Source: Vicinamibacterales bacterium
Lineage (GTDB): Bacteria; Acidobacteriota; Vicinamibacteria; Vicinamibacterales; UBA8438
Assembly (NCBI GenBank): GCA_965206705.1
Contig: CBDBKJ010000005.1
Location: forward strand, 642,979-706,978
Reading direction: 5' to 3'
Length of the DNA stretch: 64,000 bases
Below are positions 1 through 64,000 of the stretch, one piece after another. Numbering within the stretch: the first letter of the stretch is position 1; every line of letters starts with the position of its first letter. Both the position numbers and the translations under genes were made by a program. Below the pieces are notes generated by a model. The model worked only from the letters and a program-made list of their open reading frames with translations, was not told where the DNA came from and made no database searches.

Positions 1-1
1 G

Positions 2-726
2 ATCGTGGGACTGTCCCGGTTCAATCTCCTGACCCATGATCGCGGCGGCAGTGTCGGCTTCGCCTTTCTCGGCAACTATCTGGCGCGTGAGGAGAAGGCA
101 TACGAGATCACCTATCACTTCATATCCAACGGCGGGCTCTTTCTTCCCCTGGCCAACCTGAGCCAGGGCCAGTACGACATTCAGCATCCGGTCCGAGGCG
201 CCGAGCTGATCCGGGAGCAGCAGGCCCGGCCCCGGGTGACGGAAGGCACGCCGCAGCAGGTCGCCTACGCCGACATCCAGGCCTTCAACGACGGGATCGG
301 CGCACGTCTCTACGTCGGAAAGTACCTGCTGGAGAGGACCGCGAACGAGTACCGCTGGCTGGACAACCTCCGCGAGAGCCCGATCCCGACGGCGCTCATC
401 TGGGGGCTTCTGGACACGGTGAACCCGCCCGCATCGGCAATCACATCTGGTACAACTACCTCGACAAGAGGGCGGTGGAAAGCAGCTACTGGCTGCTGCC
501 GACCGCCAATCACTACCTGCAACGGGACGAGCCTGGAGAGATGGCGGGGATCGTCCGCACCTGTCTGGAGGTGGGGATCCCGGCGCCGGAGGACGAGAAC
601 GCGTTCATGCGGACCCTGGCTCGGAACAGGACCGCGACCTCACCCGTCTACATGGGCCGCTCCATCGTCGAGAGCGTCTACTTTCCGGGGGCCGTCGCGT
701 ACTCGCCGGACGGGTACAGTTTCTGA
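2..726 (+). pseudogene. alpha/beta-fold hydrolase (haloacetate dehalogenase/epoxide hydrolase-like), 5'-partial at window edge, apparent frameshift near 428-432
   Basis: Frame 2 reads ...LLTHDRGGSVGF (nucleophile-elbow-like HDRGG) through ...ALIWGLLDTVNP, then loses sense. Frame 1 continues RIGNHIWYNYLDKRAVESSYWLLPTANHYLQRDEPGEMAGIV (ORF 475..726). Total length is not a multiple of 3. Confidence 0.6.
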
Positions 727-756
727 GGGTGAAGTCCGTTTACAGCACCGACACAA

Positions 757-2316
757 CTAACGGTCCGTCTCGCTGCCCAACGGTGTGCGGCCGGAGAGTA
801 TCTCGTAGAAGTCGTCGCGGGCGCCGGGGTCGGACGTGAACCGCGAGACGATGGGAATGACCGCGAGCGGCACGAAGAAAGTGAGATACGAGGGGTCGAG
901 GCCTTCGCCGTCGACGGTGAGGGCGTGCGCCAGGGTGCGGGTCACGAGCCCGGCCGACTCGGGGGCGGTGACCCCGGCGGCGAGGGCGATCTTGATCGCC
1001 GCGAACCAGATCAGCCCGCCCCCGTATCCGACCGCCATGCCCCACCAGGCTCCCTGCTCGGTGGTCCGGGGCCAGTAGATGAGATAGCCGAGGGCCACCG
1101 CCGGCGGGACCACCATGGCGAAGCCGAACAGCAGCAGGTCGAGGATCGAGATCGTCGTCTGGGTGGCCACGAACCAGGCGGCCAGCGCCGCCGCGAAGGC
1201 ATAGAGGGTCGTGGTGACGCGGTACGCCTTGAGCTGCTGCTCAGACGTCTGGCGGCGGGTGGACGGCAGCCAGTCGCGCACCACCATCGTGGCGCTCGAC
1301 AAGAGGATCGGGCCGCCGGAGGAGATGACCGCGGCCAGCACCGCGGCCAGCGCCACCCCGCCGACCAAGGGGTTGATCTCGGAAGCCAGGGTTGTGAGGT
1401 TGCGGTAGCCGCTCAGCCCGGTATCGAGACCGTAGCGGGCGGTGGTGAGGATGCCGATCAGACCCCCGAGCACCGACATCGCGGCCGCAATCAGCCCCCC
1501 GATCAGAAACGCCGGCGCGATCTGCCGCTCGGTGCGGGCCGCCGTCGAGTAGTTCGTGTACACCGAGGCGGCCGGCGTGTGCACCGCCGCCGCGAAGAAC
1601 ATCCCGATGACCGGGAGCCACCCGGCTCCGGCGACTCCCCACCAGGCTGACTCGTCCTCGGATGCCGCGGCCAGGTGGTCGCCGATGGCCGCGGTGACCT
1701 CGGGCCAGCCGCCGAGCTGGTCGATGCCCATCAGGCCCACCCAGAGAAGGCCGACCAGCACCACGGAGCAGTGGATGAGATTCGTCACCGCGGTGCCCCA
1801 CAACCCGCCCAGGGAGACGTAGGTGGAGAAGATGACGGCCGCCACCATGACCCCGCCGAACATCGACAGGGGGGTCAGCGTGCTCAGGATGACCCCGATG
1901 ACGTACGCCTCGATGAGGTTGACGACGGCGTACTCCGTCTGCACGCACAGGCTCGTGAGCCATTGGCACCGCCGCTTCACGAAGCGGATCGTGAACAGCT
2001 CGCCGACCGTCTGGAGCCGGAAGCGCCGGTAGTAGACGCCGAAGAAGAGCCCGACGATGGCCAGGGCGAGAAAGGTGTTGATGCCGTACCACCACAGGTT
2101 CCAGACGCCGCCGCTGATGACGTCGCCGGCCACGCCGTAGGTGCCGGCGCCCCCGATGCGGGTGCCGGCGACGCCGAACGCGACCATGGCGGTGGACATG
2201 CCGCCGCCGGCCACCGCCCAGCCCGCCGAGCTGCGAGCGCGGCGGGCCATGAGGCTCCCGACGGTGGTGGCCGCCACGAGGTACACGACGATGGTCGCGG
2301 GCGCGATCACGTCCAT
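757..2316 (-). CDS. sodium:solute symporter (SSS) family transporter
   Basis: 519-aa polytopic hydrophobic protein. The N-terminal pattern (...GGGMSTAMVAFGVAG...WWYGINTFLALAIVGLFFGVYYRR...) is typical of the SSS family. Co-directional with the upstream selenoprotein gene. Confidence 0.8.
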   Translation of the reverse strand: MDVIAPATIVVYLVAATTVGSLMARRARSSAGWAVAGGGMSTAMVAFGVAGTRIGGAGTYGVAGDVISGGVWNLWWYGINTFLALAIVGLFFGVYYRRFRLQTVGELFTIRFVKRRCQWLTSLCVQTEYAVVNLIEAYVIGVILSTLTPLSMFGGVMVAAVIFSTYVSLGGLWGTAVTNLIHCSVVLVGLLWVGLMGIDQLGGWPEVTAAIGDHLAAASEDESAWWGVAGAGWLPVIGMFFAAAVHTPAASVYTNYSTAARTERQIAPAFLIGGLIAAAMSVLGGLIGILTTARYGLDTGLSGYRNLTTLASEINPLVGGVALAAVLAAVISSGGPILLSSATMVVRDWLPSTRRQTSEQQLKAYRVTTTLYAFAAALAAWFVATQTTISILDLLLFGFAMVVPPAVALGYLIYWPRTTEQGAWWGMAVGYGGGLIWFAAIKIALAAGVTAPESAGLVTRTLAHALTVDGEGLDPSYLTFFVPLAVIPIVSRFTSDPGARDDFYEILSGRTPLGSETDR

Positions 2317-2365
2317 GCGCGGACTCCTCCCGCCCGGCTCTGCCGGGGCGCGGCGCCGTCCGTCG

Positions 2366-2917
2366 TCATGGGCGGGCGGTCAGCGCGGCGAGGATGGCGT
2401 CTATCGCATCCCGCGCCTTTGCCCGCATCTCATCGTCGGTGGCGTCCTGAATCGGATGCGGCACGAACACCGAGCCGCTCGCGATCGCGGGCATGCCAAG
2501 GGCCTCCGCCTGCATCCGGGCGGCGCGGACGAACTCGCTCGACGCCACCATGACGGCGGGGATTCCGCGGGTCTCGTAGTCGACCATGTCGTGCACACTG
2601 CACGACGTGCAGGACCCTCAATCGGCGAGGGCCTGGATGACGGCCCGGCACCGCGCGCCCACCTCCTCCCGCAGGTCGTCCGGGGCCGGCTTGGTATAGG
2701 TCGGCTTGCGCAGGCGGATGACCTCGAGCGACGGCAGCCGCTCGCCGACGAGCCGCTCCACCTCGTCGCAGAAGACATCGCCCCGCGCCTTCGCGATGTC
2801 GATGATGCCCAGGGCGCCCTCGAGGCGGGCGGGCCGGGCCGCGGGCTGCCGCCCCATGGGGGCGCGTTCGTCGGTCGGGTCCAGAATGATCGGGGATTCG
2901 TCGCGCATGTGGTTCAT
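2366..2917 (-). CDS. UGSC-family selenoprotein; in-frame TGA (Sec) at 2618..2620; motif U-G-S-C-T-S-C
   Basis: ORFs 2618..2917 and 2366..2596 are in the same frame (2917-2596=321) and separated only by one TGA. Read-through gives ...AVIQALAD-U-GSCTSCSVHDMVDYETRGIPAVMV..., 183 aa. A UGSC family (seleno)protein is recalled from NCBI naming. The alternative start at 2908 has a better-spaced GAGGA. Confidence 0.7.
2591..2612 (-). promoter_or_regulatory. candidate bacterial SECIS hairpin(s) immediately 3' of the UGA
   Basis: mRNA sense is UGAGGGUC-CUGCAC-GUC-GUGCAG-UG-UGCAC. There are two overlapping perfect hairpins: CUGCAC/GUGCAG (loop GUC) and GUGCA/UGCAC (loop GUG). They start 8 nt after the UGA, with G-containing apical loops. 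Confidence 0.4.
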
Positions 2918-3016
2918 CCTCTGTGGCGGGGTGTTCCGGCTCGAGGGATGCTGCCGTCCACCACCGAGGGCCCATCTTAGCGCGGAAAGCCACGCACCGT
3001 TCTCCGGCGTCGGCGC

Positions 3017-4660
3017 CTATCCCGCGATCTCCCGCGTCACCGCCGTCGAGCCGGCGGCGCCGCTGGCCCAGCCGCCCAACACCGCCGAGAACTTGCCGGC
3101 GGTGCCCCCGGCCACGACGATCAGGATGTCGTCGTCGCGGCGGAACTTCGGCAGACGGGTATCGAGGGCCTCCGCCGTCGGCCGGCCGTCCGCGCCGAGG
3201 TACTCCGGCGGCAGGGCGCCGAGGGCCATGCCCTTCTGGCACTGCTCGTCCGGCAACAGCTCCCGCAGGGGCCTCGCCGTCACCTCCTGAATGCGGGTCC
3301 GGAGGTCCGCCTTGGTGTAGTTCTCCCGCGCGAATGTCCGTGCGTGCTCGGGACTGACCACCAGCAGCACCTCGCCCATGCGGTGCAGCTTGGGGTGCGC
3401 CATGGTCTCCAGGCACCACCCCATGCTGGCCCCCAGCGACCGCGCGGTCCGCGACAGTTGATCCCGGATCGCCCGCGGCGCCTCGCCGGCGAAGACGGTG
3501 ACGGTGCTCGTCTCCGCCGGAAACCCGCGCTCGACGTGCAACGGCTCCCACCCGCTGACTTCTTCGTGCTCGGCGATGCAGCAGGTGAACTTGCCCGGCT
3601 GCCCGAGGGTCGACATGTCGACCTCGCCGGGGCGCCCGCCGCCGACGTTGCGCACGAGAAGCTGCAGCGCCCGGCCGATGGTGGCGTTGGCCCGGAACCC
3701 CTGTCCGAAGACGTTGCCGCCGCAGTTGAGGCCGATGCGCTGGCGGATCGGCCCGTTGACGACGATGACGGGCGTCGCGAAGTAGGTCGTGGCCAGCACG
3801 CCGTGCAGATTGAACGTATCGGTGCACGCGGCCTCGGCGGCCGCGATGACCACCGGCAGATACTCCGGGCGGCAGCCGGCCATGACCGCGTTGATCGCGA
3901 CCTTCTCCACCGTGGCCGGGGCGAGGTTCGGGGGCACGTGGGCGACGACGTCGGACGCCGCCCGGGAGGTGCCTTCGAGCATCCGCAGCACCCGATCCTC
4001 GGTCGGGGGGACGACCGGGAGCCCGTCGCCGAGCCCCTGCGACGCCATGAACTCGAACGGATCGTCGTCGACGGGGATGCGCACCCGCCGGGCCCCCAGC
4101 GTGGCCGCGCCGCGCCGCACCGCGAGGCGGCGGGCCACGTCGGGGTCATGGATCTTCGAGCCGCACCCCGGACGATGCTCGGGCAGACCGTCCTCGTCCC
4201 GGACGATCTCGGGCGCGGCGACCCCGCACGCACCCGCCGCGTCCCGAATCAGGGCGATCAGGTCCTGCTTCACGAACCCCTCGAAGCTGCGCCGGACCCG
4301 GCGGGCCTCGCCGGCCAGGACCAGGGCCGGCACTGCATCGAACCCGTAGTCGGCCGACACCGTGAGGTCGGCGTCGAGGGCCACGTCGAAGCTCAGGCCG
4401 TGCCGGTCCACGAACCCGGCAGTGTCGGCGGCGGCGTCCTGGGAGACTCCCGCGAGCCGCAGGCCGTGCGGGCCGAGGGCCTGGTGAAGCCGCTCGATCA
4501 GCGGCGCCGTCAGGTCGCACGTCGCGCAATCGTGCTTGAAGAAGAAAATCAGGGTGGCCCCGGGGGCGTCGCCGTCGCCGTCGAACGCGAGGGTGGCGCC
4601 TTGCCCGTCGGCCAGCGAGAAGGCCGGCGCCTCGGCGCCGGGGGCGGGCAGGTCGGACAT
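3017..4660 (-). CDS. fusion protein: N-terminal thioredoxin-fold redoxin (AhpC/TSA-like, CATC) + ~390-aa uncharacterised C-terminal domain
   Basis: ATG at 4660 (MSDLPAPGAEAPAFSLADG...). ATLIFFFKHDCATCDLTAPLIERL is a redoxin CxxC region. The C-terminal part (GLGDGLPVVPPTEDRV...NLHGVLATTYFATPVIVVNGP...) matches no family I can name. Confidence 0.75.
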   Translation of the reverse strand: MSDLPAPGAEAPAFSLADGQGATLAFDGDGDAPGATLIFFFKHDCATCDLTAPLIERLHQALGPHGLRLAGVSQDAAADTAGFVDRHGLSFDVALDADLTVSADYGFDAVPALVLAGEARRVRRSFEGFVKQDLIALIRDAAGACGVAAPEIVRDEDGLPEHRPGCGSKIHDPDVARRLAVRRGAATLGARRVRIPVDDDPFEFMASQGLGDGLPVVPPTEDRVLRMLEGTSRAASDVVAHVPPNLAPATVEKVAINAVMAGCRPEYLPVVIAAAEAACTDTFNLHGVLATTYFATPVIVVNGPIRQRIGLNCGGNVFGQGFRANATIGRALQLLVRNVGGGRPGEVDMSTLGQPGKFTCCIAEHEEVSGWEPLHVERGFPAETSTVTVFAGEAPRAIRDQLSRTARSLGASMGWCLETMAHPKLHRMGEVLLVVSPEHARTFARENYTKADLRTRIQEVTARPLRELLPDEQCQKGMALGALPPEYLGADGRPTAEALDTRLPKFRRDDDILIVVAGGTAGKFSAVLGGWASGAAGSTAVTREIAG

Positions 4661-4815
4661 GGCGAGAAGTTTACCTTGATGCGGCGGTTCCCGGTTCCGC
4701 GCGTGCCGAGCGCACCGGTTCCGCCGCCGGCTGGGGTACCATGTTCGCCATGGGCAAACGAGTCGCATTCGTCTTGGGGCTCGCGATCGATCCTGCTCCG
4801 CAGGCGAAAGGAATC

Positions 4816-5211
4816 ATGAGCCGAAACGTCTTGCTGTCGTTGATGCTGGCCGCCGCGGCCGGTTCGCTGGGTGGGTGCGACTCGCTCGGTTCTCTCAATC
4901 CCTTTTCGCCCGACGATGAGGACTTGCATCCGGTATTCGCAGAACTGGTTCCGGACCAGACCTGGACGGTCGATACCGCCGTCCACCTCTCGCTGCCGGC
5001 CGCTGGCGAGGGGAACCCGCCGCTGACCTACGGGCTCTCGCCGGAGCTCCCCGCCGGACTCACGTTCGACGCCGCCGCGCGGACCGTCACCGGTACGCCG
5101 ACCGCCGTCCTGTCTATGACCACCTACATCTATACCGTCACCGACGACGACGACGATACCGCGTCGATGCAGTTCCAGGTCACCGTCGTCGCGGCATCCG
5201 GTTCCGGATAG
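4816..5211 (+). CDS. small lipoprotein with putative Ig-like (cadherin/dystroglycan-type) domain
   Basis: MSRNVLLSLMLAAAAGSLGGC has a lipobox (LGGC) after a GAAAGG RBS. LTYGLSPELPAGLTFDAAARTVTGTPT is the classic putative-Ig-domain repeat signature. Confidence 0.65.
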   Translation: MSRNVLLSLMLAAAAGSLGGCDSLGSLNPFSPDDEDLHPVFAELVPDQTWTVDTAVHLSLPAAGEGNPPLTYGLSPELPAGLTFDAAARTVTGTPTAVLSMTTYIYTVTDDDDDTASMQFQVTVVAASGSG

Positions 5212-5388
5212 ACCAGTTCATCGAACCGTTCCGCAACGTCCGGTGCGAACGTCCATGGCCGTTCGACCGTGGGCTTCAGTACCAGAGCGGCAACCGGGTT
5301 GAGATGGTTCGCGGGCGACGCGATATCACAATGGGAGACTTCATCGTCGTTCGTCCTCACAAGTCAACGGGGACGGAGCCCGTCCGGG

Positions 5389-7566
5389 TCATGACGACGC
5401 ATTTCTGTTGACCTTGCGAAAGGTGAGCGAAATGCGGCGCTTTCGTTTCGTGCGTTTCTCACCCGGCCCGCCGGGTTCGCTCTTTCTCTTCGGCAATTCA
5501 TGCGTCCATTCACGACGAGCCTCGCCGCTCATGACTGCCACACTACGTCGCTCGAGCGGTTGTTCGACCTTCTTCTTCGCTCGCCGTTTGCGGAAAACCA
5601 TCACCCAGGACTCCAGCAGGCTGATGGTCGCGATGCTGTCGGCGAAGCTGATGCTATCCACATGGGCGCTGATGCCCTGATCCTCAATGTACTCGTTGAC
5701 GATAACCTGATCGGGACGCTGTGGCACGAGTCCTTCCGAAACAAGGCGCCGCGCCAGTGCGTCCGCCCAGTCCGGAAGCGGGCCAAGCCGCATGGATGGG
5801 TCGACGTGACGGGCCTTGTAGTCGTACCGCCACCCGTAGTGCTGAACACGCCGAGACAGTTCGGTTTTCCATTCCTGCTGGCCGATGCACGTGACCAGCA
5901 TTTCCTCGTCGTCAGCACTCAGGAAATCCCGCACATACACCAAACCGGGCACGGTCAGCCGTTCGGGTTGCGTGCTGGGGACCGGCAGGAGAGGCGGATT
6001 CGGTAGCGGCCCGGCCTCCGTGGCGACGAGGCGCCGGAACCGGCCGACATCGAGCCCCTTCTCCACTTCCTGGTTCGGCGGCAAACGCAGCCGCACTTCC
6101 CCCTGAACCTCGATCCGCGCTTCCGGAGTGTCGAGTGTACGCACCGCGCCGGGGCCAACATAGGGAATCTGCACGTCCCTCAGGACAACCTCCCCAAAAA
6201 CGCACGGCCAGTTGCGTTTCGTCGCGAGTTTCAGGGCTTCCCTGCGAACCTGCGCGTTCCTGATATCGATCCCGAACCACCGGCCGCGTGCATGCTCGGG
6301 TTTGGCGAAGAAGTCCCTGCCGCCCCAGGACAGGATGATGTTGCCGCCGGCTCGCCGCCATTGCGGCATTTTGGCCAGGGCGGTCGGCCAGCGAATGCCT
6401 CGTGATCCGGCGGCAGTCAGGCGCAAGGCGTGAATGGAAAGCAGTTCACGTTGCAGCGCTTCTCCCCGAAACTGCACATCGAGCCCGCGATACCCATGAA
6501 GAAGACCGCACAGGGTCGCGGCGGACCACCCGATTCCCGGCGGGATCTGCGGCAGGTCCTTGAACCACGTCTTGAACCTCGCCGGCGCGGGACGGGCCAG
6601 CACCAGTTGAATCGCTATTCCGACGGGACAGTGCCGCCAGTTCTGGAGCTGAACGACCGACTCGGCGCGCAAGATCCTGGTCGTTGCGTCCAGCCACGCC
6701 GTCGTCTCGCGGCCGTCCTCTGGCCTGCCCTGCAGCGCCTCCTCATGAATACGGGTCGCCAGTTCCCGGGCATCGACACGAGCGCCGGCCGTCTGGCCAC
6801 GAAAGACCTCCACGGCGGCCAGCCAGAGACGATCGTGCCGGCTGGCCGGAACGGCGTCATCCAGCCGTCCCCCCCAGGGTGGCAGGCACCACCACGAGGC
6901 ATCCACCTTGGCCGCCATGGCGGCCAAGGCCGATCGTTGAGGGTCCAGGCTCGCCGCAAGCGTGTCCAGCCAGAGATCAATCCGCGGGACGCCCCACACG
7001 GCCATGCTCATGGCGCCGTGGATGGCATCCAGTTCGTCCGGAATGCCGATGCCCGTCGTCGCTATTGAAGGGTAGCTCTTCAGGTCGACGCGGTCCCCCG
7101 GGTCGGCCTCGACTTTGACCAGCTCTTCGGGCAGTGCGAGATTGGAGGCGCGTCTCGCCATGCCTGCAAGCCGAACACGCTCTTCTGCGGTCGATACCGA
7201 GATCTCCGAAATGGCGAACACCGGCAGGGCGCCGGGCCAATAGAGGGCGTGGTCGGTTGGTTGGACTCCGCCCAGGCGGCAAAGCCGCCAGCGTTCGTTC
7301 CGCAGAACGTGAATATCGAGGTCGGGCAGCTTTGCCGGATCGAGTCGTGCGTGAACAGGTATCGAATGCACTGCGTCGGACGGGTGTTCGTCACGCGCGT
7401 ACGCTCCGACTCCGATTGGCTGCCCCCACGACGACCGGGGTCGCAGCCAGCCGTCCTGAAGCGCATCGAACAGACGTCGATTGTCGGTGGCCAGTCCGAG
7501 CCACCGGGAGTCCGGTTCGCGGCTTTCAGAAAAGTCCATCGGCATCTGGGATTCGTGGATTGTCAT
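5389..7566 (-). CDS. 725-aa protein: ~535-aa N-terminal region of unknown function + C-terminal AlkB-type 2OG/Fe(II) dioxygenase domain (approx. 5392..5958)
   Basis: C-terminus: ...RVQHYGWRYDY...VIVNEYIEDQGISAHVDS (HxD)...REWTHEL (distal His)...RRISLTFRKV (RxSxTFR 2OG-binding). The start overlaps the upstream gene's stop (7563/7566). Confidence 0.8.
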   Translation of the reverse strand: MTIHESQMPMDFSESREPDSRWLGLATDNRRLFDALQDGWLRPRSSWGQPIGVGAYARDEHPSDAVHSIPVHARLDPAKLPDLDIHVLRNERWRLCRLGGVQPTDHALYWPGALPVFAISEISVSTAEERVRLAGMARRASNLALPEELVKVEADPGDRVDLKSYPSIATTGIGIPDELDAIHGAMSMAVWGVPRIDLWLDTLAASLDPQRSALAAMAAKVDASWWCLPPWGGRLDDAVPASRHDRLWLAAVEVFRGQTAGARVDARELATRIHEEALQGRPEDGRETTAWLDATTRILRAESVVQLQNWRHCPVGIAIQLVLARPAPARFKTWFKDLPQIPPGIGWSAATLCGLLHGYRGLDVQFRGEALQRELLSIHALRLTAAGSRGIRWPTALAKMPQWRRAGGNIILSWGGRDFFAKPEHARGRWFGIDIRNAQVRREALKLATKRNWPCVFGEVVLRDVQIPYVGPGAVRTLDTPEARIEVQGEVRLRLPPNQEVEKGLDVGRFRRLVATEAGPLPNPPLLPVPSTQPERLTVPGLVYVRDFLSADDEEMLVTCIGQQEWKTELSRRVQHYGWRYDYKARHVDPSMRLGPLPDWADALARRLVSEGLVPQRPDQVIVNEYIEDQGISAHVDSISFADSIATISLLESWVMVFRKRRAKKKVEQPLERRSVAVMSGEARREWTHELPKRKSEPGGPGEKRTKRKRRISLTFRKVNRNASS

Positions 7567-8678
7567 GACCGCTCCAGAATATCCGGACTCGGCAACGCGT
7601 CCACCGCTGCTTGCGTGAGGGAATCGGGTCCGTACACCAGAAACAGGCTGTCACGAGCGCGGGTGCACATCATGTACATCGCGCGTAGATCCGCTGCATT
7701 CTTGCACGGCAAGAAACGATCCAGTTCCAAGAGGAAAACCGTATCGAATTCCTGGCCCTTTATGGATGCCTTGTTCAGCAAGGTCACGCCCGGTGAGAGC
7801 AGGTCTATTCTCCCTTCGTTTTGCAGATCGCTTCTGTATATATCAACGCGCTTGCCCTCCAGTTTGCGGACGAGCAAGGCGTGCAAGGCATCGCCGGTGC
7901 CGTTTTGATCGACGACGATGCCAACGCTGCCGCCACGCACGACGCACCAGTTCGACACCAGCTTGGCTGTGGATTCAAGGCTCGCCGATCGGTAGAGTCG
8001 GGGACGCTCGCCAGAGGTTGGGCGGAGCACCGTGGCGGCGGGCAGACCGCCCCCATGGAAGTGCTCGGCCATCCTCGCCACTTCCGGCGCATTCCTATGG
8101 TTTTTCGTCAGAATAAGCGGGTCATTCAGGCCGCTTGCGGTCTTGATGTCTGCGAGCGACGTGCATTGATCTGCGATCGCTTGATCTTCGTCCGCAAAGA
8201 CGGACATTGTTCCTGATACACGCGAAGCGTATCTGAAAAAGCCATAAGGAAGGTCTTGCCCCTCATCCACGACAAGGTGAAACCGTTCAGGGCCATGGTC
8301 AGGCGTCAGGCGTGCGAGCATCACGTCCCAATCATGAACATACTCCTGAAGCTGCGGTGGTGAGACGCCAGTTCGCTGTTTGAAGTCATGCCAGATAAAG
8401 GTATGCATCGTACTAGCTTCCGGAACGATGCGCATTTCGCGATCCGTTGCGGACTCCTTCATCTGTTCCAGCAAGCGCCGCAGCATACGATTGTAGGTGA
8501 CGAGTTTGACGGCCAGCCCCGACCCCGCCTCCACCAGCATCCGGGCCCGGTGCAGGGCAAGGACGGTCTTGCCAGAACCCGGAGGCCCCACAACGAACAG
8601 CGACCGGTCAAGGGGGTATTCCAGTACGTTGAGCTGGTCCTGCGCATTGGCGATTTCGTTCCAGGTGGGAAGCTGCAT
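7563..8678 (-). CDS. SF1 UvrD-like helicase/ATPase (short, ~371 aa)
   Basis: Walker A VVGPPGSGKT, Walker B HLVVDEGQDLP, ADEDQAI, KNHRNAPEV, IKGQEFDTVFLLE and MCTRARDSL. Start chosen at MQLPTWNEI (8678); the upstream extension to 8834 runs through a repeat and looks non-coding. Confidence 0.8.
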   Translation of the reverse strand: MQLPTWNEIANAQDQLNVLEYPLDRSLFVVGPPGSGKTVLALHRARMLVEAGSGLAVKLVTYNRMLRRLLEQMKESATDREMRIVPEASTMHTFIWHDFKQRTGVSPPQLQEYVHDWDVMLARLTPDHGPERFHLVVDEGQDLPYGFFRYASRVSGTMSVFADEDQAIADQCTSLADIKTASGLNDPLILTKNHRNAPEVARMAEHFHGGGLPAATVLRPTSGERPRLYRSASLESTAKLVSNWCVVRGGSVGIVVDQNGTGDALHALLVRKLEGKRVDIYRSDLQNEGRIDLLSPGVTLLNKASIKGQEFDTVFLLELDRFLPCKNAADLRAMYMMCTRARDSLFLVYGPDSLTQAAVDALPSPDILERS

Positions 8679-8729
8679 GTCGGTTTTCTCAAAGTTGAAG
8701 GGTGTCTTGCGCAGCGCGGTGAAACAGTG

Positions 8730-8779
8730 CGTATCTAAGCGGGGCGGTCGTACATGGTTCCAGTGCTTCTCTCCGCCTC
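8730..8779. repeat. direct repeat copy 1 (50 nt)
   Basis: CGTATCTAAGCGGGGCGGTCGTACATGGTTCCAGTGCTTCTCTCCGCCTC. Identical to 8956..9004 except for one extra G in the G-run. Confidence 0.85.
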
Positions 8780-8866
8780 CGAAGGACCGGAGCGCAGCGG
8801 AGGACGCGCGATTGTTCCGCCCGCAGCAAGCCACCGCACGCCCGCCCCGGAAGCGGAATCCGCGGG

Positions 8867-9742
8867 TCAGTTCCGAGCTGCCTTTTCGCCGTCAGCCGCG
8901 CCTCGTGGACCCGCCGAATCGGCTCCGATTCCACCCACACCTGTTTTAGGAGAGCCGTATCTAAGCGGGCGGTCGTACATGGTTCCAGTGCTTCTCTCCG
9001 CCTCGATTGTTCCGTTGTCGTCCGCGATCATCCAGAATCCTGCAGCGTGCAGCGAGCTCCTGAAGCCGGGGAAAGCGAGGTTGGCGGCCGGCCTGACAGA
9101 ATTCGTATAGAGGACGGTAACAGGTCCTCGGCCAAGTTTGTTGAGCAGTTTTTCCAAGTCCTCAATGAGCGTGACCGCGTTCAGCGTCGGACTTGCGAGC
9201 AGGTAGGAAACAATGACGAACACTGGACGCCACTTCGGCGCCGGGCGCCAAGACACGGAGGAGATCGCGGACGACCAGTGGCGAGCGATCCGGAGCGCCC
9301 TATTGTGGTGTTCCGCCGCGCTTGCGAGTCGTTCGCCGAGCTCGCGCATCGCCTTGGATCGATCCACCCCGATGTAGTCGAATCTCGGGGCGGCGCCGAG
9401 AGCGCTGGCGAACGCAAGTCCGCCGGTAAACGGCCCGCAGCCCAAATCAACAACGATTGGTGCTTCCGGCAACGGTCCGGTAAACAGCATTTGAAACGCC
9501 TCGATGAGCTCCTGAAGGTGTCCAAATTGAAAAAAGTGAGTGTACATCAGGACGCGGTCGTCAGGCGACAAGTCCTGCCAACCCGTATCGAAATCGGCCT
9601 GTCCCCACCCGGCGATCTGGTGCGTTGCAGTGTTGCCATCGTAGCCAAGTATCGTGCCAGGCTGGGAACGAGGATCCATGTTTACGCGCTGCGTGATTTC
9701 AATGTCACGCAGCTTTTGCAGCCATTGGGGAAGTTGAGACAT
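8867..9742 (-). CDS. class I SAM-dependent methyltransferase-like protein (C-terminus altered by a 226-bp duplication/insertion)
   Basis: Motif I-like IVVDLGCGPFTGGLAF followed by YIGVDRS. There is no other recognisable family signature. The last ~45 codons run through repeat copy 2 and a G+C-rich insert. Confidence 0.55.
   Translation of the reverse strand: MSQLPQWLQKLRDIEITQRVNMDPRSQPGTILGYDGNTATHQIAGWGQADFDTGWQDLSPDDRVLMYTHFFQFGHLQELIEAFQMLFTGPLPEAPIVVDLGCGPFTGGLAFASALGAAPRFDYIGVDRSKAMRELGERLASAAEHHNRALRIARHWSSAISSVSWRPAPKWRPVFVIVSYLLASPTLNAVTLIEDLEKLLNKLGRGPVTVLYTNSVRPAANLAFPGFRSSLHAAGFWMIADDNGTIEAERSTGTMYDRPLRYGSPKTGVGGIGADSAGPRGAADGEKAARN
8956..9004. repeat. direct repeat copy 2 (49 nt)
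   Basis: CGTATCTAAGCGGGCGGTCGTACATGGTTCCAGTGCTTCTCTCCGCCTC. Lies inside the 3' end of the MTase-like ORF (encodes EAERSTGTMYDRPLRY). Confidence 0.85.
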
Positions 9743-9836
9743 CAGGGCGTTGTTTCCTCGGTCACCGGGAGATGCGTCAGGACAGCGTCAGCGTACTAGA
9801 TCGGGGCAGCTGCCGGAGTCACGGAGCACCTCCTGA

Positions 9837-9856
9837 AACCTCGGTCGACCGAGGTT
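9837..9856 (-). terminator. 20-bp perfect palindrome, likely terminator of the upstream core operon and boundary of the islet
   Basis: AACCTCGGTCGACCGAGGTT lies 17 nt downstream of the nucleoside hydrolase stop. In mRNA sense it is followed by UUUC. Confidence 0.5.
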
Positions 9857-9872
9857 CTCGCGGGCCGGTTGA

Positions 9873-10865
9873 TCACGGCAGGGGACTCGTCAGTAGGTCG
9901 GAGTACAGGTCGTAGAAGGCGCCGACGTCCAGATCGAGCATCACCTCGAGGGGGCGGGCGCGGGGGTCGTCCGGCGCCGTCACCGAGGTGGCGCCGCAGG
10001 CGGGGCCGAACGCCGTCTCGACCGCGATGGGCAGCGACTCGGACACCGTGACCACCGAGGGGTCGACGAGCCAGGCCGCGGTGATGCAGTCCCACACGTA
10101 GTAGGTGGCGGCGGGGTCGCGGGCGTAGCGCGGACCCATGTGGTGCTGCATGAGCCGGGTGAGCGGCGTGCCGGCGGCGACGATGCGGTCGAACAGGGCC
10201 TTGCGCACCGGGGCGTGGTTCGTGATGTCGAGGCCGAACATCACGAGGGAGGGCACGCCGGCCTGGAGGACCTCGGACGCCGCGTCCGGATCGAACCAGA
10301 TGTTGAACTCGGCCGCCGGTGTCACGTTCCCCGGCACCCGCGCGGCCCCGCCCATGAAGACGACGCGCTTGACGCGCGGCGCCAGATCGGGGCGCGCGCG
10401 GAACACCTGCGCGAGGTTGGTCATGGGGCCGACGGCCACGAGGGTGACCTCGTCGGGCCGGCGCTCGATGGTGTCGATGATGAACGACGCCGCGTCGGTG
10501 GGCCGGGGACGGACGGCCGCGAAACGTCCGCCGTGCGGCGGGCGCACCTCGGGTTCCGCGTCGAAGGCGCCCTTGAACGTGACTGGCCCCCACTGCGACT
10601 CCTGGCGCGCCGCCCGCTCCGGGGTGTTGACGAGGGGGGCGCGGGCGCCGAGATGGAGCGGGACGTCGGCCGCCCCCACGAGCTCCAGCAGATGCAGCAT
10701 GTGCTCGGCTCCCTGCGGGACCGTGTGGTTGCCGGCGACCACCGTGACGCCGAGCACGTCGACCCGGTCGGGCCGGCGAAGGAGCATGGCGAGGGCCGCG
10801 GCGTCGTCGTTGAAGACGGCCGAGTCGGTGTCGAAGATGATGGGCTCGGGCTCAGAAACGGACAT
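9873..10865 (-). CDS. nucleoside hydrolase (inosine/uridine-preferring family)
   Basis: N-terminal IIFDTDSAVFNDDAAALAMLL (DxDxxxDD Ca-binding motif) and 330 aa, typical for the IU_nuc_hydro family. Overlaps the TonB receptor stop by 14 nt. Confidence 0.8.
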   Translation of the reverse strand: MSVSEPEPIIFDTDSAVFNDDAAALAMLLRRPDRVDVLGVTVVAGNHTVPQGAEHMLHLLELVGAADVPLHLGARAPLVNTPERAARQESQWGPVTFKGAFDAEPEVRPPHGGRFAAVRPRPTDAASFIIDTIERRPDEVTLVAVGPMTNLAQVFRARPDLAPRVKRVVFMGGAARVPGNVTPAAEFNIWFDPDAASEVLQAGVPSLVMFGLDITNHAPVRKALFDRIVAAGTPLTRLMQHHMGPRYARDPAATYYVWDCITAAWLVDPSVVTVSESLPIAVETAFGPACGATSVTAPDDPRARPLEVMLDLDVGAFYDLYSDLLTSPLP

Positions 10866-13800
10866 TGATGCCTACCTGCGCGCGGCGGGTGTCGCCGAGC
10901 CCGCTGCGGATGGTTCCGTCGAAGTTGAAGAGCAGCGATCCCTGGGCGGTGTCGAGGATGTTGTCGGCGTTCAGGACGTTGAACATCTCGAACACCGGCT
11001 CGACGGTCGCGCCGTCCACCAGCCCGAAGCGCCGGGCGAGCCGGAGGTCCCACGTGACGAACTCGTTCTCCCGGCGCAGCGTGTTGCGCCGGAGAATCGA
11101 TCCGTCGGCGCAGATCCGGTCGGACGGCAGCGCGGCGCGGGCCCCCGGGTCGGCGCAGCGGGCTGAGACCGGCGACGCCGAGAGGTACTGGAACGCGTGG
11201 TCGAAGCGGACGTCGCCCGGCAGGGTGATCAGGACGTAGCCGTTCGCCCCGTGGCGCCGGTCGCGGTCGGACCAGCCGTACTCGGGCGCGAGGTCGGCCG
11301 CGCTCGCGTAACGGAACGTGAACGGGTCGCGTTCGTTGTCGTCGTCGGAACGGTCGAACGCGAGCGTGTAGTTCGTCTCGAAGGTGAGCCGGCCGCCGAA
11401 CGCGTTCCGCCCCCGCAGGCCGACCGTCAGGCCGTGATAGCGCGAGCGGGCGCTGCTCTCCGTGACGGTCAGAGAGCCCAGTCCGCCGCCCCAGGGGTGC
11501 GTCCCGATGCCGAAGGGCGCGCCGAGGACGGGGTCGTTGCGGTTGACGAAGCGGAAGAGGTTGTCGGTCCGGGCGTGAACGAATGTGGCGTTCGCCACGA
11601 GTCCGCGCCCGAGGTCCCGATCGACGGCGGCGCTGAACGACCAGGTGCGCGGCAGCTCCAGGTTGCGGTCGGCCACCTGGACGTCCGGCAGGAACGGCTG
11701 GGCCGCCGAGCCGTCGATCTGCCGGTCGAGAGGCGGCACCGGCCCGAGCGCGGGCGAGGCGGCGCTGCTGCGGAAGATGATCTGCTGGAAGGCGCCGTTG
11801 GTCGTGCGGTGTCCCGCGAAGACCAGCATCGGGATGCGCGCGACGTACGACCCGGCGTTGGCCCGCACCACCGTCCGGCCGTTGCCCCCGGCGTCCCACG
11901 CCAGCCCCAGGCGGGGCTGGAAGTTGTCGAGGTCGTCGGGAATCCGGCCGTCGGATGAGAAGCGGGGATCGTCGAGATAGGGCGCGAAGAAGGTGTCCTC
12001 GGGCTCGACGAAGACGTCGGGGTGCCACGAGCCTTCCCAGCGGAGGCCGAGGTCGAGGGTCAGCCGGTCATGCGGGGTCCACGTGTCCTGCAGAAAGAGT
12101 CCCAGCTCGTGGGTGCGGAGCTGCTGCCGCCCGAGCTGATCGGGGGGCACCCCGGGCACCGTCGCCGCCTGCAGGTAGAGCAGCACCGGTCCGGTGATCT
12201 GCGCGCCGGCCGGACAGAGGCCCACGTCGCTGCTCGACCCGTCCGAGCAGGTGACATAGCGGTGGCCCCGGGTCACGAAGTCGATGAAGCCGCCGACCGA
12301 GTCGAAGAGGTAGCGGCTGTTCGCGAACCCGATGAACTGCTGAGCGGCGTTGGTCCGGTTGTATTCCACGCCGGCCTTGACGAGGTGCCGGCCCAGCAGG
12401 ACCGAGGCGTTGTCGAGCACCTGCAGGCGGGTGTCGTACGACGGGTCGATCGGCAGAAAGAAGGGGAGCCCGATGCGGAACCCGTCCGCGAAATCCATGC
12501 CGACGTCGGGAAACGGCCGTCCCCCGAGCCGGTCGAACTGCGGGGGGCCGGGCGCCGCCGCCCCCGGCATCAGCGGTCCGTCGTACCAGCGGGGCCGGTG
12601 CTCGCGCGCCCACTGCAGGCGGAACTCGTTCGAAAGCGTGTTGCCGAGCAGCGAGCGGAGGCCGGTGTTGAACGCGTGCGAACTGTCCCGCTCGATCCCG
12701 TTGGCCGAGCGCCCCCACGCGTCGACGTCGAAGGTGCCGTTCACCTGCTCCGCCCAGGTGTGGTTGTACTTGCCGGAGAGCTGGTGGCGGGCGTCGAAGG
12801 TGACGTCCAGCTTGGCGAGGAACGATCGGGCGTCGTCGGTGCGCCGGATCGGTCCGAACTCGTCGTCGAACAGGCCCGGCCATCGGGATTGGAGGAAGGT
12901 CTCCAGCGTTCCGAGCGCCTCGGGGTTCGCGACGCGCCGGTCGGTCTGCCGGGTCTCGGCCGCCGCCTGCTGGTCGTAGGCCAGGAAGTAGAACGCCCGG
13001 TCGGGCACCAGGGGCCCGCCGAGGGTCGCGCCGAACTGATTGCGCCCGAAATCGGGCTCGCCGCCGCCGCGCTCGGGCGAGTACGCGGCGGAGATCTCGT
13101 CCCACTGCCCGTAGTAGTGGGCGGACCCGGTCGGATCGTTCGTGCCCGACTTGGTGATCACGTTGACGAAGCCGCCGGCCGAGCGGCCGAACTCTGCCGT
13201 CGCGCCCTGGTTCACCACCACGATCTCCTCGATCGCGTCCTGGTTGAAGGTGAACGCGGGCCGCTGGCCGCCCCGTTGCTCGCCGAAGAACGGATTGTTG
13301 AAGTCGGCGCCGTCCACGATGATGTTGTTGAAGATGCCGCGCTGGCCGGCGATGTTGAGCACGTCGCCGTCCGGGCCCTGCGAGACCGACGCCCCCGGGG
13401 TGAGCAGCGCCAGGTCGAGGTAGTTGCGGCCGTTGCTGGGAAGCCGGTCGACCACCTCCTCGGCCACCCGTTGGGAACTCGTGACGTCGGCCGTCGACAC
13501 CAGCCGCGCGCCGTCCGCCGCCACCGTGACCGTCTCGGCCGCCACCACCCGCAGATCGATCGCGAGGTCGATCGTCTCGCCGACCCGCAGCGTCGCGCCT
13601 TCGATGCGCTCGACGCCGTACCCGCCGTCGGCCGTCACCGTGAGGTCGTAGGTGCCCGGCGGCAGAAGCGCCCGCACGAACGTGCCGGCCGGCGTCGTCT
13701 CGACGATGGTCTGCAGGTCGGTCTCGAGGTGCAGGATGACGAGGACGGCGCCCGGCATCGGCTGGCCGAGCGGATCGCGGACCATGCCCCGGACGACGCC

Positions 13801-13968
13801 GGTCGTCGCGCCCGCCTGGGCCGCCGCGTCCGGCGCTCCCGCCGCGTGCAGGACCACCACCGCGGCGGCGCCGATCAGCCGGCGCCGCGCGGCCCGGAAG
13901 CGAAAGGGACGCCGCACGGCGGTGGGATCGGGTGACGTGCCCGCGGCGTTTCCGGGTCGTGTCCTCAT
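10852..13968 (-). CDS. TonB-dependent receptor with N-terminal carboxypeptidase-regulatory-like domain
   Basis: Start MRTRPGN... with a signal peptide. GVVRGMVRDPLGQPMPGAVLVILHLETD...GTYDLTV is a CarboxypepD_reg fold, followed by a plug and barrel. The C-terminus ends ...AQVGINVRF (terminal aromatic). Confidence 0.85.
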   Translation of the reverse strand: MRTRPGNAAGTSPDPTAVRRPFRFRAARRRLIGAAAVVVLHAAGAPDAAAQAGATTGVVRGMVRDPLGQPMPGAVLVILHLETDLQTIVETTPAGTFVRALLPPGTYDLTVTADGGYGVERIEGATLRVGETIDLAIDLRVVAAETVTVAADGARLVSTADVTSSQRVAEEVVDRLPSNGRNYLDLALLTPGASVSQGPDGDVLNIAGQRGIFNNIIVDGADFNNPFFGEQRGGQRPAFTFNQDAIEEIVVVNQGATAEFGRSAGGFVNVITKSGTNDPTGSAHYYGQWDEISAAYSPERGGGEPDFGRNQFGATLGGPLVPDRAFYFLAYDQQAAAETRQTDRRVANPEALGTLETFLQSRWPGLFDDEFGPIRRTDDARSFLAKLDVTFDARHQLSGKYNHTWAEQVNGTFDVDAWGRSANGIERDSSHAFNTGLRSLLGNTLSNEFRLQWAREHRPRWYDGPLMPGAAAPGPPQFDRLGGRPFPDVGMDFADGFRIGLPFFLPIDPSYDTRLQVLDNASVLLGRHLVKAGVEYNRTNAAQQFIGFANSRYLFDSVGGFIDFVTRGHRYVTCSDGSSSDVGLCPAGAQITGPVLLYLQAATVPGVPPDQLGRQQLRTHELGLFLQDTWTPHDRLTLDLGLRWEGSWHPDVFVEPEDTFFAPYLDDPRFSSDGRIPDDLDNFQPRLGLAWDAGGNGRTVVRANAGSYVARIPMLVFAGHRTTNGAFQQIIFRSSAASPALGPVPPLDRQIDGSAAQPFLPDVQVADRNLELPRTWSFSAAVDRDLGRGLVANATFVHARTDNLFRFVNRNDPVLGAPFGIGTHPWGGGLGSLTVTESSARSRYHGLTVGLRGRNAFGGRLTFETNYTLAFDRSDDDNERDPFTFRYASAADLAPEYGWSDRDRRHGANGYVLITLPGDVRFDHAFQYLSASPVSARCADPGARAALPSDRICADGSILRRNTLRRENEFVTWDLRLARRFGLVDGATVEPVFEMFNVLNADNILDTAQGSLLFNFDGTIRSGLGDTRRAQVGINVRF

Positions 13969-14057
13969 CGGATATCGACGAGGCGTGCCGAATCGAGGGT
14001 GAAACACCCGCGTTCCCCGGGAACACGTCGTCGGCGTCGGCTCCGGCATGCCATGCG

Positions 14058-16100
14058 CTACTCCGGCAGGGCCAGTGCGATCAGCTCGGGGACCGGCGTG
14101 CCGCCGACGGTCAGGGCGATGTACTGGCGCCCGTCGAGGAGATAGGTCATCGGGGTGCCGATCGCCCCGCGCGGGATGTCCACCGACGCCAACGCCTCGC
14201 CGGTCGCCTTGTCGACCGCGAGCAGGCGCGGACCGCCGGTCGAGCCGCCGGTGGTCAAAGCGTAGATGAGCAGGTTCGGGGTCACCAGCGGCCCGCTGCG
14301 GCTGCCGTCGCCGCCGAGGGGCGGCAGGTCGAGGTCGCGCAGCATCGGGTGGTTCCGCATGCGGTCGCCGTCGCCCAGCGGCTTCATCCACGCGTGGTCA
14401 CCGGTGTTCAGATCGATCGCGGTCATTCTGGAATACGGCGGCTTGAACAGCGGCAGGCCCTGGGGCATCGTCGGCGACCGGGTGCCGGCCCCGCGCGCCT
14501 CGATGATGTTCAGGGTGGCGCCCTCGCCAGGCTCGGGGTCGCGGTAGTTGCGCACGCTGAAGGCGTTGACCGAGGGCACGTAGAGCATTCCCGTCTCGGG
14601 GTCGACCCCGGCTCCCGACCAGTTGGCGCCGCCCCCCGCGCTGGGGCGCTGAATCGTCCCGCTGAGGCTCTGCGGCGTGAACAGCGGCCCGAGCCGGAAC
14701 CCGTCGACCGCATCGATCGCCATCTGGCGGATCTCCTGCGTGAAGTCGGCCAGATCGTCGACGGTGGCGCCCTGATACTCGAACGGCGCCGGCCGGGTGG
14801 GGAACGGCTGGGTGGGCCAGACCAGCTCGCCGGGGATGTCCGTGTCGGTGGGTACCGGGCGCTCCTCGATCGGCCAGACCGGCTCGCCGGTGACCCGGTC
14901 GAAGACGTACAGGAATCCCTGCTTGCTGACTTGCGCCAACGCCTTGACGGGACGGCCGTCCACCTCGATGTCGACGAGATTCGGGGCGGCGGGGAAGTCG
15001 TAGTCCCACAGCCCGTGATGCACCGCCTGGAAGTGCCACTCGCGCTGGCCGGTCTCGATGTCCAGCGCCACCACGCTCTCGGCGAACAGGTTCTCGCCCG
15101 GCCGGTGGCCGCCGTAGTAGTCGGGGGCCGGCGTGTTGGTCGGCAGATACACGAGGCCGAGCTCGGGATCCGCGCTCATCATCGACCACACCCCGACCTT
15201 GCCGGTGACCCGCCACGAGTCGCCGCCCCAGGTGTCGTTGCCGAACTCGTCGCCCTGGGGAATCGTGTGGAAGGTCCACTTGGTGCGGCCGGAGTGCACG
15301 TCGAATCCCCGCATCCACCCCGGCGGGGCTTCCCGCGTGATGTTGTACGACGAGATGGACGACGGGGTGATGATGGTGTCGCCGACCACCAGCGGCGGCG
15401 ACTGCACCGAATAGAGCAGGGCGTTCAACCAGTCCCGGTCTTCGCGGGCCGCGCGGGGGAGGTCGCGGGTGAGGTCGACGCGGCCATTCTCGCCGAAGTC
15501 AGCGCACGGACGCCCGGTCGCAGCCTCCACGCAGAGCAGGAAGCCGTTGCTCGTGCCCCAGAAGATGCGTTCCGCCGACCCGTCGGTCCAGTAGGCGACG
15601 CCGCGCTGGTTCCAGCGCGCGGTCATGGTGGTCGTGCCGGCCTCGTAGGTCTTCGGGTTGTAGACCCAGAGGGTCTCCCCGGTGGCCGCATCGACGGCGG
15701 CGCCCTGCGATGTCGGCATGTTGATGAACATCCGGCCGCCGACCATCAGCGGCGTCGCCTTGAGGTTGTTCGTATAGGGCGACTGGCGGTCGCGCCAGAG
15801 GTCGGGGTCCGCCTGGTCCAGGGCCTCGAAGACGACGTCCGATTGGGCCCGCCACTCGCCTCCGTCCGGGGTCGTCATGCTGACCCAGGCGTCGGCCGAC
15901 TGCCAGCGCCAAGCGATCTCCAGATCGCCGAAGTTGGCAGCGTCGATCTGGTCGAGCGGCGAGTATTTGGTGCTGCCGAGGTCGCCGCCGTAGGTGGGCC
16001 ACTCGCCGTTGGCAGGCGCCCCCTGTTGCGCGGCCGCCATCGGCGCAACCAGGATCGCCGCGCCCAGCATCCAGCAGATCGGGTGAACCCATCGCATCAT
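14058..16100 (-). CDS. PQQ-dependent dehydrogenase (quinoprotein, 8-bladed propeller type)
   Basis: MMRWVHPICWMLGAAILVAPMAAAQQ signal peptide, then GEWPTYGGDLGSTKYSPLDQI, the canonical quinoprotein N-terminus. About 680 aa. Confidence 0.85.
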   Translation of the reverse strand: MMRWVHPICWMLGAAILVAPMAAAQQGAPANGEWPTYGGDLGSTKYSPLDQIDAANFGDLEIAWRWQSADAWVSMTTPDGGEWRAQSDVVFEALDQADPDLWRDRQSPYTNNLKATPLMVGGRMFINMPTSQGAAVDAATGETLWVYNPKTYEAGTTTMTARWNQRGVAYWTDGSAERIFWGTSNGFLLCVEAATGRPCADFGENGRVDLTRDLPRAAREDRDWLNALLYSVQSPPLVVGDTIITPSSISSYNITREAPPGWMRGFDVHSGRTKWTFHTIPQGDEFGNDTWGGDSWRVTGKVGVWSMMSADPELGLVYLPTNTPAPDYYGGHRPGENLFAESVVALDIETGQREWHFQAVHHGLWDYDFPAAPNLVDIEVDGRPVKALAQVSKQGFLYVFDRVTGEPVWPIEERPVPTDTDIPGELVWPTQPFPTRPAPFEYQGATVDDLADFTQEIRQMAIDAVDGFRLGPLFTPQSLSGTIQRPSAGGGANWSGAGVDPETGMLYVPSVNAFSVRNYRDPEPGEGATLNIIEARGAGTRSPTMPQGLPLFKPPYSRMTAIDLNTGDHAWMKPLGDGDRMRNHPMLRDLDLPPLGGDGSRSGPLVTPNLLIYALTTGGSTGGPRLLAVDKATGEALASVDIPRGAIGTPMTYLLDGRQYIALTVGGTPVPELIALALPE

Positions 16101-16220
16101 CGTCGTCGCTCCTCGCAGGTGTCGAGCCCCGTCATCAAGGCGTTCATGATACCGCCACCTGCCGCGAGGCGACGATTTCCGGGGCCAGGGGTCTGCGCCG
16201 CGTAGCGGTGGAGCCTCCTG

Positions 16221-16290
16221 GGAGGGTTGGTTGGGCGGCAATCGGAGCCGCAGCGCGACCCTGCGGTCGCGTTCGGCGACGATTTCCGGG
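16221..16290 (+). repeat. conserved ~70-nt intergenic element, copy 1 (core 16247..16290); partial extra copy of the 3' box at 16168..16183
   Basis: GAGGGTTGGTTGGGCGGCAATCGGAGCCGCAGCGCGACCCTGCGGTCGCGTTCGGCGACGATTTCCGGGC. The core is 43/44 identical to 27999..28042. Contains alternative hairpins CCGCAG/CTGCGG and CGCGACC/GGTCGCG. Confidence 0.8.
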
Positions 16291-16306
16291 CTAGAATGGC
16301 CGTACG

Positions 16307-17050
16307 ATGCCCGAACAGATCCGCGGCCGGAGGCAGCATGCGGCGGCGGGCCTCGCCGCCGTGGCGGCGGTCGGTTGCGCCTTCGGCGCCGCCGTGGTCG
16401 AGGGGCGCATGGGCACGGCGCAACGCGAGCGGCGGCCGCCGCCCGAGACCTGGCATTGGGTGCTCCCCGCGCAGCACGGCGGGGTCGAGGTCGCCGAGCT
16501 GCATCCCGGCGACTGCTACGTGATTCGGCAGGCGGACGGCATCGTGTACTTCAGCGAGCCCCCGCCGGAGGTCCTCGAGCTCCAGGCCCGGCTTGGCGAC
16601 CCCGTCGCCCATCTCGTCGAGGAGGTCGGCGAGCATCCCGAGTGCCGGCGGGAAGAGTGCGTCGCCATGTCCCGCCTGACGGCGGCGATCACGGCGCGGC
16701 TCGTCGAGGCCGGCGATCGGCGGGCGGTCCGGCGGGCGAACCATCGGCCGTCGCCGCTCGACGACATGCGGGGCGGCGCGTACTCGGACGTGGGCTCCGG
16801 GAACCGCGGCCGCTATCGCCAGACCCGGGAGCAGCGCATGGCGTACCTGCACCTGCGCACCGCCGCCCGGGACAACTGCTATGCCGCGCAGGTGCCGCGG
16901 ACGTTGACGATCCACGTCCGGGACCGGCAGCATCGCGACGACCGGACCGGGTTCTACAGCGGATATCTGTATCTGGAACATCACCACGCGCCGATTCCGG
17001 GGCGGGTGGCAACGAACGAGCTCGTTTTCGTGGAGGCGAATGACCGATGA
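16307..17050 (+). CDS. hypothetical protein (N-terminal hydrophobic segment)
   Basis: 247-aa ORF with normal amino-acid composition. 4-nt ATGA overlap with the downstream MBL hydrolase gene. No recognisable motif. Confidence 0.5.
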   Translation: MPEQIRGRRQHAAAGLAAVAAVGCAFGAAVVEGRMGTAQRERRPPPETWHWVLPAQHGGVEVAELHPGDCYVIRQADGIVYFSEPPPEVLELQARLGDPVAHLVEEVGEHPECRREECVAMSRLTAAITARLVEAGDRRAVRRANHRPSPLDDMRGGAYSDVGSGNRGRYRQTREQRMAYLHLRTAARDNCYAAQVPRTLTIHVRDRQHRDDRTGFYSGYLYLEHHHAPIPGRVATNELVFVEANDR

Positions 17051-18108
17051 GACGATTCCTGATGACCCTTTCCATCGGCGCCCTGGCCGTGTTCGCGGCC
17101 CAGTGGCAGACCCGCGGCGCCGTCCTGCAGAGCCCGGACGGCAGTCCGAGTCACCGGTTCGAGGAGCTGGCTGACGGGGTCTGGTTCGCGATCGGCACCG
17201 GGTCGATGACGGTCATGAGCAACTCGCTGGTCATCATCAACGACGACCACGTGATGCTGGTCGACACGTCGGTGACCCCGGCCGCGGCGCGCGGGCTCGT
17301 CGAGGGCGTCGCCACCCTGACCGACAAGCCGATCGAGTACGTCTTCAACAGCCACTACCACTTCGACCACGCGCACGGCAACCAGATCTTCGGTGACGAC
17401 GTGGAGATCATCGGCCACGACTTCGTGCGCACGATGCTGTCGTCCGACGTGCTCAGCCAGCGCACCAACCGTTCGTTCACCGCGGTGATTCCCAATCAGA
17501 TCGAGCAGCGGAAGGCGCAGATCGCCGCCGCCGACGAGTCCGAGCGGGCCGGGCTCGAAACCCAGCTCCGCATTCAGGAGGCGCACTGGGAGGCGCTGCA
17601 GGAGACGGTGCCGACCCCGCCCAACCTGACCTACAGCGACACCATGACGCTGGTCAAGGGAGGGCGCGAAGTGCAGCTCCACTTCCCCGGGCGCGGCCAC
17701 ACCGGCGGCGACACCCTCGTGTTTCTCCCCGAGGAGCGCATCGTGTTCACCGGCGACTTCTTCGTCGGGCGCCCCGGGGGCCATGGCCTGCCGTACATGG
17801 GGGACGGCTACGTCGAGGAGTGGCCGGCGTCGCTCGACCGGCTGAAGGCGCTCGAGTTCGACGTGATGGTGCCCGGCCACGGCATGCCGTTCACCGAGCG
17901 TGAGCAGATCGACCACCTGCAGGCCTATCTCCGCGATCTGAACCGTCAGGTGAACGCGCTGTACGCCGAGGGCGTCTCTGCCCAGAGCGCGGCTCGGCGC
18001 GTGGACCTCGGCGCCCACGCCCAGCACTACGGCGCGGGGGCGGCGCGGGTCGATCCGCGCGCCGTGGTCCGCATGTACGAGCGGCTGCAGATCAAGATGC
18101 CGCGGTAG
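17047..18108 (+). CDS. MBL-fold metallo-hydrolase (secreted)
   Basis: Signal peptide MRRFLMTLSIGALAVFAAQ. Metal motif FNSHYHFDHAHGN (HxHxDH) and a later GRGHTGGD. Confidence 0.85.
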   Translation: MRRFLMTLSIGALAVFAAQWQTRGAVLQSPDGSPSHRFEELADGVWFAIGTGSMTVMSNSLVIINDDHVMLVDTSVTPAAARGLVEGVATLTDKPIEYVFNSHYHFDHAHGNQIFGDDVEIIGHDFVRTMLSSDVLSQRTNRSFTAVIPNQIEQRKAQIAAADESERAGLETQLRIQEAHWEALQETVPTPPNLTYSDTMTLVKGGREVQLHFPGRGHTGGDTLVFLPEERIVFTGDFFVGRPGGHGLPYMGDGYVEEWPASLDRLKALEFDVMVPGHGMPFTEREQIDHLQAYLRDLNRQVNALYAEGVSAQSAARRVDLGAHAQHYGAGAARVDPRAVVRMYERLQIKMPR

Positions 18109-18119
18109 GACGGAACGCG

Positions 18120-18156
18120 GGCGGGCCGACGGCGCTGGTCGCCGGTCCGGCCCGCC
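18120..18156. terminator. G+C-rich imperfect hairpin between convergent genes (bidirectional terminator candidate)
   Basis: GGCGGGCCG...CGGCCCGCC outer arms with further inner pairing. Lies between the stops at 18108 (+) and 18175 (-). Confidence 0.45.
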
Positions 18157-18174
18157 GGCACGCGGCGGCCTGCG

Positions 18175-19656
18175 TCAGCGGGCCGCATCCATCGCCTGCG
18201 TGAACGCCGACTGAAGCGCGGACTGCGCTTCGGTCAGGCGTGCGCGCGTGTCCCGCAGCCAGCCCCGACTCGCGTCCGCCTGCTCGCGCCCTGCCTGGAG
18301 CATGCGCGTCACCTCCGCCGCCTGGGGGCCGCCGAGGCCGCGTCGGCTCGCGACCATCTGCTCGGGGTCGAGCGCGGCCTGGATGAGCGCCACGTCGACC
18401 GGCAGCGGCTCGCTGTAGGCTTCCTCGTACAGGTGGAGCAGCTCGTCCGCGGTCAGGTCCTTGGGCCGCTTGCCGCCGGCGCGGCCATACTCCGTGATCT
18501 CCGACGCGTAGTGGTGACCGACCCGGAAGGGGACGTCGGCGTGGCGCAGCAGCGTATCGGCGACCTCGGTCATCGTGGCGTAGTCGGCGTCGACCTCCGC
18601 GAGCGACCGGGCGGGGTCGACGACCAACCCGTTCACGACGTCCGCGTAGAGGCGGTACATCTCCCCGGCCTTGGCGGTGGTTTCCAGAAGCTGGTCGGTG
18701 CTGCGATAGTCGGCCATGCCGGTCGAGGTGTTGTGCGCGTTGAGGAACACCGTCTGCGCGTCGCCGATCACGGTGCTCGCGAGCCGGCGGAGCGTGGCGA
18801 GAATGACGGGGTTCCGCTTCTGCGGCATGATGCTGCTGACCCCGGTGAGGGACCGGTCGAGGAGCAGCCAGGGCGCGGGGTCGTGATACTGGACGTGCAC
18901 GTCCTCCATGAGCTGACCGATGGACAGGGCGGAGATCGCGAGGGTCGACGCGACCTCCGTCTTCGAATCGACCGACGAGACGTGGTTGGCGTCGTAGGCG
19001 TTCTCGACCACGCCGTCGAACCCGAGCAGCTCGGCGAGGCGCTCGCGATCGAGAGGGAACCCGGAGGTGGCGAGGGCGGCGGCGCCGAGGGGGCTGCGGT
19101 TCACCCGCGCGAAGGTCTCCTCCAGGCGCTCGGCGTCGCGGTCGAGGGCGGCGGCGAAGGCCAGCAGATAGTGGGCCAGCGAAGTCGGCTGCGCCTGCAC
19201 TCCGTGGGTGTAGGCGGGAATGATGGTCCCGGTGTGTCGCCCCGCCAGGGTGAGCAACGCGTCGCGCGGCGCGAGCAGGGCGTCGTAGGCGTCGAGCAGG
19301 GCCTCGCGAATGGCGAGGCGGCGGAACGTCGAGCCGATGTCCTGACGGCTCCGGCCGGTGTGCAGCCGCGACGCGTCCCGGCCCGCGACCTCGACGAGCC
19401 GCGCCTCGAAGTCGAGGTAGTCGGACGAGCGCGGGGCGCCCGGCTCGGCCTGCTCGGCGACGACCGCCGCGACGCCGCCGGCGATCGCCGACGCCATCGC
19501 CTCGGGAACCAGGCCGACCTCGCTCAGCATGACGATGGACGCCTTGTTGATCTCGCCGAGATGGTGAAAGTCGTCATGCGCGGGTTGCGCGAACGCGGGG
19601 GCGGCGCCGAGCGAGAAGCCGAGCACCACCACCGCCGAGAGCTGACCACGTGACAT
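18175..19656 (-). CDS. argininosuccinate lyase/fumarase-superfamily lyase with N-terminal signal peptide
   Basis: LHTGRSRQDIGST and the superfamily signature GVSSIMPQKRNPV. The N-terminus MSRGQLSAVVVLGFSLGAAPAFAQP looks like a Sec signal. Confidence 0.8.
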   Translation of the reverse strand: MSRGQLSAVVVLGFSLGAAPAFAQPAHDDFHHLGEINKASIVMLSEVGLVPEAMASAIAGGVAAVVAEQAEPGAPRSSDYLDFEARLVEVAGRDASRLHTGRSRQDIGSTFRRLAIREALLDAYDALLAPRDALLTLAGRHTGTIIPAYTHGVQAQPTSLAHYLLAFAAALDRDAERLEETFARVNRSPLGAAALATSGFPLDRERLAELLGFDGVVENAYDANHVSSVDSKTEVASTLAISALSIGQLMEDVHVQYHDPAPWLLLDRSLTGVSSIMPQKRNPVILATLRRLASTVIGDAQTVFLNAHNTSTGMADYRSTDQLLETTAKAGEMYRLYADVVNGLVVDPARSLAEVDADYATMTEVADTLLRHADVPFRVGHHYASEITEYGRAGGKRPKDLTADELLHLYEEAYSEPLPVDVALIQAALDPEQMVASRRGLGGPQAAEVTRMLQAGREQADASRGWLRDTRARLTEAQSALQSAFTQAMDAAR

Positions 19657-19707
19657 CGCGTTCCTCCTGAATCGGGGCTTCTGAGTTCTCTACCGCTGCA
19701 ACAGAAT

Positions 19708-19739
19708 TCATCGATTTCACGAAAATTGATGAATTCTGA
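19708..19739. repeat. 32-nt palindrome-bearing repeat, copy A (downstream of Fic gene)
   Basis: TCATCGATTTCACGAAAATTGATGAATTCTGA. 8-bp arms AATTCATC/GATGAATT (19705..19712 and 19728..19735). Immediately followed by the 16-nt palindrome TGATGAGTTCTCATCA. Confidence 0.8.
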
Positions 19740-19998
19740 TGAGTTCTCATCAATCCGGTGCGCCGCAGTCGAGTCGGACCGCTCGACGGGTCCCCAACCA
19801 GCCCTCGTCGAGGCGGTCCACACGAACCGGGTCGCGCTGCGCGGCGTGGCGCGGGGGGCTTACCGCGGTCGCCGATATCGCGTCCCGCGCCAGTCCCGCA
19901 GGAAACTCCATGTCGCGACGTCGTCGAGGCTGGTATACCACAACCATCCCGCAGCCGGCCGAACCTGAGAATCGGAACAGAAGCGGTGCGGTGACCTC

Positions 19999-21360
19999 TC
20001 ATTCGGCCGGGGCGAGCGATTCGAGTCGGGCCTCGAGGTCGCGCGGGGCGTGGAAGACGTAGGTCCGCCCGCCGATCCGCCGCCGGTCGAGGAGCCCGAG
20101 CTCCGCGAGCCGGAAAAGATCGGCGCGGGCGGTAGCGTACGCGACATCGTGACTCGTCCGGTGGGACCGGGTCGTGTACTCGCCGTCCGGGTGACGGACA
20201 GCGTGGGCGAGCAGCGCGAGCTGGCGGTGGTTGAGGTCGGTTGAATGCTTGAGTCTGCGTTCGACCCGCTGCACCTGCTCGATCTTGGTTTCGAAGTACG
20301 TGTCGAGCTCGTCGATTGCGCGGCGAATCACGTCGACCTGATGCACGATGAAGTAGGTCAGGTCGTTCTCGTCGGTTTCGGTGTGGAGGAGCGCCCGGGC
20401 GTACTGCGCCGGAGCGGCCTTGAGAAATCGGCTGATCGAGACGAATTCGAACAGCCAATAGTCGTGGTGCAGCATCGCCCAGTAGAACAGCGCCCGGGCC
20501 GTGCGTCCGTTGCCGTCCTCGAACGGATGGTCGAAGGCGAGCCAGAAGTGCAACACGATGGCGCGGACGACGGGGTGCATGAACGCCCCGTCGTCGGCGT
20601 CCCGATTCGCGAACTGCACCATCTCGTTCAAGCGGCCGGGCAGTTGCTCTGCCGGCGGTGGATGGTAGAGCACCCGTTCCTGGGCATCACAGACCTCGAC
20701 CCGCTCGTCCTCGGGCCGTTGCAGACGCCCGGCCGCGGCCGGATCGCGAAGGGTGTCTTCCGTCAGTGTGACGTGCAGATCCCGCACCGCGTCCTCGGTC
20801 AGCGGCGAGTCCTTCATCGTGCGGACCGCCCGCATGGCGCGGTAGTTGTTCAGGATCATCCGTTCGCTGCGGTCCCTGGGGCGCCGTCCCGCGCGGAGCA
20901 TCCGCATCGCGGCGGCCCGCGTCGTGGAGGCGCCTTCGAGCTGGCTCGACGTGATGGCTTCCTGGATCAGCGAGTTGACGATGAACCGATCCCGGGTCTG
21001 CCGATTGGCCACGGTGTCGGACATTCCAATCCGGCCGCCGGCCCGGCTGTCGATTAGGTGCAGCGCCTCCTGGACGCGGTCGGGCAGCATGAAGTGGAAC
21101 GGCCGTCCGCGCGCGTCACGCAGTGGGATCTGGCGGAACAGGCCGCTTCGGGACAGCTTGATGCCGGTCCACCATTCCTCGCAGCTCAGGTCCCCGGGCG
21201 GATCGAGCCGTCGCAGCGTGTCCCAGTGAAGATAGCGGCCGTCCACCGTCGGGTGGAAGGAGTGGCGCATCAGCGCCGGCAGGCGATCGCTATGTCTCGC
21301 GATCAGCTCATGGAGGGGCAACTGGGAACGTGGTCGCTTCACGGTCACATCCTTCGTCAA
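19999..21360 (-). CDS. Fic family protein (class II, AMPylase-type active site)
   Basis: Canonical HPFEDGNGRTARAL (HxFx[DE]GNGRxxR) and an N-terminal inhibitory-helix motif SSQLEG ([ST]xxxE[GN]). C-terminal winged-helix-like tail. Confidence 0.9.
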   Translation of the reverse strand: MTKDVTVKRPRSQLPLHELIARHSDRLPALMRHSFHPTVDGRYLHWDTLRRLDPPGDLSCEEWWTGIKLSRSGLFRQIPLRDARGRPFHFMLPDRVQEALHLIDSRAGGRIGMSDTVANRQTRDRFIVNSLIQEAITSSQLEGASTTRAAAMRMLRAGRRPRDRSERMILNNYRAMRAVRTMKDSPLTEDAVRDLHVTLTEDTLRDPAAAGRLQRPEDERVEVCDAQERVLYHPPPAEQLPGRLNEMVQFANRDADDGAFMHPVVRAIVLHFWLAFDHPFEDGNGRTARALFYWAMLHHDYWLFEFVSISRFLKAAPAQYARALLHTETDENDLTYFIVHQVDVIRRAIDELDTYFETKIEQVQRVERRLKHSTDLNHRQLALLAHAVRHPDGEYTTRSHRTSHDVAYATARADLFRLAELGLLDRRRIGGRTYVFHAPRDLEARLESLAPAE

Positions 21361-21372
21361 GCGCAGGTTTAT

Positions 21373-21404
21373 TCATCAGTTTTTAAAAAATTGATGAATG
21401 GTGA
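21373..21404. repeat. 32-nt palindrome-bearing repeat, copy C (upstream of Fic gene)
   Basis: TCATCAGTTTTTAAAAAATTGATGAATGGTGA with perfect 8-bp arms ATTCATCA/TGATGAAT. Confidence 0.7.
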
Positions 21405-21421
21405 TGGGACTGTATCACATA

Positions 21422-21453
21422 TCATCAATTCCATGAAAATTGATGAACTCTGA
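21422..21453. repeat. 32-nt palindrome-bearing repeat, copy B (upstream of Fic gene)
   Basis: TCATCAATTCCATGAAAATTGATGAACTCTGA. 28/32 identical to copy A, in the same orientation. Confidence 0.8.
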
Positions 21454-21897
21454 GGCGCTCTGCGAACGGCGTGGGTGTGACGATCTGCATGAAGGGGTCC
21501 GCCGTGCGATCACGCGCGATTCCTCGGCGGGTGCGAGTCCCGTCTGGCAACTGTTGTTCCAGCCGGAAGCAGTCGGAGCGGACGAAGTGCCTGGGCGGTC
21601 TGCTCGACAGGTTTGGCGGTGAGACGCCCCTCCGCCAGCTCCCTCACAGTTCGGCCGATCGGACCTCGGCACGCGTAGCGGAAGAACGGTGCGCAAGAAA
21701 GCGAATTTTTCGCTTGACAACATTTTCGACCGCAGATCCTTCGCGGTCTGGGTGCGAGATGCAAGCGCGCTCTGGCTGCTGCATTGGCCCCCTGTGGCTC
21801 GGCGCCGGCCAGGAAGATCCAAACCGACCCACGCGCCCCGAATCGACGCGCACGGGCGCTCTTAAGCCATTTAGAAACAGGGGTTTACAATGGGTTT

Positions 21898-23547
21898 ATG
21901 AACGTTGCCCCAAACCAACAAGAGACGCGTCTCACAGCCCTCGCCCCGACATCCGCAGCCGTTGGCGCGACCACGCCGCGCGGAGCGCAGTCGCCAATGT
22001 CGCAGGCGGCGGTCCCGACGTGCATCGAGGATCAACGCGCGTCGGTTCTCGAGCGCCGCGACGACGCCCAACGTATTGGCGACGGCATCGCCGAGCTGTC
22101 GGCCCGCATCCAGGCCGCCACCTACGAGCTCCTCGGAATGATTCGCGCCTTCGACGAGCGCGAGGGGTGGGCCGGGTTCGTGTCCTGCGCTCACTGGCTG
22201 AACTGGCGCACCGGACTCGCCCTGGGCGCGGCCCGCGAGAAGGTGCGGGTGGCGCGCGCGCTGGCAGACCTGCCGTTGCTGAGCGAGGCGATGCACCGGG
22301 GTCGGATCTCCTACTCGAAGGTACGCGCTCTGACCCGGGTGGCGACGCCCGCGAACGAGCGCCGTCTCCTCGACTTCGCGCTGTCCGGCACGGCGGCCCA
22401 CGTCGAACGGCTGGCGCGGGCTTGGCGCCGAGCGGACCGGCTGGCCGAGGGGGCCGACGAACAGCGGCGGCAGGAGCGCCGGAACCTGACCACCTGGGTC
22501 GACGACGACGGGATGGTCGTCATTCGGGGCCGGCTGTCGCCCGAGGTGGGCGCCGTTGTGCGGCGGGCGCTGGAGGCGGCGGCCGACCGGTTGCGCGCGG
22601 AGGTGTCGCTGGAAGAAGCGGCGGAGAACAGCGTCGGCCAGCGGCAGGCGGATGCGCTGGGGGTAGTGGCCGAGAGCGCGTTGGCCGCCGACCTCGACCG
22701 AGGGACGGCCGGCGATCGCTACCAGGTCGTGCTGCACGTTGAGGTGGAGACGCTCCAAGCCGAGGCCGGGGACGGCGAGCCGGACGTTTCCGCGGAGACG
22801 CGGCCCGGCGCACTGCCGACGGCGAGTCCGGGTCCAGCGGGGGTGGTGATCGTCGGTTCGGACGTTTCCGCGGAGACGTCATCGCGCGTCGCCGGCGTCC
22901 GCGCGTGTGCAGATACGAGCGGTTGCCCGGCCCCGGCTGTCCCTTCTGATCGTGTTCCCGGCCAAGCCGCGCTCGAAGACGCCGACGGGCTCCGGGTGTC
23001 CGTCGAAACCGCCAAACGGATGGCGTGCGACGCGGCGGTGGTGGTGATGCGGCATGGCGTTGACGGCTCCGTCCTCGACGTCGGCCGCAAGACACGCACC
23101 ATCCCGCCGGCGCTCCGGCGCGCGCTGCAGGCGCGCGACCGCCAGTGCCGGTTCCCCGGCTGTCACGCCCGACGGTGCGATGTCCACCACGTCCGGCCCT
23201 GGGCCGACGGGGGTCCGACCCGGCTCGACAACCTCGTGCTCCTCTGCCGCCGGCACCACCGGGCGGTCCACGAGGAGGGCTTCCAGGTTGGAATGGGTCC
23301 GGCGGGCGATACCGAGTTCCGCTGGCCCGATGGCCGACCGTTCCCCCACGTACCGGTGGCGCCTGCCTGGTCCGGCCGGCCGCTGGCGCCAACAGATGAG
23401 CGTCTGGCCGACGCCGAGATCGCGATCGGCCCCGACACGGCGACGCCGGACTGGTATGGAGAGCGTCTCGATCTCGGCTACGCGATTGACGTCATGTGGA
23501 TGCCGCGCAGCGGCTCCGGTGCAAATGCAGGCGGCGCGCAGTCATAG
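21898..23547 (+). CDS. DUF222-type HNH endonuclease
   Basis: N-terminal DUF222-like region (ATYELLGMIRAFDEREGW...ISYSKVRALTRVA). C-terminal HNH: CRFPGCHARRCDVHHVRPWADGGPTRLDNLVLLCRRHHRAVHE. Confidence 0.85.
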   Translation: MNVAPNQQETRLTALAPTSAAVGATTPRGAQSPMSQAAVPTCIEDQRASVLERRDDAQRIGDGIAELSARIQAATYELLGMIRAFDEREGWAGFVSCAHWLNWRTGLALGAAREKVRVARALADLPLLSEAMHRGRISYSKVRALTRVATPANERRLLDFALSGTAAHVERLARAWRRADRLAEGADEQRRQERRNLTTWVDDDGMVVIRGRLSPEVGAVVRRALEAAADRLRAEVSLEEAAENSVGQRQADALGVVAESALAADLDRGTAGDRYQVVLHVEVETLQAEAGDGEPDVSAETRPGALPTASPGPAGVVIVGSDVSAETSSRVAGVRACADTSGCPAPAVPSDRVPGQAALEDADGLRVSVETAKRMACDAAVVVMRHGVDGSVLDVGRKTRTIPPALRRALQARDRQCRFPGCHARRCDVHHVRPWADGGPTRLDNLVLLCRRHHRAVHEEGFQVGMGPAGDTEFRWPDGRPFPHVPVAPAWSGRPLAPTDERLADAEIAIGPDTATPDWYGERLDLGYAIDVMWMPRSGSGANAGGAQS

Positions 23548-23966
23548 AGACTGACACTGCGCGCTCCGTCGCTCGCGCAGTGACCAATAGGACTCGCGCG
23601 CTTGCACCTCTCCTCAAGAGATCGCAGATCCTGACGTGCACCCCCTGAGTCGAAGTGCACGCCGGATCCGTTCCGCCGGCAATCGAAGCGCGCCGTCCCC
23701 ACTTGCGATCACCGCCACATGCCGCCCGACAACCGGTACGGCGCGGACCATCGCCGCGTTCTATCGAGAAGGTGTGTTCGGCCGGACGCCGACCAGGTCC
23801 GGCCATCGCTCCCGTGCCCTTGCCTGCGCCGCGACATACGCTGTCTCGAAGTCGTCCATTGCTCCTCCCGGGCGCCCCAGTGTGGTTACGGGGAATCTGT
23901 CGGTATGGCGCGCCCCGGCGAACCAGTAGTACTGCCCGTTGTCCGCAACGATGCGAGGTATAACCG

Positions 23967-25372
23967 AATGTTGTGGATCGGGGCGTGAGGCAGGTGGCAT
24001 ATCCTTCCACGTGAACAGAAGAAACACCCTGGCTGGCGGGCCGGGGGGAAGGAGACACCACCCATGTTGAAGGTACTCGACCAGAGCCCGGAAGACAATG
24101 CCGAGACGACTGAAGGCGCCGTGCCCACCCTCGATGAGGTCGCCCGGGAGGGGGCTCGGCGCATGCTGAGGGCTGCCTTGGAGGCAGAGGTCGCGCAGTA
24201 CATCGAGTCGCATGCGGAGGCGCGTGACGAAACCGGCCGGGCGCTGGTCGTCCGCAATGGCCGGGGGCAATCCCGCTCGGTGACCTGCGGGGCGGGGACG
24301 ATGCAGGTCCGGGCACCGCGGGTGAACGACCGGCGGGTTGACGACGACGGCGAGCGCCAGCGGTTCAGCAGTCGCATCCTGCCGCCGTACATGCGGCGGT
24401 CGCCGCAGGTGGCCGAGGTGCTTCCGCTGGTGTATCTGCGGGGGTTGTCGACGGGCGACTTTCGCGAGGCGCTCCCGGTGCTGCTCGGCGAGGACGCAGC
24501 GGGCCTGAGTCCGACGAACATCGCGCGGCTGACGTCGGCCTGGGACGAGGATTACCAGGCGTTCCGGCGCCGCGACCTGTCGGCGTGCGACTACATCTAC
24601 GTGTGGGTCGACGGGATCCACTTCAACATCCGTTTGGAAGAGGACCGTTTGTGCACGCTGGTGATCATCGGGGTGCGGTCGGACGGGACCAAGGAACTGG
24701 TGGCGCTCGAGGACGGCTATCGGGAGAGCACCGAGAGCTGGGCGAGCATGCTGCGGGACCTCCGGCGGCGCGGGCTGTGGGCGCCGGTGGTGGCGGTCGG
24801 CGACGGCGCGCTCGGCTTCTGGTCGGCGGTACGCGACGTCTGGCCGGAGACGAACGTGCAACGGTGCTGGTGCCACAAGATGGCCAATTGTGCTCGACAA
24901 GCTGCCCAAGCGTCTGCGGCCGCGGGCCAAGCGGGCGTTGCGGGAGATCATGTACGCCCCGACCAAGGCCGACGCCGAGACGGCCATCGAGGCCTTCGTT
25001 GCCGAGTTCGAGGCGAAGTATCCCAAGGCGACTGCCTGCCTGGTGACGGACCAGGCGGACTTGCTGACGTTCTTTGCGTATCCGGCGGAGCACTGGCAGC
25101 ATCTGCGGACGACGAACGTGATCGAATCGCCGTTCGCGACGGTCCGACTGCGGCAGCGTGTGACCAGAGGGGCTGGCTCGCGCACCAAGGGACTGCTGAT
25201 GGCGTTCAAACTGCTTGAGATGGCGCAGCGGCGGTGGCGGCGGCTGAACGGGGCGCACCTGCTACCCCTGGTTCGGGCAGGAGTGCGGTTCGTCAATGGC
25301 GTGCTGGACGAGCGCGGCGAGACAGAGAAGAAGGAGGCCGCCTGATCACGTCAAGAGCCGATCCACAACATT
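23967..25372 (+). mobile_element. IS256-family insertion sequence (~1.4 kb) with perfect 15-bp terminal inverted repeats
   Basis: AATGTTGTGGATCGG at 23967..23981 and its exact reverse complement at 25358..25372, flanking a Mutator/IS256-type transposase. No clear target-site duplication seen. Confidence 0.85.
24064..25345 (+). pseudogene. IS256-family transposase, frameshifted at ~24889
   Basis: ORF 24064.. reads ...YIYVWVDGIHFNIR...VQRCWCHKMAN and then shifts. ORF 24890..25345 continues (V)LDKLPKRLRPRAKRAL...EHWQHLRTTNVIESPF. One extra T in AATTG. Length is 3n+1. Confidence 0.85.
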
Positions 25373-25422
25373 TGACAATATCTCCAGGGTCACCGGAAAG
25401 GCGTCTCCATATTTGACCGTCG

Positions 25423-25716
25423 TTAGATGCCGTAGAAGCTCACGGCGTAGCGCCACGGCCGCGCTGTCCCGATCAGCCGACAGGCGTACTCCAGGGTAAA
25501 CAGCGCCACCGTCAGGGACTCGATCCACCTGAGTCCCGCCACCACCACCGCCGGCAACCCCCGGATCGTTCCGATAGAGAACGCCGCCAGCGAGAACAGT
25601 ATCACCGCAGACATCGTCAACTCGAACGCCTGCGTCTGCACCAGGCGCTGCAACCGCAGGCGCGGTCCCATGGGCGTCGGCGCCGGTGGGTAGTCCGACG
25701 GGAGCGGATGCATCAC
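25423..25716 (-). pseudogene. N-terminal fragment (97 aa) of an ion-transport (voltage-gated-type) channel protein
   Basis: FELTMSAVILFSLAAFSIGT and IESLTVALFTLEYACRLIGTARPWRYAVSFYGI resemble the S1-S2 segments. The ORF stops about 50 nt from the IS256 end. ATGA overlap with the NHL gene's stop. Confidence 0.55.
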
Positions 25717-26768
25717 TCCAGCAGTCGGATGCGGTGGGCTTCGCTGTCGCCGACGTAGAGCCCGCGGCCGGGCTCGTAGAAGATGCCGTGGGGCCTCGCC
25801 ATGCGGCAGCGCAGCGGATCGTCTTCCGGACCGTCTCCGCGCGCGCCGTCGCCGAGCACGGTGGAGATCAGGCCGGTGGCGGTGTCGACCATGCGGATGA
25901 CGTGGTTCTCGGTGTCGGCGATGTACAGCCGGCCCTCGGCGAACGCGAGCCCCTTGGGGCCGGCCAGCGTCGCGACGGGGGCGGGGCCGCTGTCGCCGGT
26001 GTAGCCCTGCTCGCCGGTGCCGGCCACGTGGTGGATGGTCTCGGCCGCCAGATCGATCCGGTAGATGGCGTTGCCTTCCCGCAGGGCCAGGTACAGGTTG
26101 CCGTCGGGGTCGCTGGCCATGGCGCGGGGGCCGTTGAGCGGCGTGCCGGCCAGCGGGGCCCCGTCGGGCGTCGGCTCGCGGTCGCCGGTGCCGGCCCAGG
26201 TCTCGATGTGGCCGGTGGCGGGGTCGACGCGGCGGATGCGGTGGTTCCCGATATCGCAGATCAGGAGCCGGCCGTCGGGGTCGAAGGCGATGCTGTGCGG
26301 GCGCCTGAGCATCGCCTCGACGGCCGGTCCGCCATCGCCGGAGAAGCCCGCTTCGCCGGTGCCGGCGACGGTGGAGATGACCCCCGTGACCGCGTCGACC
26401 CGGCGCACCACGTGGCTGTCGCGCTCGACGATGTAGAGATGACCCGCGCCGTCGAACTGGATCTCGTGCGGCATGTTCAGAGCGGCTTCGGTGGCGGGGC
26501 CGCCGTCGCCGGCGTAGCCCCGCTCGCCGTTTCCGGCGATGGTGGTCGTGGCCCCGGTCTCGCGGTCCAGCCGCCGGATGCGCTGGTTGTCCAGGTCGCA
26601 GAAGTACAGCGCGCCGTCGGGACCGACGACGACGCCGTAGGGATTGGCGACCTGCGCGTCGGAGAGACCCGCTGCGCCGTTGCCGATGACGGTGGTGACG
26701 GTGGCCGCCTCCGGGTGGGCGAGGCCGACGAGCAGCAGCGCCGATGCCAGACCGATCTTGCGTGTCAT
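25713..26768 (-). CDS. NHL-repeat beta-propeller protein (secreted)
   Basis: Start MTRKIGLASALLLVGLAHPEA. Six repeats of the type GNG..GY.GDGGPA..A.L..P..I.FD..G.LYI.D..NH.IRR.D. Confidence 0.85.
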   Translation of the reverse strand: MTRKIGLASALLLVGLAHPEAATVTTVIGNGAAGLSDAQVANPYGVVVGPDGALYFCDLDNQRIRRLDRETGATTTIAGNGERGYAGDGGPATEAALNMPHEIQFDGAGHLYIVERDSHVVRRVDAVTGVISTVAGTGEAGFSGDGGPAVEAMLRRPHSIAFDPDGRLLICDIGNHRIRRVDPATGHIETWAGTGDREPTPDGAPLAGTPLNGPRAMASDPDGNLYLALREGNAIYRIDLAAETIHHVAGTGEQGYTGDSGPAPVATLAGPKGLAFAEGRLYIADTENHVIRMVDTATGLISTVLGDGARGDGPEDDPLRCRMARPHGIFYEPGRGLYVGDSEAHRIRLLE

Positions 26769-26832
26769 GGTGTCTCCGTTCCTGGCGGCCCGCACCCGAG
26801 GGCCGCTCACGTGTCGTCTCGTTGGTCGGTTG

Positions 26833-27642
26833 TCAGAAGCGCGCCCGTATGTCCCGGGCGCGGGCTTCCGCCGCGGCCGCCTCGTCCGCCCGGCCGGCGG
26901 CGCGCAGCAGGGTCGCGTACTCGTCGAGCGCGGTGAGCACGCGGTCCTGATCGCGATCCGGCTCCGGCGCGTCCAGCAGAATCGCCAGCACCTCGACGTA
27001 CAACGGTTCCGCCTCCCGGTACCGCTCCTGCTGCAGTAGGAACCCCGCCAGCATCGTCCGCAACTCCAGCACGTCGTCGTGAAAGGGCCCGTGCGTCCAT
27101 TCGAGCGCCTCGAGCGCGCGGTAGTAGAGCGGCTCGGCCTCCTCGACGCGGCCCAGATCCGTATAGAACACCGCGATGTCGGCCACGAACCGGGCCACGC
27201 GCGGCGAGTCCGGTCCATCGCTCCGCTCGAGCAGCGTCAGCGATTCGAGGTAGGCCGCCTCCGCTACCTCGTCGCGGGCCTGCGAGCGGTACAGGTCGGC
27301 GAGGTTGCCGAGGGTCAGGGCCAGCCGGGGGTCGGTGCCGTCGAACTCCTCGGCGCGCTGCGCGGCCAGCAGAAAGAGCGCCTCCGCCTCTTCGGTGCGG
27401 CCGTCCTGGTAGGCGAACGCCGCCGCGTCCATGTACTGGTCCCAGGACTGCGTCTGGCATCCGGCCAGGGTCGCCAGGGCCGCCGCGACGGCAAGCCACG
27501 AGCCCGCGGCGAGAACTCGAGCGGTGCCGCGACCGAAGGCGTCGGCGGGCGCGAGACGCCCGCGTGGTATGGCGCGGCGAAGGCGCCGGTGGGGGGGCGG
27601 CAACCGCGGACCGAACGCGGTCCGTGGCGCGACCCACTCCAT
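26833..27642 (-). CDS. TPR-repeat lipoprotein (start uncertain)
   Basis: Lipobox LATLAGC, then TPR-like repeats (AEALFLLAAQRAEE..., AEAAYLESLTLLER..., AEPLYYRALEALEW..., AEPLYVEVLAILL...). Only the last 269 codons of the 1114-aa ORF look coding. Confidence 0.7.
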   Translation of the reverse strand: MEWVAPRTAFGPRLPPPHRRLRRAIPRGRLAPADAFGRGTARVLAAGSWLAVAAALATLAGCQTQSWDQYMDAAAFAYQDGRTEEAEALFLLAAQRAEEFDGTDPRLALTLGNLADLYRSQARDEVAEAAYLESLTLLERSDGPDSPRVARFVADIAVFYTDLGRVEEAEPLYYRALEALEWTHGPFHDDVLELRTMLAGFLLQQERYREAEPLYVEVLAILLDAPEPDRDQDRVLTALDEYATLLRAAGRADEAAAAEARARDIRARF

Positions 27643-27971
27643 GCGGGAAGCATCGCCGGTCGAATGCAGGGGGGCTCTGGCCACGGGCTCCTGAACCTGA
27701 GGATCATACCCGGCGCGCCGGGCGCCGATAGGATCTTCGCCGCCGTCAGGACGGCTCCATCGTCCGGGGCGGCGACGGACGGTTGACATTGTGGCATGTC
27801 CATGTCCAAATCGTGGCGGACGAGCCCGCCTCGATGGCGGCGTTCGGCCGACGGGAGCGTCGGCGGTGGCGCCGGCGGCCGGTCGGTTCGGAGTCCAGGC
27901 ATGGACCGCCCGCGGGCGGCGTTGGCGTGACCGCAGCCAGGATTCTGCGCCGTGGAACGGCGCGGACGCTG

Positions 27972-28042
27972 GAGGGTTGGGTGGGCTGGCATCGGCTGCC
28001 GCAGCGCGACCTTGCGGTCGCGTTCGGCGACGATTTCCGGGC
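27972..28042 (+). repeat. conserved ~70-nt intergenic element, copy 2 (core 27999..28042)
   Basis: GAGGGTTGGGTGGGCTGGCATCGGCTGCCGCAGCGCGACCTTGCGGTCGCGTTCGGCGACGATTTCCGGGC. Lies 36 nt upstream of the ATG at 28078. Confidence 0.8.
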
Positions 28043-28077
28043 GAGGTTCGGAGAGAGACAATCAGGGAGTAGAGAAG

Positions 28078-30249
28078 ATGACGAGAAGCAAGATGGCGTT
28101 TCTCGGGACGGTAGCGATCGGCTTGGCTGTCTGCATGCTGGTGTTGCAGCCCGGGCTGGGCGCGCAGCAGATGGCCGTCGCGATCGACGGTGACGACATC
28201 GGCGGGGTCGTGACCGGCCCCGACGGGCCCGAGGCGGGGGTCTGGGTGATCGCCGAGACCATGGACCTGCCGACCCGGTTCAACCGCAGCGTGGTGACCG
28301 ACGACGAGGGCCGCTACGTGGTGCCGGACCTGCCCGAGGCGACCTACGACGTCTGGGCGCGAGGCTACGGGCTCGTCGACTCGCCCAAGCAGCAGGCGTC
28401 GCCGGGGGCCCGCGTCGATCTGACCGCGGTGGTCGCGCCCGACGCGCAGGCGGCGGCGCAGTACTATCCCTCCGGCTACTGGTACTCCCTGCTCGAGGTG
28501 CCGGAGCCCGACGAGTTCCCGGGCACCGGTCCCGGCGGCAACGGCATCTCGCCGAGCGTGCCGAACCAGTCCGCGTGGCTGCGCGGCCTGAAATCGGGCG
28601 GGTGCACCGCGTGTCACGGGCTCGGGACCAAGGCCACGCGCGAGATTCCGCCGCAACTGGGCGAATTCGATTCGTTGGTGGAGGCCTGGGACCGCCGCAT
28701 TCAGTCCGGTCAGGCCGGGGGCAGCATGAGCGGGGCCCTCGACCGGATGGGACGCCGCCGCGCCCTCGAGATGTACGCCGACTGGACCGGCCGCATCATG
28801 GCCGGCGAGGTGCCGCCGGCGCCGCCGCGGCCCCAGGGGGACGAGCGCAACGTCGTCGTCACCCAGTGGGACTGGGCCGATCCCACCGCCTATCTGCACG
28901 ACGAGGCGTCGACCGACAAGCGCAACCCGACGGTGAACGCGAACGGTCCGATCTACGGCGCCCTCGAGGCGAGCGCCGACTACGTGCCGGTGCTCGACCC
29001 GGTGAGCAACTCCATCTCGGAGGTCGTGGTGCCGGTGCGCGACCCGGACACCCCGCTCGCGGCGGGAGCGCCGCTGGCGTCGTCGCCCTACTGGGGGGAC
29101 GAGGCCATCTGGGACAGCCAGTCGAACGTGCACAACCCGATGCTCGACCAGGATGGCCGCGTCTGGCTGACCTCCCGGGTGCGCGGTCCCGAGAACCCGC
29201 CGATGTGCCTGGAGGGGTCCGACCATCCGTCGGCCCGCGCCTTCCCGAACGCCCGCGCCAACCGCCATCTCGCGGTGTACGACCCCGCCACCGACGAGAT
29301 GACCCTCGTCGGCACCTGCTACAGCACCCACCACCTGATCTTCGCCGAGGACGAGGCCAACACCCTCTGGACGAGCGGCGGCGGCCAGGTCATCGGGTGG
29401 CTCGACACCAACCTGTTCCTCGAGACCGGTGACGAGGAGGCGGCGCAGGGCTGGAGCGCGCTGGTGCTCGACACCAACGGCAATGGCGTCCGCGACGAGT
29501 GGGTCGAGCCCGGCGAGCCGGCCGACCCCGCGAAGGATACCCGCATCCGGACCGGCTTCTACGGCGTGGCCTACAACCCCGTCGACGGCAGCATCTGGGG
29601 CTCGTCGCTCGGCATGCCCGGCGCGGTGCTGCGGTTCGACCCCACCGGCGACAACCCGTCGGAGACGGGCCTGACGGAGTTCTACGAGGTCCCGTTCCAG
29701 AACCCCGGGGCCGAGGTCCAGGACGGCTACTCGCCGCGCGGCATGGACATCGACCGCAACGGCGTCGTGTGGACCCCGCTGGCCAGCGGCCACATGGCGA
29801 GCTTCGACCGCAGCAAGTGCACCGGGCCGCTGAACGGGCCGGACGCGACCGGCCAGCACTGCCCCGAGGGGTGGACGCTGTACGAGGAGCCGATGCCGCA
29901 GATGAAGGGCATCGCCGACTCGGGCAGCATCGAGGGCAGCTACTACACCTGGGTCGACCAGTTCGACACCCTGGGCCTGGGCCGCGACGTGCCCATCAAC
30001 ACCGGCAACGCGGCCGAGGGGCTGCTCGCGCTGCGCGACGGCGAGTGGGTCACCCTGCGCGTGCCGTATCCGCTGGGGTTCTACACCAAGTGGATGGACG
30101 GCCGCATCGACGACCCCGACACCGGCTGGAAGGGCAAGGGCATCTGGGCGACCTGGAGCACCCGGGCTCCGTTCCACTCCGAGACCGGCCAGGGCACCCC
30201 GAGCAAGGTGGTCCGCTTCCAGCTCCGTCCCGACCCGCTGGCGAAGTAG
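28078..30249 (+). CDS. secreted protein with carboxypeptidase-regulatory-like domain and a single CxxCH haem-binding motif
   Basis: RBS GGGAGTAGAGAAG before the ATG. Signal/TM segment MTRSKMAFLGTVAIGLAVCMLVL. VVTGPDGPEAGVWVIAET...DDEGRYVVPDLPEATYDVWA is a CarboxypepD_reg fold. Haem motif: LKSGGCTACHGLG. Confidence 0.75.
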   Translation: MTRSKMAFLGTVAIGLAVCMLVLQPGLGAQQMAVAIDGDDIGGVVTGPDGPEAGVWVIAETMDLPTRFNRSVVTDDEGRYVVPDLPEATYDVWARGYGLVDSPKQQASPGARVDLTAVVAPDAQAAAQYYPSGYWYSLLEVPEPDEFPGTGPGGNGISPSVPNQSAWLRGLKSGGCTACHGLGTKATREIPPQLGEFDSLVEAWDRRIQSGQAGGSMSGALDRMGRRRALEMYADWTGRIMAGEVPPAPPRPQGDERNVVVTQWDWADPTAYLHDEASTDKRNPTVNANGPIYGALEASADYVPVLDPVSNSISEVVVPVRDPDTPLAAGAPLASSPYWGDEAIWDSQSNVHNPMLDQDGRVWLTSRVRGPENPPMCLEGSDHPSARAFPNARANRHLAVYDPATDEMTLVGTCYSTHHLIFAEDEANTLWTSGGGQVIGWLDTNLFLETGDEEAAQGWSALVLDTNGNGVRDEWVEPGEPADPAKDTRIRTGFYGVAYNPVDGSIWGSSLGMPGAVLRFDPTGDNPSETGLTEFYEVPFQNPGAEVQDGYSPRGMDIDRNGVVWTPLASGHMASFDRSKCTGPLNGPDATGQHCPEGWTLYEEPMPQMKGIADSGSIEGSYYTWVDQFDTLGLGRDVPINTGNAAEGLLALRDGEWVTLRVPYPLGFYTKWMDGRIDDPDTGWKGKGIWATWSTRAPFHSETGQGTPSKVVRFQLRPDPLAK

Positions 30250-30273
30250 TTCCGCACTTCCGCACTACTATCC

Positions 30274-30305
30274 GGGTGGATGCAGCCGCGCGGCTGCATC
30301 CACCC
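30274..30305 (+). terminator. strong hairpin terminator candidate
   Basis: GGGTGGATGCAGCCGCGCGGCTGCATCCACCC is a 32-nt perfect palindrome, 25 nt after the stop codon. Followed by GCGCCCGCTTTCC. Confidence 0.6.
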
Positions 30306-30576
30306 GCGCCCGCTTTCCGCGCGGCGCCCGCTCGCCCGTCCGTCTCCGCCTGGTTTCGACCACGGCTCCTCAGGATCTCGGCGCACGCCGATCACGCTCT
30401 TCATGCGGTTCAGTTCGCCGCCGAGGCCGGTGTTCTTGGGCGGCCGTAGCGGTGCGCCATCATCCGAGACGATCGTTGCGGGGGCTCCCGGGGGTGCGGG
30501 AGTGGTATTCTTGACCTGGGCAGGGATGGTCCGTACTTCCAGTATTGGTGTTCGTGCACATCACGGAGATTCTTGG

Positions 30577-30792
30577 ATGAAGACCTATGTCGCCGTCGTC
30601 GAACGCGACGCCGACACCGGACTGTTCGTCGGCTGGGTGCCGGGTTTCCCTGGTGCTCACAGTCAAGGCGAAACACTGGACGAACTCCAAGGGAATCTGC
30701 AGGAAGTCATCGAGCTGCTCCTCCAGGACGGTGAAATCTCGATGGAGAGCGAGTTCATCGGGGTCCAACAGGTTCGCGTTGGCTCCCGTTGA
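30577..30792 (+). CDS. hicB: HicB-like antitoxin (UPF0150, short form without DNA-binding domain)
   Basis: MKTYVAVVERDADTGLFVGWVPGFPGAHSQGETLDELQGNLQEVIELLL is the typical HicB N-terminal domain. 71 aa. Confidence 0.7.
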   Translation: MKTYVAVVERDADTGLFVGWVPGFPGAHSQGETLDELQGNLQEVIELLLQDGEISMESEFIGVQQVRVGSR

Positions 30793-30804
30793 CTGCGCTC
30801 GCCA

Positions 30805-31068
30805 CTACTCCCCGTCGGTGCGGCGACCTGCGCGGTGGTTCGCCGGATCGGATCCAAGCAGCTCGCTCACTGACAGCCCGATGTCTCGTGCGATTTGACG
30901 CAGCAGTAGCGGTGAGATGTCCCTGCCCCCGTGAAATGGAACCGTCGTCCCTCTTCCATCGGGGTCTCGAAACTGCTTGTGGGAACCGCTCTGCCGCACT
31001 TCCCGAAAACCAAGCCGCTGGAGCAACGCCACCACCTCGCGAGGCTTGAGGACCGGAGGCTTGACCAT
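30805..31068 (-). CDS. hicA: HicA family mRNA interferase toxin
   Basis: [60 protein letters not shown] is the canonical HicA (YcfA) pattern with the GSH motif. Confidence 0.85.
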
Positions 31069-31074
31069 GGCCGC

Positions 31075-31602
31075 CTACCTCCTGCGCACAGGCTTGGATG
31101 GCGCCATCTGGCTTATCGTCTCTGCCACCTGTTTCGTGGAGGCGACTTGACTCCTCAACTCGGCAGTGGTCTTGCACGTGGCTTTCACAAGCTGTTCAAG
31201 GACGTCCGGCAGCTTACCCAACGCTTGTATGCGATATGAACGCGGAGCGTCATTGAGGCGCCATACTTCGCTCTCCGTGTGCTCGCCCATTGCGCCTGAG
31301 CGGGCGCGGATCGCAATGCCCCACGTACGTGAGACTTTGGCATATCCAATAGAGCGATCCCAGAAGTATCCGGTATCGTGGTCTATTTCTCCCGCGAACT
31401 CAGTCCAGGCCGGCACGCCCAGATTCAGCTTTTGCAGAGCCGCCTCAATGGCAGAGATCGGTTCGGCGAGTTCGTCGGAAACGGCGTTCAGTTCGGCCGC
31501 GGATACGACGAGCTTCTCGAACGCCACCGAGACGCGCTCGCGCAACGGGTCTTTGTGTGAAGATTGGGACGCGGTTTCCGAGACAGACTGCGAGGCAGGC
31601 AT
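31075..31602 (-). CDS. hypothetical 175-aa protein, tightly coupled upstream of hicA
   Basis: ORF with ordinary composition. Its stop is 6 nt before the hicA ATG. AGGAGGG RBS before the ATG at 31602. No recognisable motif. Confidence 0.55.
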   Translation of the reverse strand: MPASQSVSETASQSSHKDPLRERVSVAFEKLVVSAAELNAVSDELAEPISAIEAALQKLNLGVPAWTEFAGEIDHDTGYFWDRSIGYAKVSRTWGIAIRARSGAMGEHTESEVWRLNDAPRSYRIQALGKLPDVLEQLVKATCKTTAELRSQVASTKQVAETISQMAPSKPVRRR

Positions 31603-31815
31603 GTACCCTCCTTTGACCCCGACAGGTCAGGGGCAATGCGACACAAACAGTGTCGTTGTTAATCCACCGCCAGTCAGGCGGCGGGTTGGCAAGATCGGCT
31701 TCCACCGACGCCAGCAGAACTGGCTTCCAACCCTGGCTACAGCGTAGCACACTCGGCTTGGAGTGCGCCACCCAATGTGGCTGCCGATGATGACGTTGCT
31801 GTCGAAACGACCCTA

Positions 31816-32067
31816 TCAACGGTCATCGGTCAGGAGCGCGTCCACCCCGGCGTCCGTCAACCCACGCGCGGCAGCCTCCGCTCCCAAGCGGTCCAGGGTC
31901 TCGGCCACCCGCGCCCAGGCGGTGCCCCGCAGCCGTTCGTACTGTCGCATCGACATCACGACGCCGACGGGCCTGCCTCTCCTGGTTACGCGAACCGGCG
32001 CGCTCTCGGCAGCGTCCAGCAGATGGCCAAATCGATTCCTGGCTTCCCGGGCGGTGATCTCTCTCAT
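31816..32067 (-). CDS. Phd/YefM-family antitoxin
   Basis: MREITAREARNRFGHLLDAAESAPVRVTRRGRPVGVVMSMRQYERL is the classic Phd/YefM N-terminus. 83 aa. Confidence 0.75.
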   Translation of the reverse strand: MREITAREARNRFGHLLDAAESAPVRVTRRGRPVGVVMSMRQYERLRGTAWARVAETLDRLGAEAAARGLTDAGVDALLTDDR

Positions 32068-32156
32068 GCCAGCAGGGATTCCAGCGCGACCTTGATCGGC
32101 AAGTCGCCCTGCCGGCGCACGGCCTGAATCCAGACCGACGAGTCGACGAGGACCAT
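32064..32156 (-). pseudogene. 30-codon N-terminal remnant of a PIN-domain VapC toxin
   Basis: Reverse strand reads ATG GTC CTC GTC GAC TCG TCG GTC TGG ATT... = MVLVDSSVWIQAVRRQGDLPIKVALESLLA*, a typical VapC start. The stop overlaps the Phd-like ATG (ATGA). Lies 5 nt after the VapB-like stop. Confidence 0.5.
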
Positions 32157-32161
32157 GCCGG

Positions 32162-32374
32162 TCAGCGATCATCGGACTCGACCTCGTCCTTGGTCAAGGG
32201 GTAGTCGAACGCGCCCTCGCGCAGCAACCGGCCGAACTCCCGCACGCGTTGCCGTCGGACGTACTCGGTGACCGCGGTGATCGCCGGACTCATCCCCCTC
32301 CCCGCGGTCAGCCGGCGGAGCGCGTTCAGGGTTGCTGCATCGATCTCAACGGTGACGGTGACTCTCATCTTCAT
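32162..32374 (-). CDS. VapB-like (Arc/MetJ-type) antitoxin
   Basis: MKMRVTVTVEIDAATLNALRRLTAGRGMSPAITAVTEYVRRQ resembles the MRTTVDIDDELL...RLTG type of VapB antitoxin. An A/T-rich promoter region lies upstream. Confidence 0.6.
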   Translation of the reverse strand: MKMRVTVTVEIDAATLNALRRLTAGRGMSPAITAVTEYVRRQRVREFGRLLREGAFDYPLTKDEVESDDR

Positions 32375-32569
32375 TCCGATTGTAGGTGACTCTGCATCAT
32401 TGTGGATCGATGATTCGACGATTCGACGACACGAGGGGGTGGACTCACCTGGCACGGATATTTCCACTGATGGCAATGTTCGGCAAAAAATGTAGCCAAA
32501 AAACAGATAAATTGGTATATTTTATTACTGATTTTAGTTCGGGGACCGCGACGTCCCCCGCGAGGGGCA

Positions 32570-33892
32570 ATGGCAGACTCGTTGCGAGACATCCTCCTGG
32601 ACTTTCAGGAGGCGGACCTGGCAACCGGCGTCCCGCGCCGGATGGACGTCACGCCAATACCCGGCAAGGCGACCGTCTGCATCGGGCCGCGGCGCGCCGG
32701 CAAGTCGACCTTCCTGTTCCAGCTCGTGGGGAAGTTGCTCGACCGCGGCGTGTCGCGCGAGAACATCCTCTACCTGAACCTGTTCGACGACCGGCTCCAC
32801 CACCTCCACCGGGACGGGCTCGGCGCCGTGGCGGAGGCGTACTTTTCGCTCTACCCGGAGAAGAAGCACACGGAGACGGTCTACTGCTTCTTCGACGAGA
32901 TCCAGGTCATCCCCGGCTGGGAGCCGTTTGTGGACCGTCTCATGCGGACCGACCGTTGCGAGGTGTACATCACCGGGTCGTCGGCCCGCATGCTGTCCCG
33001 CGAGATTGCGACGCAGATGCGCGGCCGGGCGTTGGCCTGGGAGATCTTCCCGTTCTCGTTCCGCGAGTTCCTCGATTGGAAGGGCATTGACGCCGCCGGT
33101 CCGTTGTCGACGCGGCGCCGCCTGCTCGTGCACAAGGCGTTCGACGAGTACTGGGAGCGGGGCGGGTTTCCGGAGGTCGCGGGCGTGGACCGCGCCCTGC
33201 GCATCCGGATTCACCAGGAGTACTGGAGCGCGATGCTGTTTCGCGACATCGTCGAACGCCATGACGTTTCCCATCCCCGCGCGGTCTCGGACCTGGCCCA
33301 TCGGCTGGTGGACAACACCGCGTCCCTCTACTCCGTCAACCGGCTCACGGGCTATCTGCAGTCGCTCGGGCACCGAGCCCCGAAGGCGGCGGTGTCCAGC
33401 TACCTGGAGTGGTTCGAGGACGCGTTCTTCCTGTTCACGGTGCGCATCTTCGACGCCTCCCTGGCGCGCGCCAACGCGAATCCCAAGAAGATCTACTGCG
33501 TCGATCATGCCCTGGTGACGTCTGTCGGCTCGGGCGTCCTCGTCAACGCCGGTCACCTGCTCGAGAACCTCGTGTTCCTGGCGTTGCGCCGATCCTCCCC
33601 GGACATCTCCTACTACCGTTGCGCGAACGGACGCGAGGTCGACTTCGCCGTACGAATGCCGGACGGCTCGCGCGCCCTCGTCCAGGCCTGCGAGTCGCTG
33701 GCCGACCCCGGGACGCGGAAGCGGGAAGTGAAGGGGCTCCGCACCGCGATGACGGAGTTGCGCCTGCGCACCGGTACCATCGTGACCCGTGACGAGGAGG
33801 AAACGGTGCCGGTCGACGGCGGCGCCATCGAAGTCGTGCCCGCCTGGCGGTTCCTTCTGGACCCCGTGGATGTCGTCTTGCGGGGAGGGTAG
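32570..33892 (+). CDS. AAA+ ATPase with DUF4143-type C-terminal domain
   Basis: Walker A GPRRAGKST, Walker B CFFDEIQ, then ITGSSARML. The architecture is that of the common AAA_14/DUF4143 ATP-binding proteins. Confidence 0.8.
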   Translation: MADSLRDILLDFQEADLATGVPRRMDVTPIPGKATVCIGPRRAGKSTFLFQLVGKLLDRGVSRENILYLNLFDDRLHHLHRDGLGAVAEAYFSLYPEKKHTETVYCFFDEIQVIPGWEPFVDRLMRTDRCEVYITGSSARMLSREIATQMRGRALAWEIFPFSFREFLDWKGIDAAGPLSTRRRLLVHKAFDEYWERGGFPEVAGVDRALRIRIHQEYWSAMLFRDIVERHDVSHPRAVSDLAHRLVDNTASLYSVNRLTGYLQSLGHRAPKAAVSSYLEWFEDAFFLFTVRIFDASLARANANPKKIYCVDHALVTSVGSGVLVNAGHLLENLVFLALRRSSPDISYYRCANGREVDFAVRMPDGSRALVQACESLADPGTRKREVKGLRTAMTELRLRTGTIVTRDEEETVPVDGGAIEVVPAWRFLLDPVDVVLRGG

Positions 33893-34176
33893 CCGGGCGG
33901 CCGGCCGCGGAGCGCGTCGATCTGACACACGGTGCGAACGAACCCGACTCCGCTTCCGACGCGGCTGGGTGTCTTCTCCGGCCGAGCAAGGGATGGTGAA
34001 ATCCACGTCAAGCGCGCGAGTCGTCGACCTCGCGGCAAGGGGTCTGTTCGAGCCCGTCCGTCGGACTCGCAATCGGGATGCCGTGAAATGGGGACGATGG
34101 CGAAATCCGCGTCAAGGGCCAGCGACTGGTAGCCGGACCGGCTTCGCGGCGCGGTGGCGCTCGGCGGTCCCGTCCG

Positions 34177-35019
34177 TCACGCCCCGGCGGAGGGAGGAGC
34201 CGCGCGCCGGCGCAGCCAGTCGACGGTGAGCAGCAGCAGCACCGCGAAGACGACCAGGAACGTGGCGACGGCGAGGATGGCGGGGCTGATCTGCTCGCGG
34301 ATGCCCGCCCACATCTGGCGCGGCAGGGTGCGCTGGTCCTCGCCGGCCATGAAGAGCACCACGACGACCTCGTCGAACGAGGCGGCGAACGCGAAGAGGG
34401 CGCCGGACACGACGCCGGGCGCGATCAGCGGCAGCTGCACGCGGCGGAAGATCACGAGGGGGTCGGCGCCGAGGCTGGCCGCGGCGCGGGTCAGGTTGGT
34501 GTCGAAGGCGGACAGGGCGGCGGTCACGGTGATGACGACGAAGGGGGTGCCGAGGGCGGCGTGGGCGAGGATCAGCCCGACGTGGGTCTGCGACAGGCCG
34601 AGGGTGGAGTAGAAGAAGAACATGCCGGTGGCCGAGATGATGAGCGGCGTGACCATCGGCGAGATCAGCAGTCCCGTCGTGAGGCGGCGGGCGGGCATGG
34701 CGGGGCTCGACAGCCCGAGGGCCGCGAGGGTGCCGAGCACCGTCGCGATCACCGTCGATGCGGCGCCGATGAACAGGCTGTTGGCGAGGGCCCGCCGCCA
34801 GACGTCGTCGGTGAGGATCTGCCGGTACCAACGCAGGGACCAGGCCTCCGGATCGAGGCGCAGCATTCCCTCGGTGAAGGTGAAGTACGGCTGCGCGTTG
34901 AAGCTGAGCGGCACGATCACGAGGATCGGCGCGATCAGGAAGACGAAGATGAGCGCGCAGACGGCCAGGTAGGCCATCCGTCCGATGCGCGAGCCGGGCT
35001 CGGCCGCGGTCATGCTCAT
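34177..35019 (-). CDS. ABC transporter permease (PotC/PotI-like)
   Basis: 280 aa with six hydrophobic segments. EAA-like loop AAASLGADPLVIFRRVQLPLIAPG. Confidence 0.85.
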   Translation of the reverse strand: MSMTAAEPGSRIGRMAYLAVCALIFVFLIAPILVIVPLSFNAQPYFTFTEGMLRLDPEAWSLRWYRQILTDDVWRRALANSLFIGAASTVIATVLGTLAALGLSSPAMPARRLTTGLLISPMVTPLIISATGMFFFYSTLGLSQTHVGLILAHAALGTPFVVITVTAALSAFDTNLTRAAASLGADPLVIFRRVQLPLIAPGVVSGALFAFAASFDEVVVVLFMAGEDQRTLPRQMWAGIREQISPAILAVATFLVVFAVLLLLTVDWLRRRAAPPSAGA

Positions 35020-36200
35020 CCCAGCCTCATGCGCTCGAGGCCGACCACCCGGTCGTAGACCAGATAGAGAGCCGTCACGCAGGCCAGCAGGATCCCGCCG
35101 AGGGCGCCCGCGAGCCCCCAGTTCAGCGACGTCTGCATGTGGTAGGCGATGAAGTTCGAGATGAGCTGGCCACTCTGGCCGCCCACCAGGGCAGGGGTGA
35201 TGTAGTAGCCGATGGCGAGGATGAAGACGAGCAGCGACCCTGCCCCGACCCCGGACAGGGTCTGCGGCCAGTAGACGCGCAGGAACGCATGGGGGAAGCT
35301 GGCCCCCAGCGAGGCGGCGGCGTTCATCTGCTGCGCCGGAATCGCGCGCATGATCGAGTAGACCGGCAGCACCATGAAGGGCAGGAGCACGTGGGTCATC
35401 GCCACCACCGTGCCCGTCATGTTGTAGATGAGGGCGATGCGGCCGTCGTCGCCGACCAGCCCGAGGGCGACGAGCAGGTCGTTGACCACCCCCTGGGTCT
35501 GGAGCAGCACGATCCACGAGGTGGTCCTGACGAGCAGCGACGTCCAGAAGGGCAGGAGGACCAGCCCGAGGAGCAGGCCGGCGCGCCGCGGGGGTGCGTG
35601 CGCGATCAGATACGCGATCGGGTAGCCCAGCAGCAGGCACAGTACGGTGATGCCGAGGCTGACGACGAGAGTGCGCCACAGCAGGGGCACGTAGATGCGG
35701 CGGTCGGACGGCTGGCGGGCGATCGACCCGTCGGGCAGCCGCTGCAGGTCGACGGCGTTCAGGTAGTGCCGGGCGGTGAGGCGCTCGCCGGCGGTGCGGA
35801 TGGCCCGCCAGGTCGCGGGTTCGCCCCAATCGTCGTCGATGTCCAGCATGACCGCGCGCCACGGCCCCCCGGAGAAGTCCTGCAGGCGTCTCGCGCTGCG
35901 CACGACGACGCTCCGCAGACCGCCGCGCACCCGGTTGATGCGGTTCGCCACGCGGCCGATCGTCCGTTCTTCCCGCGCGCGCAGCAGCTCGCGCACGGCC
36001 GCCGCGTACGCCGCTTCGCCGGGATCGGACCGTCCGTCCCAATCGCGCAGCGCCGCGAGGGTGTCGGGCAGCGCGTCGGCGACAACCGGGTCGTAGACGC
36101 TGCGCGCGAGCATCGTCGCCAGCGGCACCACGAACGTGACGCCGATGAAGGCGACGAGGGGCAGCGCGAGCCCGGCCGCGCGCAGGGCGGGTCGGGTCAC
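35016..36200 (-). CDS. ABC transporter permease (PotB/PotH-like, long periplasmic insert)
   Basis: GTG start overlapping the binding-protein stop (GTGA). EAA loop AAASLGASFPHAFLRVYWPQTLSG. ATGA-type overlap with the next permease. Confidence 0.8.
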   Translation of the reverse strand: MTRPALRAAGLALPLVAFIGVTFVVPLATMLARSVYDPVVADALPDTLAALRDWDGRSDPGEAAYAAAVRELLRAREERTIGRVANRINRVRGGLRSVVVRSARRLQDFSGGPWRAVMLDIDDDWGEPATWRAIRTAGERLTARHYLNAVDLQRLPDGSIARQPSDRRIYVPLLWRTLVVSLGITVLCLLLGYPIAYLIAHAPPRRAGLLLGLVLLPFWTSLLVRTTSWIVLLQTQGVVNDLLVALGLVGDDGRIALIYNMTGTVVAMTHVLLPFMVLPVYSIMRAIPAQQMNAAASLGASFPHAFLRVYWPQTLSGVGAGSLLVFILAIGYYITPALVGGQSGQLISNFIAYHMQTSLNWGLAGALGGILLACVTALYLVYDRVVGLERMRLG

Positions 36201-37315
36201 CGCGCCAGCCACGCGCTGAAGCGCTCGTTCATCTCGTCCATGTGGTCGCTCCACCAGGCCCAGTCGCTCTGCAGGGCGCGCCGGGTGTTCGCCGGGTAGG
36301 CGGGCATGTGCGGATTCATCTCGATGCCGGTCTCGGCGTGCGTAGAGACGAGCGGCGCACCGGAACGGCGGGCGGGGCTGTAGGCGATGTAGCGGCTGAC
36401 GGCGCCCATCGACGCCGCGGTCGAGGCGAACCTGACGAGGTCGAGCGCCGCCTCGAGATCCGGGGTTCCCGCGACGATGCCGAGCTGCCCGACGTCCAGG
36501 ACCTGGCCGTCCCAGACGATCACGAACGGCTGGTCCTCCTGGTTCTGCGCGTTGAAGATGCGGCCGTTGTAGGCGGTGCTCATCACCACCTCGCCGTCCG
36601 CGAGCATCTGCGGGGGCTGCGCCCCCGCTTCCCACCACACCACCTGGTCCTTGATCGTGTCGAGCTTGCGGAAGGCGCGGTCGACCCCTTCCGGCGTGTC
36701 GAGCACGGCGTACACCTCGTCGAGCGGCACCCCGTCGGCGATCAGGGCGAACTCGAGGTTCACGAAGGGCACGCGCCGCAGTCCGCGGCGGCCGGGGAAG
36801 CGATCGAGGTCGAAGAAGTCCTCGATCGTGGTCGGTTTCGTGCCGGTCAGGCGCTCGGCGTTGTAGGCGTAGACGGTGGAGAAGAGCGACATGCCCACGC
36901 CGCACTCCAGTAGCGCGTCGGGCAGGAAGTCGTCCTGGGCCGCCGAGCCGTCCGGTCCCGGCGCGAGGAGGGCGGGGTCGATGGGTTCGAGAATGCCTTC
37001 GTCGCAGCCGCTCACCGCATCGGCCGTCTCGAGGTCGATGACGTCCCAGTGCACGTTGCCGGTCTCGACCTGCGCGCGCACCTGGGCCAGCCCGCCGTTG
37101 TAGTCGTCGAGCCGGATCTCGATGCCGGTCTCGGCCGTGAAGGCCTCGAGGTAGCCCTTGGTGATGGCCTGCGCGTACGAGCCGCCCCACGAGATGACCG
37201 TCAGCGACTCGCCGGGCGGCGGCCCGCAGCCGGACGCCGCCGCCGCCACCAGCAGCACGGGCGGCAACGCCGAGAGCCGGACGGCCGCCGCGAAACGTCC
37301 ACCGGTGCGGGTCAT
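36197..37315 (-). CDS. ABC transporter substrate-binding lipoprotein (polyamine/PotD-PotF-like family)
   Basis: Lipobox AAAASGC. LTVISWGGSYAQAITKGYLEAF and the overall 372-aa size fit the extracellular solute-binding family 1. Confidence 0.8.
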   Translation of the reverse strand: MTRTGGRFAAAVRLSALPPVLLVAAAASGCGPPPGESLTVISWGGSYAQAITKGYLEAFTAETGIEIRLDDYNGGLAQVRAQVETGNVHWDVIDLETADAVSGCDEGILEPIDPALLAPGPDGSAAQDDFLPDALLECGVGMSLFSTVYAYNAERLTGTKPTTIEDFFDLDRFPGRRGLRRVPFVNLEFALIADGVPLDEVYAVLDTPEGVDRAFRKLDTIKDQVVWWEAGAQPPQMLADGEVVMSTAYNGRIFNAQNQEDQPFVIVWDGQVLDVGQLGIVAGTPDLEAALDLVRFASTAASMGAVSRYIAYSPARRSGAPLVSTHAETGIEMNPHMPAYPANTRRALQSDWAWWSDHMDEMNERFSAWLAR

Positions 37316-38538
37316 GGCGCAGTCTCCCCGCCGTCGGCGTCCAGGACCCGGCTGTCGATCGGGGTCCAGCCGATGCGGATGCGGTCCCCTTCCAGCACCG
37401 CGCCGTGGCCCACGACGTTCGGGATCTTCACGATGAAGTTCGCCTGGTCGCAGACGGTCACGCGGATGCGGAGGTGGTCGCCGAGGAAGGTCACGTCGTC
37501 GATCGTCGCGTCGAACTCGTTGGTGTACGCCCCCGGCTCGGGGGCGATGGAGACGCGCTCGGGACGGATGGACAACAGAACGGAGTCGCCGGTCCGGCAG
37601 GGGACGACACGCAACGCCCGGACCTGCCGGCCGCTGACGTCCACGTCGCAGATGTCCCCCCGAACGCTGGTCACCCGGCCGGTAAGGCGGTTGTTCTCGC
37701 CGATGAACCGGGCCACGAACGAGCAGTCCGGCTCTTCGTAGAGGGCTTCCGGCGAGGCGATCTGCTCGACGACGCCGGCCCGGAAAACGGCGACCCGATC
37801 CGACATCACCATGGCCTCTTGCTGGTCGTGGGTGACGTACACCATCGTCACCCCGAGGTCGCGGTGGATGCGCCGGATCTCGTACTGGAGCTCCTCGCGG
37901 AGGCGGCGGTCGAGGGCGCCGAGGGGCTCGTCCATCAGGACCAGCTCCGGCTCGAACACGAGGGCGCGCGCGATGGCCACGCGCTGCTGCTGGCCTCCCG
38001 ACAGTTGGCCGGGCCGTCGATGCTCCAGGCCCTCCAGCCGCACGAGTTGCAGGGCGCGGCGCACCCGTTCCCGGCGGTCGTCGGCATCGAGCCCGCGCAC
38101 TTCGAGCGGAAACGCGAGGTTGTCGCCCACCGTCATGTGCGGGAAGAGGGCGTAGTTCTGGAACACCATGCCGATGCCGCGCCGGCGCGGCGGCAGGTGA
38201 TGCACCGACCGGCCGCCGATACGGATGACCCCCGAGGTGGGGGCCTCGAACCCGGCGAGCATCATCAAGCAGGTCGTCTTGCCGGATCCGGAAGGGCCGA
38301 GGAGCGTGAGGAACTCGCCCCTCGCGATCCGCAGGTCGAGGTCGCGCACGACGAGGGTCCGGCCGTCATAGCTCTTGCTGACGCCGTCGAACACGACGTG
38401 CTCGGCGTCGCTCGCGGCCGGCGTGTCCTGCGCGGGCGCCGAGGGGGGCGGCGCGAGCTCGACGTCGGTGTTCGATTCCGGCACCGGCGAATTATACTGT
38501 CGGCGAACCGCAATGCGGAGTCCGCGGGTCGCCGGCAT
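37312..38538 (-). CDS. ABC transporter ATP-binding protein (PotA-like, with C-terminal TOBE-like domain)
   Basis: Walker A GPSGSGKTT, Q-loop MVFQNYALFPH, signature LSGGQQQRVAIARAL, Walker B LVLMDEPLGALD. Confidence 0.9.
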   Translation of the reverse strand: MPATRGLRIAVRRQYNSPVPESNTDVELAPPPSAPAQDTPAASDAEHVVFDGVSKSYDGRTLVVRDLDLRIARGEFLTLLGPSGSGKTTCLMMLAGFEAPTSGVIRIGGRSVHHLPPRRRGIGMVFQNYALFPHMTVGDNLAFPLEVRGLDADDRRERVRRALQLVRLEGLEHRRPGQLSGGQQQRVAIARALVFEPELVLMDEPLGALDRRLREELQYEIRRIHRDLGVTMVYVTHDQQEAMVMSDRVAVFRAGVVEQIASPEALYEEPDCSFVARFIGENNRLTGRVTSVRGDICDVDVSGRQVRALRVVPCRTGDSVLLSIRPERVSIAPEPGAYTNEFDATIDDVTFLGDHLRIRVTVCDQANFIVKIPNVVGHGAVLEGDRIRIGWTPIDSRVLDADGGETAP

Positions 38539-38649
38539 CGCCCGGTCGCCGGCAGCTCGCGGCGTCGGGGCGCGCCCGAGCCCGAGCCCGTTTCCGGGCC
38601 GCGCGGCGGGCGTCGAAGGCATTGGGACACGGGCCGGCGAGGTCGGACG

Positions 38650-39435
38650 GTGATCGCTAATCGAACGGTTTCGGGCTGGTGGCGCTGGGTGCTGGGTGCG
38701 GTGCTGGCGGGGTTGGCGGCGGCGCCGGCGGCCGCGCAGACCGAGTTCCAGTTCCAGTACGGCCGTCTCGTGAATCCCTTCTCGGCGCAGTCGACGCCGA
38801 GCCGCATCTTGACGTTCCAGCAGGCGTCGGGCTGGTCTCTCGGGGACAGCTTCTTCTTCATCGACTACATCGACGACGACCTCGGCGACGGCTTCAACGA
38901 CAAGGACTTCTACGGCGAGTGGTACCCGACGCTGAGCTTCGGCAAGATGTCCGGTCGAACGGTGGGCGGAGGGCCGCTCCGGGACGTCGCCCTCATCGGC
39001 GGCATCAACTTCGGCGGCGACGCCGACTTCTTCAAGTACCTGCCCGGCGTCCGGCTGTCGTGGGCGGTGCCCGGCTTCTTCTTCCTGAACACCGACATCA
39101 CCGCGTTCATCGACGGCAACACCGGCAGCGCCGCCCCGCGGACGAGCAACAGCTGGATGTTCGACGTCAACTGGGGTGCCGGGTTCGACGTCGGCAGCCA
39201 GTCGTTCGGGTTCTTCGGCCATGCCGAGTACATCCACCGCGTCGTCGACGAGTTCGGCAACGAGGTCCGGAGCTGGATCCTCGCCCAGCCCCAGTTCGTC
39301 TGGGACCTCGGCAAGGCCGTGAGCGGCCACGCCAATCAGCTCTTCATGGGCAGCGAATACCAGTACTGGCCGAACAAGCTGGGCACCGACACCGACGAGA
39401 ACCTGCTGCAGTTCCTGATAATCTGGCGGCTCTGA
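38650..39435 (+). CDS. outer-membrane beta-barrel protein, Tsx/OmpK-like (tentative); start uncertain (GTG)
   Basis: Signal peptide ...VLAGLAAAPAAAQ, alternating beta-strand pattern, FYGEWYPTLSF, and a C-terminus ...LLQFLIIWRL. Confidence 0.55.
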   Translation: MIANRTVSGWWRWVLGAVLAGLAAAPAAAQTEFQFQYGRLVNPFSAQSTPSRILTFQQASGWSLGDSFFFIDYIDDDLGDGFNDKDFYGEWYPTLSFGKMSGRTVGGGPLRDVALIGGINFGGDADFFKYLPGVRLSWAVPGFFFLNTDITAFIDGNTGSAAPRTSNSWMFDVNWGAGFDVGSQSFGFFGHAEYIHRVVDEFGNEVRSWILAQPQFVWDLGKAVSGHANQLFMGSEYQYWPNKLGTDTDENLLQFLIIWRL

Positions 39436-39446
39436 CGGAGCACCGC

Positions 39447-40881
39447 ATGGATTTCGGCGCGTACGAGATCGACCCCGCGGTCTACGACGAGATGTTCGGG
39501 GCGGACGGCGCGCCCCGGGAGCACAGCCGCCTGCTGCACGAGACGCTGGGGCGGCTGTCTGTCGGCGAGCTCGGCGAGATTCAGGAGCGGGTCAGCCGGT
39601 CGTTCCTCAACGAGGGCATCACCTTCACGGTCTACAGCGACGAGGCGGCGGACGAGCGCATCATCCCCATCGACTGCATTCCCCGCATTCTGGCGGCCGC
39701 CGAATGGAAACGGCTCGAGGCCGGCCTCGTGCAGCGGGTCCTCGCCCTGAACCACTTTCTCGGCGACGTCTACAGCGACGGCCGTGCCATCCCCGACGGG
39801 GTCATCCCCGAAGATCTGGTGTACGACTGTCCCCAGTACCGCCGCGAGATGCGCGGGGTGAACCCGCCCCACGGGACCTGGGTCACCATCTGCGGTACCG
39901 ACGTCGTACGCACCACCGACGGGTTCATGGTGCTCGAAGACAACCTGCGGGTGCCGTCGGGGGTGTCCTGCATGATCGCCAACCGCAAGGCGGTGAAGGC
40001 GAGCCTGCGGCGCCTCTATCGGCAGTGCCGGGTGCGGGAGGTCGAGCACTACGGGCGCCTGCTGCGCGATACGCTGCGCGAGCTCGCCCCCGCCGACTGC
40101 AGCGAGCCGACCCTGGCCCTGCTGACCCCCGGGGTGGCCAACTCGGCGTTCTACGAGCACATGTTCCTGGCCAACGAGATCGGCGGCGAGCTGGTGGAAG
40201 GACGCGATCTGCTGGTCAGGAACCGGGTCGTCTACATGCGCACGACGGAGGGGCTGCGGCGCGTCGACGTCATCTACCGGCGCGTGGACGACGACTTCCT
40301 CGATCCGCTCGTCTTCCGTCCCGATTCGCTGCTCGGGGTGCCCGGCCTGATGGAGGCCTACCGGCACGGCAACGTGGTGATCGCGAACGCCCCCGGGACC
40401 GGCGTGGCCGACGACAAGAGCGTGTACCCCTATGTGCCGGACCTTATCCGCTACTACCTGAGCGAGGATCCGATCCTGGCCAACGTCCCGACCCGCATCT
40501 GCCGCCGGCCGGCGCACCTCGAATACACGCTCGACAACCTCGAGCGGCTCGTCGTGAAACGGGTCGGCGAGTCCGGCGGCTACGGCATGCTGATCGGTCC
40601 CCATTCCACGCCGGCCGAGCGCGAGGCGTATGCCCGGGAGATGCGGGCCAACCCCGCCGATTTCGTCTCGCAGCCGGTCCTGTCGCTCTCCTGCGCGCCC
40701 TGCTTCGTCGACGGCCGGGCCGAGCCGCGCCGCGTCGACCTGCGCCCGTTCGTGCTCCGGGGGCGGCAGACCCGCCTCGTGCTCGGGCGCGTTCTGCCGC
40801 GTCGCTCTCCGCCGCGGCAGCATCGTCGTGAACTCGAGCCAGGGCGGCGGCGGCAAGGACATCTGGGTCCTGGAAGACTGA
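39447..40881 (+). pseudogene. circularly permuted type-2 ATP-grasp protein, frameshift near 40780-40790
   Basis: MDFGAYEIDPAVYDEMF...NAPGTGVADDKSVYPYVPDLIRYYL...[16 protein letters not shown], then frame 1 continues ...[29 protein letters not shown] (ORF 40630..40881). Length is 3n+1. Confidence 0.8.
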
Positions 40882-41855
40882 ATGCTGGCGCGCAACGCGG
40901 AGGGTCTCTACTGGATGGGCCGCTACGTCGAGCGGACGGGCCACCTCTGCCGCCTGCTGGGCGAGCAGATGGAGACCCTGGTCGACCGGCCGATCCGCGA
41001 GATCAACTTCGGTTGGATCCGCATCTACGCGGCGCTGCGCCGGCCGCCGCCCGGCCCCGCGATCGGATTCGGCGGATTCGACGACGATTTCGCCCTCGCC
41101 GATTCGTTCACGCTCGCCGACGATCTCACCTTCGAGCGATCGAACCCCGATTCGGTGTGGAACTGCTTCTCCGCGGGCCGGGAGAACGCGCGGCAGATGC
41201 GCCACTGCATCACCGGCGAGATGTGGAGCTGCCTGAATCTCGCCTACTTGCGGCTCCGGGAGCGGCAGATCGAGGAGATCTGGAAGACCGCGCCGGAGAT
41301 CTTCTATGCGGCGTGTCGCGGGAGGTCGACACCTTCACGGGCGTGGCCGAGCGGACCATGTATCGGGACGATCGGTGGCGCTTTCTGCAGATCGGCCGGT
41401 GTACCGAGCGCGTACAGCTGCTGGTCTCACTGCTGCTGGCCCACGTCGAAGGAGTCGTGGCGGCCGAGGAGACCTCCGACCACGACTGGATGAGCCTGCT
41501 GCGCATCTGTCACGCGATCGATGCCTACGCGCATCGCTACGGCGTCGCGATCCGGATGGAGCAAGTGTTCGATCTGCTGGTCATCGACCCCAAGCTGTCG
41601 CGATCGCTGTACTGCGCGGCCGATGGGGCGGCCCGCGAGCTGGCTGCGCTCGCGCCGGGACCGGGACCGACCGGCGACGCCGCGCGTCTCGCGGAACGAA
41701 TCACCGAGACCGTTCGTAGCGGGTGGCTGTCGGAAGGGGAGTCGTTGGAGAACCGCCGCGACCGTCTCCGGCAGATAGAAACCCAGTGCCGGGGTTTCCA
41801 CGATCTCGTGATGGCGGCTCATGTCCAGTACGACGCCGGCGATCCGGCACTCTGA
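40882..41855 (+). pseudogene. alpha-E domain protein (DUF403), frameshift near 41308-41313
   Basis: MLARNAEGLYWMGRYVERTGH... up to ...TAPEIFYAA, then another frame continues VSREVDTFTGVAERTMYRDDRWRFLQIGRCTERVQLL... to 41855. Length is 3n+2. TGA-ATG junction with the ATP-grasp gene. Confidence 0.8.
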
Positions 41856-41964
41856 CGGACACGGCTCGCCGGCGACCCGGGCGGGTGAACCCCCGGCGAT
41901 CGAGGCGCTCCCGGATGTTCGGGCCGGCGACCTCCGGGACGTCGGCGCGTTTCGGGCGGGGAGG

Positions 41965-42303
41965 TCAGGAGATGTCCAGCGCCGCCTTGCGCGAGTCGCG
42001 AATCGGTATGATCTGATCGAAGCCGCTGACGCGGAAGACTTCCTCGATGTGGTCCTGCATGTTGCACAGGGCAATGGTGCCTTCGTTTGCGCTGAGTCTC
42101 TTGGCGGCGATGAGGAGCACCCGCATCCCGGAGCTGCTGATGAACGACAGACGGCCGAAGTCGAAGATCAGCCGCCGTTCGTCGTTGCCGATGTGATCCA
42201 TCACGATCGACTCGAACGCCCGCGCGTTCGCGCTGTCGAGTCGTCCGACCGGCAGCAGTACCAGCGCCCCGTCTTCCCGTTCTTCTGCGACTTCAATGTT
42301 CAT
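41965..42303 (-). CDS. STAS-domain anti-sigma-factor antagonist (RsbV/SpoIIAA-like)
   Basis: LIFDFGRLSFISSSGMRVLLIAAKRL with the conserved phosphorylatable Ser context. 112 aa. Confidence 0.85.
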   Translation of the reverse strand: MNIEVAEEREDGALVLLPVGRLDSANARAFESIVMDHIGNDERRLIFDFGRLSFISSSGMRVLLIAAKRLSANEGTIALCNMQDHIEEVFRVSGFDQIIPIRDSRKAALDIS

Positions 42304-42339
42304 CGATGCCCCTCGGCCGGGAGTCCCGCGACCGTCCGG

Positions 42340-42771
42340 TCATGCGGATTCCGACTTGAAATGGTGATGTACCGTCAAACGGTTCTTGCCGTCCGCGAAT
42401 TGGTAGGACACCTCGTGGGCGAAGGATCTGACGAGATGCAGGCCGAGGCCACCCACCTCCCTGTCTTCGAGTGACGACGTGGTATCCACGTCGTCCGCCT
42501 TCATCTCCGTCGGATCGAAGGGCGACCCGTTGTCCTCCATGATCAGGACCACGACGTCCCGTTCGGCCTTCAGATGGACGTCTATCGTGGGATCGGGCAC
42601 TGCGAAGGTGCCGTGCGTCACGGCATTGGTGATCAACTCGTCGAGTGCCAGGTTGATCACGAAGACCGTCGGCAGCGGCAGCTGGTTCGCGTCTCCGAAC
42701 TCTTCGACGGCGGCCGACAGATTACGAACTTCGGTCAGCTTGGCCGGCAGCGAGACGTGAAGGTCAGGCAT
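42340..42771 (-). CDS. anti-sigma regulatory Ser/Thr kinase (RsbW/SpoIIAB-like, HATPase_c_2)
   Basis: LALDELITNAVTHG (N-box), VVLIMEDNGSPFDP (G1) and GGLGLHLVRSF (G2). Confidence 0.8.
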   Translation of the reverse strand: MPDLHVSLPAKLTEVRNLSAAVEEFGDANQLPLPTVFVINLALDELITNAVTHGTFAVPDPTIDVHLKAERDVVVLIMEDNGSPFDPTEMKADDVDTTSSLEDREVGGLGLHLVRSFAHEVSYQFADGKNRLTVHHHFKSESA

Positions 42772-42865
42772 GTTTCCGCACGCGATTCGACGGACCGCAG
42801 TGCGCCACTATAACAACATCCGGTGGAACCAATCCACTTGGCGGGTCACCGCGGTACCGGCGCGT

Positions 42866-45376
42866 TCATCGGCGGCGCAGCACGAGGCAGGTCATGTCGT
42901 CGGCGGCGGCGGCTCCGGTCGAGAAGCTCCCGATCCGGTTCCAGACATGGTCGACTATCTCCGCGGGTGAGCGCCGCGACGCGCCATCGAGCGTTCCCTC
43001 CAGGCGTTCCTTGCCGAACAGGGTGCCGCTGAGGTTCACGGCGTCGGTCAGACCGTCCGTGTACAGAAACAGGGTCTCGTCCGGCTGAAGGGTTTCGCTT
43101 CCGCTCGCGTAGTCGAAATCCTCCATCAGGCCCATCGCCAGGCCTCGGGTCATGGGGAGGGGGCGACGGCTGTCGTCGGGGGCGACGAGATAGGCCGGTT
43201 CGTGTCCGGCGCAGACGTAATCGAACCTGCCGCTCTCCATGTCGAGGATACCGAGGACGCAGGTCACGAACAGTCCCATCGGATTCTGCTGGCAGAGCCG
43301 GCGGTTCGCCTCGTTGGCGATCGTCGAGATTTGGGTGTGCTCGGCGAACGCCGACGTCATTGCCGCCTGGGATGCGGCCATGAACAGGGCGGCGGCGACC
43401 CCCTTGCCGGATACGTCGCCGATCACGAAGAACAGGGTCCCGCTCGACGGTTCCGAGAACTCCACCAGGTCGCCGCCGATCTGCTGCGCCGGGGTCATCC
43501 GCGCCGCTACCGTGAAGGTCTCGAAGTCGGCGTTGCCTTCCCGCACCAGCGCCATTTGCACGACCTTCGCCATCGAGAGATCCTGCTCGATGGCTTGGTG
43601 TGCGAGTTGCAGGTGCTGATTGCTTGTCTGCAACTCGCGGGTCCGCGCCGCCACCATCGTCTCGAGCTGTTCCTCGCGGTTGAAGACCTGGACCGTCATG
43701 TCGGAGAAGACACGGGCCAGACTGCCGAGCTCGTCCGTTCGACGGATCACCTCCTGCATCGCTGCGCTGTCCGGTGGCTTCCCGGTCTCGACCTGCCGTG
43801 CGGCATCGGCGATGACCTCGATTGGATGGGTCAGCCACCGCGTGCCGCCCGCGGCTGCGAAGCCGGTGAGAGCGAGCAGCACGAACGCGATGAGAACGGT
43901 GTTCCGGGTCTCGTTGAGCACCGCGTCGGCGATGTCGTCCAGGTTCACGGCGAGGGCCAGGCCCCCGATGGGAATCCCGCCGGTATTGATGAGGGGGGAC
44001 GCGACCCAGATGCCGCGCTCCTCGGGTGACCAGAGACTGAGGCTCGCGGCGCTGACCACGCGCCCCTGGTCCATGGCCACGTCCATGACCTCGGCGGCGC
44101 GGTTTCCCCCGAACAGCTGCCAGGCGTCCACCGTCTCGCCGGAGCTCTGCTGCTCCGCCCGCGGGGCGGCCGCGGCCAGATCGCGATCGAGGTTGACGAC
44201 CCAGAGCGCTTCGAGGTTCCGCTGGCGGACGAGGACGTCCGCTTCGCGCTGGTACACCGAGTAGAGCAGATTGCCCGACGCGCTCTCGATGGGAATGCCG
44301 ACCTGGACGCGCCGCCCGGCCTCCCCGGTGGCGGCGGTGACGTACTTGTAGAGCGCGCCGTCGGACGGCCGCGCCGCCGTCGGATGCTCCACGACACCCC
44401 GCGATCCCTCGGGCAGGTCGTCGAGGTCCCGGGGGCGCACGAGGGCCGCCTCGGCCCCGCCCGCGGCGGGCGCCAGCAGGCTCGAGTAGAGGGGGGCGTT
44501 GTTCGCGCCGGCGACGCGGATCTCGTCGATGATGGTCGTGGTGGCGATGCGCCTCAGCCGGAACTCGATGTCATCCCGCGTCCATCCGGCGGCCTCGGCG
44601 GCCGCGATGAAGCGCTCCAGCATGGTCGCCTGGGCCGCCATCTGCTGGCCCAGAATGCCCTCGATGATCGCGGAGACGTCGGCTCGCTGGGACGTGTAGG
44701 TGCTCGTCAGGATCTCCTGATCGCCGAAGACGATCGCGTTGCCGACCTGTACGATCCGCTCCTTGTCGACGCCGCCGACGCCGACGTACTTGTAGACCTC
44801 GTTGTCGATCTCCCGCACCTGGGCCGGCTGGGTGATCACGTCACCGTCGTCGACGCCGTCGAGCAGCACGTAGAACTTCGACGCCTGCGGCTGCACCGCC
44901 GGATCCGGATCGAACCCGAACGGCACCAGCGCGCCCCGTTCGTCCCGGACATTGGTGAGATAGGAGAACGCCGTCTCGTCGGTGATCCAGAACTCGTCGA
45001 GCACCGTCTCGCCGATGATGCTGTCCAGGATCCCGATGGTGCGGGGAGGGTCGTACTCGGCCGCCTCCGCCGCCGCCACGAGATGGGCGGCGATGTGGGC
45101 CTGGGCGATCATCTGCCCGTCGAGGGTCGCGTCGAGCGTCCGCGCGACGTTCGCCAGCGATATCTCGCCCATCTCCGCGAAGCTCGCGGAGAGCAGCTCG
45201 GACAGGTTCACCGCCGCCGCTTCGGCTTCGTCGCGCAGCGTGGCGGCGGCGTTGTAGAGGAGGGTGGCCGACGTGGCCACGATCGTCACCGCGAGCAGCA
45301 CCGCGAGGGCGAGAAAGCCCCGTACCGCGAGCCGCATCCGCACGCGAGGATGAGGCTTCGACCGGGGAACGGACAT
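42866..45376 (-). CDS. membrane sensor PP2C/SpoIIE-family phosphatase with large extracytoplasmic domain and HAMP linker (RsbU-like)
   Basis: GAGGA RBS before MSVPRSK. Two TM segments flank a ~430-aa periplasmic region. HAMP-like THPIEVIADAARQVETG. PP2C motifs GGDLVEF, FVIGDVSGKGVAAAL and LYTDGLTDA. Confidence 0.85.
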   Translation of the reverse strand: MSVPRSKPHPRVRMRLAVRGFLALAVLLAVTIVATSATLLYNAAATLRDEAEAAAVNLSELLSASFAEMGEISLANVARTLDATLDGQMIAQAHIAAHLVAAAEAAEYDPPRTIGILDSIIGETVLDEFWITDETAFSYLTNVRDERGALVPFGFDPDPAVQPQASKFYVLLDGVDDGDVITQPAQVREIDNEVYKYVGVGGVDKERIVQVGNAIVFGDQEILTSTYTSQRADVSAIIEGILGQQMAAQATMLERFIAAAEAAGWTRDDIEFRLRRIATTTIIDEIRVAGANNAPLYSSLLAPAAGGAEAALVRPRDLDDLPEGSRGVVEHPTAARPSDGALYKYVTAATGEAGRRVQVGIPIESASGNLLYSVYQREADVLVRQRNLEALWVVNLDRDLAAAAPRAEQQSSGETVDAWQLFGGNRAAEVMDVAMDQGRVVSAASLSLWSPEERGIWVASPLINTGGIPIGGLALAVNLDDIADAVLNETRNTVLIAFVLLALTGFAAAGGTRWLTHPIEVIADAARQVETGKPPDSAAMQEVIRRTDELGSLARVFSDMTVQVFNREEQLETMVAARTRELQTSNQHLQLAHQAIEQDLSMAKVVQMALVREGNADFETFTVAARMTPAQQIGGDLVEFSEPSSGTLFFVIGDVSGKGVAAALFMAASQAAMTSAFAEHTQISTIANEANRRLCQQNPMGLFVTCVLGILDMESGRFDYVCAGHEPAYLVAPDDSRRPLPMTRGLAMGLMEDFDYASGSETLQPDETLFLYTDGLTDAVNLSGTLFGKERLEGTLDGASRRSPAEIVDHVWNRIGSFSTGAAAADDMTCLVLRRR

Positions 45377-45659
45377 TGTATCCTCGACGGTCCGAATCGT
45401 CGCGACTCCCATGGCGCACCCTCGCCGCAAGGACAGCGATCAATATGAAGTTGCCAACTGCACCCGGGCGCGGCACAGTTTCTGCGGCTTGGCGCGCTTG
45501 GCACAAGGCAAGGTAGTTTCCGTCAGTGCCAAGTGTTCCAACCGCCGGGCGATGATATCACCGTCCGGCGGTTGCGCTCACTCGGCAGACCAAGCCGCCA
45601 CCGCCGCGCACACGGCGGGCCGGGGCGCCTGCCGCCCGGCGAGAAACGACGCTGCGCGA

Positions 45660-47795
45660 TCAGTTCAGGCCGCGCCGCACGAGGAGCGGACCGATGTCCG
45701 GGTCCGCGCCCCGGAACGCGCGGAACAGGTCCAGAGCCTCGACGCTGCCGCCCCTCGAGAGGAGGGTGCGACGGAAGTGATCTCCGTTCTCGCGCCGCAG
45801 GCCGCCGTTCTCCTTGAACCACTCGACGGAGTCGGCGTCGAGCACCTCGCTCCAGATGTAGGAGTAGTAGCCGGCCGAGTAGCCGCTGCTCCAGATGTGC
45901 GAGAAGTAGGTGCTGCGATAGCGCGGGGGCACCGTTGCGAGCGCCACCCCCGCCGCCTCGAGGGCCGCGGCCTCGAACGCCTCGACGCCGGCGGCGTCGG
46001 GGACCTCGTCGGCCGTCAACTGGTGCCACGCCTGATCGAGGAGCGACGCGGCGAGGTACTCGGTGGTGGCGAATCCCTGGTTGAACTGCTGCGTCGCCAG
46101 CACCTTGTCGAGGAGATCCGCCGGCATCGGCTCGCCGGTCTCGTGATGGACGGCGTAGTTCCGGAGAACCTCGGGCCAGGTGGACCACATCTCGTTGACC
46201 TGCGACGGGTACTCCACGAAGTCGCGAGGCACCGAAGTGCCCGCGAAGTAGGGGTACCGGACGTCCGAGAAGAAGCCGTGCAGGGCGTGGCCGAACTCGT
46301 GGAACATCGTCGTCACTTCATCGAAGGTCAACAGCGTCGGCTCCCCGTCCGGCGGCTTCGGCACGTTCAGGTGGTTGGCGACCACCGGCGCCGTCTCGAG
46401 CAGATGCGACTGCGACACGTACGCGTTCATCCACGCCCCGCCCCGCTTGGACGGCCGGGCGTAGAAGTCGCCGAGAAACAGCCCCAGCGGCGCGCCGCCG
46501 CCGTCGAACACCTCCCACACCCGGACGTCCGGATGGTAGACGGGCAGCTCCGGCCGCGCCTCGAAGGTCAGCCCGTAGAGCTGGTTGGCGGCGAAGAACA
46601 CGCCGTTCTGGAGCACGTTGTCCATCTCGAAGTAAGGGCGCAGCTGCGACGCGTCGAAGGCGTAGCGTTCCGCCCGCACCTTCTCGGTGTAGTACGACCA
46701 GTCCCAGGCCGCCAGCTCCAGGTCGGCGCCTTCCGCCGCCGCCATCGCCTGCAGATCCGCGGCCTCGCGCTCCGCGTTGGCCACGGCCGGGGGGGCGAGG
46801 CTCGCGAGCCGCTCGTTGACCGCGGCGACGGTTCGGGCGGTCTGCCGCTCGAGGATGTAGGCGGCGTGGTTGGGATAGCCGAGCATGGCGGCCCGCTCGG
46901 CCCGCAACCGGGCCATCTCGGTGATGACCCCGCGGTTGTCGTACTCGCCGCCTTGGCTGCCGCGCGCCATCGACGTCTGCATGATGCGCTCGCGGAGGCC
47001 GCGGTCCTCGAGCGCCGCCAGCCCCGGCTGCCCGCTGGTGTTCAGCAGGGGGATGACGTACTGGCCTTCCAGGTCGCGCGCCGCCGCCGCCGCGACGGTC
47101 GCCGCGACCTGACCCTCGGAGAGTCCGGCCAGCTCCTCGCGCGTATCGACCACCACCGCCGAGGCGTTCACCTCGTCGAGCACGTTCTGGGTGAACCGGC
47201 TCGACAGCGCCGCCAGTCGGGCGTTGATCTCCTGCATCCGCTCCTTCTCGGCGTCCGAGAGCCGCGCCCCGGCCCGCACGAAGTCGACGTAGTACTCCTC
47301 GATGAGCCGTTGGGACTCGTCGTCGAGGCCGAGCGACGCCCGCTGCTCGTAGAGCGCCTCGACGCGGCCGAACAGGCCGGCGTCGAGCAGCATGCGGTCG
47401 GTGTGGGCGGCCAGCCGCGGCGCCATCTCGTTGCGAATGGCGTTGATGGCGTCGTTGGTGTCCGCGCTGGCGAGGCTGAAGAAGGTGGACGCGACGCGGT
47501 CCAGCAGCCGGCCCGACCGTTCGAGGGCCACGATCGTGTTCTCGAACGATGGCGGATCGGACGCGCCGGTAATCGCCTCGATCTCCGCGATCTGGTCCGC
47601 CATGCCTCGCTCGAACGCCGGCCGGTAATGCGCGTCGTCGACGCGATCGAACGGCGGAAGCTGATAGGGCAGCGGGCTCTCGGTGAAGAACGGATTGTCG
47701 GCCATCTCTTCCTGCTGTGCTGCGTTCAGGGCGCCGCCGATGCCGATCGCCAGCGCGACGCCGGCCGCCGTCACCCATGCGAACTTCGATGTCAT
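45660..47795 (-). CDS. dcp: M3-family peptidyl-dipeptidase (Dcp-like), secreted
   Basis: GGAGGA RBS. Signal MTSKFAWVTAAGVALAIGIGGA. Zinc motif TTMFHEFGHALHG. PYQLPPFDRV near the N-terminus is typical of Dcp. Confidence 0.9.
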   Translation of the reverse strand: MTSKFAWVTAAGVALAIGIGGALNAAQQEEMADNPFFTESPLPYQLPPFDRVDDAHYRPAFERGMADQIAEIEAITGASDPPSFENTIVALERSGRLLDRVASTFFSLASADTNDAINAIRNEMAPRLAAHTDRMLLDAGLFGRVEALYEQRASLGLDDESQRLIEEYYVDFVRAGARLSDAEKERMQEINARLAALSSRFTQNVLDEVNASAVVVDTREELAGLSEGQVAATVAAAAARDLEGQYVIPLLNTSGQPGLAALEDRGLRERIMQTSMARGSQGGEYDNRGVITEMARLRAERAAMLGYPNHAAYILERQTARTVAAVNERLASLAPPAVANAEREAADLQAMAAAEGADLELAAWDWSYYTEKVRAERYAFDASQLRPYFEMDNVLQNGVFFAANQLYGLTFEARPELPVYHPDVRVWEVFDGGGAPLGLFLGDFYARPSKRGGAWMNAYVSQSHLLETAPVVANHLNVPKPPDGEPTLLTFDEVTTMFHEFGHALHGFFSDVRYPYFAGTSVPRDFVEYPSQVNEMWSTWPEVLRNYAVHHETGEPMPADLLDKVLATQQFNQGFATTEYLAASLLDQAWHQLTADEVPDAAGVEAFEAAALEAAGVALATVPPRYRSTYFSHIWSSGYSAGYYSYIWSEVLDADSVEWFKENGGLRRENGDHFRRTLLSRGGSVEALDLFRAFRGADPDIGPLLVRRGLN

Positions 47796-47912
47796 AGTCG
47801 GATCCTCCGGTAAGAGCTGTGCCGCACTCTTGAACGATACCAGCTTTCGCCGGCCGGGGCCGCCCACCGTGTCACGGCGACCGATTGTCGCACCCGCACC
47901 ATCGCCAGAGGG

Positions 47913-47998
47913 GTCCGCGCGTGCCGGGCGCGCGGCGAGCCGCCTCCTGCTCGGCCTCCCCCGGTGCTTCGGTGAGTCCGCGCGTGCCGGGCGCGCGG
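47913..47998. repeat. two identical 23-nt hairpin-forming repeats (47913..47935 and 47976..47998)
   Basis: GTCCGCGCGTGCCGGGCGCGCGG occurs twice, 63 nt apart. Each has stem CCGCGCG/CGCGCGG and a 7-nt loop. Located in the divergent dcp/epimerase intergenic region. Confidence 0.8.
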
Positions 47999-48054
47999 GC
48001 GCCGGGGTCGGCCACGCTCGCCCGAAGGACGCGTTTGGACGTAGGATTGAGGGC

Positions 48055-48966
48055 ATGCTCCAGGACTCTCCGGAGATCATCGAGCTTCGGGCCGGGGCGG
48101 CGCGTCTCGCGGTGGCTCCGGGGGTCGGCGGGTCCATCACGCGCTACGCCTTCGAGGCGGACGGCCGCGTGATCGAGTGGATGCGTCCGGCGTCGCCCGA
48201 CGCCATCGCCGAGCGGTCCGCCAGCGGGACGTCGAGCTTCCCGCTCGTGCCTTTCTCGAACCGCATCCGCGACGCGCGGTTCCGCTTCCGCGGCCGCGAA
48301 GTCCGGCTTCCGCAGAACTTCCGGCCCGAGCCGCACGCCATCCACGGCCACGGCTGGCGGGCGCCGTGGACCGTCGTCGACCGGGCGGACGCGCGATTGA
48401 CCGTGGAGTACCGCCACCCGGCCGACGCGTGGCCCTGGCCCTACGCGGCGCAGCAGACCTTCGAGCTCACCGACGAACGCCTCCGCGTCCGGTTCGCGGT
48501 CACCAACGAGGCGCCGGACCCGATGCCCGTCGGCTTCGGTCTCCACCCCTACTTCGTCCGGACCCCGCGGGCGTCCGTGCGCGCCGACGTCGGCCCCATG
48601 TGGGAAGCCGACGAGAACGTCATGCCGGTCCGCATCGTGCCCCCGCCCCCGCAGATTCTCCTCAGCGGCGCCGGGCTCAGTCCGGACGCCACCGTTCTCG
48701 ACAACAACTTCACCCGCTTCGGCGGGCGCGCCGTCATCGATTGGCCCGAGTGGAACGCGCGGCTGCACATCGACGCCGACCCCGTCTACGCCTGCCTCGT
48801 CGTTTACACCCCGGCCGGCCGCGACTTCTTCTGCGTCGAGCCCGCCACCAACTGCATCGACGGGTTCAACATGGCCGACCGCGGCCGCACCGACGCAGGC
48901 CTCATCGTCCTCGACCCGGGCGATACCGCGGCCGGCGACGTCACGTTCACGCCCGAGCTGACGTAG
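48055..48966 (+). CDS. aldose 1-epimerase family protein
   Basis: FPLVPFSNRIRDARF, HAIHGHGW, GFGLHPYF and FCVEPATN match the aldose-epimerase (GalM-like) pattern. Confidence 0.8.
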   Translation: MLQDSPEIIELRAGAARLAVAPGVGGSITRYAFEADGRVIEWMRPASPDAIAERSASGTSSFPLVPFSNRIRDARFRFRGREVRLPQNFRPEPHAIHGHGWRAPWTVVDRADARLTVEYRHPADAWPWPYAAQQTFELTDERLRVRFAVTNEAPDPMPVGFGLHPYFVRTPRASVRADVGPMWEADENVMPVRIVPPPPQILLSGAGLSPDATVLDNNFTRFGGRAVIDWPEWNARLHIDADPVYACLVVYTPAGRDFFCVEPATNCIDGFNMADRGRTDAGLIVLDPGDTAAGDVTFTPELT

Positions 48967-48992
48967 CCGGGGCGTGCGCGGACTCGGCAAGC

Positions 48993-50156
48993 TCACGAGG
49001 CCGTCTTCGACCACGCTCCGGCCCACAACCGATCCAGGAAATCGGTCCAGGGCAGCACGCGGATGCCGTCCACGAGGCGGGGCGCCCGCTCCATGGAGAC
49101 GATCACGTAGTCGGCGCACAGGCCCTCCTCGCGCAAGGCCCTGATGCCTTTCATGTCCCGCGCCCCCACTTGCGCCTTCGCCTTGACCTCGACGGCCAGA
49201 CCCCCGAACACGAAGTCGACCTCGAACTGCGATTTCGACCGCCAGTACCGCGGCGTGTCGAGCCGGTGATGATCGCACCAGGCCTTGATTTCCTGGAAGA
49301 TGAAGCTCTCGAACGCGACGCCGTACTCGGACGTTCCCGGCGCGAGCCCCCGCCGTCCCTGGAGATGGCGGGCAAGCCCCACGTCGAACAGGTAGTACTT
49401 GGACGTGGAGATCGCCTTGCGCTTCCGCGTGTCGGTGAACGCCGGCACCTCGTGGGCGATCAGGGTGTCCTTCAGTATCTGGTAGTACTCCCGAACCGTC
49501 GACGCCGGCACCTGCGCGTCGTTGGCCAGGTTGGCGAAGTTGATCATGTCGCCGTGGGCCAGCGCCGCGACTTCGAGGAAGCGGCTGAACGCGCCGATGT
49601 TCCTGACTATGGCCTCGGCCGCGACCTCCTCCCGGAGATAGTCGCCGGCGTAGCCGGCGAGGTCCTCGGCCGGCGACTCGGAAAAGTAGATCGACGGCAG
49701 CAGGCCATGTTCGAGCGCGCGATCCAGATCGAACCCATCACCGAGCTCGATACGGAGGAACGGGTGCAGCACGCGGGACCGCGCCCGGCCCCCCAGCAGG
49801 TTCACGCCCTTGCGCCGTAGGCGCCGCGCGCTCGAGCCGGTCAGCAGGAACCGGATTCCGCGCTCCTCGATCAGCAGGTGCACCTCGTTGAGCAGCTCCG
49901 GCAGCCGCTGGATCTCGTCGATCACCACGATGGCGGGCCCGCCCCGGTCGGCCAGCGACTCGCGGATGAGCGCCGGATTCCGGGAGAGGCGCAGGAACAG
50001 CGTCTGGTCCAGCAGGTTCCAGACCGGACAGTCCGCGAACTGCTGGCGGATCAACGTCGACTTGCCGGTCTGCCGCGGACCGAAGAGGAAGCACGACTTC
50101 CGCTCCACCACGGCCCGCAGGTCCAGGCGGCGGGGGATGATCGGAGGCTTCTTCAT
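48993..50156 (-). CDS. AAA+ ATPase with DUF4143-type C-terminal domain (second copy)
   Basis: Walker A GPRQTGKST, Walker B VVIDEIQ, then LTGSSARRL. Same architecture as 32570..33892. Confidence 0.8.
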   Translation of the reverse strand: MKKPPIIPRRLDLRAVVERKSCFLFGPRQTGKSTLIRQQFADCPVWNLLDQTLFLRLSRNPALIRESLADRGGPAIVVIDEIQRLPELLNEVHLLIEERGIRFLLTGSSARRLRRKGVNLLGGRARSRVLHPFLRIELGDGFDLDRALEHGLLPSIYFSESPAEDLAGYAGDYLREEVAAEAIVRNIGAFSRFLEVAALAHGDMINFANLANDAQVPASTVREYYQILKDTLIAHEVPAFTDTRKRKAISTSKYYLFDVGLARHLQGRRGLAPGTSEYGVAFESFIFQEIKAWCDHHRLDTPRYWRSKSQFEVDFVFGGLAVEVKAKAQVGARDMKGIRALREEGLCADYVIVSMERAPRLVDGIRVLPWTDFLDRLWAGAWSKTAS

Positions 50157-50289
50157 GTCATGACATTCAGCAACAGTACCGCTGTTCATCATGACAACGA
50201 ACGACACATCCGGTCAATGGCTTCGCGTGCGCATGGTGGTGAAGGTGTTGACGTGGGGCGGGCCGTGCGGGTCTTCGGCGTACCGGAAT

Positions 50290-50847
50290 TCAGGACGAAA
50301 AGACGCTTTCCAAATCCAGGGTGAACCCGGGAAGCAGGGGCGAGCGCAACGTCTGTTCCCGGCGGAAGGTCTGGGTAACTACCAGCGCGCGGTCGTGCAG
50401 ACGGTGAATCCGCACCGTTTCGGCCGAAGGATCGACCATCCAGTACTCCGCCACGCCGTGTTTCGCGTAGAGAGCGCGCTTGTAACCCCGGTCCCGCTCC
50501 GCGGTGGCCGGTGAGAGGATCTCGATCACGAGGTCGGGGGCGCCCCGCACGTTTTCACCGCTGCTCAGCAGATATGCGCGGTCGGTGGAGACGAACAGCA
50601 GGTCCGGCTGCACGACGTCGGTGTCGGAGAGCACCACGTCGCACGGGGCGAAGAAGAGCGTCCCCAGCGAGTTCTCCCGAACGAATCGAGCCAGCCGCTC
50701 GCCCAACCGGACCTGAACCGTCTGGTGCTTCAGATTCGGCGCCGGGACCATGACCAGATCGCCATCGATCAACTCGTAGCGCTTGTCCGGCGGCGCCGTC
50801 CGGTAATCCTCATAGGTGAACTTGAAGACGGGCTGCGCGGTGGGCAC
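50290..50847 (-). CDS. Uma2-family (DUF820) restriction-endonuclease-like protein (GTG start inferred)
   Basis: YELIDGDLVMVPAPNLKHQ...QPDLLFVS...PDLVIEILSPATAERDRGYKRALYAKHGVAEYWMVDP, the canonical Uma2 PD-(D/E)xK pattern. Confidence 0.8.
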   Translation of the reverse strand: MPTAQPVFKFTYEDYRTAPPDKRYELIDGDLVMVPAPNLKHQTVQVRLGERLARFVRENSLGTLFFAPCDVVLSDTDVVQPDLLFVSTDRAYLLSSGENVRGAPDLVIEILSPATAERDRGYKRALYAKHGVAEYWMVDPSAETVRIHRLHDRALVVTQTFRREQTLRSPLLPGFTLDLESVFSS

Positions 50848-51119
50848 CTTCTTCGTCCCCCTGTCGTTTCGCCGCCTGCGGCTGCGACGATTATACGTTC
50901 TCCCGGCAGTCGCGGTGGGAGCGGCGTGCGGAGGCGCCGCCGCGTTCGTGCGATACTGGGCGCACGGCGGACGCCTGCGCGTCATCTCTTGGCGGCCCGC
51001 GCGTCGCGACCCGGAGACGCGCCGAAGGAGCCCTCCCCTCCGCCACGACCGCGCCGCCGCCGGGGGGGGCGGCTCGTGGCATTCGGGCGCGTGCGTCTGG
51101 AACGGCAGGATGGAGTGCA

Positions 51120-51695
51120 ATGGCGGTTGCAGTGCAGCGCTCACGCATAACGGCCGACGAGTTGTTCGAGCGGCAGGACGACGGGTACCGGTATGAGCTC
51201 GTCGAAGGATCACTCGTTCGCATGACGCCGTCGGGAGCGCGGCACGGGGTGGTGACGGCCTGCCTCGGTCAGGTGCTCAACGAGTACGTCCTCGCGCACG
51301 GCGCCGGTATCTGCTGCGGCGCCGAGACGGGCTTCATCCTGCGGCGCGCACCGGACGTCGTTCGTGCGCCCGACGCCTCGTTCGTCGCCGCGTCGCGCAT
51401 TCCGAAGACCGGCATCCCCGCCGCCTACTGGCCGTTCGCGCCGGATCTCGCCGTCGAAGTCGTCTCGCCCTCGGACCGCGCGTCCGACGTGCACGCGAAG
51501 GTCGACGACTACTTCGCGGCCGGAACCCGCCTGGTCTGGATCGTCGACCCCGCGGAGCGGGTCGTCCGCGTCCATCGGTCCTTGCGCGACGTTCAGGCGG
51601 TCGCCGAGGACGGCGACCTGACCGGCGGGAACGTGCTGCCGGGGTTCCGCTGCCCGGTACGGCGGCTGTTCCCCTGGGACCGTCCGCCGCGATGA
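51120..51695 (+). CDS. Uma2-family (DUF820) restriction-endonuclease-like protein
   Basis: YELVEGSLVRMTPSGARHG...APDASFV...PDLAVEVVSPSDRASDVHAKVDDYFAAGTRLVWIVDP. Confidence 0.85.
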   Translation: MAVAVQRSRITADELFERQDDGYRYELVEGSLVRMTPSGARHGVVTACLGQVLNEYVLAHGAGICCGAETGFILRRAPDVVRAPDASFVAASRIPKTGIPAAYWPFAPDLAVEVVSPSDRASDVHAKVDDYFAAGTRLVWIVDPAERVVRVHRSLRDVQAVAEDGDLTGGNVLPGFRCPVRRLFPWDRPPR

Positions 51696-52013
51696 TCTGT
51701 CTCCTCCCCCTCTCGATTCTCCGGAACCGTGAATTTCGTCGCGGACAGCTTGTTTCTCACCTGCCCGCTTCTGTCGCTGTGGCAGGTAGGCGCGCGCTAA
51801 GCCGACGCCATCGTACCGTCAAGTGCGATGAGTTGGGGGCGATCTGCTCGGTGATTGAGGTTGAGGGTGTGGGTTGTTGCGCCGTCCCTGGTGCCTGGAC
51901 GGCAGAACTCTGTCGTCGGACTGCCCCGGACAGCCGTCGTCGAAGTCGGGATGATGCAGGTCGTCGCAGCCCCGTTGCCGGGAAGCGTCGCCATAGAGTC
52001 GCCCGCGGTGGCC

Positions 52014-53852
52014 TCAGCCGCTCGTGCGGGCCATGGACTTGCTCCGCACGAATCGCGGCATGCGCGAGTCGTCGCCGTCGATCAGGGCCCTGATGTCATC
52101 GAGGTCTTCCTTGAACTTGTTTGCCGGTACTTCGGCATAGCGCCAGCAACTGAACGCCGAACCGCGTACGGCCTCTCGTGCGCGCGCCTCGAACTCGGCC
52201 GCCGCTGGCGTGTCGCCGGTCGCCCAGGAGGCTACTGCCATGCATTGCAGGTAGTTTGGATCCGATTCCATTTCGGATTCCGATTGATCGAGCTCGACGA
52301 CTCGAACGAACGGATCCCGGACGATCTTGTCGGTGGCCCCCCACGCCGCCATGCCGTAGTTGAACGCATCGCCTATGTCCATATCTTCGACACTGCGATC
52401 CTCATGGCGAAGCAACTTCGCCGCCTCGCTGCACGCTCCGGTCGCGATGAACCGCATCGCCAACGATCCTCGCGCGTTCGCACGACTCTCCTCCGGCACG
52501 GCCGCGTCCCCAACGATCTGCTTCAGGATGGACATGGAAACCGCGATTTCTTCCGGCCGTTCATCGAGTCTATTTGCAAGGGAAAGACGTTCACGAACGT
52601 CGATCGACATCACTGCCGGTGAAGCCGCAGCATCCTCGGACTTGTCGAGCCCGGTCAGTGATACGGCTTTCCAGATCAGCGGAGGCGGTACACTGTCGGT
52701 TTGCAGCACACGCAACGCATCTTCGCTCGCGCCGCTCGGATCATTGTTACGAGAACGAACCCGAGCCCGCTCCAGATATACTTCCGGTTCGTCGTATCCC
52801 AACTCGATCGCTCGATCGAACAACGATGCGTCTCGCGTTGCCCGGCGGTCGCCTTCCCGGAATCTTCCCAGTACGAACAGCACCTCCCCATCCTCGGAGT
52901 GCGCCCGTTCGATTCGCCGCAGCTGTTTCTCCAAGTCACTTGGTGATTCGTATGCCATTCTCCGGCGTTGCCACAGTCTGGCCGTCCGCGTGATGTAGTC
53001 CAGTGCTCCATCCCGGTCGTCCAGATTACGTCCGACGATCTCGTCAACGACGGCGCAGTACTCCTGCGCGAGCCGACTCTTTGGACGATCCTTGGTGAAT
53101 ACTACTTGGTTCAATAGCGAGAGGCTGTCGTACCGGTGCACGATCAGCGGATCGCGCGACAAGGCCAGTTGGCTCCGGAATGCCTGGATCTTGTCTTCGA
53201 GAATCCTGTACTCGTCGTCCAGGTCCGGAACATTGGACATGATGAAATGGAGATCGATGATCTTGCTGCGCGGTTCGCGGGTCTCCGCCCGGATGTCGTG
53301 CACCACCTTGGTCAGCCCGCGCAGATTCTGTTCGTTCGGAAAGAACAGGATTGCCACCGCGTCAGGCAATTGCCGTGTGCAGATGCCGCCGGTGTCCGTA
53401 TGACCGGTCCGTGAATCGATGAGCACGTAGTCGGGATTGATGACCTCCTGCCACTGAGCCTTGAGATCCTCGAAAAACAGATAGCCGTCGCGTTTGTCGT
53501 AGAGCTCGGCCCAGTCGATCTGACTGAAATGAGCGGCGTACGTGGCCTGCTGGGCGCCCGACGGCATGATCCACAGCTCGCCGCCGCGGTCGCCGATCTC
53601 GGGCAACCGGGCCATGAATTGGCGGGCGTCGGGAGCGCGATTGGAGTCCAGGTACTCGTGGACGAAATCGATGATTCCGGGGACCTCATCCCGGGGGCGG
53701 AGGATGTCGAACGTGTCGAGTCCGGGCGCCTCGAGATCGAAATCAACCGCCAACACGCGACGCCCTCGCTTGGCCAGTTCGACGGCGGCGTTGGCCAGCG
53801 CCATGCTCCGGCCCACCCCGCCCTTGAACGAGTAGAACGTCGTAATGTACAT
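52014..53852 (-). CDS. KGGVGR-variant ParA/MinD-like P-loop NTPase fused to ~330-aa helical-repeat (TPR-like) C-terminal domain
   Basis: Deviant Walker A FYSFKGGVGRSMALANAA, VLAVDFDLEAPGL and YVLIDSRTGHTD (Walker B-like). The C-terminal half is helical with no recognisable catalytic motif. Confidence 0.8.
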   Translation of the reverse strand: MYITTFYSFKGGVGRSMALANAAVELAKRGRRVLAVDFDLEAPGLDTFDILRPRDEVPGIIDFVHEYLDSNRAPDARQFMARLPEIGDRGGELWIMPSGAQQATYAAHFSQIDWAELYDKRDGYLFFEDLKAQWQEVINPDYVLIDSRTGHTDTGGICTRQLPDAVAILFFPNEQNLRGLTKVVHDIRAETREPRSKIIDLHFIMSNVPDLDDEYRILEDKIQAFRSQLALSRDPLIVHRYDSLSLLNQVVFTKDRPKSRLAQEYCAVVDEIVGRNLDDRDGALDYITRTARLWQRRRMAYESPSDLEKQLRRIERAHSEDGEVLFVLGRFREGDRRATRDASLFDRAIELGYDEPEVYLERARVRSRNNDPSGASEDALRVLQTDSVPPPLIWKAVSLTGLDKSEDAAASPAVMSIDVRERLSLANRLDERPEEIAVSMSILKQIVGDAAVPEESRANARGSLAMRFIATGACSEAAKLLRHEDRSVEDMDIGDAFNYGMAAWGATDKIVRDPFVRVVELDQSESEMESDPNYLQCMAVASWATGDTPAAAEFEARAREAVRGSAFSCWRYAEVPANKFKEDLDDIRALIDGDDSRMPRFVRSKSMARTSG

Positions 53853-53870
53853 GCTCCGAACCCCGCAGGG

Positions 53871-54422
53871 CTACGCGACGAGCCGGAAGCGTGCCTGCTG
53901 CTGTCGGTGCTTGTCAGACACTTCGATGACGCGGAAACGTCCGGCGTTTGCGTCCGAGCGCGGAAAGGCTTGGGGTTCCAACCCGAGGCGTGCCAGCATG
54001 CGCAGGTTGTTGCTTGCCGCCACGAGGCGGAGGTAGCGGTCGTTCGCGGCGCTCTGAATCAGAATCCCGTTCTCCCAGCGGTTCAGCGTCGCTTCGCCGA
54101 GACCGGTGACCTTCGAGAAGGCGGCGCGGGACATTCCGTGCATCCCTCGGATTCCGCGAATCTCGTTCGGCGACAGCACCCCGAGGTGGGCGCAGACCGC
54201 TTCGTGCTTGAGGGTCTCGGCTTCATCGTCGAGGAATTCGAGGCCGCATGACGGACAGACGTGAACCGGAAGCTCCACGGTCAGTTCGGCGGCGTCGGGG
54301 CCAAGCCCGTACGTGAACGTGTGGTTGCGCCGAGTCCTGCCGACAGGAGAGTCACAGTCGAAACACGTGAGCTCTTCCGGCGCGTCATCAGCGATAGGCG
54401 TGGTCATCGAATGGGGGGTCAT
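53871..54422 (-). CDS. MqsA-like antitoxin: N-terminal zinc ribbon + C-terminal XRE-type HTH
   Basis: CFDCDS...CPSCG four-Cys ribbon. HTH: IRGIRGMHGMSRAAFSKVTGLGEATLNRWENG. 18 nt upstream of the ATPase gene. Confidence 0.75.
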   Translation of the reverse strand: MTPHSMTTPIADDAPEELTCFDCDSPVGRTRRNHTFTYGLGPDAAELTVELPVHVCPSCGLEFLDDEAETLKHEAVCAHLGVLSPNEIRGIRGMHGMSRAAFSKVTGLGEATLNRWENGILIQSAANDRYLRLVAASNNLRMLARLGLEPQAFPRSDANAGRFRVIEVSDKHRQQQARFRLVA

Positions 54423-54434
54423 GGCTCTGCCTGG

Positions 54435-54780
54435 CTACTCGTGAGTCGAGTAGTGGAAGCTCCCGAATATCCGACCTGCATGCAGTTGCAGCTTCACGTA
54501 GAGCCGGGGAACCGCCGGTTCGAGTTCGAATCTTCATGACGTAACCGGGTTTGCCTCGGGGGTTGTCGAGCGTGACGACCTTGACGTCATGACCGTCCTC
54601 GAGTCTGGACGCGATCAGCTCCCAAGCAGCTGAGTTGGTGAACGGTAGGTCAACGGTCGAATTGCGCACTTCGTGCGGCCGCCATTCGGTCGGGCGCTCC
54701 GCACTGAACTTCGTGTCTCTGGACCGAGGCCGCCTTGCCAGCACGACAAGCTGGTGTCGCGTCGAATCGTCGATGCTCAC
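54435..54780 (-). pseudogene. putative toxin (MqsR-like by position and C-terminal motif), frameshift near 54504-54509 (G4 run)
   Basis: ORF 54388..54780 reads ...KPGYVMKIRTRTGGSP and then shifts. The adjacent frame gives LYVKLQLHAGRIFGSFHYSTHE*, ending 12 nt before the MqsA-like ATG. Compare the E. coli MqsR C-terminus ...VYLKITVIHDVLIVSFKEK (from memory). Length is 3n+1. Confidence 0.45.
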
Positions 54781-54824
54781 CAGGATGTCCGCAGTTGGTG
54801 GACGACCGTACAGTCACCGGTATC

Positions 54825-54877
54825 AATCATATGAGTTGTCGCAGGAAAACGCAAGCCGTTTGGCGTGTCATATGATT
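54825..54877. promoter_or_regulatory. twin palindromic operator candidates upstream of the toxin-antitoxin-ATPase operon
   Basis: AATCATATGA (54825..54834) and TCATATGATT (54868..54877). Each contains the self-complementary TCATATGA. Centres are 43 bp apart, 45-97 nt upstream of the start at 54780. Confidence 0.45.
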
Positions 54878-55129
54878 TGGATCGGCAAGGTCTGCGACCA
54901 AGCAGTGGAAAGAGCGGTCGGTCGGGAGGTGGGCCGGGCATCCACCGTGGCTGGCAGCGAGTACGGTGTTCCAGCGTGCTCGGACGCGGGGCGAGCAGTC
55001 GAGCCGGCCCTTTGGCGAACGTGACCGCGTCGTCCGGACGGTCCGACGGGTAGTCCTCGCGCCAAGCAGTCGCTTCGCCCGCCACGCATACGATGGGATG
55101 CGCGAATCCATACCGAGGCCCGTGCGGAA

Positions 55130-56026
55130 TCACTCCGCCGTCAGCTCGTCGTACACGCCCTGAATCCGCACCGGCGCGAGCGGCCAGTCGAGGTCGGTGG
55201 TGTCGACGCGGGAGGCGATGTCGTCCCGGGTCGCCCCGGCGGCGATCTCGGCGCGCACGCGGTCGAGGACGGTCTCGAGCTTCGCGCGGAAGGCTCGGAT
55301 GTCGTCCTTGCCCAGGATCTCCCCGTGGCCTGGAATCACCGTGTCGAAGTCGAGGGCGAGGAGGCCGGTCAGGGTGGCCGGCCATTCGGCGGCGCTGCCG
55401 CCGTTGCCGTAGTCCCAGAACGGGGACAGGGTGGTGCCGTCGAGGCGCTGGCCGTAGATGAACAGATCGCCGGTGTGGACGGTGCGCAGGTCGGGGAAGT
55501 AGATGACCGCGTCGCCGTTGGTATGGCCGCGCCCGAAGTGATGGGCCTGCGCCTCGGCGCCGCCGAGGAAGACCGCGGTCTCGTCGGCGAACGCCACCCG
55601 GGGCGCGCCGGCCTGGTCGTTGCGGACGAAGTTGGCGCGGGCGTTCCGGTGGGCGATGACCTCGGCCGACCGCATGAAGTCGGCGTTGCTGCCGGCGTGG
55701 TCGCCGTGGTGGTGGGTGTTCAGCACGTACTTGATGGGCTGGTCGGTGACGCTGGCGACCTGGGCGGTGATGAAGTCGTAGCTGTAGGGGAACTTGTTGT
55801 CGACGATGATGACGCCGTCGCCGGTCACCCGGACCGCCACGTTGCCGCCGGACTGCCCGCCGTCGAAGCCCGGAATGACGTAGAGGCCGTCCGTCACCTC
55901 GCGGATCTGCAGCCGGGCCTCCTGCTCGGGGGTGAACGTCGGGCGCTGCTGCCCGGCCGTGAAGACGAGTCCGGTGCCGAGAGTCAGAATCGCCGCCGAC
56001 AGGCCGAGTCGTTGCCATGCGCGCAT
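55130..56026 (-). CDS. MBL-fold metallo-hydrolase (secreted), paralogous to 17047..18108
   Basis: Signal MRAWQRLGLSAAILTLGTG. Metal motif LNTHHHGDHAGSN and a later GRGHTNGD. Confidence 0.85.
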   Translation of the reverse strand: MRAWQRLGLSAAILTLGTGLVFTAGQQRPTFTPEQEARLQIREVTDGLYVIPGFDGGQSGGNVAVRVTGDGVIIVDNKFPYSYDFITAQVASVTDQPIKYVLNTHHHGDHAGSNADFMRSAEVIAHRNARANFVRNDQAGAPRVAFADETAVFLGGAEAQAHHFGRGHTNGDAVIYFPDLRTVHTGDLFIYGQRLDGTTLSPFWDYGNGGSAAEWPATLTGLLALDFDTVIPGHGEILGKDDIRAFRAKLETVLDRVRAEIAAGATRDDIASRVDTTDLDWPLAPVRIQGVYDELTAE

Positions 56027-56384
56027 TGGGGTGCCTCACTCGGGGAAGCGGACCGCGCCGCCGGGGGCGCCCGACGGTGGGGTAGGGATCCGCAGAATGT
56101 GATGGACCCGCCGGCCGGGCGTCCACGGCCCGCCGGCGGGACGGCCCGACTGCACTGGGCCTTGATCGATATCGACTTGCCAGGTTCAACGAGTCACGGC
56201 CGGTGGAACTCATCTGCCGGCGCCCTGGGCCACGGCAGGCAACTTCCGCCAGCGTCTGCGGGTCGGCCACGCTCCGCGCGCCGGTTGACGCCTTGCCGCC
56301 GCGGATCTCCTGCGCGTCGGCCGATGCAGTGCTATCCGGCGGTGTCTCGCCGCCGGCGCGGCGGTTCCGCGCCGCCGGGCTGGT

Positions 56385-57440
56385 TCACTCCACGATGACG
56401 ACGCCCCACGGACGGTCGCCGACGGCCACCGTCGCGACGACCTCCAGGGTCTCGGTGTCGACGACCGAGACGTCGTTCCCGGGGCCGTTCGCCGTGTAGA
56501 GATAGCGTCCGTCGGGGGTGAGGTCGATGCCCCAGGGCCGTTCCCCGACCTCGACCGACCCGATCGGCTCGTTGGTCGCGGTGTCGATGACCGCCACGGT
56601 GCCCCCGCGGCCGGTCGAGACGTAGAGCCGCGACCCGTCGGGCGAGACCTTGGCGTCCATCGGCCGCACCAGCTCGCCGGTCAGCTCGATCGTCGCGATG
56701 ACCGAGTGGTCGGCGGTGTCGACGACCGACACCGTGCCCCCGTTCTCGGCCGTGACGTAGGCCCGGGTGCTGTCGGGCGAGAACGCGGACGAGCGCGGCC
56801 GGGCCCCGACGTCGAACACCGCGGCGATCTCCAGCGCCTCGGTGTCGATGACCGAGACCTGGCTGTCGTTCTCCGACGTGATGTACACCCACCGGCCGTC
56901 GGGGCTGCGGGTCACGCCCTCGGGCTCGCCCCCGACCGGGACCTGAGCGAGGATCTCGCCGCTCGCGATGTCTACGATGCTCGCGAGCGCCGCGTCCTCG
57001 TTGGCCACGAAGACCCGGGTGCCGTCGGCGCTCACCGCGACCTGCTCCGGGTCGGTGCCCGCGTTCAGCACCGTCACCACGCGTCCCTCGGCGATGTCCA
57101 CGATGCCGATGCCGTCGGCCGACCGGTCGGGCGGCGGCAGCGTAGACTCGTCGACCCCCGGCGGGGCCGGCGGCGATCCGCTGAGGGCGACGAACAGGCG
57201 CTCGCCGGCGGGATCGACCTTGATGCCCCGCGGGCGCTGCCCGAGGGGGATGGTCGCCATCACCTCGTGCGTGCCGCCCGCGATTACCGTCACATCGCCC
57301 GAGGTCTCGTTGGTGACGAACGCCCGGTAGGGCGGAGGAGCCGCTTCCTCCGCCGGCGGGTCCGCGGCGGGCTCGCCACCGCCGCAGGCGTACAGGAGCA
57401 GCAGGGGGACCGCGAGCGCACGAGTGTCCAGGTATCTCAT
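56385..57440 (-). CDS. YVTN-family beta-propeller repeat lipoprotein
   Basis: Lipobox LLYACGG. Repeated ...P.G...SPDG.R.YV.N..S..VSVIDT... units of about 40 residues. Confidence 0.85.
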   Translation of the reverse strand: MRYLDTRALAVPLLLLYACGGGEPAADPPAEEAAPPPYRAFVTNETSGDVTVIAGGTHEVMATIPLGQRPRGIKVDPAGERLFVALSGSPPAPPGVDESTLPPPDRSADGIGIVDIAEGRVVTVLNAGTDPEQVAVSADGTRVFVANEDAALASIVDIASGEILAQVPVGGEPEGVTRSPDGRWVYITSENDSQVSVIDTEALEIAAVFDVGARPRSSAFSPDSTRAYVTAENGGTVSVVDTADHSVIATIELTGELVRPMDAKVSPDGSRLYVSTGRGGTVAVIDTATNEPIGSVEVGERPWGIDLTPDGRYLYTANGPGNDVSVVDTETLEVVATVAVGDRPWGVVIVE

Positions 57441-57451
57441 GACGGGGCTCC

Positions 57452-59464
57452 TCACGATGATGCGGACGGGGCGCGATCGTCCGTTGGGATGTCCACGCGG
57501 GCCGGTGCCGGGCCGGCCGTCACCGCCTCGTTGGCGACCTCCATGACGATGCGGCTGTAGGCGCCGGGGTCGGGCAGCGTGCCGCCTTCGGCGAGAATCG
57601 CCTGTCCGTGCAGCAGATGGGCGTAGGTCTTCAGCTTGAGCGACTGGACGTTCTCGGCGTGGATAGCCGCGAGCCGTGCGATGAACGGATGGTCGGGGTT
57701 GATCTCGAGGATCCGTTTCGTCCGGGGCGGGTCCTGTCCGAGCTGCCGCATCATCTGCTCGAGCTGCGGACTCAGGTCGTCCTTGTCGCCGACGAGGCAC
57801 GCCGGACTGTCGGTGAGCCGTCCCGAGACCCGCACCTCCTTGACGTCGTCCTGCAGGTGCGTGCGCAGCGTCTGGAGCAGGCCGTCGAGCTGGGGCGGTT
57901 CCGCCGCCGGCTTGTCCTCGTCCTTCGCCTCCTCGGTCCCGAGGTCGATCTCGCCCTTGCTCACCGAGACGAACGTCTTGTCCCGGTAGGTCAGGTCGCG
58001 CTCCAGCCAGAACTCGTCGACGGCGTCGGCGAAGAACAGCACCTCGATGCCCTTGCGGGCGAACGATTCGAGGTGCGGCGAGTGGCGTACCGCGTCGAGC
58101 GAGCTGCCGCCCAAATAATAGATGTGCTGCTGGTCGTCCGGCATCCGCTCGACGTAGTCGGCGAGCGAGGTCGGCTCGTCGCCATGGGTGGTCGCGCACA
58201 GCATCAGGTCGAGCAGCCGCTCGCGGTGCTCGCCGTCCGCCGCGAGCCCCTCCTTGATGACCGCGCCGAACTCGCGCCAGAACGTGCGCATCGACTCCGG
58301 CTTGTCCTTGCGCAGCTTGGCGATGGCCTCGAGCGTCTTCTTGATCGCGAAGTTGCGGATCGACTTGACCTGCCGGTCGTGCTGGAGGATCTCGCGCGAC
58401 ACGTTCAGCGAGAGGTCCTCGCAGTCGATGACCCCCTTGAGAAAGCGCAGCCACTCGGGCAGCAGCACCTTCCAGTCGTCCATGATGTGGACCCGCTTCA
58501 CGTAGAGCTGCACGCCCTTGGTGATCCGTTCCCGGTGATACAGATCGAACGGGGCGGTGGGCGGGATGAACAGCAGGATGCGGGCGTTGAACGCGCCTTC
58601 CATCGCGGCCGGGATGGTGGCCAGCGGGTCGTGCCAATCGTGGGAGAGGTGACGATAGAACTCGTTGTACTCGTCGTCGGTGACGTCGTTGCGCGATCGG
58701 GTCCAGATTGCCTTCATCGAGTTGAAGGTCTCGTCCTCGACCACCGTCTGCGGCAGGACGCCCTTCACCGGCTGCCCGGTGTTGTCGAGGACCGGCTCCT
58801 GCCGTTCCACCTTCATCCGGATCGGGTGCGCCACGAAGTCGGAGTGCTTCTTCACGATCTCGCGCAGCACGAAGGGGTCGGCGTAGTCCCGCCGCCCGTC
58901 CTCTTCGTCGGCCGGCTTCAGGTGCAGCACCACGGTGGTGCCGGCCTGCGGCCGCGCCGCGTCGTCGAGGGTGTAGGTGCCGTCGCCCGTCGATTCCCAG
59001 CGGGTGGCGGTGTCGGCGCTGGCGCGGCGGGTGGTCAGGGTGACCCGATCCGCGACCATGAACGTCGAGTAGAAGCCGACGCCGAACTGTCCGATCAGGT
59101 CGGCGGTGGCGGTTCCCTCGTCGCCGGCCCCCTGCTTCGCCTTCAGCGCAGTGAGGAACTCCCGGCTGCCGGAGCGCGCGATGGTGCCGATGTCCCGCAC
59201 CACCTCGTCACGCGCCATCCCGATGCCGTTGTCGGAGACGGTGAGGGTGCGCGCCTTCGGGTCGGCCTCGAGCCGGATTTCCAGGTCGCCCTCCGGCAGG
59301 AGGCCCGGGTCCGACAGCCCCTCGATACGCAGCCTGTCCAGGGCGTCGGAGCTGTTCGAGACGAGCTCGCGAAGGAAGATGTCCTTCTGGGAATAGAGCG
59401 AATGAACCATCAGGTTCAAGAGCTCCTGGACCTCGGCGGTAAATGTGTGCTGCTCGGTGCTCAT
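57452..59464 (-). CDS. htpG: molecular chaperone HtpG (Hsp90)
   Basis: MSTEQHTFTAEVQELLNLMVHSLYSQKDIFLRELVSNSSDALDRLR plus GQFGVGFYS, the canonical HtpG N-terminal ATPase motifs. 670 aa. Confidence 0.95.
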   Translation of the reverse strand: MSTEQHTFTAEVQELLNLMVHSLYSQKDIFLRELVSNSSDALDRLRIEGLSDPGLLPEGDLEIRLEADPKARTLTVSDNGIGMARDEVVRDIGTIARSGSREFLTALKAKQGAGDEGTATADLIGQFGVGFYSTFMVADRVTLTTRRASADTATRWESTGDGTYTLDDAARPQAGTTVVLHLKPADEEDGRRDYADPFVLREIVKKHSDFVAHPIRMKVERQEPVLDNTGQPVKGVLPQTVVEDETFNSMKAIWTRSRNDVTDDEYNEFYRHLSHDWHDPLATIPAAMEGAFNARILLFIPPTAPFDLYHRERITKGVQLYVKRVHIMDDWKVLLPEWLRFLKGVIDCEDLSLNVSREILQHDRQVKSIRNFAIKKTLEAIAKLRKDKPESMRTFWREFGAVIKEGLAADGEHRERLLDLMLCATTHGDEPTSLADYVERMPDDQQHIYYLGGSSLDAVRHSPHLESFARKGIEVLFFADAVDEFWLERDLTYRDKTFVSVSKGEIDLGTEEAKDEDKPAAEPPQLDGLLQTLRTHLQDDVKEVRVSGRLTDSPACLVGDKDDLSPQLEQMMRQLGQDPPRTKRILEINPDHPFIARLAAIHAENVQSLKLKTYAHLLHGQAILAEGGTLPDPGAYSRIVMEVANEAVTAGPAPARVDIPTDDRAPSASS

Positions 59465-59890
59465 CGTTGTCGTGTCTGCGGTCGTGTCCGTGATTGGTGT
59501 CCAGGGGGCCGAGGTCGCCGGGCGACGCGCACCCGGTCGTGCGTGCCGCCACCGGTTGGGGCGGGCTTCGCGCCTGTTCCCGGCCCGAGAATCGCCGCCT
59601 CGCGGCTTCGCCGTCCCGTTGGTGGTGGGCTCCTGCATCACCGGGCGGACGGTACGCGTCCCGCCTCCGGCACCCCCTGCCGGCTACACGCTTTTCGACC
59701 CAGGTCCGTCGAGGCTCAGTTGCCTGGGGTCGAGCGGGACACCTTGGACTGTAGCAGGTTTTGGTCCATTGTCGTCGTGTTCGCCACCCGGGCGCCGGAA
59801 GCTCCCCGCCCGACCAACCCTCCGGGAATCGGCGCCGCTCTGCGGCCCGGACTCCCCGGTCGGGACACGGGGGGCGGGGATCGGCTCCTC

Positions 59891-61381
59891 CTACGGCTGG
59901 GGCGTATTGGCGGCCAGTGCCTGACGCTCCCAGGGGGCGAGGTCCAACGGCCGGCGGGTGCCCGCGGCGGGGTCGGCCCCGAGCCCTTCCAGCAGCGTCA
60001 CGAGATGCGGATGCCGGTTGAACGTGTTGGGATAGAACACGCCCTGGGCGATGGACAGCGCGGTCCAGCCGGTCGTGTTCACGGTATCGAGGTCGGCCCC
60101 CTTGCCGTGCAGGAACCGCACGATGCCGTCGGCGCCCCGATGGATGGCGCCGTGCAGCGCGGTATCGCCGTTGCCGTCCACCGCGTTGACGTCGTTTCCG
60201 AGCTCCCAGGCCAGCTCGACCGCGGCCAGCGCTTCGTCGTTGGTTCCGGGGTTCTCCCCGATCTTCCAGATGCCGACGCCCGCCGCCGCCATCATCGCGG
60301 TCGCGCCGTTCCCGGTCGTCAGGTTCGGGTCGGCGCCGAGATTCGCGAGAAGCCGCATCATGGGCACGTCGGCGGCCTTCGCGGCCAGCAGGAACGGCGT
60401 CGCGCCGACCCGGTCGAGCATGTTGCGGTTGCCGTCCCGCGGCTCCCGGTCCTGGGGCAGGTTCGGGTCGGCGCCGTGGGCGATCAGGATGCGCGCCATG
60501 TCGAGCCCGTCGAGCCGGCCCAGGGGCACGGGAAACGGCGGGTTGCGCCCGAGGTTCGGCCGGCGCGTCCACACCACCTGATGCAGCGCCGTCCAGCCCT
60601 GCCCGCGCGCGTCGGGGTCGGCCCCGGCCGCGAGCAGCCGCGCCGCGATCTCGTACTGCGCGTTGTAGACGGCCATGCCGAGGGCGCTGGTGCCGTCGGG
60701 CAGCGTGTCGTCGGGGTCGGCCCCCGCCGCCAGCAGCACGTCGAGGGCCCTCAGGCTGCCTTCCCGGGCCGCGAACAGCAGCGGCGTGAATCGGCCCTCG
60801 GACCTCGCAAGCACGTCGGCCCCGGCCGCGATCAGCGCCTCGGCCGCCCCCGGGTTGTCCTGCGACGCGGTCCACATCAGCGCCGTCTGGCCCCGCCAGC
60901 CTTCCACCGCGTCGACCTCGGCGCCATGGTCGAGCAGGACCGCGATGGCGGATACGACGCCGGTCCGCGCGACCGTCATCAACGGGGTCTCGCCCTCGCC
61001 CGACACACGGCCGGGGTTGGCGCCGGCCTCGAGCAGCAGCTGCAGCATCCCGGGACTGCCGTTGGTGGCGGCGAGGGCGAGCGGCGCGACGCCGTAGCGG
61101 GTCGTGGCGTCCGCCGCGGCACCGGCCTCCAGCAGCAGCGCCGCCAGATCGAGGTCGTCGTCGTGCGCCGCCCAGTGCAGCGCGGTCGTGCCGTCCGGCT
61201 CGGAGGCGTCGACGTCGACGCCCCGATCAAGCAGGGTCCGAACCCCGGCCGCGTCGCCGGTCCTGACCGCCTCGATCAAGGGGACCCGCGGCGGCTGCGC
61301 GGTGGCCGCCGCGGCGGCCACCGCAAGGATGCCCGCGGCCAGCCAGCGCGCCGAACGGTATGCCGGTTCCATGTGCGTCAT
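59891..61381 (-). CDS. secreted ankyrin-repeat protein (~10 repeats)
   Basis: Signal ARWLAAGILAVAAAAATAQP. Repeated G.TALHWAA...LLLEAGADP/V units throughout the 496 aa. Confidence 0.85.
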   Translation of the reverse strand: MTHMEPAYRSARWLAAGILAVAAAAATAQPPRVPLIEAVRTGDAAGVRTLLDRGVDVDASEPDGTTALHWAAHDDDLDLAALLLEAGAAADATTRYGVAPLALAATNGSPGMLQLLLEAGANPGRVSGEGETPLMTVARTGVVSAIAVLLDHGAEVDAVEGWRGQTALMWTASQDNPGAAEALIAAGADVLARSEGRFTPLLFAAREGSLRALDVLLAAGADPDDTLPDGTSALGMAVYNAQYEIAARLLAAGADPDARGQGWTALHQVVWTRRPNLGRNPPFPVPLGRLDGLDMARILIAHGADPNLPQDREPRDGNRNMLDRVGATPFLLAAKAADVPMMRLLANLGADPNLTTGNGATAMMAAAGVGIWKIGENPGTNDEALAAVELAWELGNDVNAVDGNGDTALHGAIHRGADGIVRFLHGKGADLDTVNTTGWTALSIAQGVFYPNTFNRHPHLVTLLEGLGADPAAGTRRPLDLAPWERQALAANTPQP

Positions 61382-61404
61382 CCCTCCCGTGTGTCCGCGC
61401 TCGT

Positions 61405-62760
61405 CTACACGGTCAACGGTTCGAGGGCGAGGCGCCCCGTGCTGTCGCCGAGCTCCTCGGGCTGGACGACCCCCGCCTTGTCCAGCATGGCCAGCAGCAG
61501 GTTGGTCATCGGGGTGTCGCTCGGGTAGCGCACGTGCCGTCCTCCCTTCAACTGCCCGGCCCCGCCCCCGGCGAGAATCAGCGGCAGGTCGATATGCGAG
61601 TGCTGGTCGCCGTCGCTGATGCCGCCGCCGTACAGGATGAGGGAGTGGTCGAGCAGCGACCCGTCGCCGTCCGGGGTCGACTGCAGCTGCTGCAGGAACC
61701 CGGACAGGAGATCCACGTGATACGTGTTGATCTTGGCGTACTGCTCGAGCTTGGCCGGGTCGAGCTGGTGGTGCGACACCGAGTGGTGCGCGTCCGGCAC
61801 CCCGACCTCGGGATAGCTCTGGGCGGACTGCTCGCGGCCGATCAGATACGTGAACACGCGGGTGACGTCCGCCTGGAACGCCAGCGCCTGGAGGTCGAAC
61901 ATGAGGCGGGCGTGCTCGGTGAACGACTCGGGAATGCCCACCGGACGGGCGAGGCGCTCGGGCAGATCGCCTTCGTCGGCCTGCGCCTCGACGCGCTGAA
62001 TCCGGCGCTCGATCTCGCGGACCGCGTCGAGATACTGGCTGACCCGGCGCCGGTCTCCGGCGCCGAGGCGGCGCTCGAGCCGCGCCATGTCCTCGCGCAC
62101 CGCGTCGAGAATGCTGCGGTCTTCCCGCAGGCGCGCGAGGCGCTGCGCGGTGGTGCCGCCCTCGCCGAACAGGCGTTCGAACACGACGCGCGGGTTGTGC
62201 TCCATCGGCAGCGGGGTGGTCGGGGTGCGCCACGCGATGGTGTTGGTGTAGACGCAGCTGTAGCCGTTGTCGCAGTTGCCGACCACGTAGCTGTTCTCGA
62301 GCGAGATCTCCAGGGACGGCAGCGGGGTGTCCTGACCCAGCCTCGCCGCGGCGATCTGGTCGGCGGTGGTCCCGGCGCGGACGTCGGCCCCTTCCGTGCG
62401 CTTGGGATGCACGCCGTTGAGCCAGACGCCGCTGGCCCGCGAATGCTCGCCGTTGCCGTCGCCCCAAGCCTCGGCCTGCCGGTGCGCGAGGCCGGTGGGG
62501 ATGACCACCTGGTCCTTGACGGGCGCCAGCGGACTCAGAATCGGCGACAGCTCCAGGGGACCGTCGGCGGCCGGGGTCCACTGCGACATGTTGGCCCCGT
62601 TCGGGATGTAGATGAAGCCCAGCCGCTTCGTCGGGCGCGCGGCGGTGCGGGCGAGCGCGGTGGCCGCGGGTACCATGGCGTCGAGCAGCGGCAACGCGAG
62701 CGCGGCGCCGGCGCCTCGAAGAAACGTGCGGCGGGGCAGTGACATCTTCGTGATGGTCAT
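61405..62760 (-). CDS. DUF1552 domain protein with Tat-type signal
   Basis: MSLPRRTFLRGAGAALALPLL (twin-arginine). FIYIPNGANMSQW and ...HSHIDLPLILAGG are typical of DUF1552. ATGA overlap with the upstream gene. Confidence 0.85.
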   Translation of the reverse strand: MTITKMSLPRRTFLRGAGAALALPLLDAMVPAATALARTAARPTKRLGFIYIPNGANMSQWTPAADGPLELSPILSPLAPVKDQVVIPTGLAHRQAEAWGDGNGEHSRASGVWLNGVHPKRTEGADVRAGTTADQIAAARLGQDTPLPSLEISLENSYVVGNCDNGYSCVYTNTIAWRTPTTPLPMEHNPRVVFERLFGEGGTTAQRLARLREDRSILDAVREDMARLERRLGAGDRRRVSQYLDAVREIERRIQRVEAQADEGDLPERLARPVGIPESFTEHARLMFDLQALAFQADVTRVFTYLIGREQSAQSYPEVGVPDAHHSVSHHQLDPAKLEQYAKINTYHVDLLSGFLQQLQSTPDGDGSLLDHSLILYGGGISDGDQHSHIDLPLILAGGGAGQLKGGRHVRYPSDTPMTNLLLAMLDKAGVVQPEELGDSTGRLALEPLTV

Positions 62761-64000
62761 GACTGCGTGCTCCTCATCCGAAACGGGGGGCTCTTGACGA
62801 CACCCAGGATGAGGGTCGTCAGGCGGTAGTCGTCGGCGGCCGCCGCGCGGGTGATGGCGCGAACGGCCGGCGCGTCGTAGTACACCACGCCGCGGCCGAT
62901 GGCATAGGTCAGCAGCTTCTCGGTGACGGTGGTGACGAAGCGGTCGGGGTGGGCCAGCAGCGCCGCCTTGAGACCGGCGGGCCCCTCGAAGACGGTGCCG
63001 TCCGGCAGCACGCCGGTCAGGTCCATCGGGATCCTGGTCTGGTTCGGGGTGCGCCTGCGGCCGATGGCGTCGAAGGGCTCGAGGGCGAGGCCCAGCGGGT
63101 CCATCACCCGGTGACAGCTGGCGCACACCGGGTTGGCCCGATGCTGCTCCATCGCCTCGCGCATGGTGAGGGTGCGGCCGGTGGTGGTGGCCTCGAGCGC
63201 CGGCACGTCCGCCGGCGGGGGCGGGGGCGGCGTGCCGAGGATGTTCTCGAGCACCCACTTGCCCCTGACGACCGGCGACGTGCGATTGGCGTGCGATGTC
63301 ACGGTCAGGATGCTGCCGTGGCCGAGCAGCCCGCCCCGCCCGGGGTCGTCGAGGACCACGCGCCGGAAATGGCTGCCGCGCACGTTGGGGATGCCGTAGT
63401 GCAGGGCCAGAGGTTCGTTGAGGAACGTGTAGTCGGCCGAGAGCAGCTCGACGACGCTGCGGTCTTCGCGAAGGACTGCATCGAACAGCAGCTCCGTCTC
63501 GCGCCGGAACCCCTGCCGCAGGTCCTCCCCGAAGTCGGGAAAGAGGTCTTCGTCGGGCTGCACCGCGGCGGCGTTGCGCAGGCTGAGCCATTGCCCCGCG
63601 AAGTTGGTGACGAGCGCCTCCGCCCGCGGGTCGTCCAGCATGCGCCGCGTCTGCGCCTCGAGCACCGCCGGGTCGCGGAGGTCGCCGCGGAGGGCGGCGT
63701 CGAGGAGCTCGTCGTCGGGGATGCTGCTCCACAGGAAGAACGACAGGCGCGAGGCCAGCTCCAGATCGCCGAGCGCGTACGCGGTGCCCGGCGGGAGATC
63801 CGCCGGATCCTCGACGATGCGGAACAGGAACTCGGGGCTGACGAGCAGCCGCCGCAGGGCGAGCTCGATGCCGCCGTCGAACCCGCCGGTCGCCGCCCCC
63901 CGCTCGTAGAAGGCGAGCAGCCGGCCGACGTCCTCGCCGGTGACGGGACGGCGGAACGCGCGCCGGCCGAGGGTGGTCAGGATGTCGGCGGCGCACGAGG
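62757..64000 (-). CDS. DUF1592/DUF1588/DUF1585-family protein, 5'-partial (runs off the window)
   Basis: The frame is open to the window edge. FLWSSIPDDELL, NFAGQWL.LRN, SHANRTSPVVRGKWVLENILG, HRANPVCASCHRVMDPLG and the DUF1585-like tail. Usual partner of DUF1552. Confidence 0.8.
   Translation of the reverse strand, partial: SCAADILTTLGRRAFRRPVTGEDVGRLLAFYERGAATGGFDGGIELALRRLLVSPEFLFRIVEDPADLPPGTAYALGDLELASRLSFFLWSSIPDDELLDAALRGDLRDPAVLEAQTRRMLDDPRAEALVTNFAGQWLSLRNAAAVQPDEDLFPDFGEDLRQGFRRETELLFDAVLREDRSVVELLSADYTFLNEPLALHYGIPNVRGSHFRRVVLDDPGRGGLLGHGSILTVTSHANRTSPVVRGKWVLENILGTPPPPPPADVPALEATTTGRTLTMREAMEQHRANPVCASCHRVMDPLGLALEPFDAIGRRRTPNQTRIPMDLTGVLPDGTVFEGPAGLKAALLAHPDRFVTTVTEKLLTYAIGRGVVYYDAPAVRAITRAAAADDYRLTTLILGVVKSPPFRMRSTQS

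Follow-up and report, generated by a model that had tools for sequence, protein, structure and literature searches.

A fic gene of a Vicinamibacterales bacterium (assembly GCA_965206705.1, contig CBDBKJ010000005.1) is bracketed by nearly identical, palindrome-bearing repeats in A/T-rich spacers. What are these repeats for? The initial annotation of the locus offered two answers, namely operators for a dimeric DNA-binding protein, possibly the Fic protein itself, or the terminal or recombination sites of a small mobile cassette with which fic arrived. There are thousands of Fic enzymes with a C-terminal winged helix, but to our knowledge an operator has been mapped only for CccR, and we know of no direct target of a Fic-wHTH protein beyond its own fic gene. 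Here we examine a 64,000-nt stretch of the contig (hereafter the window, to which all positions refer), the genome, and fic and its flanking genes in relatives and in other phyla.

Palindromic repeats around fic

Two 32-nt segments, copy A (19708–19739) and copy B (21422–21453), differ at 4 of 32 positions, which agrees with the identity of 28/32 reported initially, and a third, more diverged copy C (21373–21404) differs from A and B at 8–9 positions. The repeats are thus real, but their true unit is a 25-nt palindrome, TCATCAAT-N9-ATTGATGA, rather than the 32-nt repeat, and it occurs three times in the window, at 19708–19732, 21373–21397 and 21422–21446. As the unit is palindromic, the direct orientation ascribed to A and B has little meaning, the asymmetry being confined to the flanks. 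Inverted arms of the form TTCATC...GATGAA had been ascribed to every copy; the exact pattern was found twice in the window, and copy B starts with aTCATC. Both this pattern (TTCATC-N11-17-GATGAA, 2 occurrences against 0.02 expected) and AAAATTGATGAA with at most one mismatch (4 against 0.03 expected) are strongly over-represented in the window.

Upstream of fic, the palindromes form a 74-nt array of 25-4-16-4-25 nt on the minus strand. The proximal 25-mer, C (TCATCAATTTTTTAAAAACTGATGA on the fic strand, 47 bits), ends 30 nt upstream of the GTG start codon, and the distal one, B (TCATCAATTTTCATGGAATTGATGA, 46 bits), lies over the presumed -35 region, so that the two 25-mers span 30–104 nt upstream of the fic start. 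Between them is a shorter palindrome of the type TGAT-N8-ATCA, TGATACAGTCCCATCA (21402–21417, fic strand), which contains an extended -10-like TGaTACAGT and is presumed to be the core promoter of fic. The centres of the three palindromes of the array are 24.5 bp apart, and the arm centres within each 25-mer are 17 bp apart. The third 25-mer, A (TCATCAATTTTCGTGAAATCGATGA on the gene strand, minus; 19708–19732, 42 bits), was initially placed downstream of fic, but it is better described as lying 52–76 nt upstream of the ATG of an ArgH-like lyase gene. A further palindrome had been noticed beside A only (TGATGAGTTCTCATCA, 19737–19752), and its presence was confirmed; the one between B and C is its counterpart. 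The palindrome beside A, also written TGATGAGAACTCATCA, is located 4 nt upstream of A and consists of an everted pair of 25-mer half-sites. Together with A it makes up a candidate composite operator of the lyase gene, a 45-mer that scores 64 bits.

Local GC contents of 0.48 (21300–21499) and 0.585 (19600–19799), compared with 69.5% (about 0.69) genome-wide, bear out the initial remark on A/T-rich spots. A scan of 19600–21600 for sigma-70 promoters and terminators yielded neither a strict sigma-70 promoter nor a terminator. As no canonical sigma-70 promoter was predicted, the promoter positions given here are inferred, and the overlap of the palindromes with promoters is a conjecture.

The three sites are unique in the genome. 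With a weight matrix trained solely on sites of other genomes, they scored 36–47 bits, while the rest of the 6.56-Mb genome stayed below 18 bits, and Hamming scans of the genome likewise detected no other place resembling them. A search with the loose motif TCATC-N13-19-GATGA gave 66 matches per strand, nearly all of which were GC-rich, unlike the three AT-rich sites; this search was uninformative and was superseded by the two scans above. The short palindrome bears some likeness to a Fur box, an idea which we rejected on the grounds that (i) the genome carries no other such sites and (ii) the arm spacing differs from that of the Fur consensus.

A class II Fic protein with a predicted winged helix

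The fic gene (19999–21342, minus strand; Pfam Fic, 64.3 bits against a cut-off of 24) probably starts with the GTG at 21342 and encodes a protein of 447 amino acids (MKRPRS...). The longest open reading frame begins with a TTG at 21360, and the preferred start is kept as M/V-K-R-P among the orthologues. The active-site motif HxFx(D/E)GNGRxxR is found as HPFEDGNGRTAR at residues 278–289, and H278, F280, D282, G283, N284, G285, R286 and R289 are invariant among 78 homologues. The inhibitory helix motif (S/T)xxxE(G/N) is found as SSQLEG (138–143) in the same polypeptide, N-terminal to the Fic motif, and S138, S139, Q140, E142 and G143 are invariant in the same 78 homologues; this segment has low pLDDT in the AlphaFold2 (AF2) model, and the match to Pfam Fic_N is weak and under its cut-off (20.8 against 26.7 bits). 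By both sequence motifs the protein is a class II Fic (Fido) protein, for which AMP-transferase activity is predicted.

The AF2 model (mean pLDDT 82) places a winged helix at residues 378–437, in the order helix-helix-helix-strand-strand (helices 378–389, 397–404 and 408–420; strands 425–429 and 433–437). At the sequence level this domain leaves only a faint match to Pfam HTH_DeoR (E 0.12). The best Foldseek matches of the model were 7CB8, 8CIL (CbFic2), 3EQX/3ZEC (SoFic) and 7XUX (CccR), with alignments spanning 364–405 columns for 7CB8, 8CIL, 3EQX and 7XUX. The protein carries an extra N-terminal region of about 110 amino acids, and its score with the SoFic equivalog model (NCBIfam NF046030) was 47.5 bits against a cut-off of 550 bits. 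Judging from these matches, it shares the SoFic architecture but belongs to another subfamily and is no SoFic orthologue. Among the features expected of a Fic-wHTH autoregulator, an inverted repeat in its own promoter region is present at the locus, and the C-terminal winged helix is predicted by the structural model.

The palindromes accompany fic in at least eight phyla

We aligned 55 sites from 29 loci. Since the search pattern fixed most core arm positions, the presence of CATCA (left) and GAT (right) at 55/55 sites is uninformative, but the AAT and ATT letters adjoining the arms, which were left free by the pattern, agree at about 32–50 of the 55 sites, and the central five positions have no dominant letter. 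A consensus TGAT(g/a)N7CATCA precedes the 25-mer by 4 nt, with a per-column agreement of 36–44/55. Tandem 25-mers are exactly 49 bp apart in nine loci, and L005–L009 and L011 have a counterpart of site B at exactly this distance upstream of site C. As judged from the alignment, this pattern of conservation has the signature of a protein-binding site.

The initial annotation had proposed a search for the motif beyond the locus, and this search was fruitful outside the genome concerned. Of 80 fic homologues, representing at least eight phyla, 56 have an AT-rich palindrome with 8-nt arms and a 9-nt spacer in the 260 nt before the gene, compared with 19 of 1747 control windows of those loci. This test replaced a generic one (9-nt arms, any composition), the background of which was too high (461/1747 control windows). 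The genes flanking fic vary among the palindrome-bearing loci, and no other gene is constant. Even the fic homologue of a Klebsiella plasmid (34% identity) carries AACTCAATTTT-CGTC-AAAATTGAGTT, ending 8 nt before its ATG.

Half-site letters vary with winged-helix residues

The outer half-site letters differ between clades (CATCA, TATCA, TACTA, GCTAA, TACCA and TCCAA), and they vary together with residue 409, which occupies the second position of the predicted recognition helix (408–420). With half-site classes assigned partly by eye, residue 409 is A in 27/27 cases with CATCA or TATCA, and Q or E in 19/19 cases with TACTA; two separate subclades with TACCA have D. The locus L052, nested in a group with TACTA, has TATCA and again an A at this position. 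At residue 397, CATCA loci have T and TATCA loci have I, F or V. Only three phylogenetically independent contrasts are available for half-site against residue 409, all or most of which are as expected, without reaching significance (sign test p ≥ 0.25). The half-site letters thus appear to track winged-helix residues 397 and 409 through few independent events, which supports a reading of the sites by the Fic protein.

Taken together, we consider it probable that the Fic protein itself reads the repeats as operators, with binding predicted from the uniqueness of the sites, their conservation with fic across phyla, the half-sites that track the helix, the winged-helix fold, the published precedents of CccR and SoFic, and the lack of the palindrome at lyase orthologues that have no fic beside them outside the genus. 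The first of the two initial proposals is thereby supported.

The probable operator upstream of the lyase gene

The lyase gene (18175–19656, minus strand) encodes an ArgH-like protein with matches to Pfam Lyase_1 and ASL_C2 and an N-terminal signal-like segment; its score with the argH model is 256.6 bits, under the cut-off of 279.5. It heads a conserved same-strand block (lyase, 16981–18027 and 16097–16987), the gene order of which is kept in L005–L011 and L018, except that L010 has fic and lacks the lyase. Palindrome A is found upstream of the lyase in both fic-bearing and fic-less members of the genus, and it is missing outside the genus, where the lyase orthologues have no fic next to them. 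The downstream unit keeps a near-constant distance to the lyase start, while its distance to fic varies from +52 to +385 nt, and it is absent from L010. Most other fic loci have upstream units only, between one and three in tandem; apart from the gammaproteobacterial locus L030, downstream copies are limited to loci in which the lyase follows, and L010 and the remaining loci of L012–L032 have upstream copies only. These observations indicate that the cassette-like bracketing most likely reflects two neighbouring promoters sharing one operator, and the lyase is probably a second target of repression by Fic.

The distribution of fic in the genus is patchy (9/22 genomes). The lyase-proximal site is intact in seven genomes with no trace of fic at the locus (G151, G159, G160, G162, G163, G165 and G168) and in two with only fic remnants (G128 and G156), and it has decayed in two other fic-less genomes (G154 and G167). 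In the nine genomes with an intact site, we found neither an orthologous fic nor a stand-alone winged-helix homologue; a Fic paralogue (27% identity) in those genomes has a different upstream motif. The 60 nt adjoining the retained site are just 65–88% identical to those of fic-bearing relatives. The intact site in fic-less genomes counts against a reading by Fic, and it points either to a Fic-independent role, for instance as part of the lyase promoter, or to recent losses of fic.

Other explanations of the repeats

The retained sites are an argument for supposing that the palindromes are functional cis elements not read by Fic, that is, promoter elements or operators of an unlinked regulator controlling fic and the lyase. 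The palindromes are, besides, the one part of the intergenic regions that is AT-rich and could serve as a promoter, and the short palindrome resembles an extended -10 element. However, the palindrome accompanies fic into unrelated contexts in at least eight phyla, the half-site letters change along with residues of the Fic recognition helix, and Fic-wHTH proteins have been published as binding their own promoters. As the genome carries no further sites, the regulator would not be a global one. We regard this explanation as unlikely, although it fares best among the alternatives.

Less likely still is that the downstream copy serves as an auxiliary operator acting together with the upstream ones, for instance through a DNA loop around fic. 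Such bracketing recurs independently in L030, where the 3' unit overlaps the stop codon of fic, has a convergent glyA opposite it and therefore cannot be the promoter of a downstream same-strand gene. In the genus studied here, however, the copy is tied to the lyase by its near-constant distance, lies at variable distances from fic, survives without fic and is lost together with the lyase in L010.

The cassette proposal would explain why fic is patchy and sits in a variable slot between an NHL-repeat gene and the lyase, and why fic-less alleles retain one unit, whereas fic-bearing alleles (and L030) have units on both sides. If the repeats were att-like or dif-like sites, empty and filled alleles should differ exactly at them, but the junctions fall elsewhere: G162 lacks fic but retains about 230 nt of the spacer, the deletion in G128 ends within fic and within the spacer, and in L116–L118 the homology continues some 25 nt leftward past the unit. 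Nor do repeats flank the cargo everywhere, as the downstream unit goes with the lyase rather than with fic and most other fic loci have upstream units only. No integrase, transposase or recombinase is consistently linked to fic, an IS256 element and a DUF222-HNH gene being confined to this genome, and half-sites tracked by winged-helix residues would be unexpected for recombination sites. The position of the allele junctions off the repeats largely refutes this second initial proposal, to which we assign a very low probability. Finally, the sites are the AT-richest spots of a 69.5% GC genome and adjoin horizontally mobile genes, as would suit generic tracts for a nucleoid-associated silencer of foreign DNA, but a composition-driven binder explains none of the exact palindromic arms with their variable centre, the fixed 49-bp phasing and the clade-specific half-sites, which makes this the least credible explanation of all.

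Comparison with known Fic regulators and a proposed mechanism

A close parallel to an operator read by Fic is CccR (YPK_0951) of Yersinia pseudotuberculosis (PDB 7XUX), a class II Fic protein with a canonical Fic motif, an N-terminal inhibitory helix and a C-terminal HTH (PMC9755527). The CccR dimer represses its own promoter via AGATAATCAT-N26-ATGATAATCT; CccR is a T6SS effector, and the search of its discoverers for a binding element in other regulated promoters found none (PMC9755527). The protein described here resembles CccR, which ranked 11th among the Foldseek matches, in its class, its inhibitory helix, its C-terminal HTH and an inverted repeat overlapping its own presumed promoter. 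Nevertheless, the two are remote in sequence (phmmer E 6e-06), with about 110 extra N-terminal residues in the present protein, and the CccR operator has 10-nt arms with 26 bp between them, compared with arms of 8–9 nt and 7–9 bp here. Unlike in CccR, the palindromes are repeated with a 49-bp phasing and interleaved with short everted ones, no secretion context was seen at this fic locus, and a full candidate operator lies in the presumed promoter of a neighbouring gene, whereas CccR is not known to have a direct target besides its own gene.

SoFic (SO_4266/MloA) of Shewanella oneidensis (PDB 3EQX/3ZEC), a top structural match, shares the architecture of a Fic domain with a C-terminal wHTH, and its dimer binds specifically in the 100 bp upstream of its own start codon (bioRxiv 10.64898/2026.07.09.737422). 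The operator sequence of SoFic is undefined, however, the two proteins are not orthologous (47.5 against 550 bits), and the SoFic target EF-Tu is not transferable to the present protein. CbFic2 of Coxiella burnetii (PDB 8CIL), likewise a dimeric, DNA-binding class II Fic protein with a C-terminal wHTH, binds random DNA with high affinity, and DNA stimulates its (de)AMPylation (PMC10628234); the elements at our locus are, by contrast, sequence-specific and located in presumed promoters. In type II toxin-antitoxin systems (Phd/Doc), a potentially toxic Fido-fold enzyme is similarly restrained by operator binding in its own promoter, but here there is no separate antitoxin gene, the inhibitory helix is the enzyme's own, and the DNA-binding domain is fused to it.

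By analogy with CccR and SoFic, a Fic dimer would bind each 25-nt palindrome with one recognition helix per arm. Occupancy of the array upstream of fic would cover the -35 region and the transcription start, and we therefore propose that fic is repressed, the outcome being negative autoregulation of a potentially toxic enzyme. Through the third copy and its short palindrome, located 52 nt upstream, the lyase and both same-strand genes that follow it would be controlled by the same repressor. Binding, the dimer stoichiometry, the promoter positions and repression rather than activation are all inferred by this analogy.

It is attractive, if speculative, to combine these points into one joint reading. 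Fic and its operator may constitute a self-contained, horizontally spreading module, in which residue 409 (together with 397) determines the outer letters of the half-sites, the layout (8-nt arms, 9-nt spacer) and the 49-bp phasing being constant, and the operator may have been copied into the promoter of the predicted exported ArgH-like lyase in this Vicinamibacterales genus. If this tentative picture is true, the lyase and its two same-strand neighbours would be the first predicted direct non-self target of any Fic-wHTH regulator, and the retention of the site in fic-less relatives would suggest that it has a second function. This locus and its relatives supply a sharply defined operator architecture for a large, uncharacterised Fic subfamily, together with a candidate specificity rule based on a single residue and a candidate second target gene. 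If these hold, Fic regulons would be predictable from sequence, and the coupling of transcription control to protein AMPylation would become testable.

The spacer between fic and the lyase gene

The 246-nt spacer (19753–19998, minus strand) contains no convincing open reading frame. The small ORFs in it are not conserved among relatives, and the spacer is therefore probably non-coding. Its alignment revealed a conserved core, TCTGTGGTATACCAGCC, and a conserved perfect palindrome, TGGTATACCA, at 19931–19940. An Rfam scan of 19500–21900 gave no family match for the spacer or the operators; a sub-threshold match to group II intron D1–D4 was recorded at 21525–21683.

Palindromic elements upstream of fic and the lyase gene

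The repeats around the fic gene (19999..21342, minus strand) are as the initial annotation described them: copies A (19708-19739) and B (21422-21453) are 28/32 identical, with four differences, the diverged third copy C (21373-21404) is unlike both at 8-9 positions, and copy A is followed by an additional palindrome, TGATGAGTTCTCATCA, at 19737-19752. Both repeat regions are also the GC minima of the neighbourhood, as had been noted (0.48 and 0.585 versus ~0.69). The pattern TTCATC-N11-17-GATGAA matches twice in the window against 0.02 expected, and AAAATTGATGAA with at most one mismatch four times against 0.03; with the observed counts so far above the expected ones, the repeats are beyond chance. 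The proposed genome search returned nothing besides the three sites: outside copies A, B and C, no position in the 6.56 Mb genome (GC 69.5%), of which the window covers 642979-706978 on its contig, lies within 10/32 mismatches of any copy, and a weight matrix trained on other genomes' sites only gave 36-47 bits for the three sites and <18 bits for the rest of the genome.

On the gene strand, every copy holds a 25-nt palindrome, TCATCAAT-N9-ATTGATGA (sites A, 19708-19732; B, 21422-21446; C, 21373-21397). The fic 5' array consists of palindrome B, 4 nt, the 16-mer TGATACAGTCCCATCA, 4 nt and palindrome C, the last being 30 nt from the GTG start of fic (21342). This start is conserved, orthologues opening with M/V-K-R-P at the same point, while the TTG at 21360 merely opens the longest ORF. 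Site A has the same arrangement, with the 16-mer TGATGAGAACTCATCA and 4 nt on its 5' side, and its 3' end lies 52 nt ahead of the ATG of a gene on the same strand (18175-19656, minus) with a good GGAGGA ribosome-binding site, encoding an ArgH-like, Lyase_1 protein (hereafter the lyase). As the site A unit precedes the lyase gene just as B and C precede fic, the apparent bracketing of fic is that of two successive transcription units with the same element in each 5' region. The lyase scores 256.6 bits, just below the argH equivalog cut-off of 279.5, and bears a signal-peptide-like segment at its N-terminus; close orthologues of it occur in this family alone, and the common argH paralogues found across the order reach only 35-38% identity.

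Features of the Fic protein

A canonical HPFEDGNGRTAR motif together with the N-terminal inhibitory motif SSQLEG, both invariant across 78 homologues, marks the predicted product as a class II Fic protein. The AlphaFold2 model built from the 78-homologue alignment (mean pLDDT 82.4) ends in a winged helix (helices 378-389, 397-404 and 408-420; strands 425-429 and 433-437), and the best-matching structures that have been solved all belong to Fic-wHTH proteins: 7CB8, 8CIL (CbFic2), 3EQX/3ZEC (SoFic) and 7XUX (CccR). Orthology to SoFic itself was ruled out (47.5 bits against a 550-bit cut-off). Residues 1-110 (21025-21342, minus strand) form a conserved and well-predicted N-terminal region (pLDDT ~90) with Y43, W46 and W64 invariant. 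The chains of SoFic, CccR and CbFic2 are 60-90 residues shorter than that of the Fic studied here; going by chain lengths, its N-terminal ~110 residues may have no counterpart in them, and possibly serve dimerisation or sensing.

Distribution of the element in other genomes

Scanning one genome per species yielded 571 relatives, of which we retained the best 80 loci. About 25 loci labelled Vicinamibacterales (phylum Acidobacteriota), as the relatives of the window are, carry the same palindrome 25-148 nt upstream of fic (65-85% identity). In an alignment of 55 sites from 29 loci, the core arm letters CATCA (left) and GAT (right) occur in 55/55 sites, mostly at positions fixed by the search pattern; the pattern-free adjoining letters AAT and ATT agree at ~32-50 of the 55, and the central five positions have no dominant letter. 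A short palindrome, TGAT-N7-CATCA, stands 4 nt before the 25-mer in most sites (36-44 per column), and tandem sites are spaced by exactly 49 bp in nine loci and by 39 bp in one.

Distant homologues (50-57% identity) from Gammaproteobacteria, Planctomycetota, Verrucomicrobiota, Chloroflexota, Actinomycetota, Gemmatimonadota and others keep the palindrome layout with changed outer letters: CTATCAAT-N9-ATTGATAG, TACTAAT-N9-ATTAGTA, GGCTAAC-N9-GTTAGCC, GCTAAT..., TACCAAT... and TCCAAAT.... An AT-rich palindrome with 8-nt arms and a 9-nt spacer was found in 56 of the 80 upstream windows, versus 19 of 1747 same-locus controls. On the Klebsiella pneumoniae plasmid pKp_SB617_1 (IncFIB, NZ_CP084826.1; L134:1470-1506), a near-perfect palindrome, AACTCAATTTT-CGTC-AAAATTGAGTT, ends 8 nt before the ATG of a 34%-identical Fic homologue sharing the extra N-terminal region. 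Because the genes flanking fic are unrelated from locus to locus, the sole constant partner of the element is fic.

At the gammaproteobacterial locus L030, a 45-nt operator unit of the CTATCA class occurs three times upstream of fic at 120-bp intervals (3660-4000), and one more copy lies at the fic 3' end (5335-5385), where it overlaps the fic stop codon and faces glyA, which is convergent. Unit copies evidently arise repeatedly around fic; this 3'-end copy may have a looping role.

Half-site letters and winged-helix residues

If the winged helix reads the palindrome arms, half-site letters are expected to track residues within it. The stretch concerned is nearly invariant (Y395, H400, S403, H404, T410, A411, R412, D414 and L415), and two positions in it, 397 and 409, vary with half-site class. 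At residue 409, second in the predicted recognition helix, A goes with CATCA or TATCA (27/27), Q or E with TACTA (19/19), Q with GCTAA (eight loci, the class being assigned by eye), D with TACCA and E with TCCAA; the Klebsiella homologue has N at the equivalent position and the half-site ACTCA. At residue 397, CATCA is matched by T (16/18) and TATCA by I, F or V. On a tree built with the winged-helix columns left out, the pair TACCA and D409 arises in two separate subclades (L035 and L046), and the loci around L052 (TATCA, A409) are TACTA loci whose residue 409 is Q or E. The tree holds no counter-example to the pairing, and provides three independent contrasts only, a number at which significance is unreachable (sign test, p >= 0.25). 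The evidence that the Fic winged helix reads the arms is thus strong but circumstantial, not proof.

Probable autoregulation by Fic

Published Fic-wHTH proteins offer a precedent. In Yersinia pseudotuberculosis, autorepression by dimeric CccR, a class II Fic whose C-terminus forms an HTH, acts through AGATAATCAT-N26-ATGATAATCT, a palindrome overlapping the -35 and -10 boxes of the cccR promoter; mutation of this palindrome abolished binding and derepressed the gene, and its authors did not find the CccR-binding element in other CccR-regulated promoters (PMC9755527). SoFic shows specific binding in the 100 bp that precede its gene when dimeric but not when monomeric (bioRxiv 10.64898/2026.07.09.737422), and CbFic2 binds DNA, which stimulates its activity (PMC10628234).

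The comparative, half-site, structural-match and precedent evidence supports the proposal of the initial annotation that the repeats are operators for the Fic winged helix. We consider it probable that this class II Fic-wHTH enzyme represses its own gene via the tandem 25-nt palindromes, the same operator being present in the promoter of the neighbouring lyase gene. This would add a defined, phylum-spanning operator architecture, candidate residues for specificity and a possible second direct target, three features of which we found no description for Fic-wHTH proteins in the literature examined.

The variable slot and fic-less relatives

Within the genus, an NHL-repeat gene (25716-26702, minus strand) and the lyase gene are neighbours, and the intervening slot is variable. 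Seven species have the order NHL gene, B, 16-mer, C, fic, spacer, A, lyase; in the genome studied here the fic operators are set apart from the NHL gene by an additional 4.2 kb, which contains an IS256 element, frameshifted, and a DUF222-HNH gene. Orthologous fic occurs in 9 of 22 genus genomes and the lyase gene in 20 of 22.

The other proposal, that the repeats bound a mobile cassette which delivered fic, is contradicted by these loci. Site A and the 16-mer precede the lyase gene in seven genomes with no fic trace at the locus (G151, G159, G160, G162, G163, G165 and G168) and in two with fic remnants only (G128 and G156), while L010 (G158), with fic and no lyase gene, lacks site A. The distance from the fic stop to site A ranges over 52-385 nt, that from site A to the lyase start being nearly constant. 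The suggested comparison of fic-less alleles placed the breaks in the spacer or in fic: G162, which has no fic, retains ~230 nt of the spacer, the deletion in G128 begins within fic and stops within the spacer, homology with the window extends ~25 nt left of the unit in L116-L118, and none of these junctions coincides with the repeats. Site A is therefore no cassette end but the lyase gene's own 5' element. Outside the genus, both fic and the palindrome are missing at the lyase orthologues (~75% identity).

Does Fic then regulate the lyase? The fic-less genus genomes contain neither an orthologous fic nor a stand-alone winged-helix homologue; a different motif stands upstream of their 27%-identical Fic paralogue. 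Site A arms are intact in 7 of 9 fic-less lineages despite diverged flanks (the adjoining 60 nt are 65-88% identical to the nearest fic-bearing relatives), and decayed in G154 and G167. This retention may be accounted for if the composite unit, the only AT-rich stretch in the lyase 5' intergenic region, doubles as the lyase promoter. Alternatively, fic may have been lost recently; its remnants, present in three genomes, show that loss is ongoing. Because site A is retained in fic-less species, we only lean towards regulation of the lyase by Fic; the case for Fic reading its own-promoter sites is little affected.

The 27%-identical paralogue (L127-L133, from genus genomes without orthologous fic) is preceded by a conserved element, GTGAATCGCTGCTACAATCTCCGCGAATCGTGCGG, has an N-terminus whose appearance recalls DUF4172-type Fic proteins, and is absent from the genome studied here. 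In L007, the right arm and flank (GAACTGATGAGTTCAAGCCCGGCGGATCTC...) are repeated in tandem three to four times downstream of the lyase operator (5595-5760), so that the lyase gene is preceded by additional half-sites. The fic-lyase spacer contains a perfect 10-bp palindrome, TGGTATACCA (19931-19940), inside the conserved core TCTGTGGTATACCAGCC; it is kept in L005-L007, L011, L018, L010 (no lyase gene), G162 (no fic) and G167, and may represent either a TGnTATAcc resembling a promoter or a further operator.

The slot between the NHL and lyase genes (21447-25715; L115-L125) is a gene-turnover hot spot in the genus. It holds the IS256 element, DUF222-HNH gene and fic in the genome studied here, a small putative VapB-type antitoxin ORF, by appearance, in G160, G165 and G154, an apparent minus-strand, putatively membrane-like ORF in G162, and fic remnants in G128, G156 and G167; L008 has a putative IS21-type transposase ORF between fic and the lyase gene. 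Directly upstream of the DUF222-HNH gene, the 'non-coding' spacer matches domains D1-D4 of the group II intron below the Rfam threshold (RF02003; 21525-21683, plus strand; 26.5 bits versus a gathering score of 49, E 0.0023).

Follow-up and report, generated by a model that had tools for sequence, protein, structure and literature searches.

Three genes follow one another on the minus strand of the window, by which we mean the whole 64-kb stretch of DNA that was analysed (Table 1). Gene 1 encodes a small toxin-like protein (T), gene 2 an antitoxin (A) that begins 12 nt further on, and gene 3, after another 18 nt, an ATPase (C). This arrangement, including both gaps, matches to the base what had been described in a first-pass annotation of the DNA, which had also placed the genes in an A/T-richer patch: the GC content of positions 52000-55000 is 58-65%, compared with 67-74% in the flanks. 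A simple promoter and terminator scan revealed no convincing terminator between the three genes. No tRNA gene was found at the locus and flanking repeats occur at chance level only, so that the boundaries of an island cannot be defined. Any defence-island context of the related loci is anecdotal.

Table 1. Coordinates of the genes, domains, lesions and putative regulatory elements of the locus
Feature	Position	Strand	Remarks
Distal operator palindrome, core TCATATGA	54868..54875	.	minus-strand reading AATCATATGAC
Putative -35 hexamer TTGCGT	54849..54854	-	17 nt upstream of -10; read from sequence
Proximal operator palindrome CTCATATGATT	54826..54834	-	contains putative -10 hexamer TATGAT (54826-54831)
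Gene 1 (T), pseudogene, 114 aa once frame corrected	54435..54780	-	unnamed family
Frameshift, insertion of a T (AAGA[T]TCGAAC)	54529..54530	-	compared with intact L001 and L006
In-frame 3-nt deletion, near-invariant Arg codon of GRSFHYS lost	54460..54461	-	alignment with relatives
Gene 2 (A), putative antitoxin of the MqsA family, 183 aa	53871..54422	-	begins 12 nt past the gene 1 stop
C-terminal peptide of A, GRFRVIEVSDKHRQQQARFRLVA, proposed ATPase docking peptide	53874..53942	-	near-invariant F163, F179, L181
Gene 3 (C), predicted ParA/MinD-fold NTPase domain, aa 1-280	53013..53852	-	NF047398, Foldseek
Gene 3 (C), predicted TPR-like alpha-solenoid tail, aa 281-612 + stop codon	52014..53012	-	structure model, TPR matches

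Gene 1 starts with a GTG codon at position 54780, and its uncorrected reading frame (54388-54780, 130 aa) runs into gene 2. With a +1 shift near 54529/54530 the product ends in GYVMKIELEPAVPRLYVKLQLHAGRIFGSFHYSTHE, followed by a stop codon at 54435-54437; the frameshift suspected in a first gene of about 115 aa is real, and the corrected protein has 114 residues. Two further changes had not been noticed before: a 3-nt deletion around position 54460, and the replacement by ATC of the upstream ATG that serves as start codon in the related locus L001. Scaffolds of two further samples carry an identical, doubly damaged T allele, in one case with a different promoter region, and for this reason we rejected an assembly error as the source of the frameshift. 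Gene 1 of the window is a pseudogene, and genes 2 and 3 are intact. The toxin gene would have been inactivated recently in the window. Across 150 loci T is disrupted in seven and intact in 143, and no preferential decay of T was found among them.

The A protein consists of a zinc ribbon (~aa 18-70), an HTH domain (~aa 84-140) and a C-terminal extension (aa 141-183). The four cysteines of the ribbon, CFDC (C20, C23) and CPSC (C56, C59), are invariant in 29 sequences, and the window protein exceeds the thresholds for YgiT_finger (20.3 bits, cut-off 20.2) and HTH_3 (24.5 bits, cut-off 23), in line with the earlier description of two CxxC pairs joined to an XRE-type HTH. Its scores against the family-level profiles are 59.1 bits for TIGR03830 (cut-off 61.8) and 18.9 bits for Pfam MqsA_antitoxin (PF15731, cut-off 30). 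TIGR03830 is matched by all 29 A homologues tested (best E 3.7e-20), Pfam MqsA_antitoxin matches were also obtained in loci L173 and L177, and the RefSeq names for homologues in cultured bacteria are those of MqsA family antitoxins. A thus appears to belong to the MqsA family, as had been proposed.

Gene 3 (52014-53852, minus strand) encodes a protein of 612 aa with the N-terminus MYITTFYSFKGGVGRS. Residues 2-187 match the profile NF047398 (AAA_KGGVGR) with 171.9 bits (cut-off 90), and Foldseek retrieved Soj, MinD, McdA and ParA at probability 1.0 (TM ~0.65). We recognized a KGGVGRS motif (53805-53825), a switch I DFD and a Walker B VLIDSRTG, and the aspartates of the latter two (D37, D39 and D146) are invariant. 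Residues 280-610 are predicted to be entirely helical (pLDDT >90). Matches to TPR profiles are faint in the window copy, the homologue from L173 exceeds the cut-offs for TPR_12, TPR_19 and TPR_2, and a profile search of the PDB weakly retrieved LapB, CTPR390 and LpoP, all of them TPR proteins. Profile and model comparisons therefore identify C as a KGGVGR ATPase with a predicted Soj/MinD fold and a TPR tail, in agreement with the annotated 612-aa protein that starts with FYSFKGGVGRS and carries helical repeats. One detail of that annotation had to be corrected: the Arg had been said to stand in place of the signature Lys, but it replaces the P-loop Lys of GK[ST] and leaves the signature Lys, the K of KGG, in place. 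The protein thus departs from the canonical ParA/MinD deviant Walker A motif KGGxxK[ST], the second Lys of which is Arg here. Of the 161 locus copies searched, 159 have KGGxGR[ST], with Arg as the P-loop residue. The family of KGGVGR ParA-like ATPases is large (>7000 matches at E ≤ 1e-5), and a search of 50,697 phage records yielded no homologue of the ATPase. In PADLOC, the model for PDC-M28B, part of a candidate system, matches aa 4-216 of C over positions 131-347 of its 438 (113.7 bits); neither T nor A matched any PADLOC model, and the M28A partner is absent.

The first-pass annotation had proposed that the KGGVGR ATPase extends a toxin-antitoxin-like pair into a tripartite unit, and had called for a survey of their co-occurrence elsewhere. 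We searched from both ends, using either the small protein T or the ATPase as query. Starting from T, the three genes occur in identical order in 79 of 80 species loci, and four more distant homologues of T, with 33-39% identity to P0001, each belong to a trio as well. Starting from the ATPase (38-57% identity), both T and A are present in all 69 loci with at least 1.1 kb of upstream DNA, the only ones that were counted. T, A and the ATPase form one conserved unit, as proposed; an ATPase that is transcribed separately and not co-conserved with the pair is at odds with this co-conservation in both directions. More than 150 independent loci show this arrangement. The idea that an unrelated ATPase gene merely happens to lie next to a toxin-antitoxin pair is refuted by the two-way conservation in about 150 loci from many phyla and habitats, and its probability is practically negligible.

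Typically, the gap between T and A is 12 nt, as in the window and in 21 of the 80 species loci, and is followed by a second gap of 4-5 nt or a 1-nt overlap. Each of the three genes evolves under similar purifying selection (dN/dS ~0.25), and no conserved fourth gene was found around the trio. Two loci, L005 and L046, have kept the T-A pair without the ATPase. Most copies of the trio lie on multi-megabase chromosomes, some are located on plasmids, including one of Massilia forsythiae and one of Rhizobium phaseoli, or adjoin conjugation (T4SS) genes. The three genes would make up a self-contained operon that spreads horizontally. Literature searches covering the KGGVGR motif, PDC-M28, tripartite MqsA/ParA systems and ParA- or MinD-like ATPases linked to toxin-antitoxin modules returned no description of the trio. 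The operon is widespread across many bacterial phyla and apparently undescribed.

Upstream of the operon, we identified two copies of the palindrome ATCATATGAT, the proximal of which overlaps a putative -10 box. Within the 64 kb of the window, the motif TCAWATGA is confined to these two sites upstream of gene 1. Across 148 homologous upstream regions its density is 6.5 per kb, compared with 0.022 per kb in the remainder of these loci, an enrichment of about 300-fold at the trio promoters, with ATCATATGAT(T/A/C) as the commonest extended site across phyla. The copies fall into two positional clusters with helical phasing, the distal one about 4, 5 or 7 helical turns upstream; the 41-nt spacing in the window represents the commonest class. 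Of 126 homologous promoters, 63 have a TTGnnn hexamer (TTGAAA, TTGACA or TTGACT) 16-19 nt ahead of the TATGAT position, and in 45 of these the distance is exactly 17 nt. A simple consensus promoter scan of the window did not flag the putative promoter. We propose that a σ70-type promoter drives the operon, with its -10 box inside the ATCATATGAT palindrome, and that the HTH domain of A would bind the palindromes and repress the operon. With T first, A 12 nt downstream and two conserved palindromes upstream, the layout is that of an MqsRA-type operon.

Alternatively, the locus could be a stability cassette of mobile elements, with the ATPase as a ParA motor, A as the centromere-binding adaptor, the palindromes as the centromere and T as a post-segregational killer. 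The δ and ω proteins of pSM19035 provide a precedent, in which a toxin-antitoxin pair is linked to a repressor and a ParA-like ATPase. The ParA/Soj fold of C, a DNA-binding-type partner with a terminal peptide next to repeated palindromes, and the location of some copies on plasmids or next to T4SS genes would all suit such a cassette. However, the operator copies number just two, a TPR tail is out of place in a partition motor, and the catalytic P-loop Lys is replaced in 159 of 161 copies. Moreover, most copies reside on multi-megabase chromosomes, and the 23-kb Massilia plasmid has a canonical ParA and a partition protein of its own. We consider this explanation quite improbable.

The T family comprises 486 representatives at 50% identity. 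Its invariant residues are a W, Y-x-K and S-F-H, its N-terminal W-x-P region is conserved, and the Arg of the GRSFHYS motif is near-invariant (≥90%) in an alignment of 69 members. The motif LYVKLQL...SFH, spotted already in the window sequence, is real and corresponds to the invariant core of this family; the tentative attribution of gene 1 to the MqsR family was not supported. Scans of the corrected protein and the 69 members against Pfam, NCBIfam, PADLOC, PHROGs and PDB sequences gave nothing credible: the best matches concern single members at E 0.001-0.06, including one to PBECR3 at 0.057, and PF15723 was not matched at E ≤ 1 by the window protein or any of the 69 members. An hhalign comparison of the T family with an MqsR alignment reached a probability of 8.9% over 18 columns, and one with the single sequence of E. 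coli MqsR less than 1%. The AF2 model of T (helix ... helix-strand-strand-strand-strand; pLDDT 86 in one of five models, 66-71 in the others) has an order of strands and helices that we take to be compatible with MqsR. Foldseek searches with this model against the PDB and BFVD gave nothing at E ≤ 0.001 and yielded just generic curved-sheet/NTF2-like matches (TM ~0.3), with MqsR absent from the 50 PDB matches listed. By the Pfam, hhalign and Foldseek results, T is not a detectable MqsR/PF15723 member. As far as sequence comparison goes, T founds an unnamed family outside the existing profile libraries. A faint, statistically weak alignment, limited to the last two strands (LYVKLQL...SFH vs VYLKLTV...SFK), places Y96, K98 and S110-F111-H112 of T on Y81, K83 and S94-F95-K96 of MqsR, and T may be distantly related to this toxin.

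Several observations nevertheless suggest that T is a toxin. It is encoded by the first gene in a pair with an MqsA antitoxin, and this pair persists alone in L005 and L046. The invariant Tyr and His and the near-invariant Arg are located in the last two predicted strands, where the Y96/H112 region aligns, weakly, on Y81/K96 of MqsR. Finally, it is T that has been knocked out in the window, with A and C intact. In an MqsR homologue, substitution of the Tyr abolishes toxicity (PMC10440598).

If T were not a toxin, the trio could have a regulatory or housekeeping role that involves no growth arrest, in which an MqsA-like repressor and a small co-factor work together with a ParA-like ATPase that positions or remodels complexes. 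The lack of a statistical link between T and any toxin would fit this idea, as would the intact T in 143 of 150 loci, which shows no general excess of decay, and the similar selection on all three genes. We regard it as unlikely, since MqsA-family proteins are nearly always antitoxins, and since the patchy distribution over many phyla, the atypical GC content, plasmid carriage and adjoining conjugation genes are typical of selfish or conflict modules.

As a rule, ATPases of the ParA/MinD family are under the control of short peptides that belong to their partner proteins. The C-terminal peptide of A is found in all trio loci examined, including those of Massilia and Rhizobium and those with a tail-less ATPase. 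It is missing from E. coli MqsA and from the ATPase-less loci L005 and L046. Two independent lineages have lost it along with the ATPase, and it is retained where only the TPR tail is missing; both observations suggest that the ATPase acts on the antitoxin; the joint loss concerns two loci, each possibly the result of a single deletion starting inside gene 2. The antitoxins of TAC systems likewise bear a C-terminal extension, which mediates chaperone addiction (PMC5105189).

The roles could also be reversed, with the ATPase as the effector, a catalytically altered MinD/ParA mimic that would poison cell division or chromosome segregation once released, and genes 1 and 2 as its regulators. Among the effector domains of NTP-dependent conflict systems, inactive MinD/ParA-like ones have been listed (PMC7159879). 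Furthermore, the exchange of Lys for Arg is fixed, and T has no recognizable toxin homology. However, the T-A pair survives without the ATPase in two lineages, gene order and spacing fit toxin-first MqsA modules, T shows no DNA-binding or sensor features, and the gene knocked out in the window is T and not the ATPase. An ATPase effector therefore seems distinctly unlikely to us.

Taken together, we favor a reading of the locus as a tripartite conflict module that resembles a toxin-antitoxin system and whose ATPase acts on the antitoxin; to this reading we assign a probability of about 0.5. In such a module, T, an α/β protein of ~117 aa, would be the toxic effector, probably an RNase like MqsR/RelE-type toxins, and the zinc-ribbon domain of A would neutralize it by MqsA family precedent. 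The ATPase would act as a nucleotide-dependent dimerizing switch with slow or absent hydrolysis, since its P-loop Lys is Arg and the signature Lys and the switch I and Walker B aspartates are kept. The exchange may also do away with any nucleotide-dependent behavior; in conflict systems, the term inactive has been applied to related MinD/ParA-like domains (PMC7159879). The core of the ATPase would dock the C-terminal peptide of A, so that function or stability of the antitoxin would come to depend on the ATPase, comparable to the SecB-like chaperone that guards the TAC antitoxin. A trigger, perceived through the nucleotide state or through the TPR tail, which is usual on the ATPase and would serve as sensor, could then release the antitoxin and free the toxin. 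As a tentative extension, which we judge possible but doubtful, the trio could represent a new and widespread tripartite toxin-antitoxin/abortive-infection class in which an RNase-type toxin is paired with an MqsA-type antitoxin, the latter gripped by its peptide by a nucleotide-gated ATPase whose TPR tail senses an invader. Jointly with this extension, and with the same reserve, the toxin family would be new and at most a remote offshoot of MqsR.

We know of no experimentally established function for KGGVGR ATPases, and a literature search for the motif did not find it named in this context, the sole full-text match being unrelated. Linking one clade to a recognizable toxin-antitoxin chassis provides a testable handle on ParA proteins with an Arg P-loop. 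If the abortive-infection extension were true, it would be the first role assigned to KGGVGR ATPases and a new way to arm a toxin-antitoxin module. An ATPase that gates the antitoxin would represent a new third-component logic besides the SecB-like chaperone of TAC, bearing on how toxin-antitoxin modules are triggered. The module is present in cultured Rhizobium and Massilia strains and hence experimentally accessible. Besides the new toxin-like family (486 clusters at 50% identity), the analysis defines a conserved operator, which should ease genetic dissection.

Among known systems, the trio shares with MqsR/MqsA (E. coli ygiUT) the toxin-first order, a short intergenic gap, promoter palindromes and, weakly, the alignment of Y-x-K...S-F-H in T with Y81-x-K83...S94-F95-K96 in MqsR. 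Unlike MqsR, T is ~20 aa longer, has its own N-terminal W-x-P and is not a detectable MqsR/PF15723 member. The palindrome of E. coli mqsRA has a different sequence from the operator ATCATATGAT, A carries an extra C-terminal extension of 45 aa, and a third gene is obligatory here.

In TAC (HigB-HigA-SecB-like), for which MqsRA- and HicAB-linked variants are predicted, the third gene also lies directly downstream of the antitoxin, which has a C-terminal extension. The extension of A is gone in the two loci without the third gene, as would be expected if it creates dependence. The third component here, in contrast, is a predicted ParA/MinD-fold ATPase with a TPR tail and not a SecB-like chaperone. 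MqsR(D2):PanA (NetFlax; ZBD-HTH-Panacea) likewise combines an MqsA-type ZBD-HTH antitoxin with an extra C-terminal element, which is thought to be sensory and not neutralizing (PMC10440598), but there it is a fused Panacea domain, whereas the trio has a short peptide and a separate ATPase gene.

Arg-P-loop ATPase domains, often with repeat arrays, are also known from NF047398 proteins, from the inactive MinD/ParA-like domains of conflict systems (PMC7159879) and from PDC-M28B. However, the former two are described as effector domains fused or linked to vWA-MoxR or AP-ATPase systems, for which a link with an MqsA-type pair is not described, and the match to M28B is partial (aa 4-216), with M28A absent here. 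Finally, ParA-ParB/ParG, MinD-MinE and δ-ω of pSM19035 resemble the trio in fold, signature Lys, switch I and Walker B, as well as in a small, putative DNA-binding partner with a conserved terminal peptide. The trio differs from these partition and positioning systems by the exchange of the P-loop Lys for Arg, the TPR tail and its scattered chromosomal locations, and the trio-bearing Massilia plasmid encodes a separate canonical ParA.

Between positions 52000 and 55000 of the window, the GC content is 58-65%, compared with about 70% in the surrounding genome. This low-GC patch carries three consecutive minus-strand genes: gene 1 for a toxin-like small protein (T), gene 2 for an antitoxin (A) and gene 3 for a KGGVGR ATPase (C), hereafter the trio. 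The uncorrected gene 1 ORF comprises 130 aa and runs on into gene 2. The first-pass annotation had postulated a frameshift here, and a +1 shift near 54529/54530 indeed yields precisely the protein it described, with the C-terminus ...LYVKLQLHAGRIFGSFHYSTHE. The two Uma2 genes next to the trio diverge, and because the 5' ends of the ORFs as listed overlap, the minus-strand gene probably begins further in. The PDC-S01-like neighbor is also found in two syntenic loci of close relatives, L001 and L006.

Features of the trio locus and its surroundings (window coordinates)
Feature	Position	Strand	Details
AAA_14 + DUF4143 ATPase	48993-50207	-	404 aa; matches PDC-S01, a single-gene defence candidate of PADLOC, at 177 bits
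Uma2-family (PD-(D/E)XK) endonuclease gene	50290-51213	-	between PDC-S01-like ATPase and trio
Uma2-family (PD-(D/E)XK) endonuclease gene	51120-51695	+	between PDC-S01-like ATPase and trio
Gene 3 (C)	52014-53852	-	612 aa; N-terminus MYITTFYSFKGGVGRS; 18 nt after gene 2
Gene 2 (A)	53871-54422	-	183 aa; two CxxC pairs + HTH; 12 nt after gene 1
Gene 1 (T)	GTG start 54780; stop 54435-54437 after frame correction	-	114 aa corrected
Proximal TCAWATGA site	54827-54834		motif search of window
Distal TCAWATGA site	54868-54875		motif search of window

The window allele differs from the intact T genes of L006 and of L001, whose T is 92% identical, by an extra T nucleotide, a 3-nt deletion that removes R109, and an ATG to ATC change at an upstream start. 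The same doubly damaged allele occurs base for base in scaffolds from two other samples (L178 1-631 and L179 1-516, corresponding to window positions 54380-54900), one of them with a different promoter region, and the lesions are therefore real. In L178, the allele is joined to an L006-like promoter/operator region, which suggests recombination at the operator/start-codon boundary. When the window is compared with L001, dN/dS is close for all three genes (T 0.25, A 0.27, C 0.26); inactivation of T is therefore recent. In the window, both A and C keep their full length, and T is intact in 143 of 150 loci.

There is strong evidence that the trio forms one unit, as the first-pass annotation had proposed. 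A T-based scan with one genome per species gave 116 confirmed loci, of which 80 were examined; in 79 of these 80, the three genes are adjacent, in the same order and on one strand. T and A are usually 12 nt apart, and A and the ATPase gene usually either lie 4-5 nt apart or overlap by 1 nt. The reverse search, with the ATPase as query against metagenomes from soil, peat, sediment and sponges, recovered 80 full-length relatives with 38-57% identity. Contig ends cut the upstream DNA of eleven; the other 69, each with 1.1 kb or more upstream, all have T and A there. Another four T genes, distant representatives with 33-39% identity to the intact representative P0001, likewise lie within trios. 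Chance adjacency of the T-A pair and the ATPase is refuted, and clustering of all flanking ORFs revealed no conserved fourth gene.

Trios occur in Binatia, Latescibacterota, Acidobacteriota, Alpha-, Beta- and Gammaproteobacteria, Spirochaetia and Entotheonella, and their flanks vary between loci; the trio is therefore a horizontally mobile unit. It is also present on a 23-kb Massilia forsythiae plasmid and on Rhizobium phaseoli megaplasmids. A stability cassette that combines partition with a killer function is nevertheless very unlikely: copies also sit on chromosomes, the catalytic P-loop Lys is replaced near-invariantly in the ATPase, and the Massilia plasmid has a separate canonical ParA. 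The closest 80 species-level hits are mostly sponge-symbiont MAGs (Binatia, Latescibacterota, Entotheonella, Poriferihabitans and a Spongia bin), and farther copies come from soil, peat and sediment; the window too probably derives from a sponge-associated, Vicinamibacterales-like Acidobacteriota genome. In L003 (9492-10160), the first features past the trio are a HEPN_AbiU2 gene and a DDE transposase. In L175 (8165-10339) and L176, it lies between T4SS genes (VirD4- and VirB11-like) and a Prok-E2/ThiF/TCAD9 conflict cluster. In L171 (5908-9836; R. phaseoli pRphaN831c), an SbcC-like AAA ATPase, an SbcD-like exonuclease and a very large DUF3320 protein are encoded directly downstream and convergent with the trio; this group may be another defence cluster.

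The assignment of gene 2 as an MqsA-like antitoxin is supported. The window copy scores 59.1 bits against TIGR03830 (MqsA family), below the cut-off of 61.8, and all 29 homologues tested match this model (best E 3.7e-20). Two distant homologues show strong matches to Pfam MqsA_antitoxin, and in RefSeq the copies from Massilia and Rhizobium bear the name MqsA family antitoxin.

Membership of gene 1 in the MqsR family, in contrast, was not borne out. The T protein of the window has no match in Pfam, NCBIfam, PADLOC or PHROGs, none of 69 aligned family members matches a Pfam toxin family, no relative was found among PDB sequences, and Foldseek of the T model against PDB and BFVD returned nothing at E <= 0.001. 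The first search retrieved 39 close homologues, and an exhaustive profile search defined a family of 486 representatives at 50% identity. In the 69-member alignment, W35, Y96, K98, S110, F111 and H112 are invariant, and R10, P32, P37, P43, F49, A54, W55, P76, G78, G108 and R109 are near-invariant. Compared profile to profile with 26 aligned MqsR proteins, the family reached 8.9% probability. The lone aligned stretch, LYIKLQLgxgxViGRSFH against VYLKLTVIDDVLI-VSFK, is weak and pairs invariant Y96, K98 and S110-F111-H112 with the MqsR invariants Y81, K83 and S94-F95-K96, of which Y81 and K96 are catalytic. An MqsR homologue was detoxified by a Tyr substitution (PMC10440598). Of five AlphaFold2 runs, one gave a confident model (pLDDT 86); its topology, two helices followed by four antiparallel strands, is compatible with the MqsR-type class. 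Kinship of T and MqsR is thus a lead, not a finding. The BECR-fold partners of MqsA-type antitoxins come from more than one toxin family, MqsR as well as DUF4258 (PMC11980606). That the module is instead regulatory and non-toxic seems unlikely to us.

For gene 3, the KGGVGR ATPase assignment was confirmed by NF047398 (KGGVGR-motif variant AAA ATPase; NCBIfam), with 171.9 bits at a cut-off of 90. Foldseek aligns its modelled residues 1-280 with Soj, MinD, McdA and ParA at probability 1.0 and a TM of about 0.65. KGG[VTS]GR[ST] is present in 159 of 161 ATPase copies; conservation extends to the signature Lys, the D-F-D of switch I and the Asp of Walker B. The first-pass annotation had placed the Arg at the signature Lys; across the homologous loci, it stands for the canonical P-loop Lys. 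Cys158 (codon about 53379-53381) is invariant within an invariant GGICTRQLPD just past Walker B (switch II region), where the model has low confidence (pLDDT <50, residues 150-160). Inactive MinD/ParA-like domains occur as effector domains in other conflict systems (PMC7159879); we regard it as quite unlikely that the ATPase itself is the effector here.

The helical-repeat tail described earlier was recovered as an all-helical solenoid, confidently predicted over residues 280-610. TPR matches are faint in the window copy and above threshold in homologue L173, and the profile weakly matches the TPR proteins LapB, CTPR390 and LpoP in PDB. ATPase length varies: that of L012 measures 949 aa with extra TPRs, five of 80 species have about 410-433 aa, and seven of 80 (L045, L051, L053, L062, L078, L087, L088) have tail-less proteins that end right after the core domain, at a length of 274-307 aa and in five cases 281-284 aa.

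A is longer than E. coli MqsA by a 45-aa C-terminal extension, which terminates in the conserved peptide R-F-R-x-h-x-V-[TS]-[DE]-x-x-R-x-x-Q-x-x-F-x-L-R-x-A-A; F163, F179 and L181 are near-invariant in this extension. The peptide is kept beside tail-less ATPases (L045, L051, L078 and L087 checked), and Massilia and Rhizobium retain the reduced form F-x-L-[RK]. The ATPase is missing only in L005 and L046, which belong to different sub-lineages, and both A proteins end before the peptide. This pattern fits a deletion that took peptide and ATPase at once, and it also fits loss of the ATPase being tolerated only if A's peptide is lost as well. Under the latter reading, the peptide compares with the chaperone-addiction extension carried by TAC antitoxins (PMC5105189). 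Since T and a peptide-less A are viable without the ATPase, the latter is not required for neutralisation as such.

Upstream of T, nearly all loci contain the palindrome ATCATATGAT, a putative operator. Across 148 upstream regions there are 184 copies of its core TCAWATGA, a density of 6.5 per kb against 0.022 per kb elsewhere in the same loci, and the two tabulated sites are the only ones in the 64-kb window. The sites group at about -110 to -90 and -60 to -40 relative to the start codon, with centre-to-centre spacings of 40-42, 51-53 or 71-74 nt, that is, about 4, 5 or 7 helical turns. The proximal operator includes TATGAT, preceded by a TTGnnn hexamer (TTGAAA, TTGACA, TTGACT) at a distance of 16-19 nt in 63 of 126 promoters (17 nt in 45); in the window, the hexamer is TTGCGT at a distance of 17 nt. 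The layout is that of an autorepressed promoter, and we infer that A binds the putative operator. Massilia and Rhizobium, whose copies are more distant, lack this exact motif.

We give a probability of about 0.5 to the trio being a tripartite TA-like conflict module. T would be the effector, A would neutralise T and repress its own operon, the KGGVGR ATPase would be a nucleotide-gated third component working on A's C-terminal peptide, and the TPR tail would serve as an accessory sensor; the evidence for this mechanism is indirect. In the literature searched, we found neither the KGGVGR motif named in a TA context nor an MqsA antitoxin and ParA-like ATPase described as a tripartite TA system. 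The novelty lies in a third component that is new to tripartite TA modules and in a toxin-like family without a name. Among the nearest published statements are those on NTP-dependent conflict systems with inactive MinD/ParA-like domains (PMC7159879) and on ZBD-HTH antitoxins, which may bear C-terminal sensory additions (PMC10440598).
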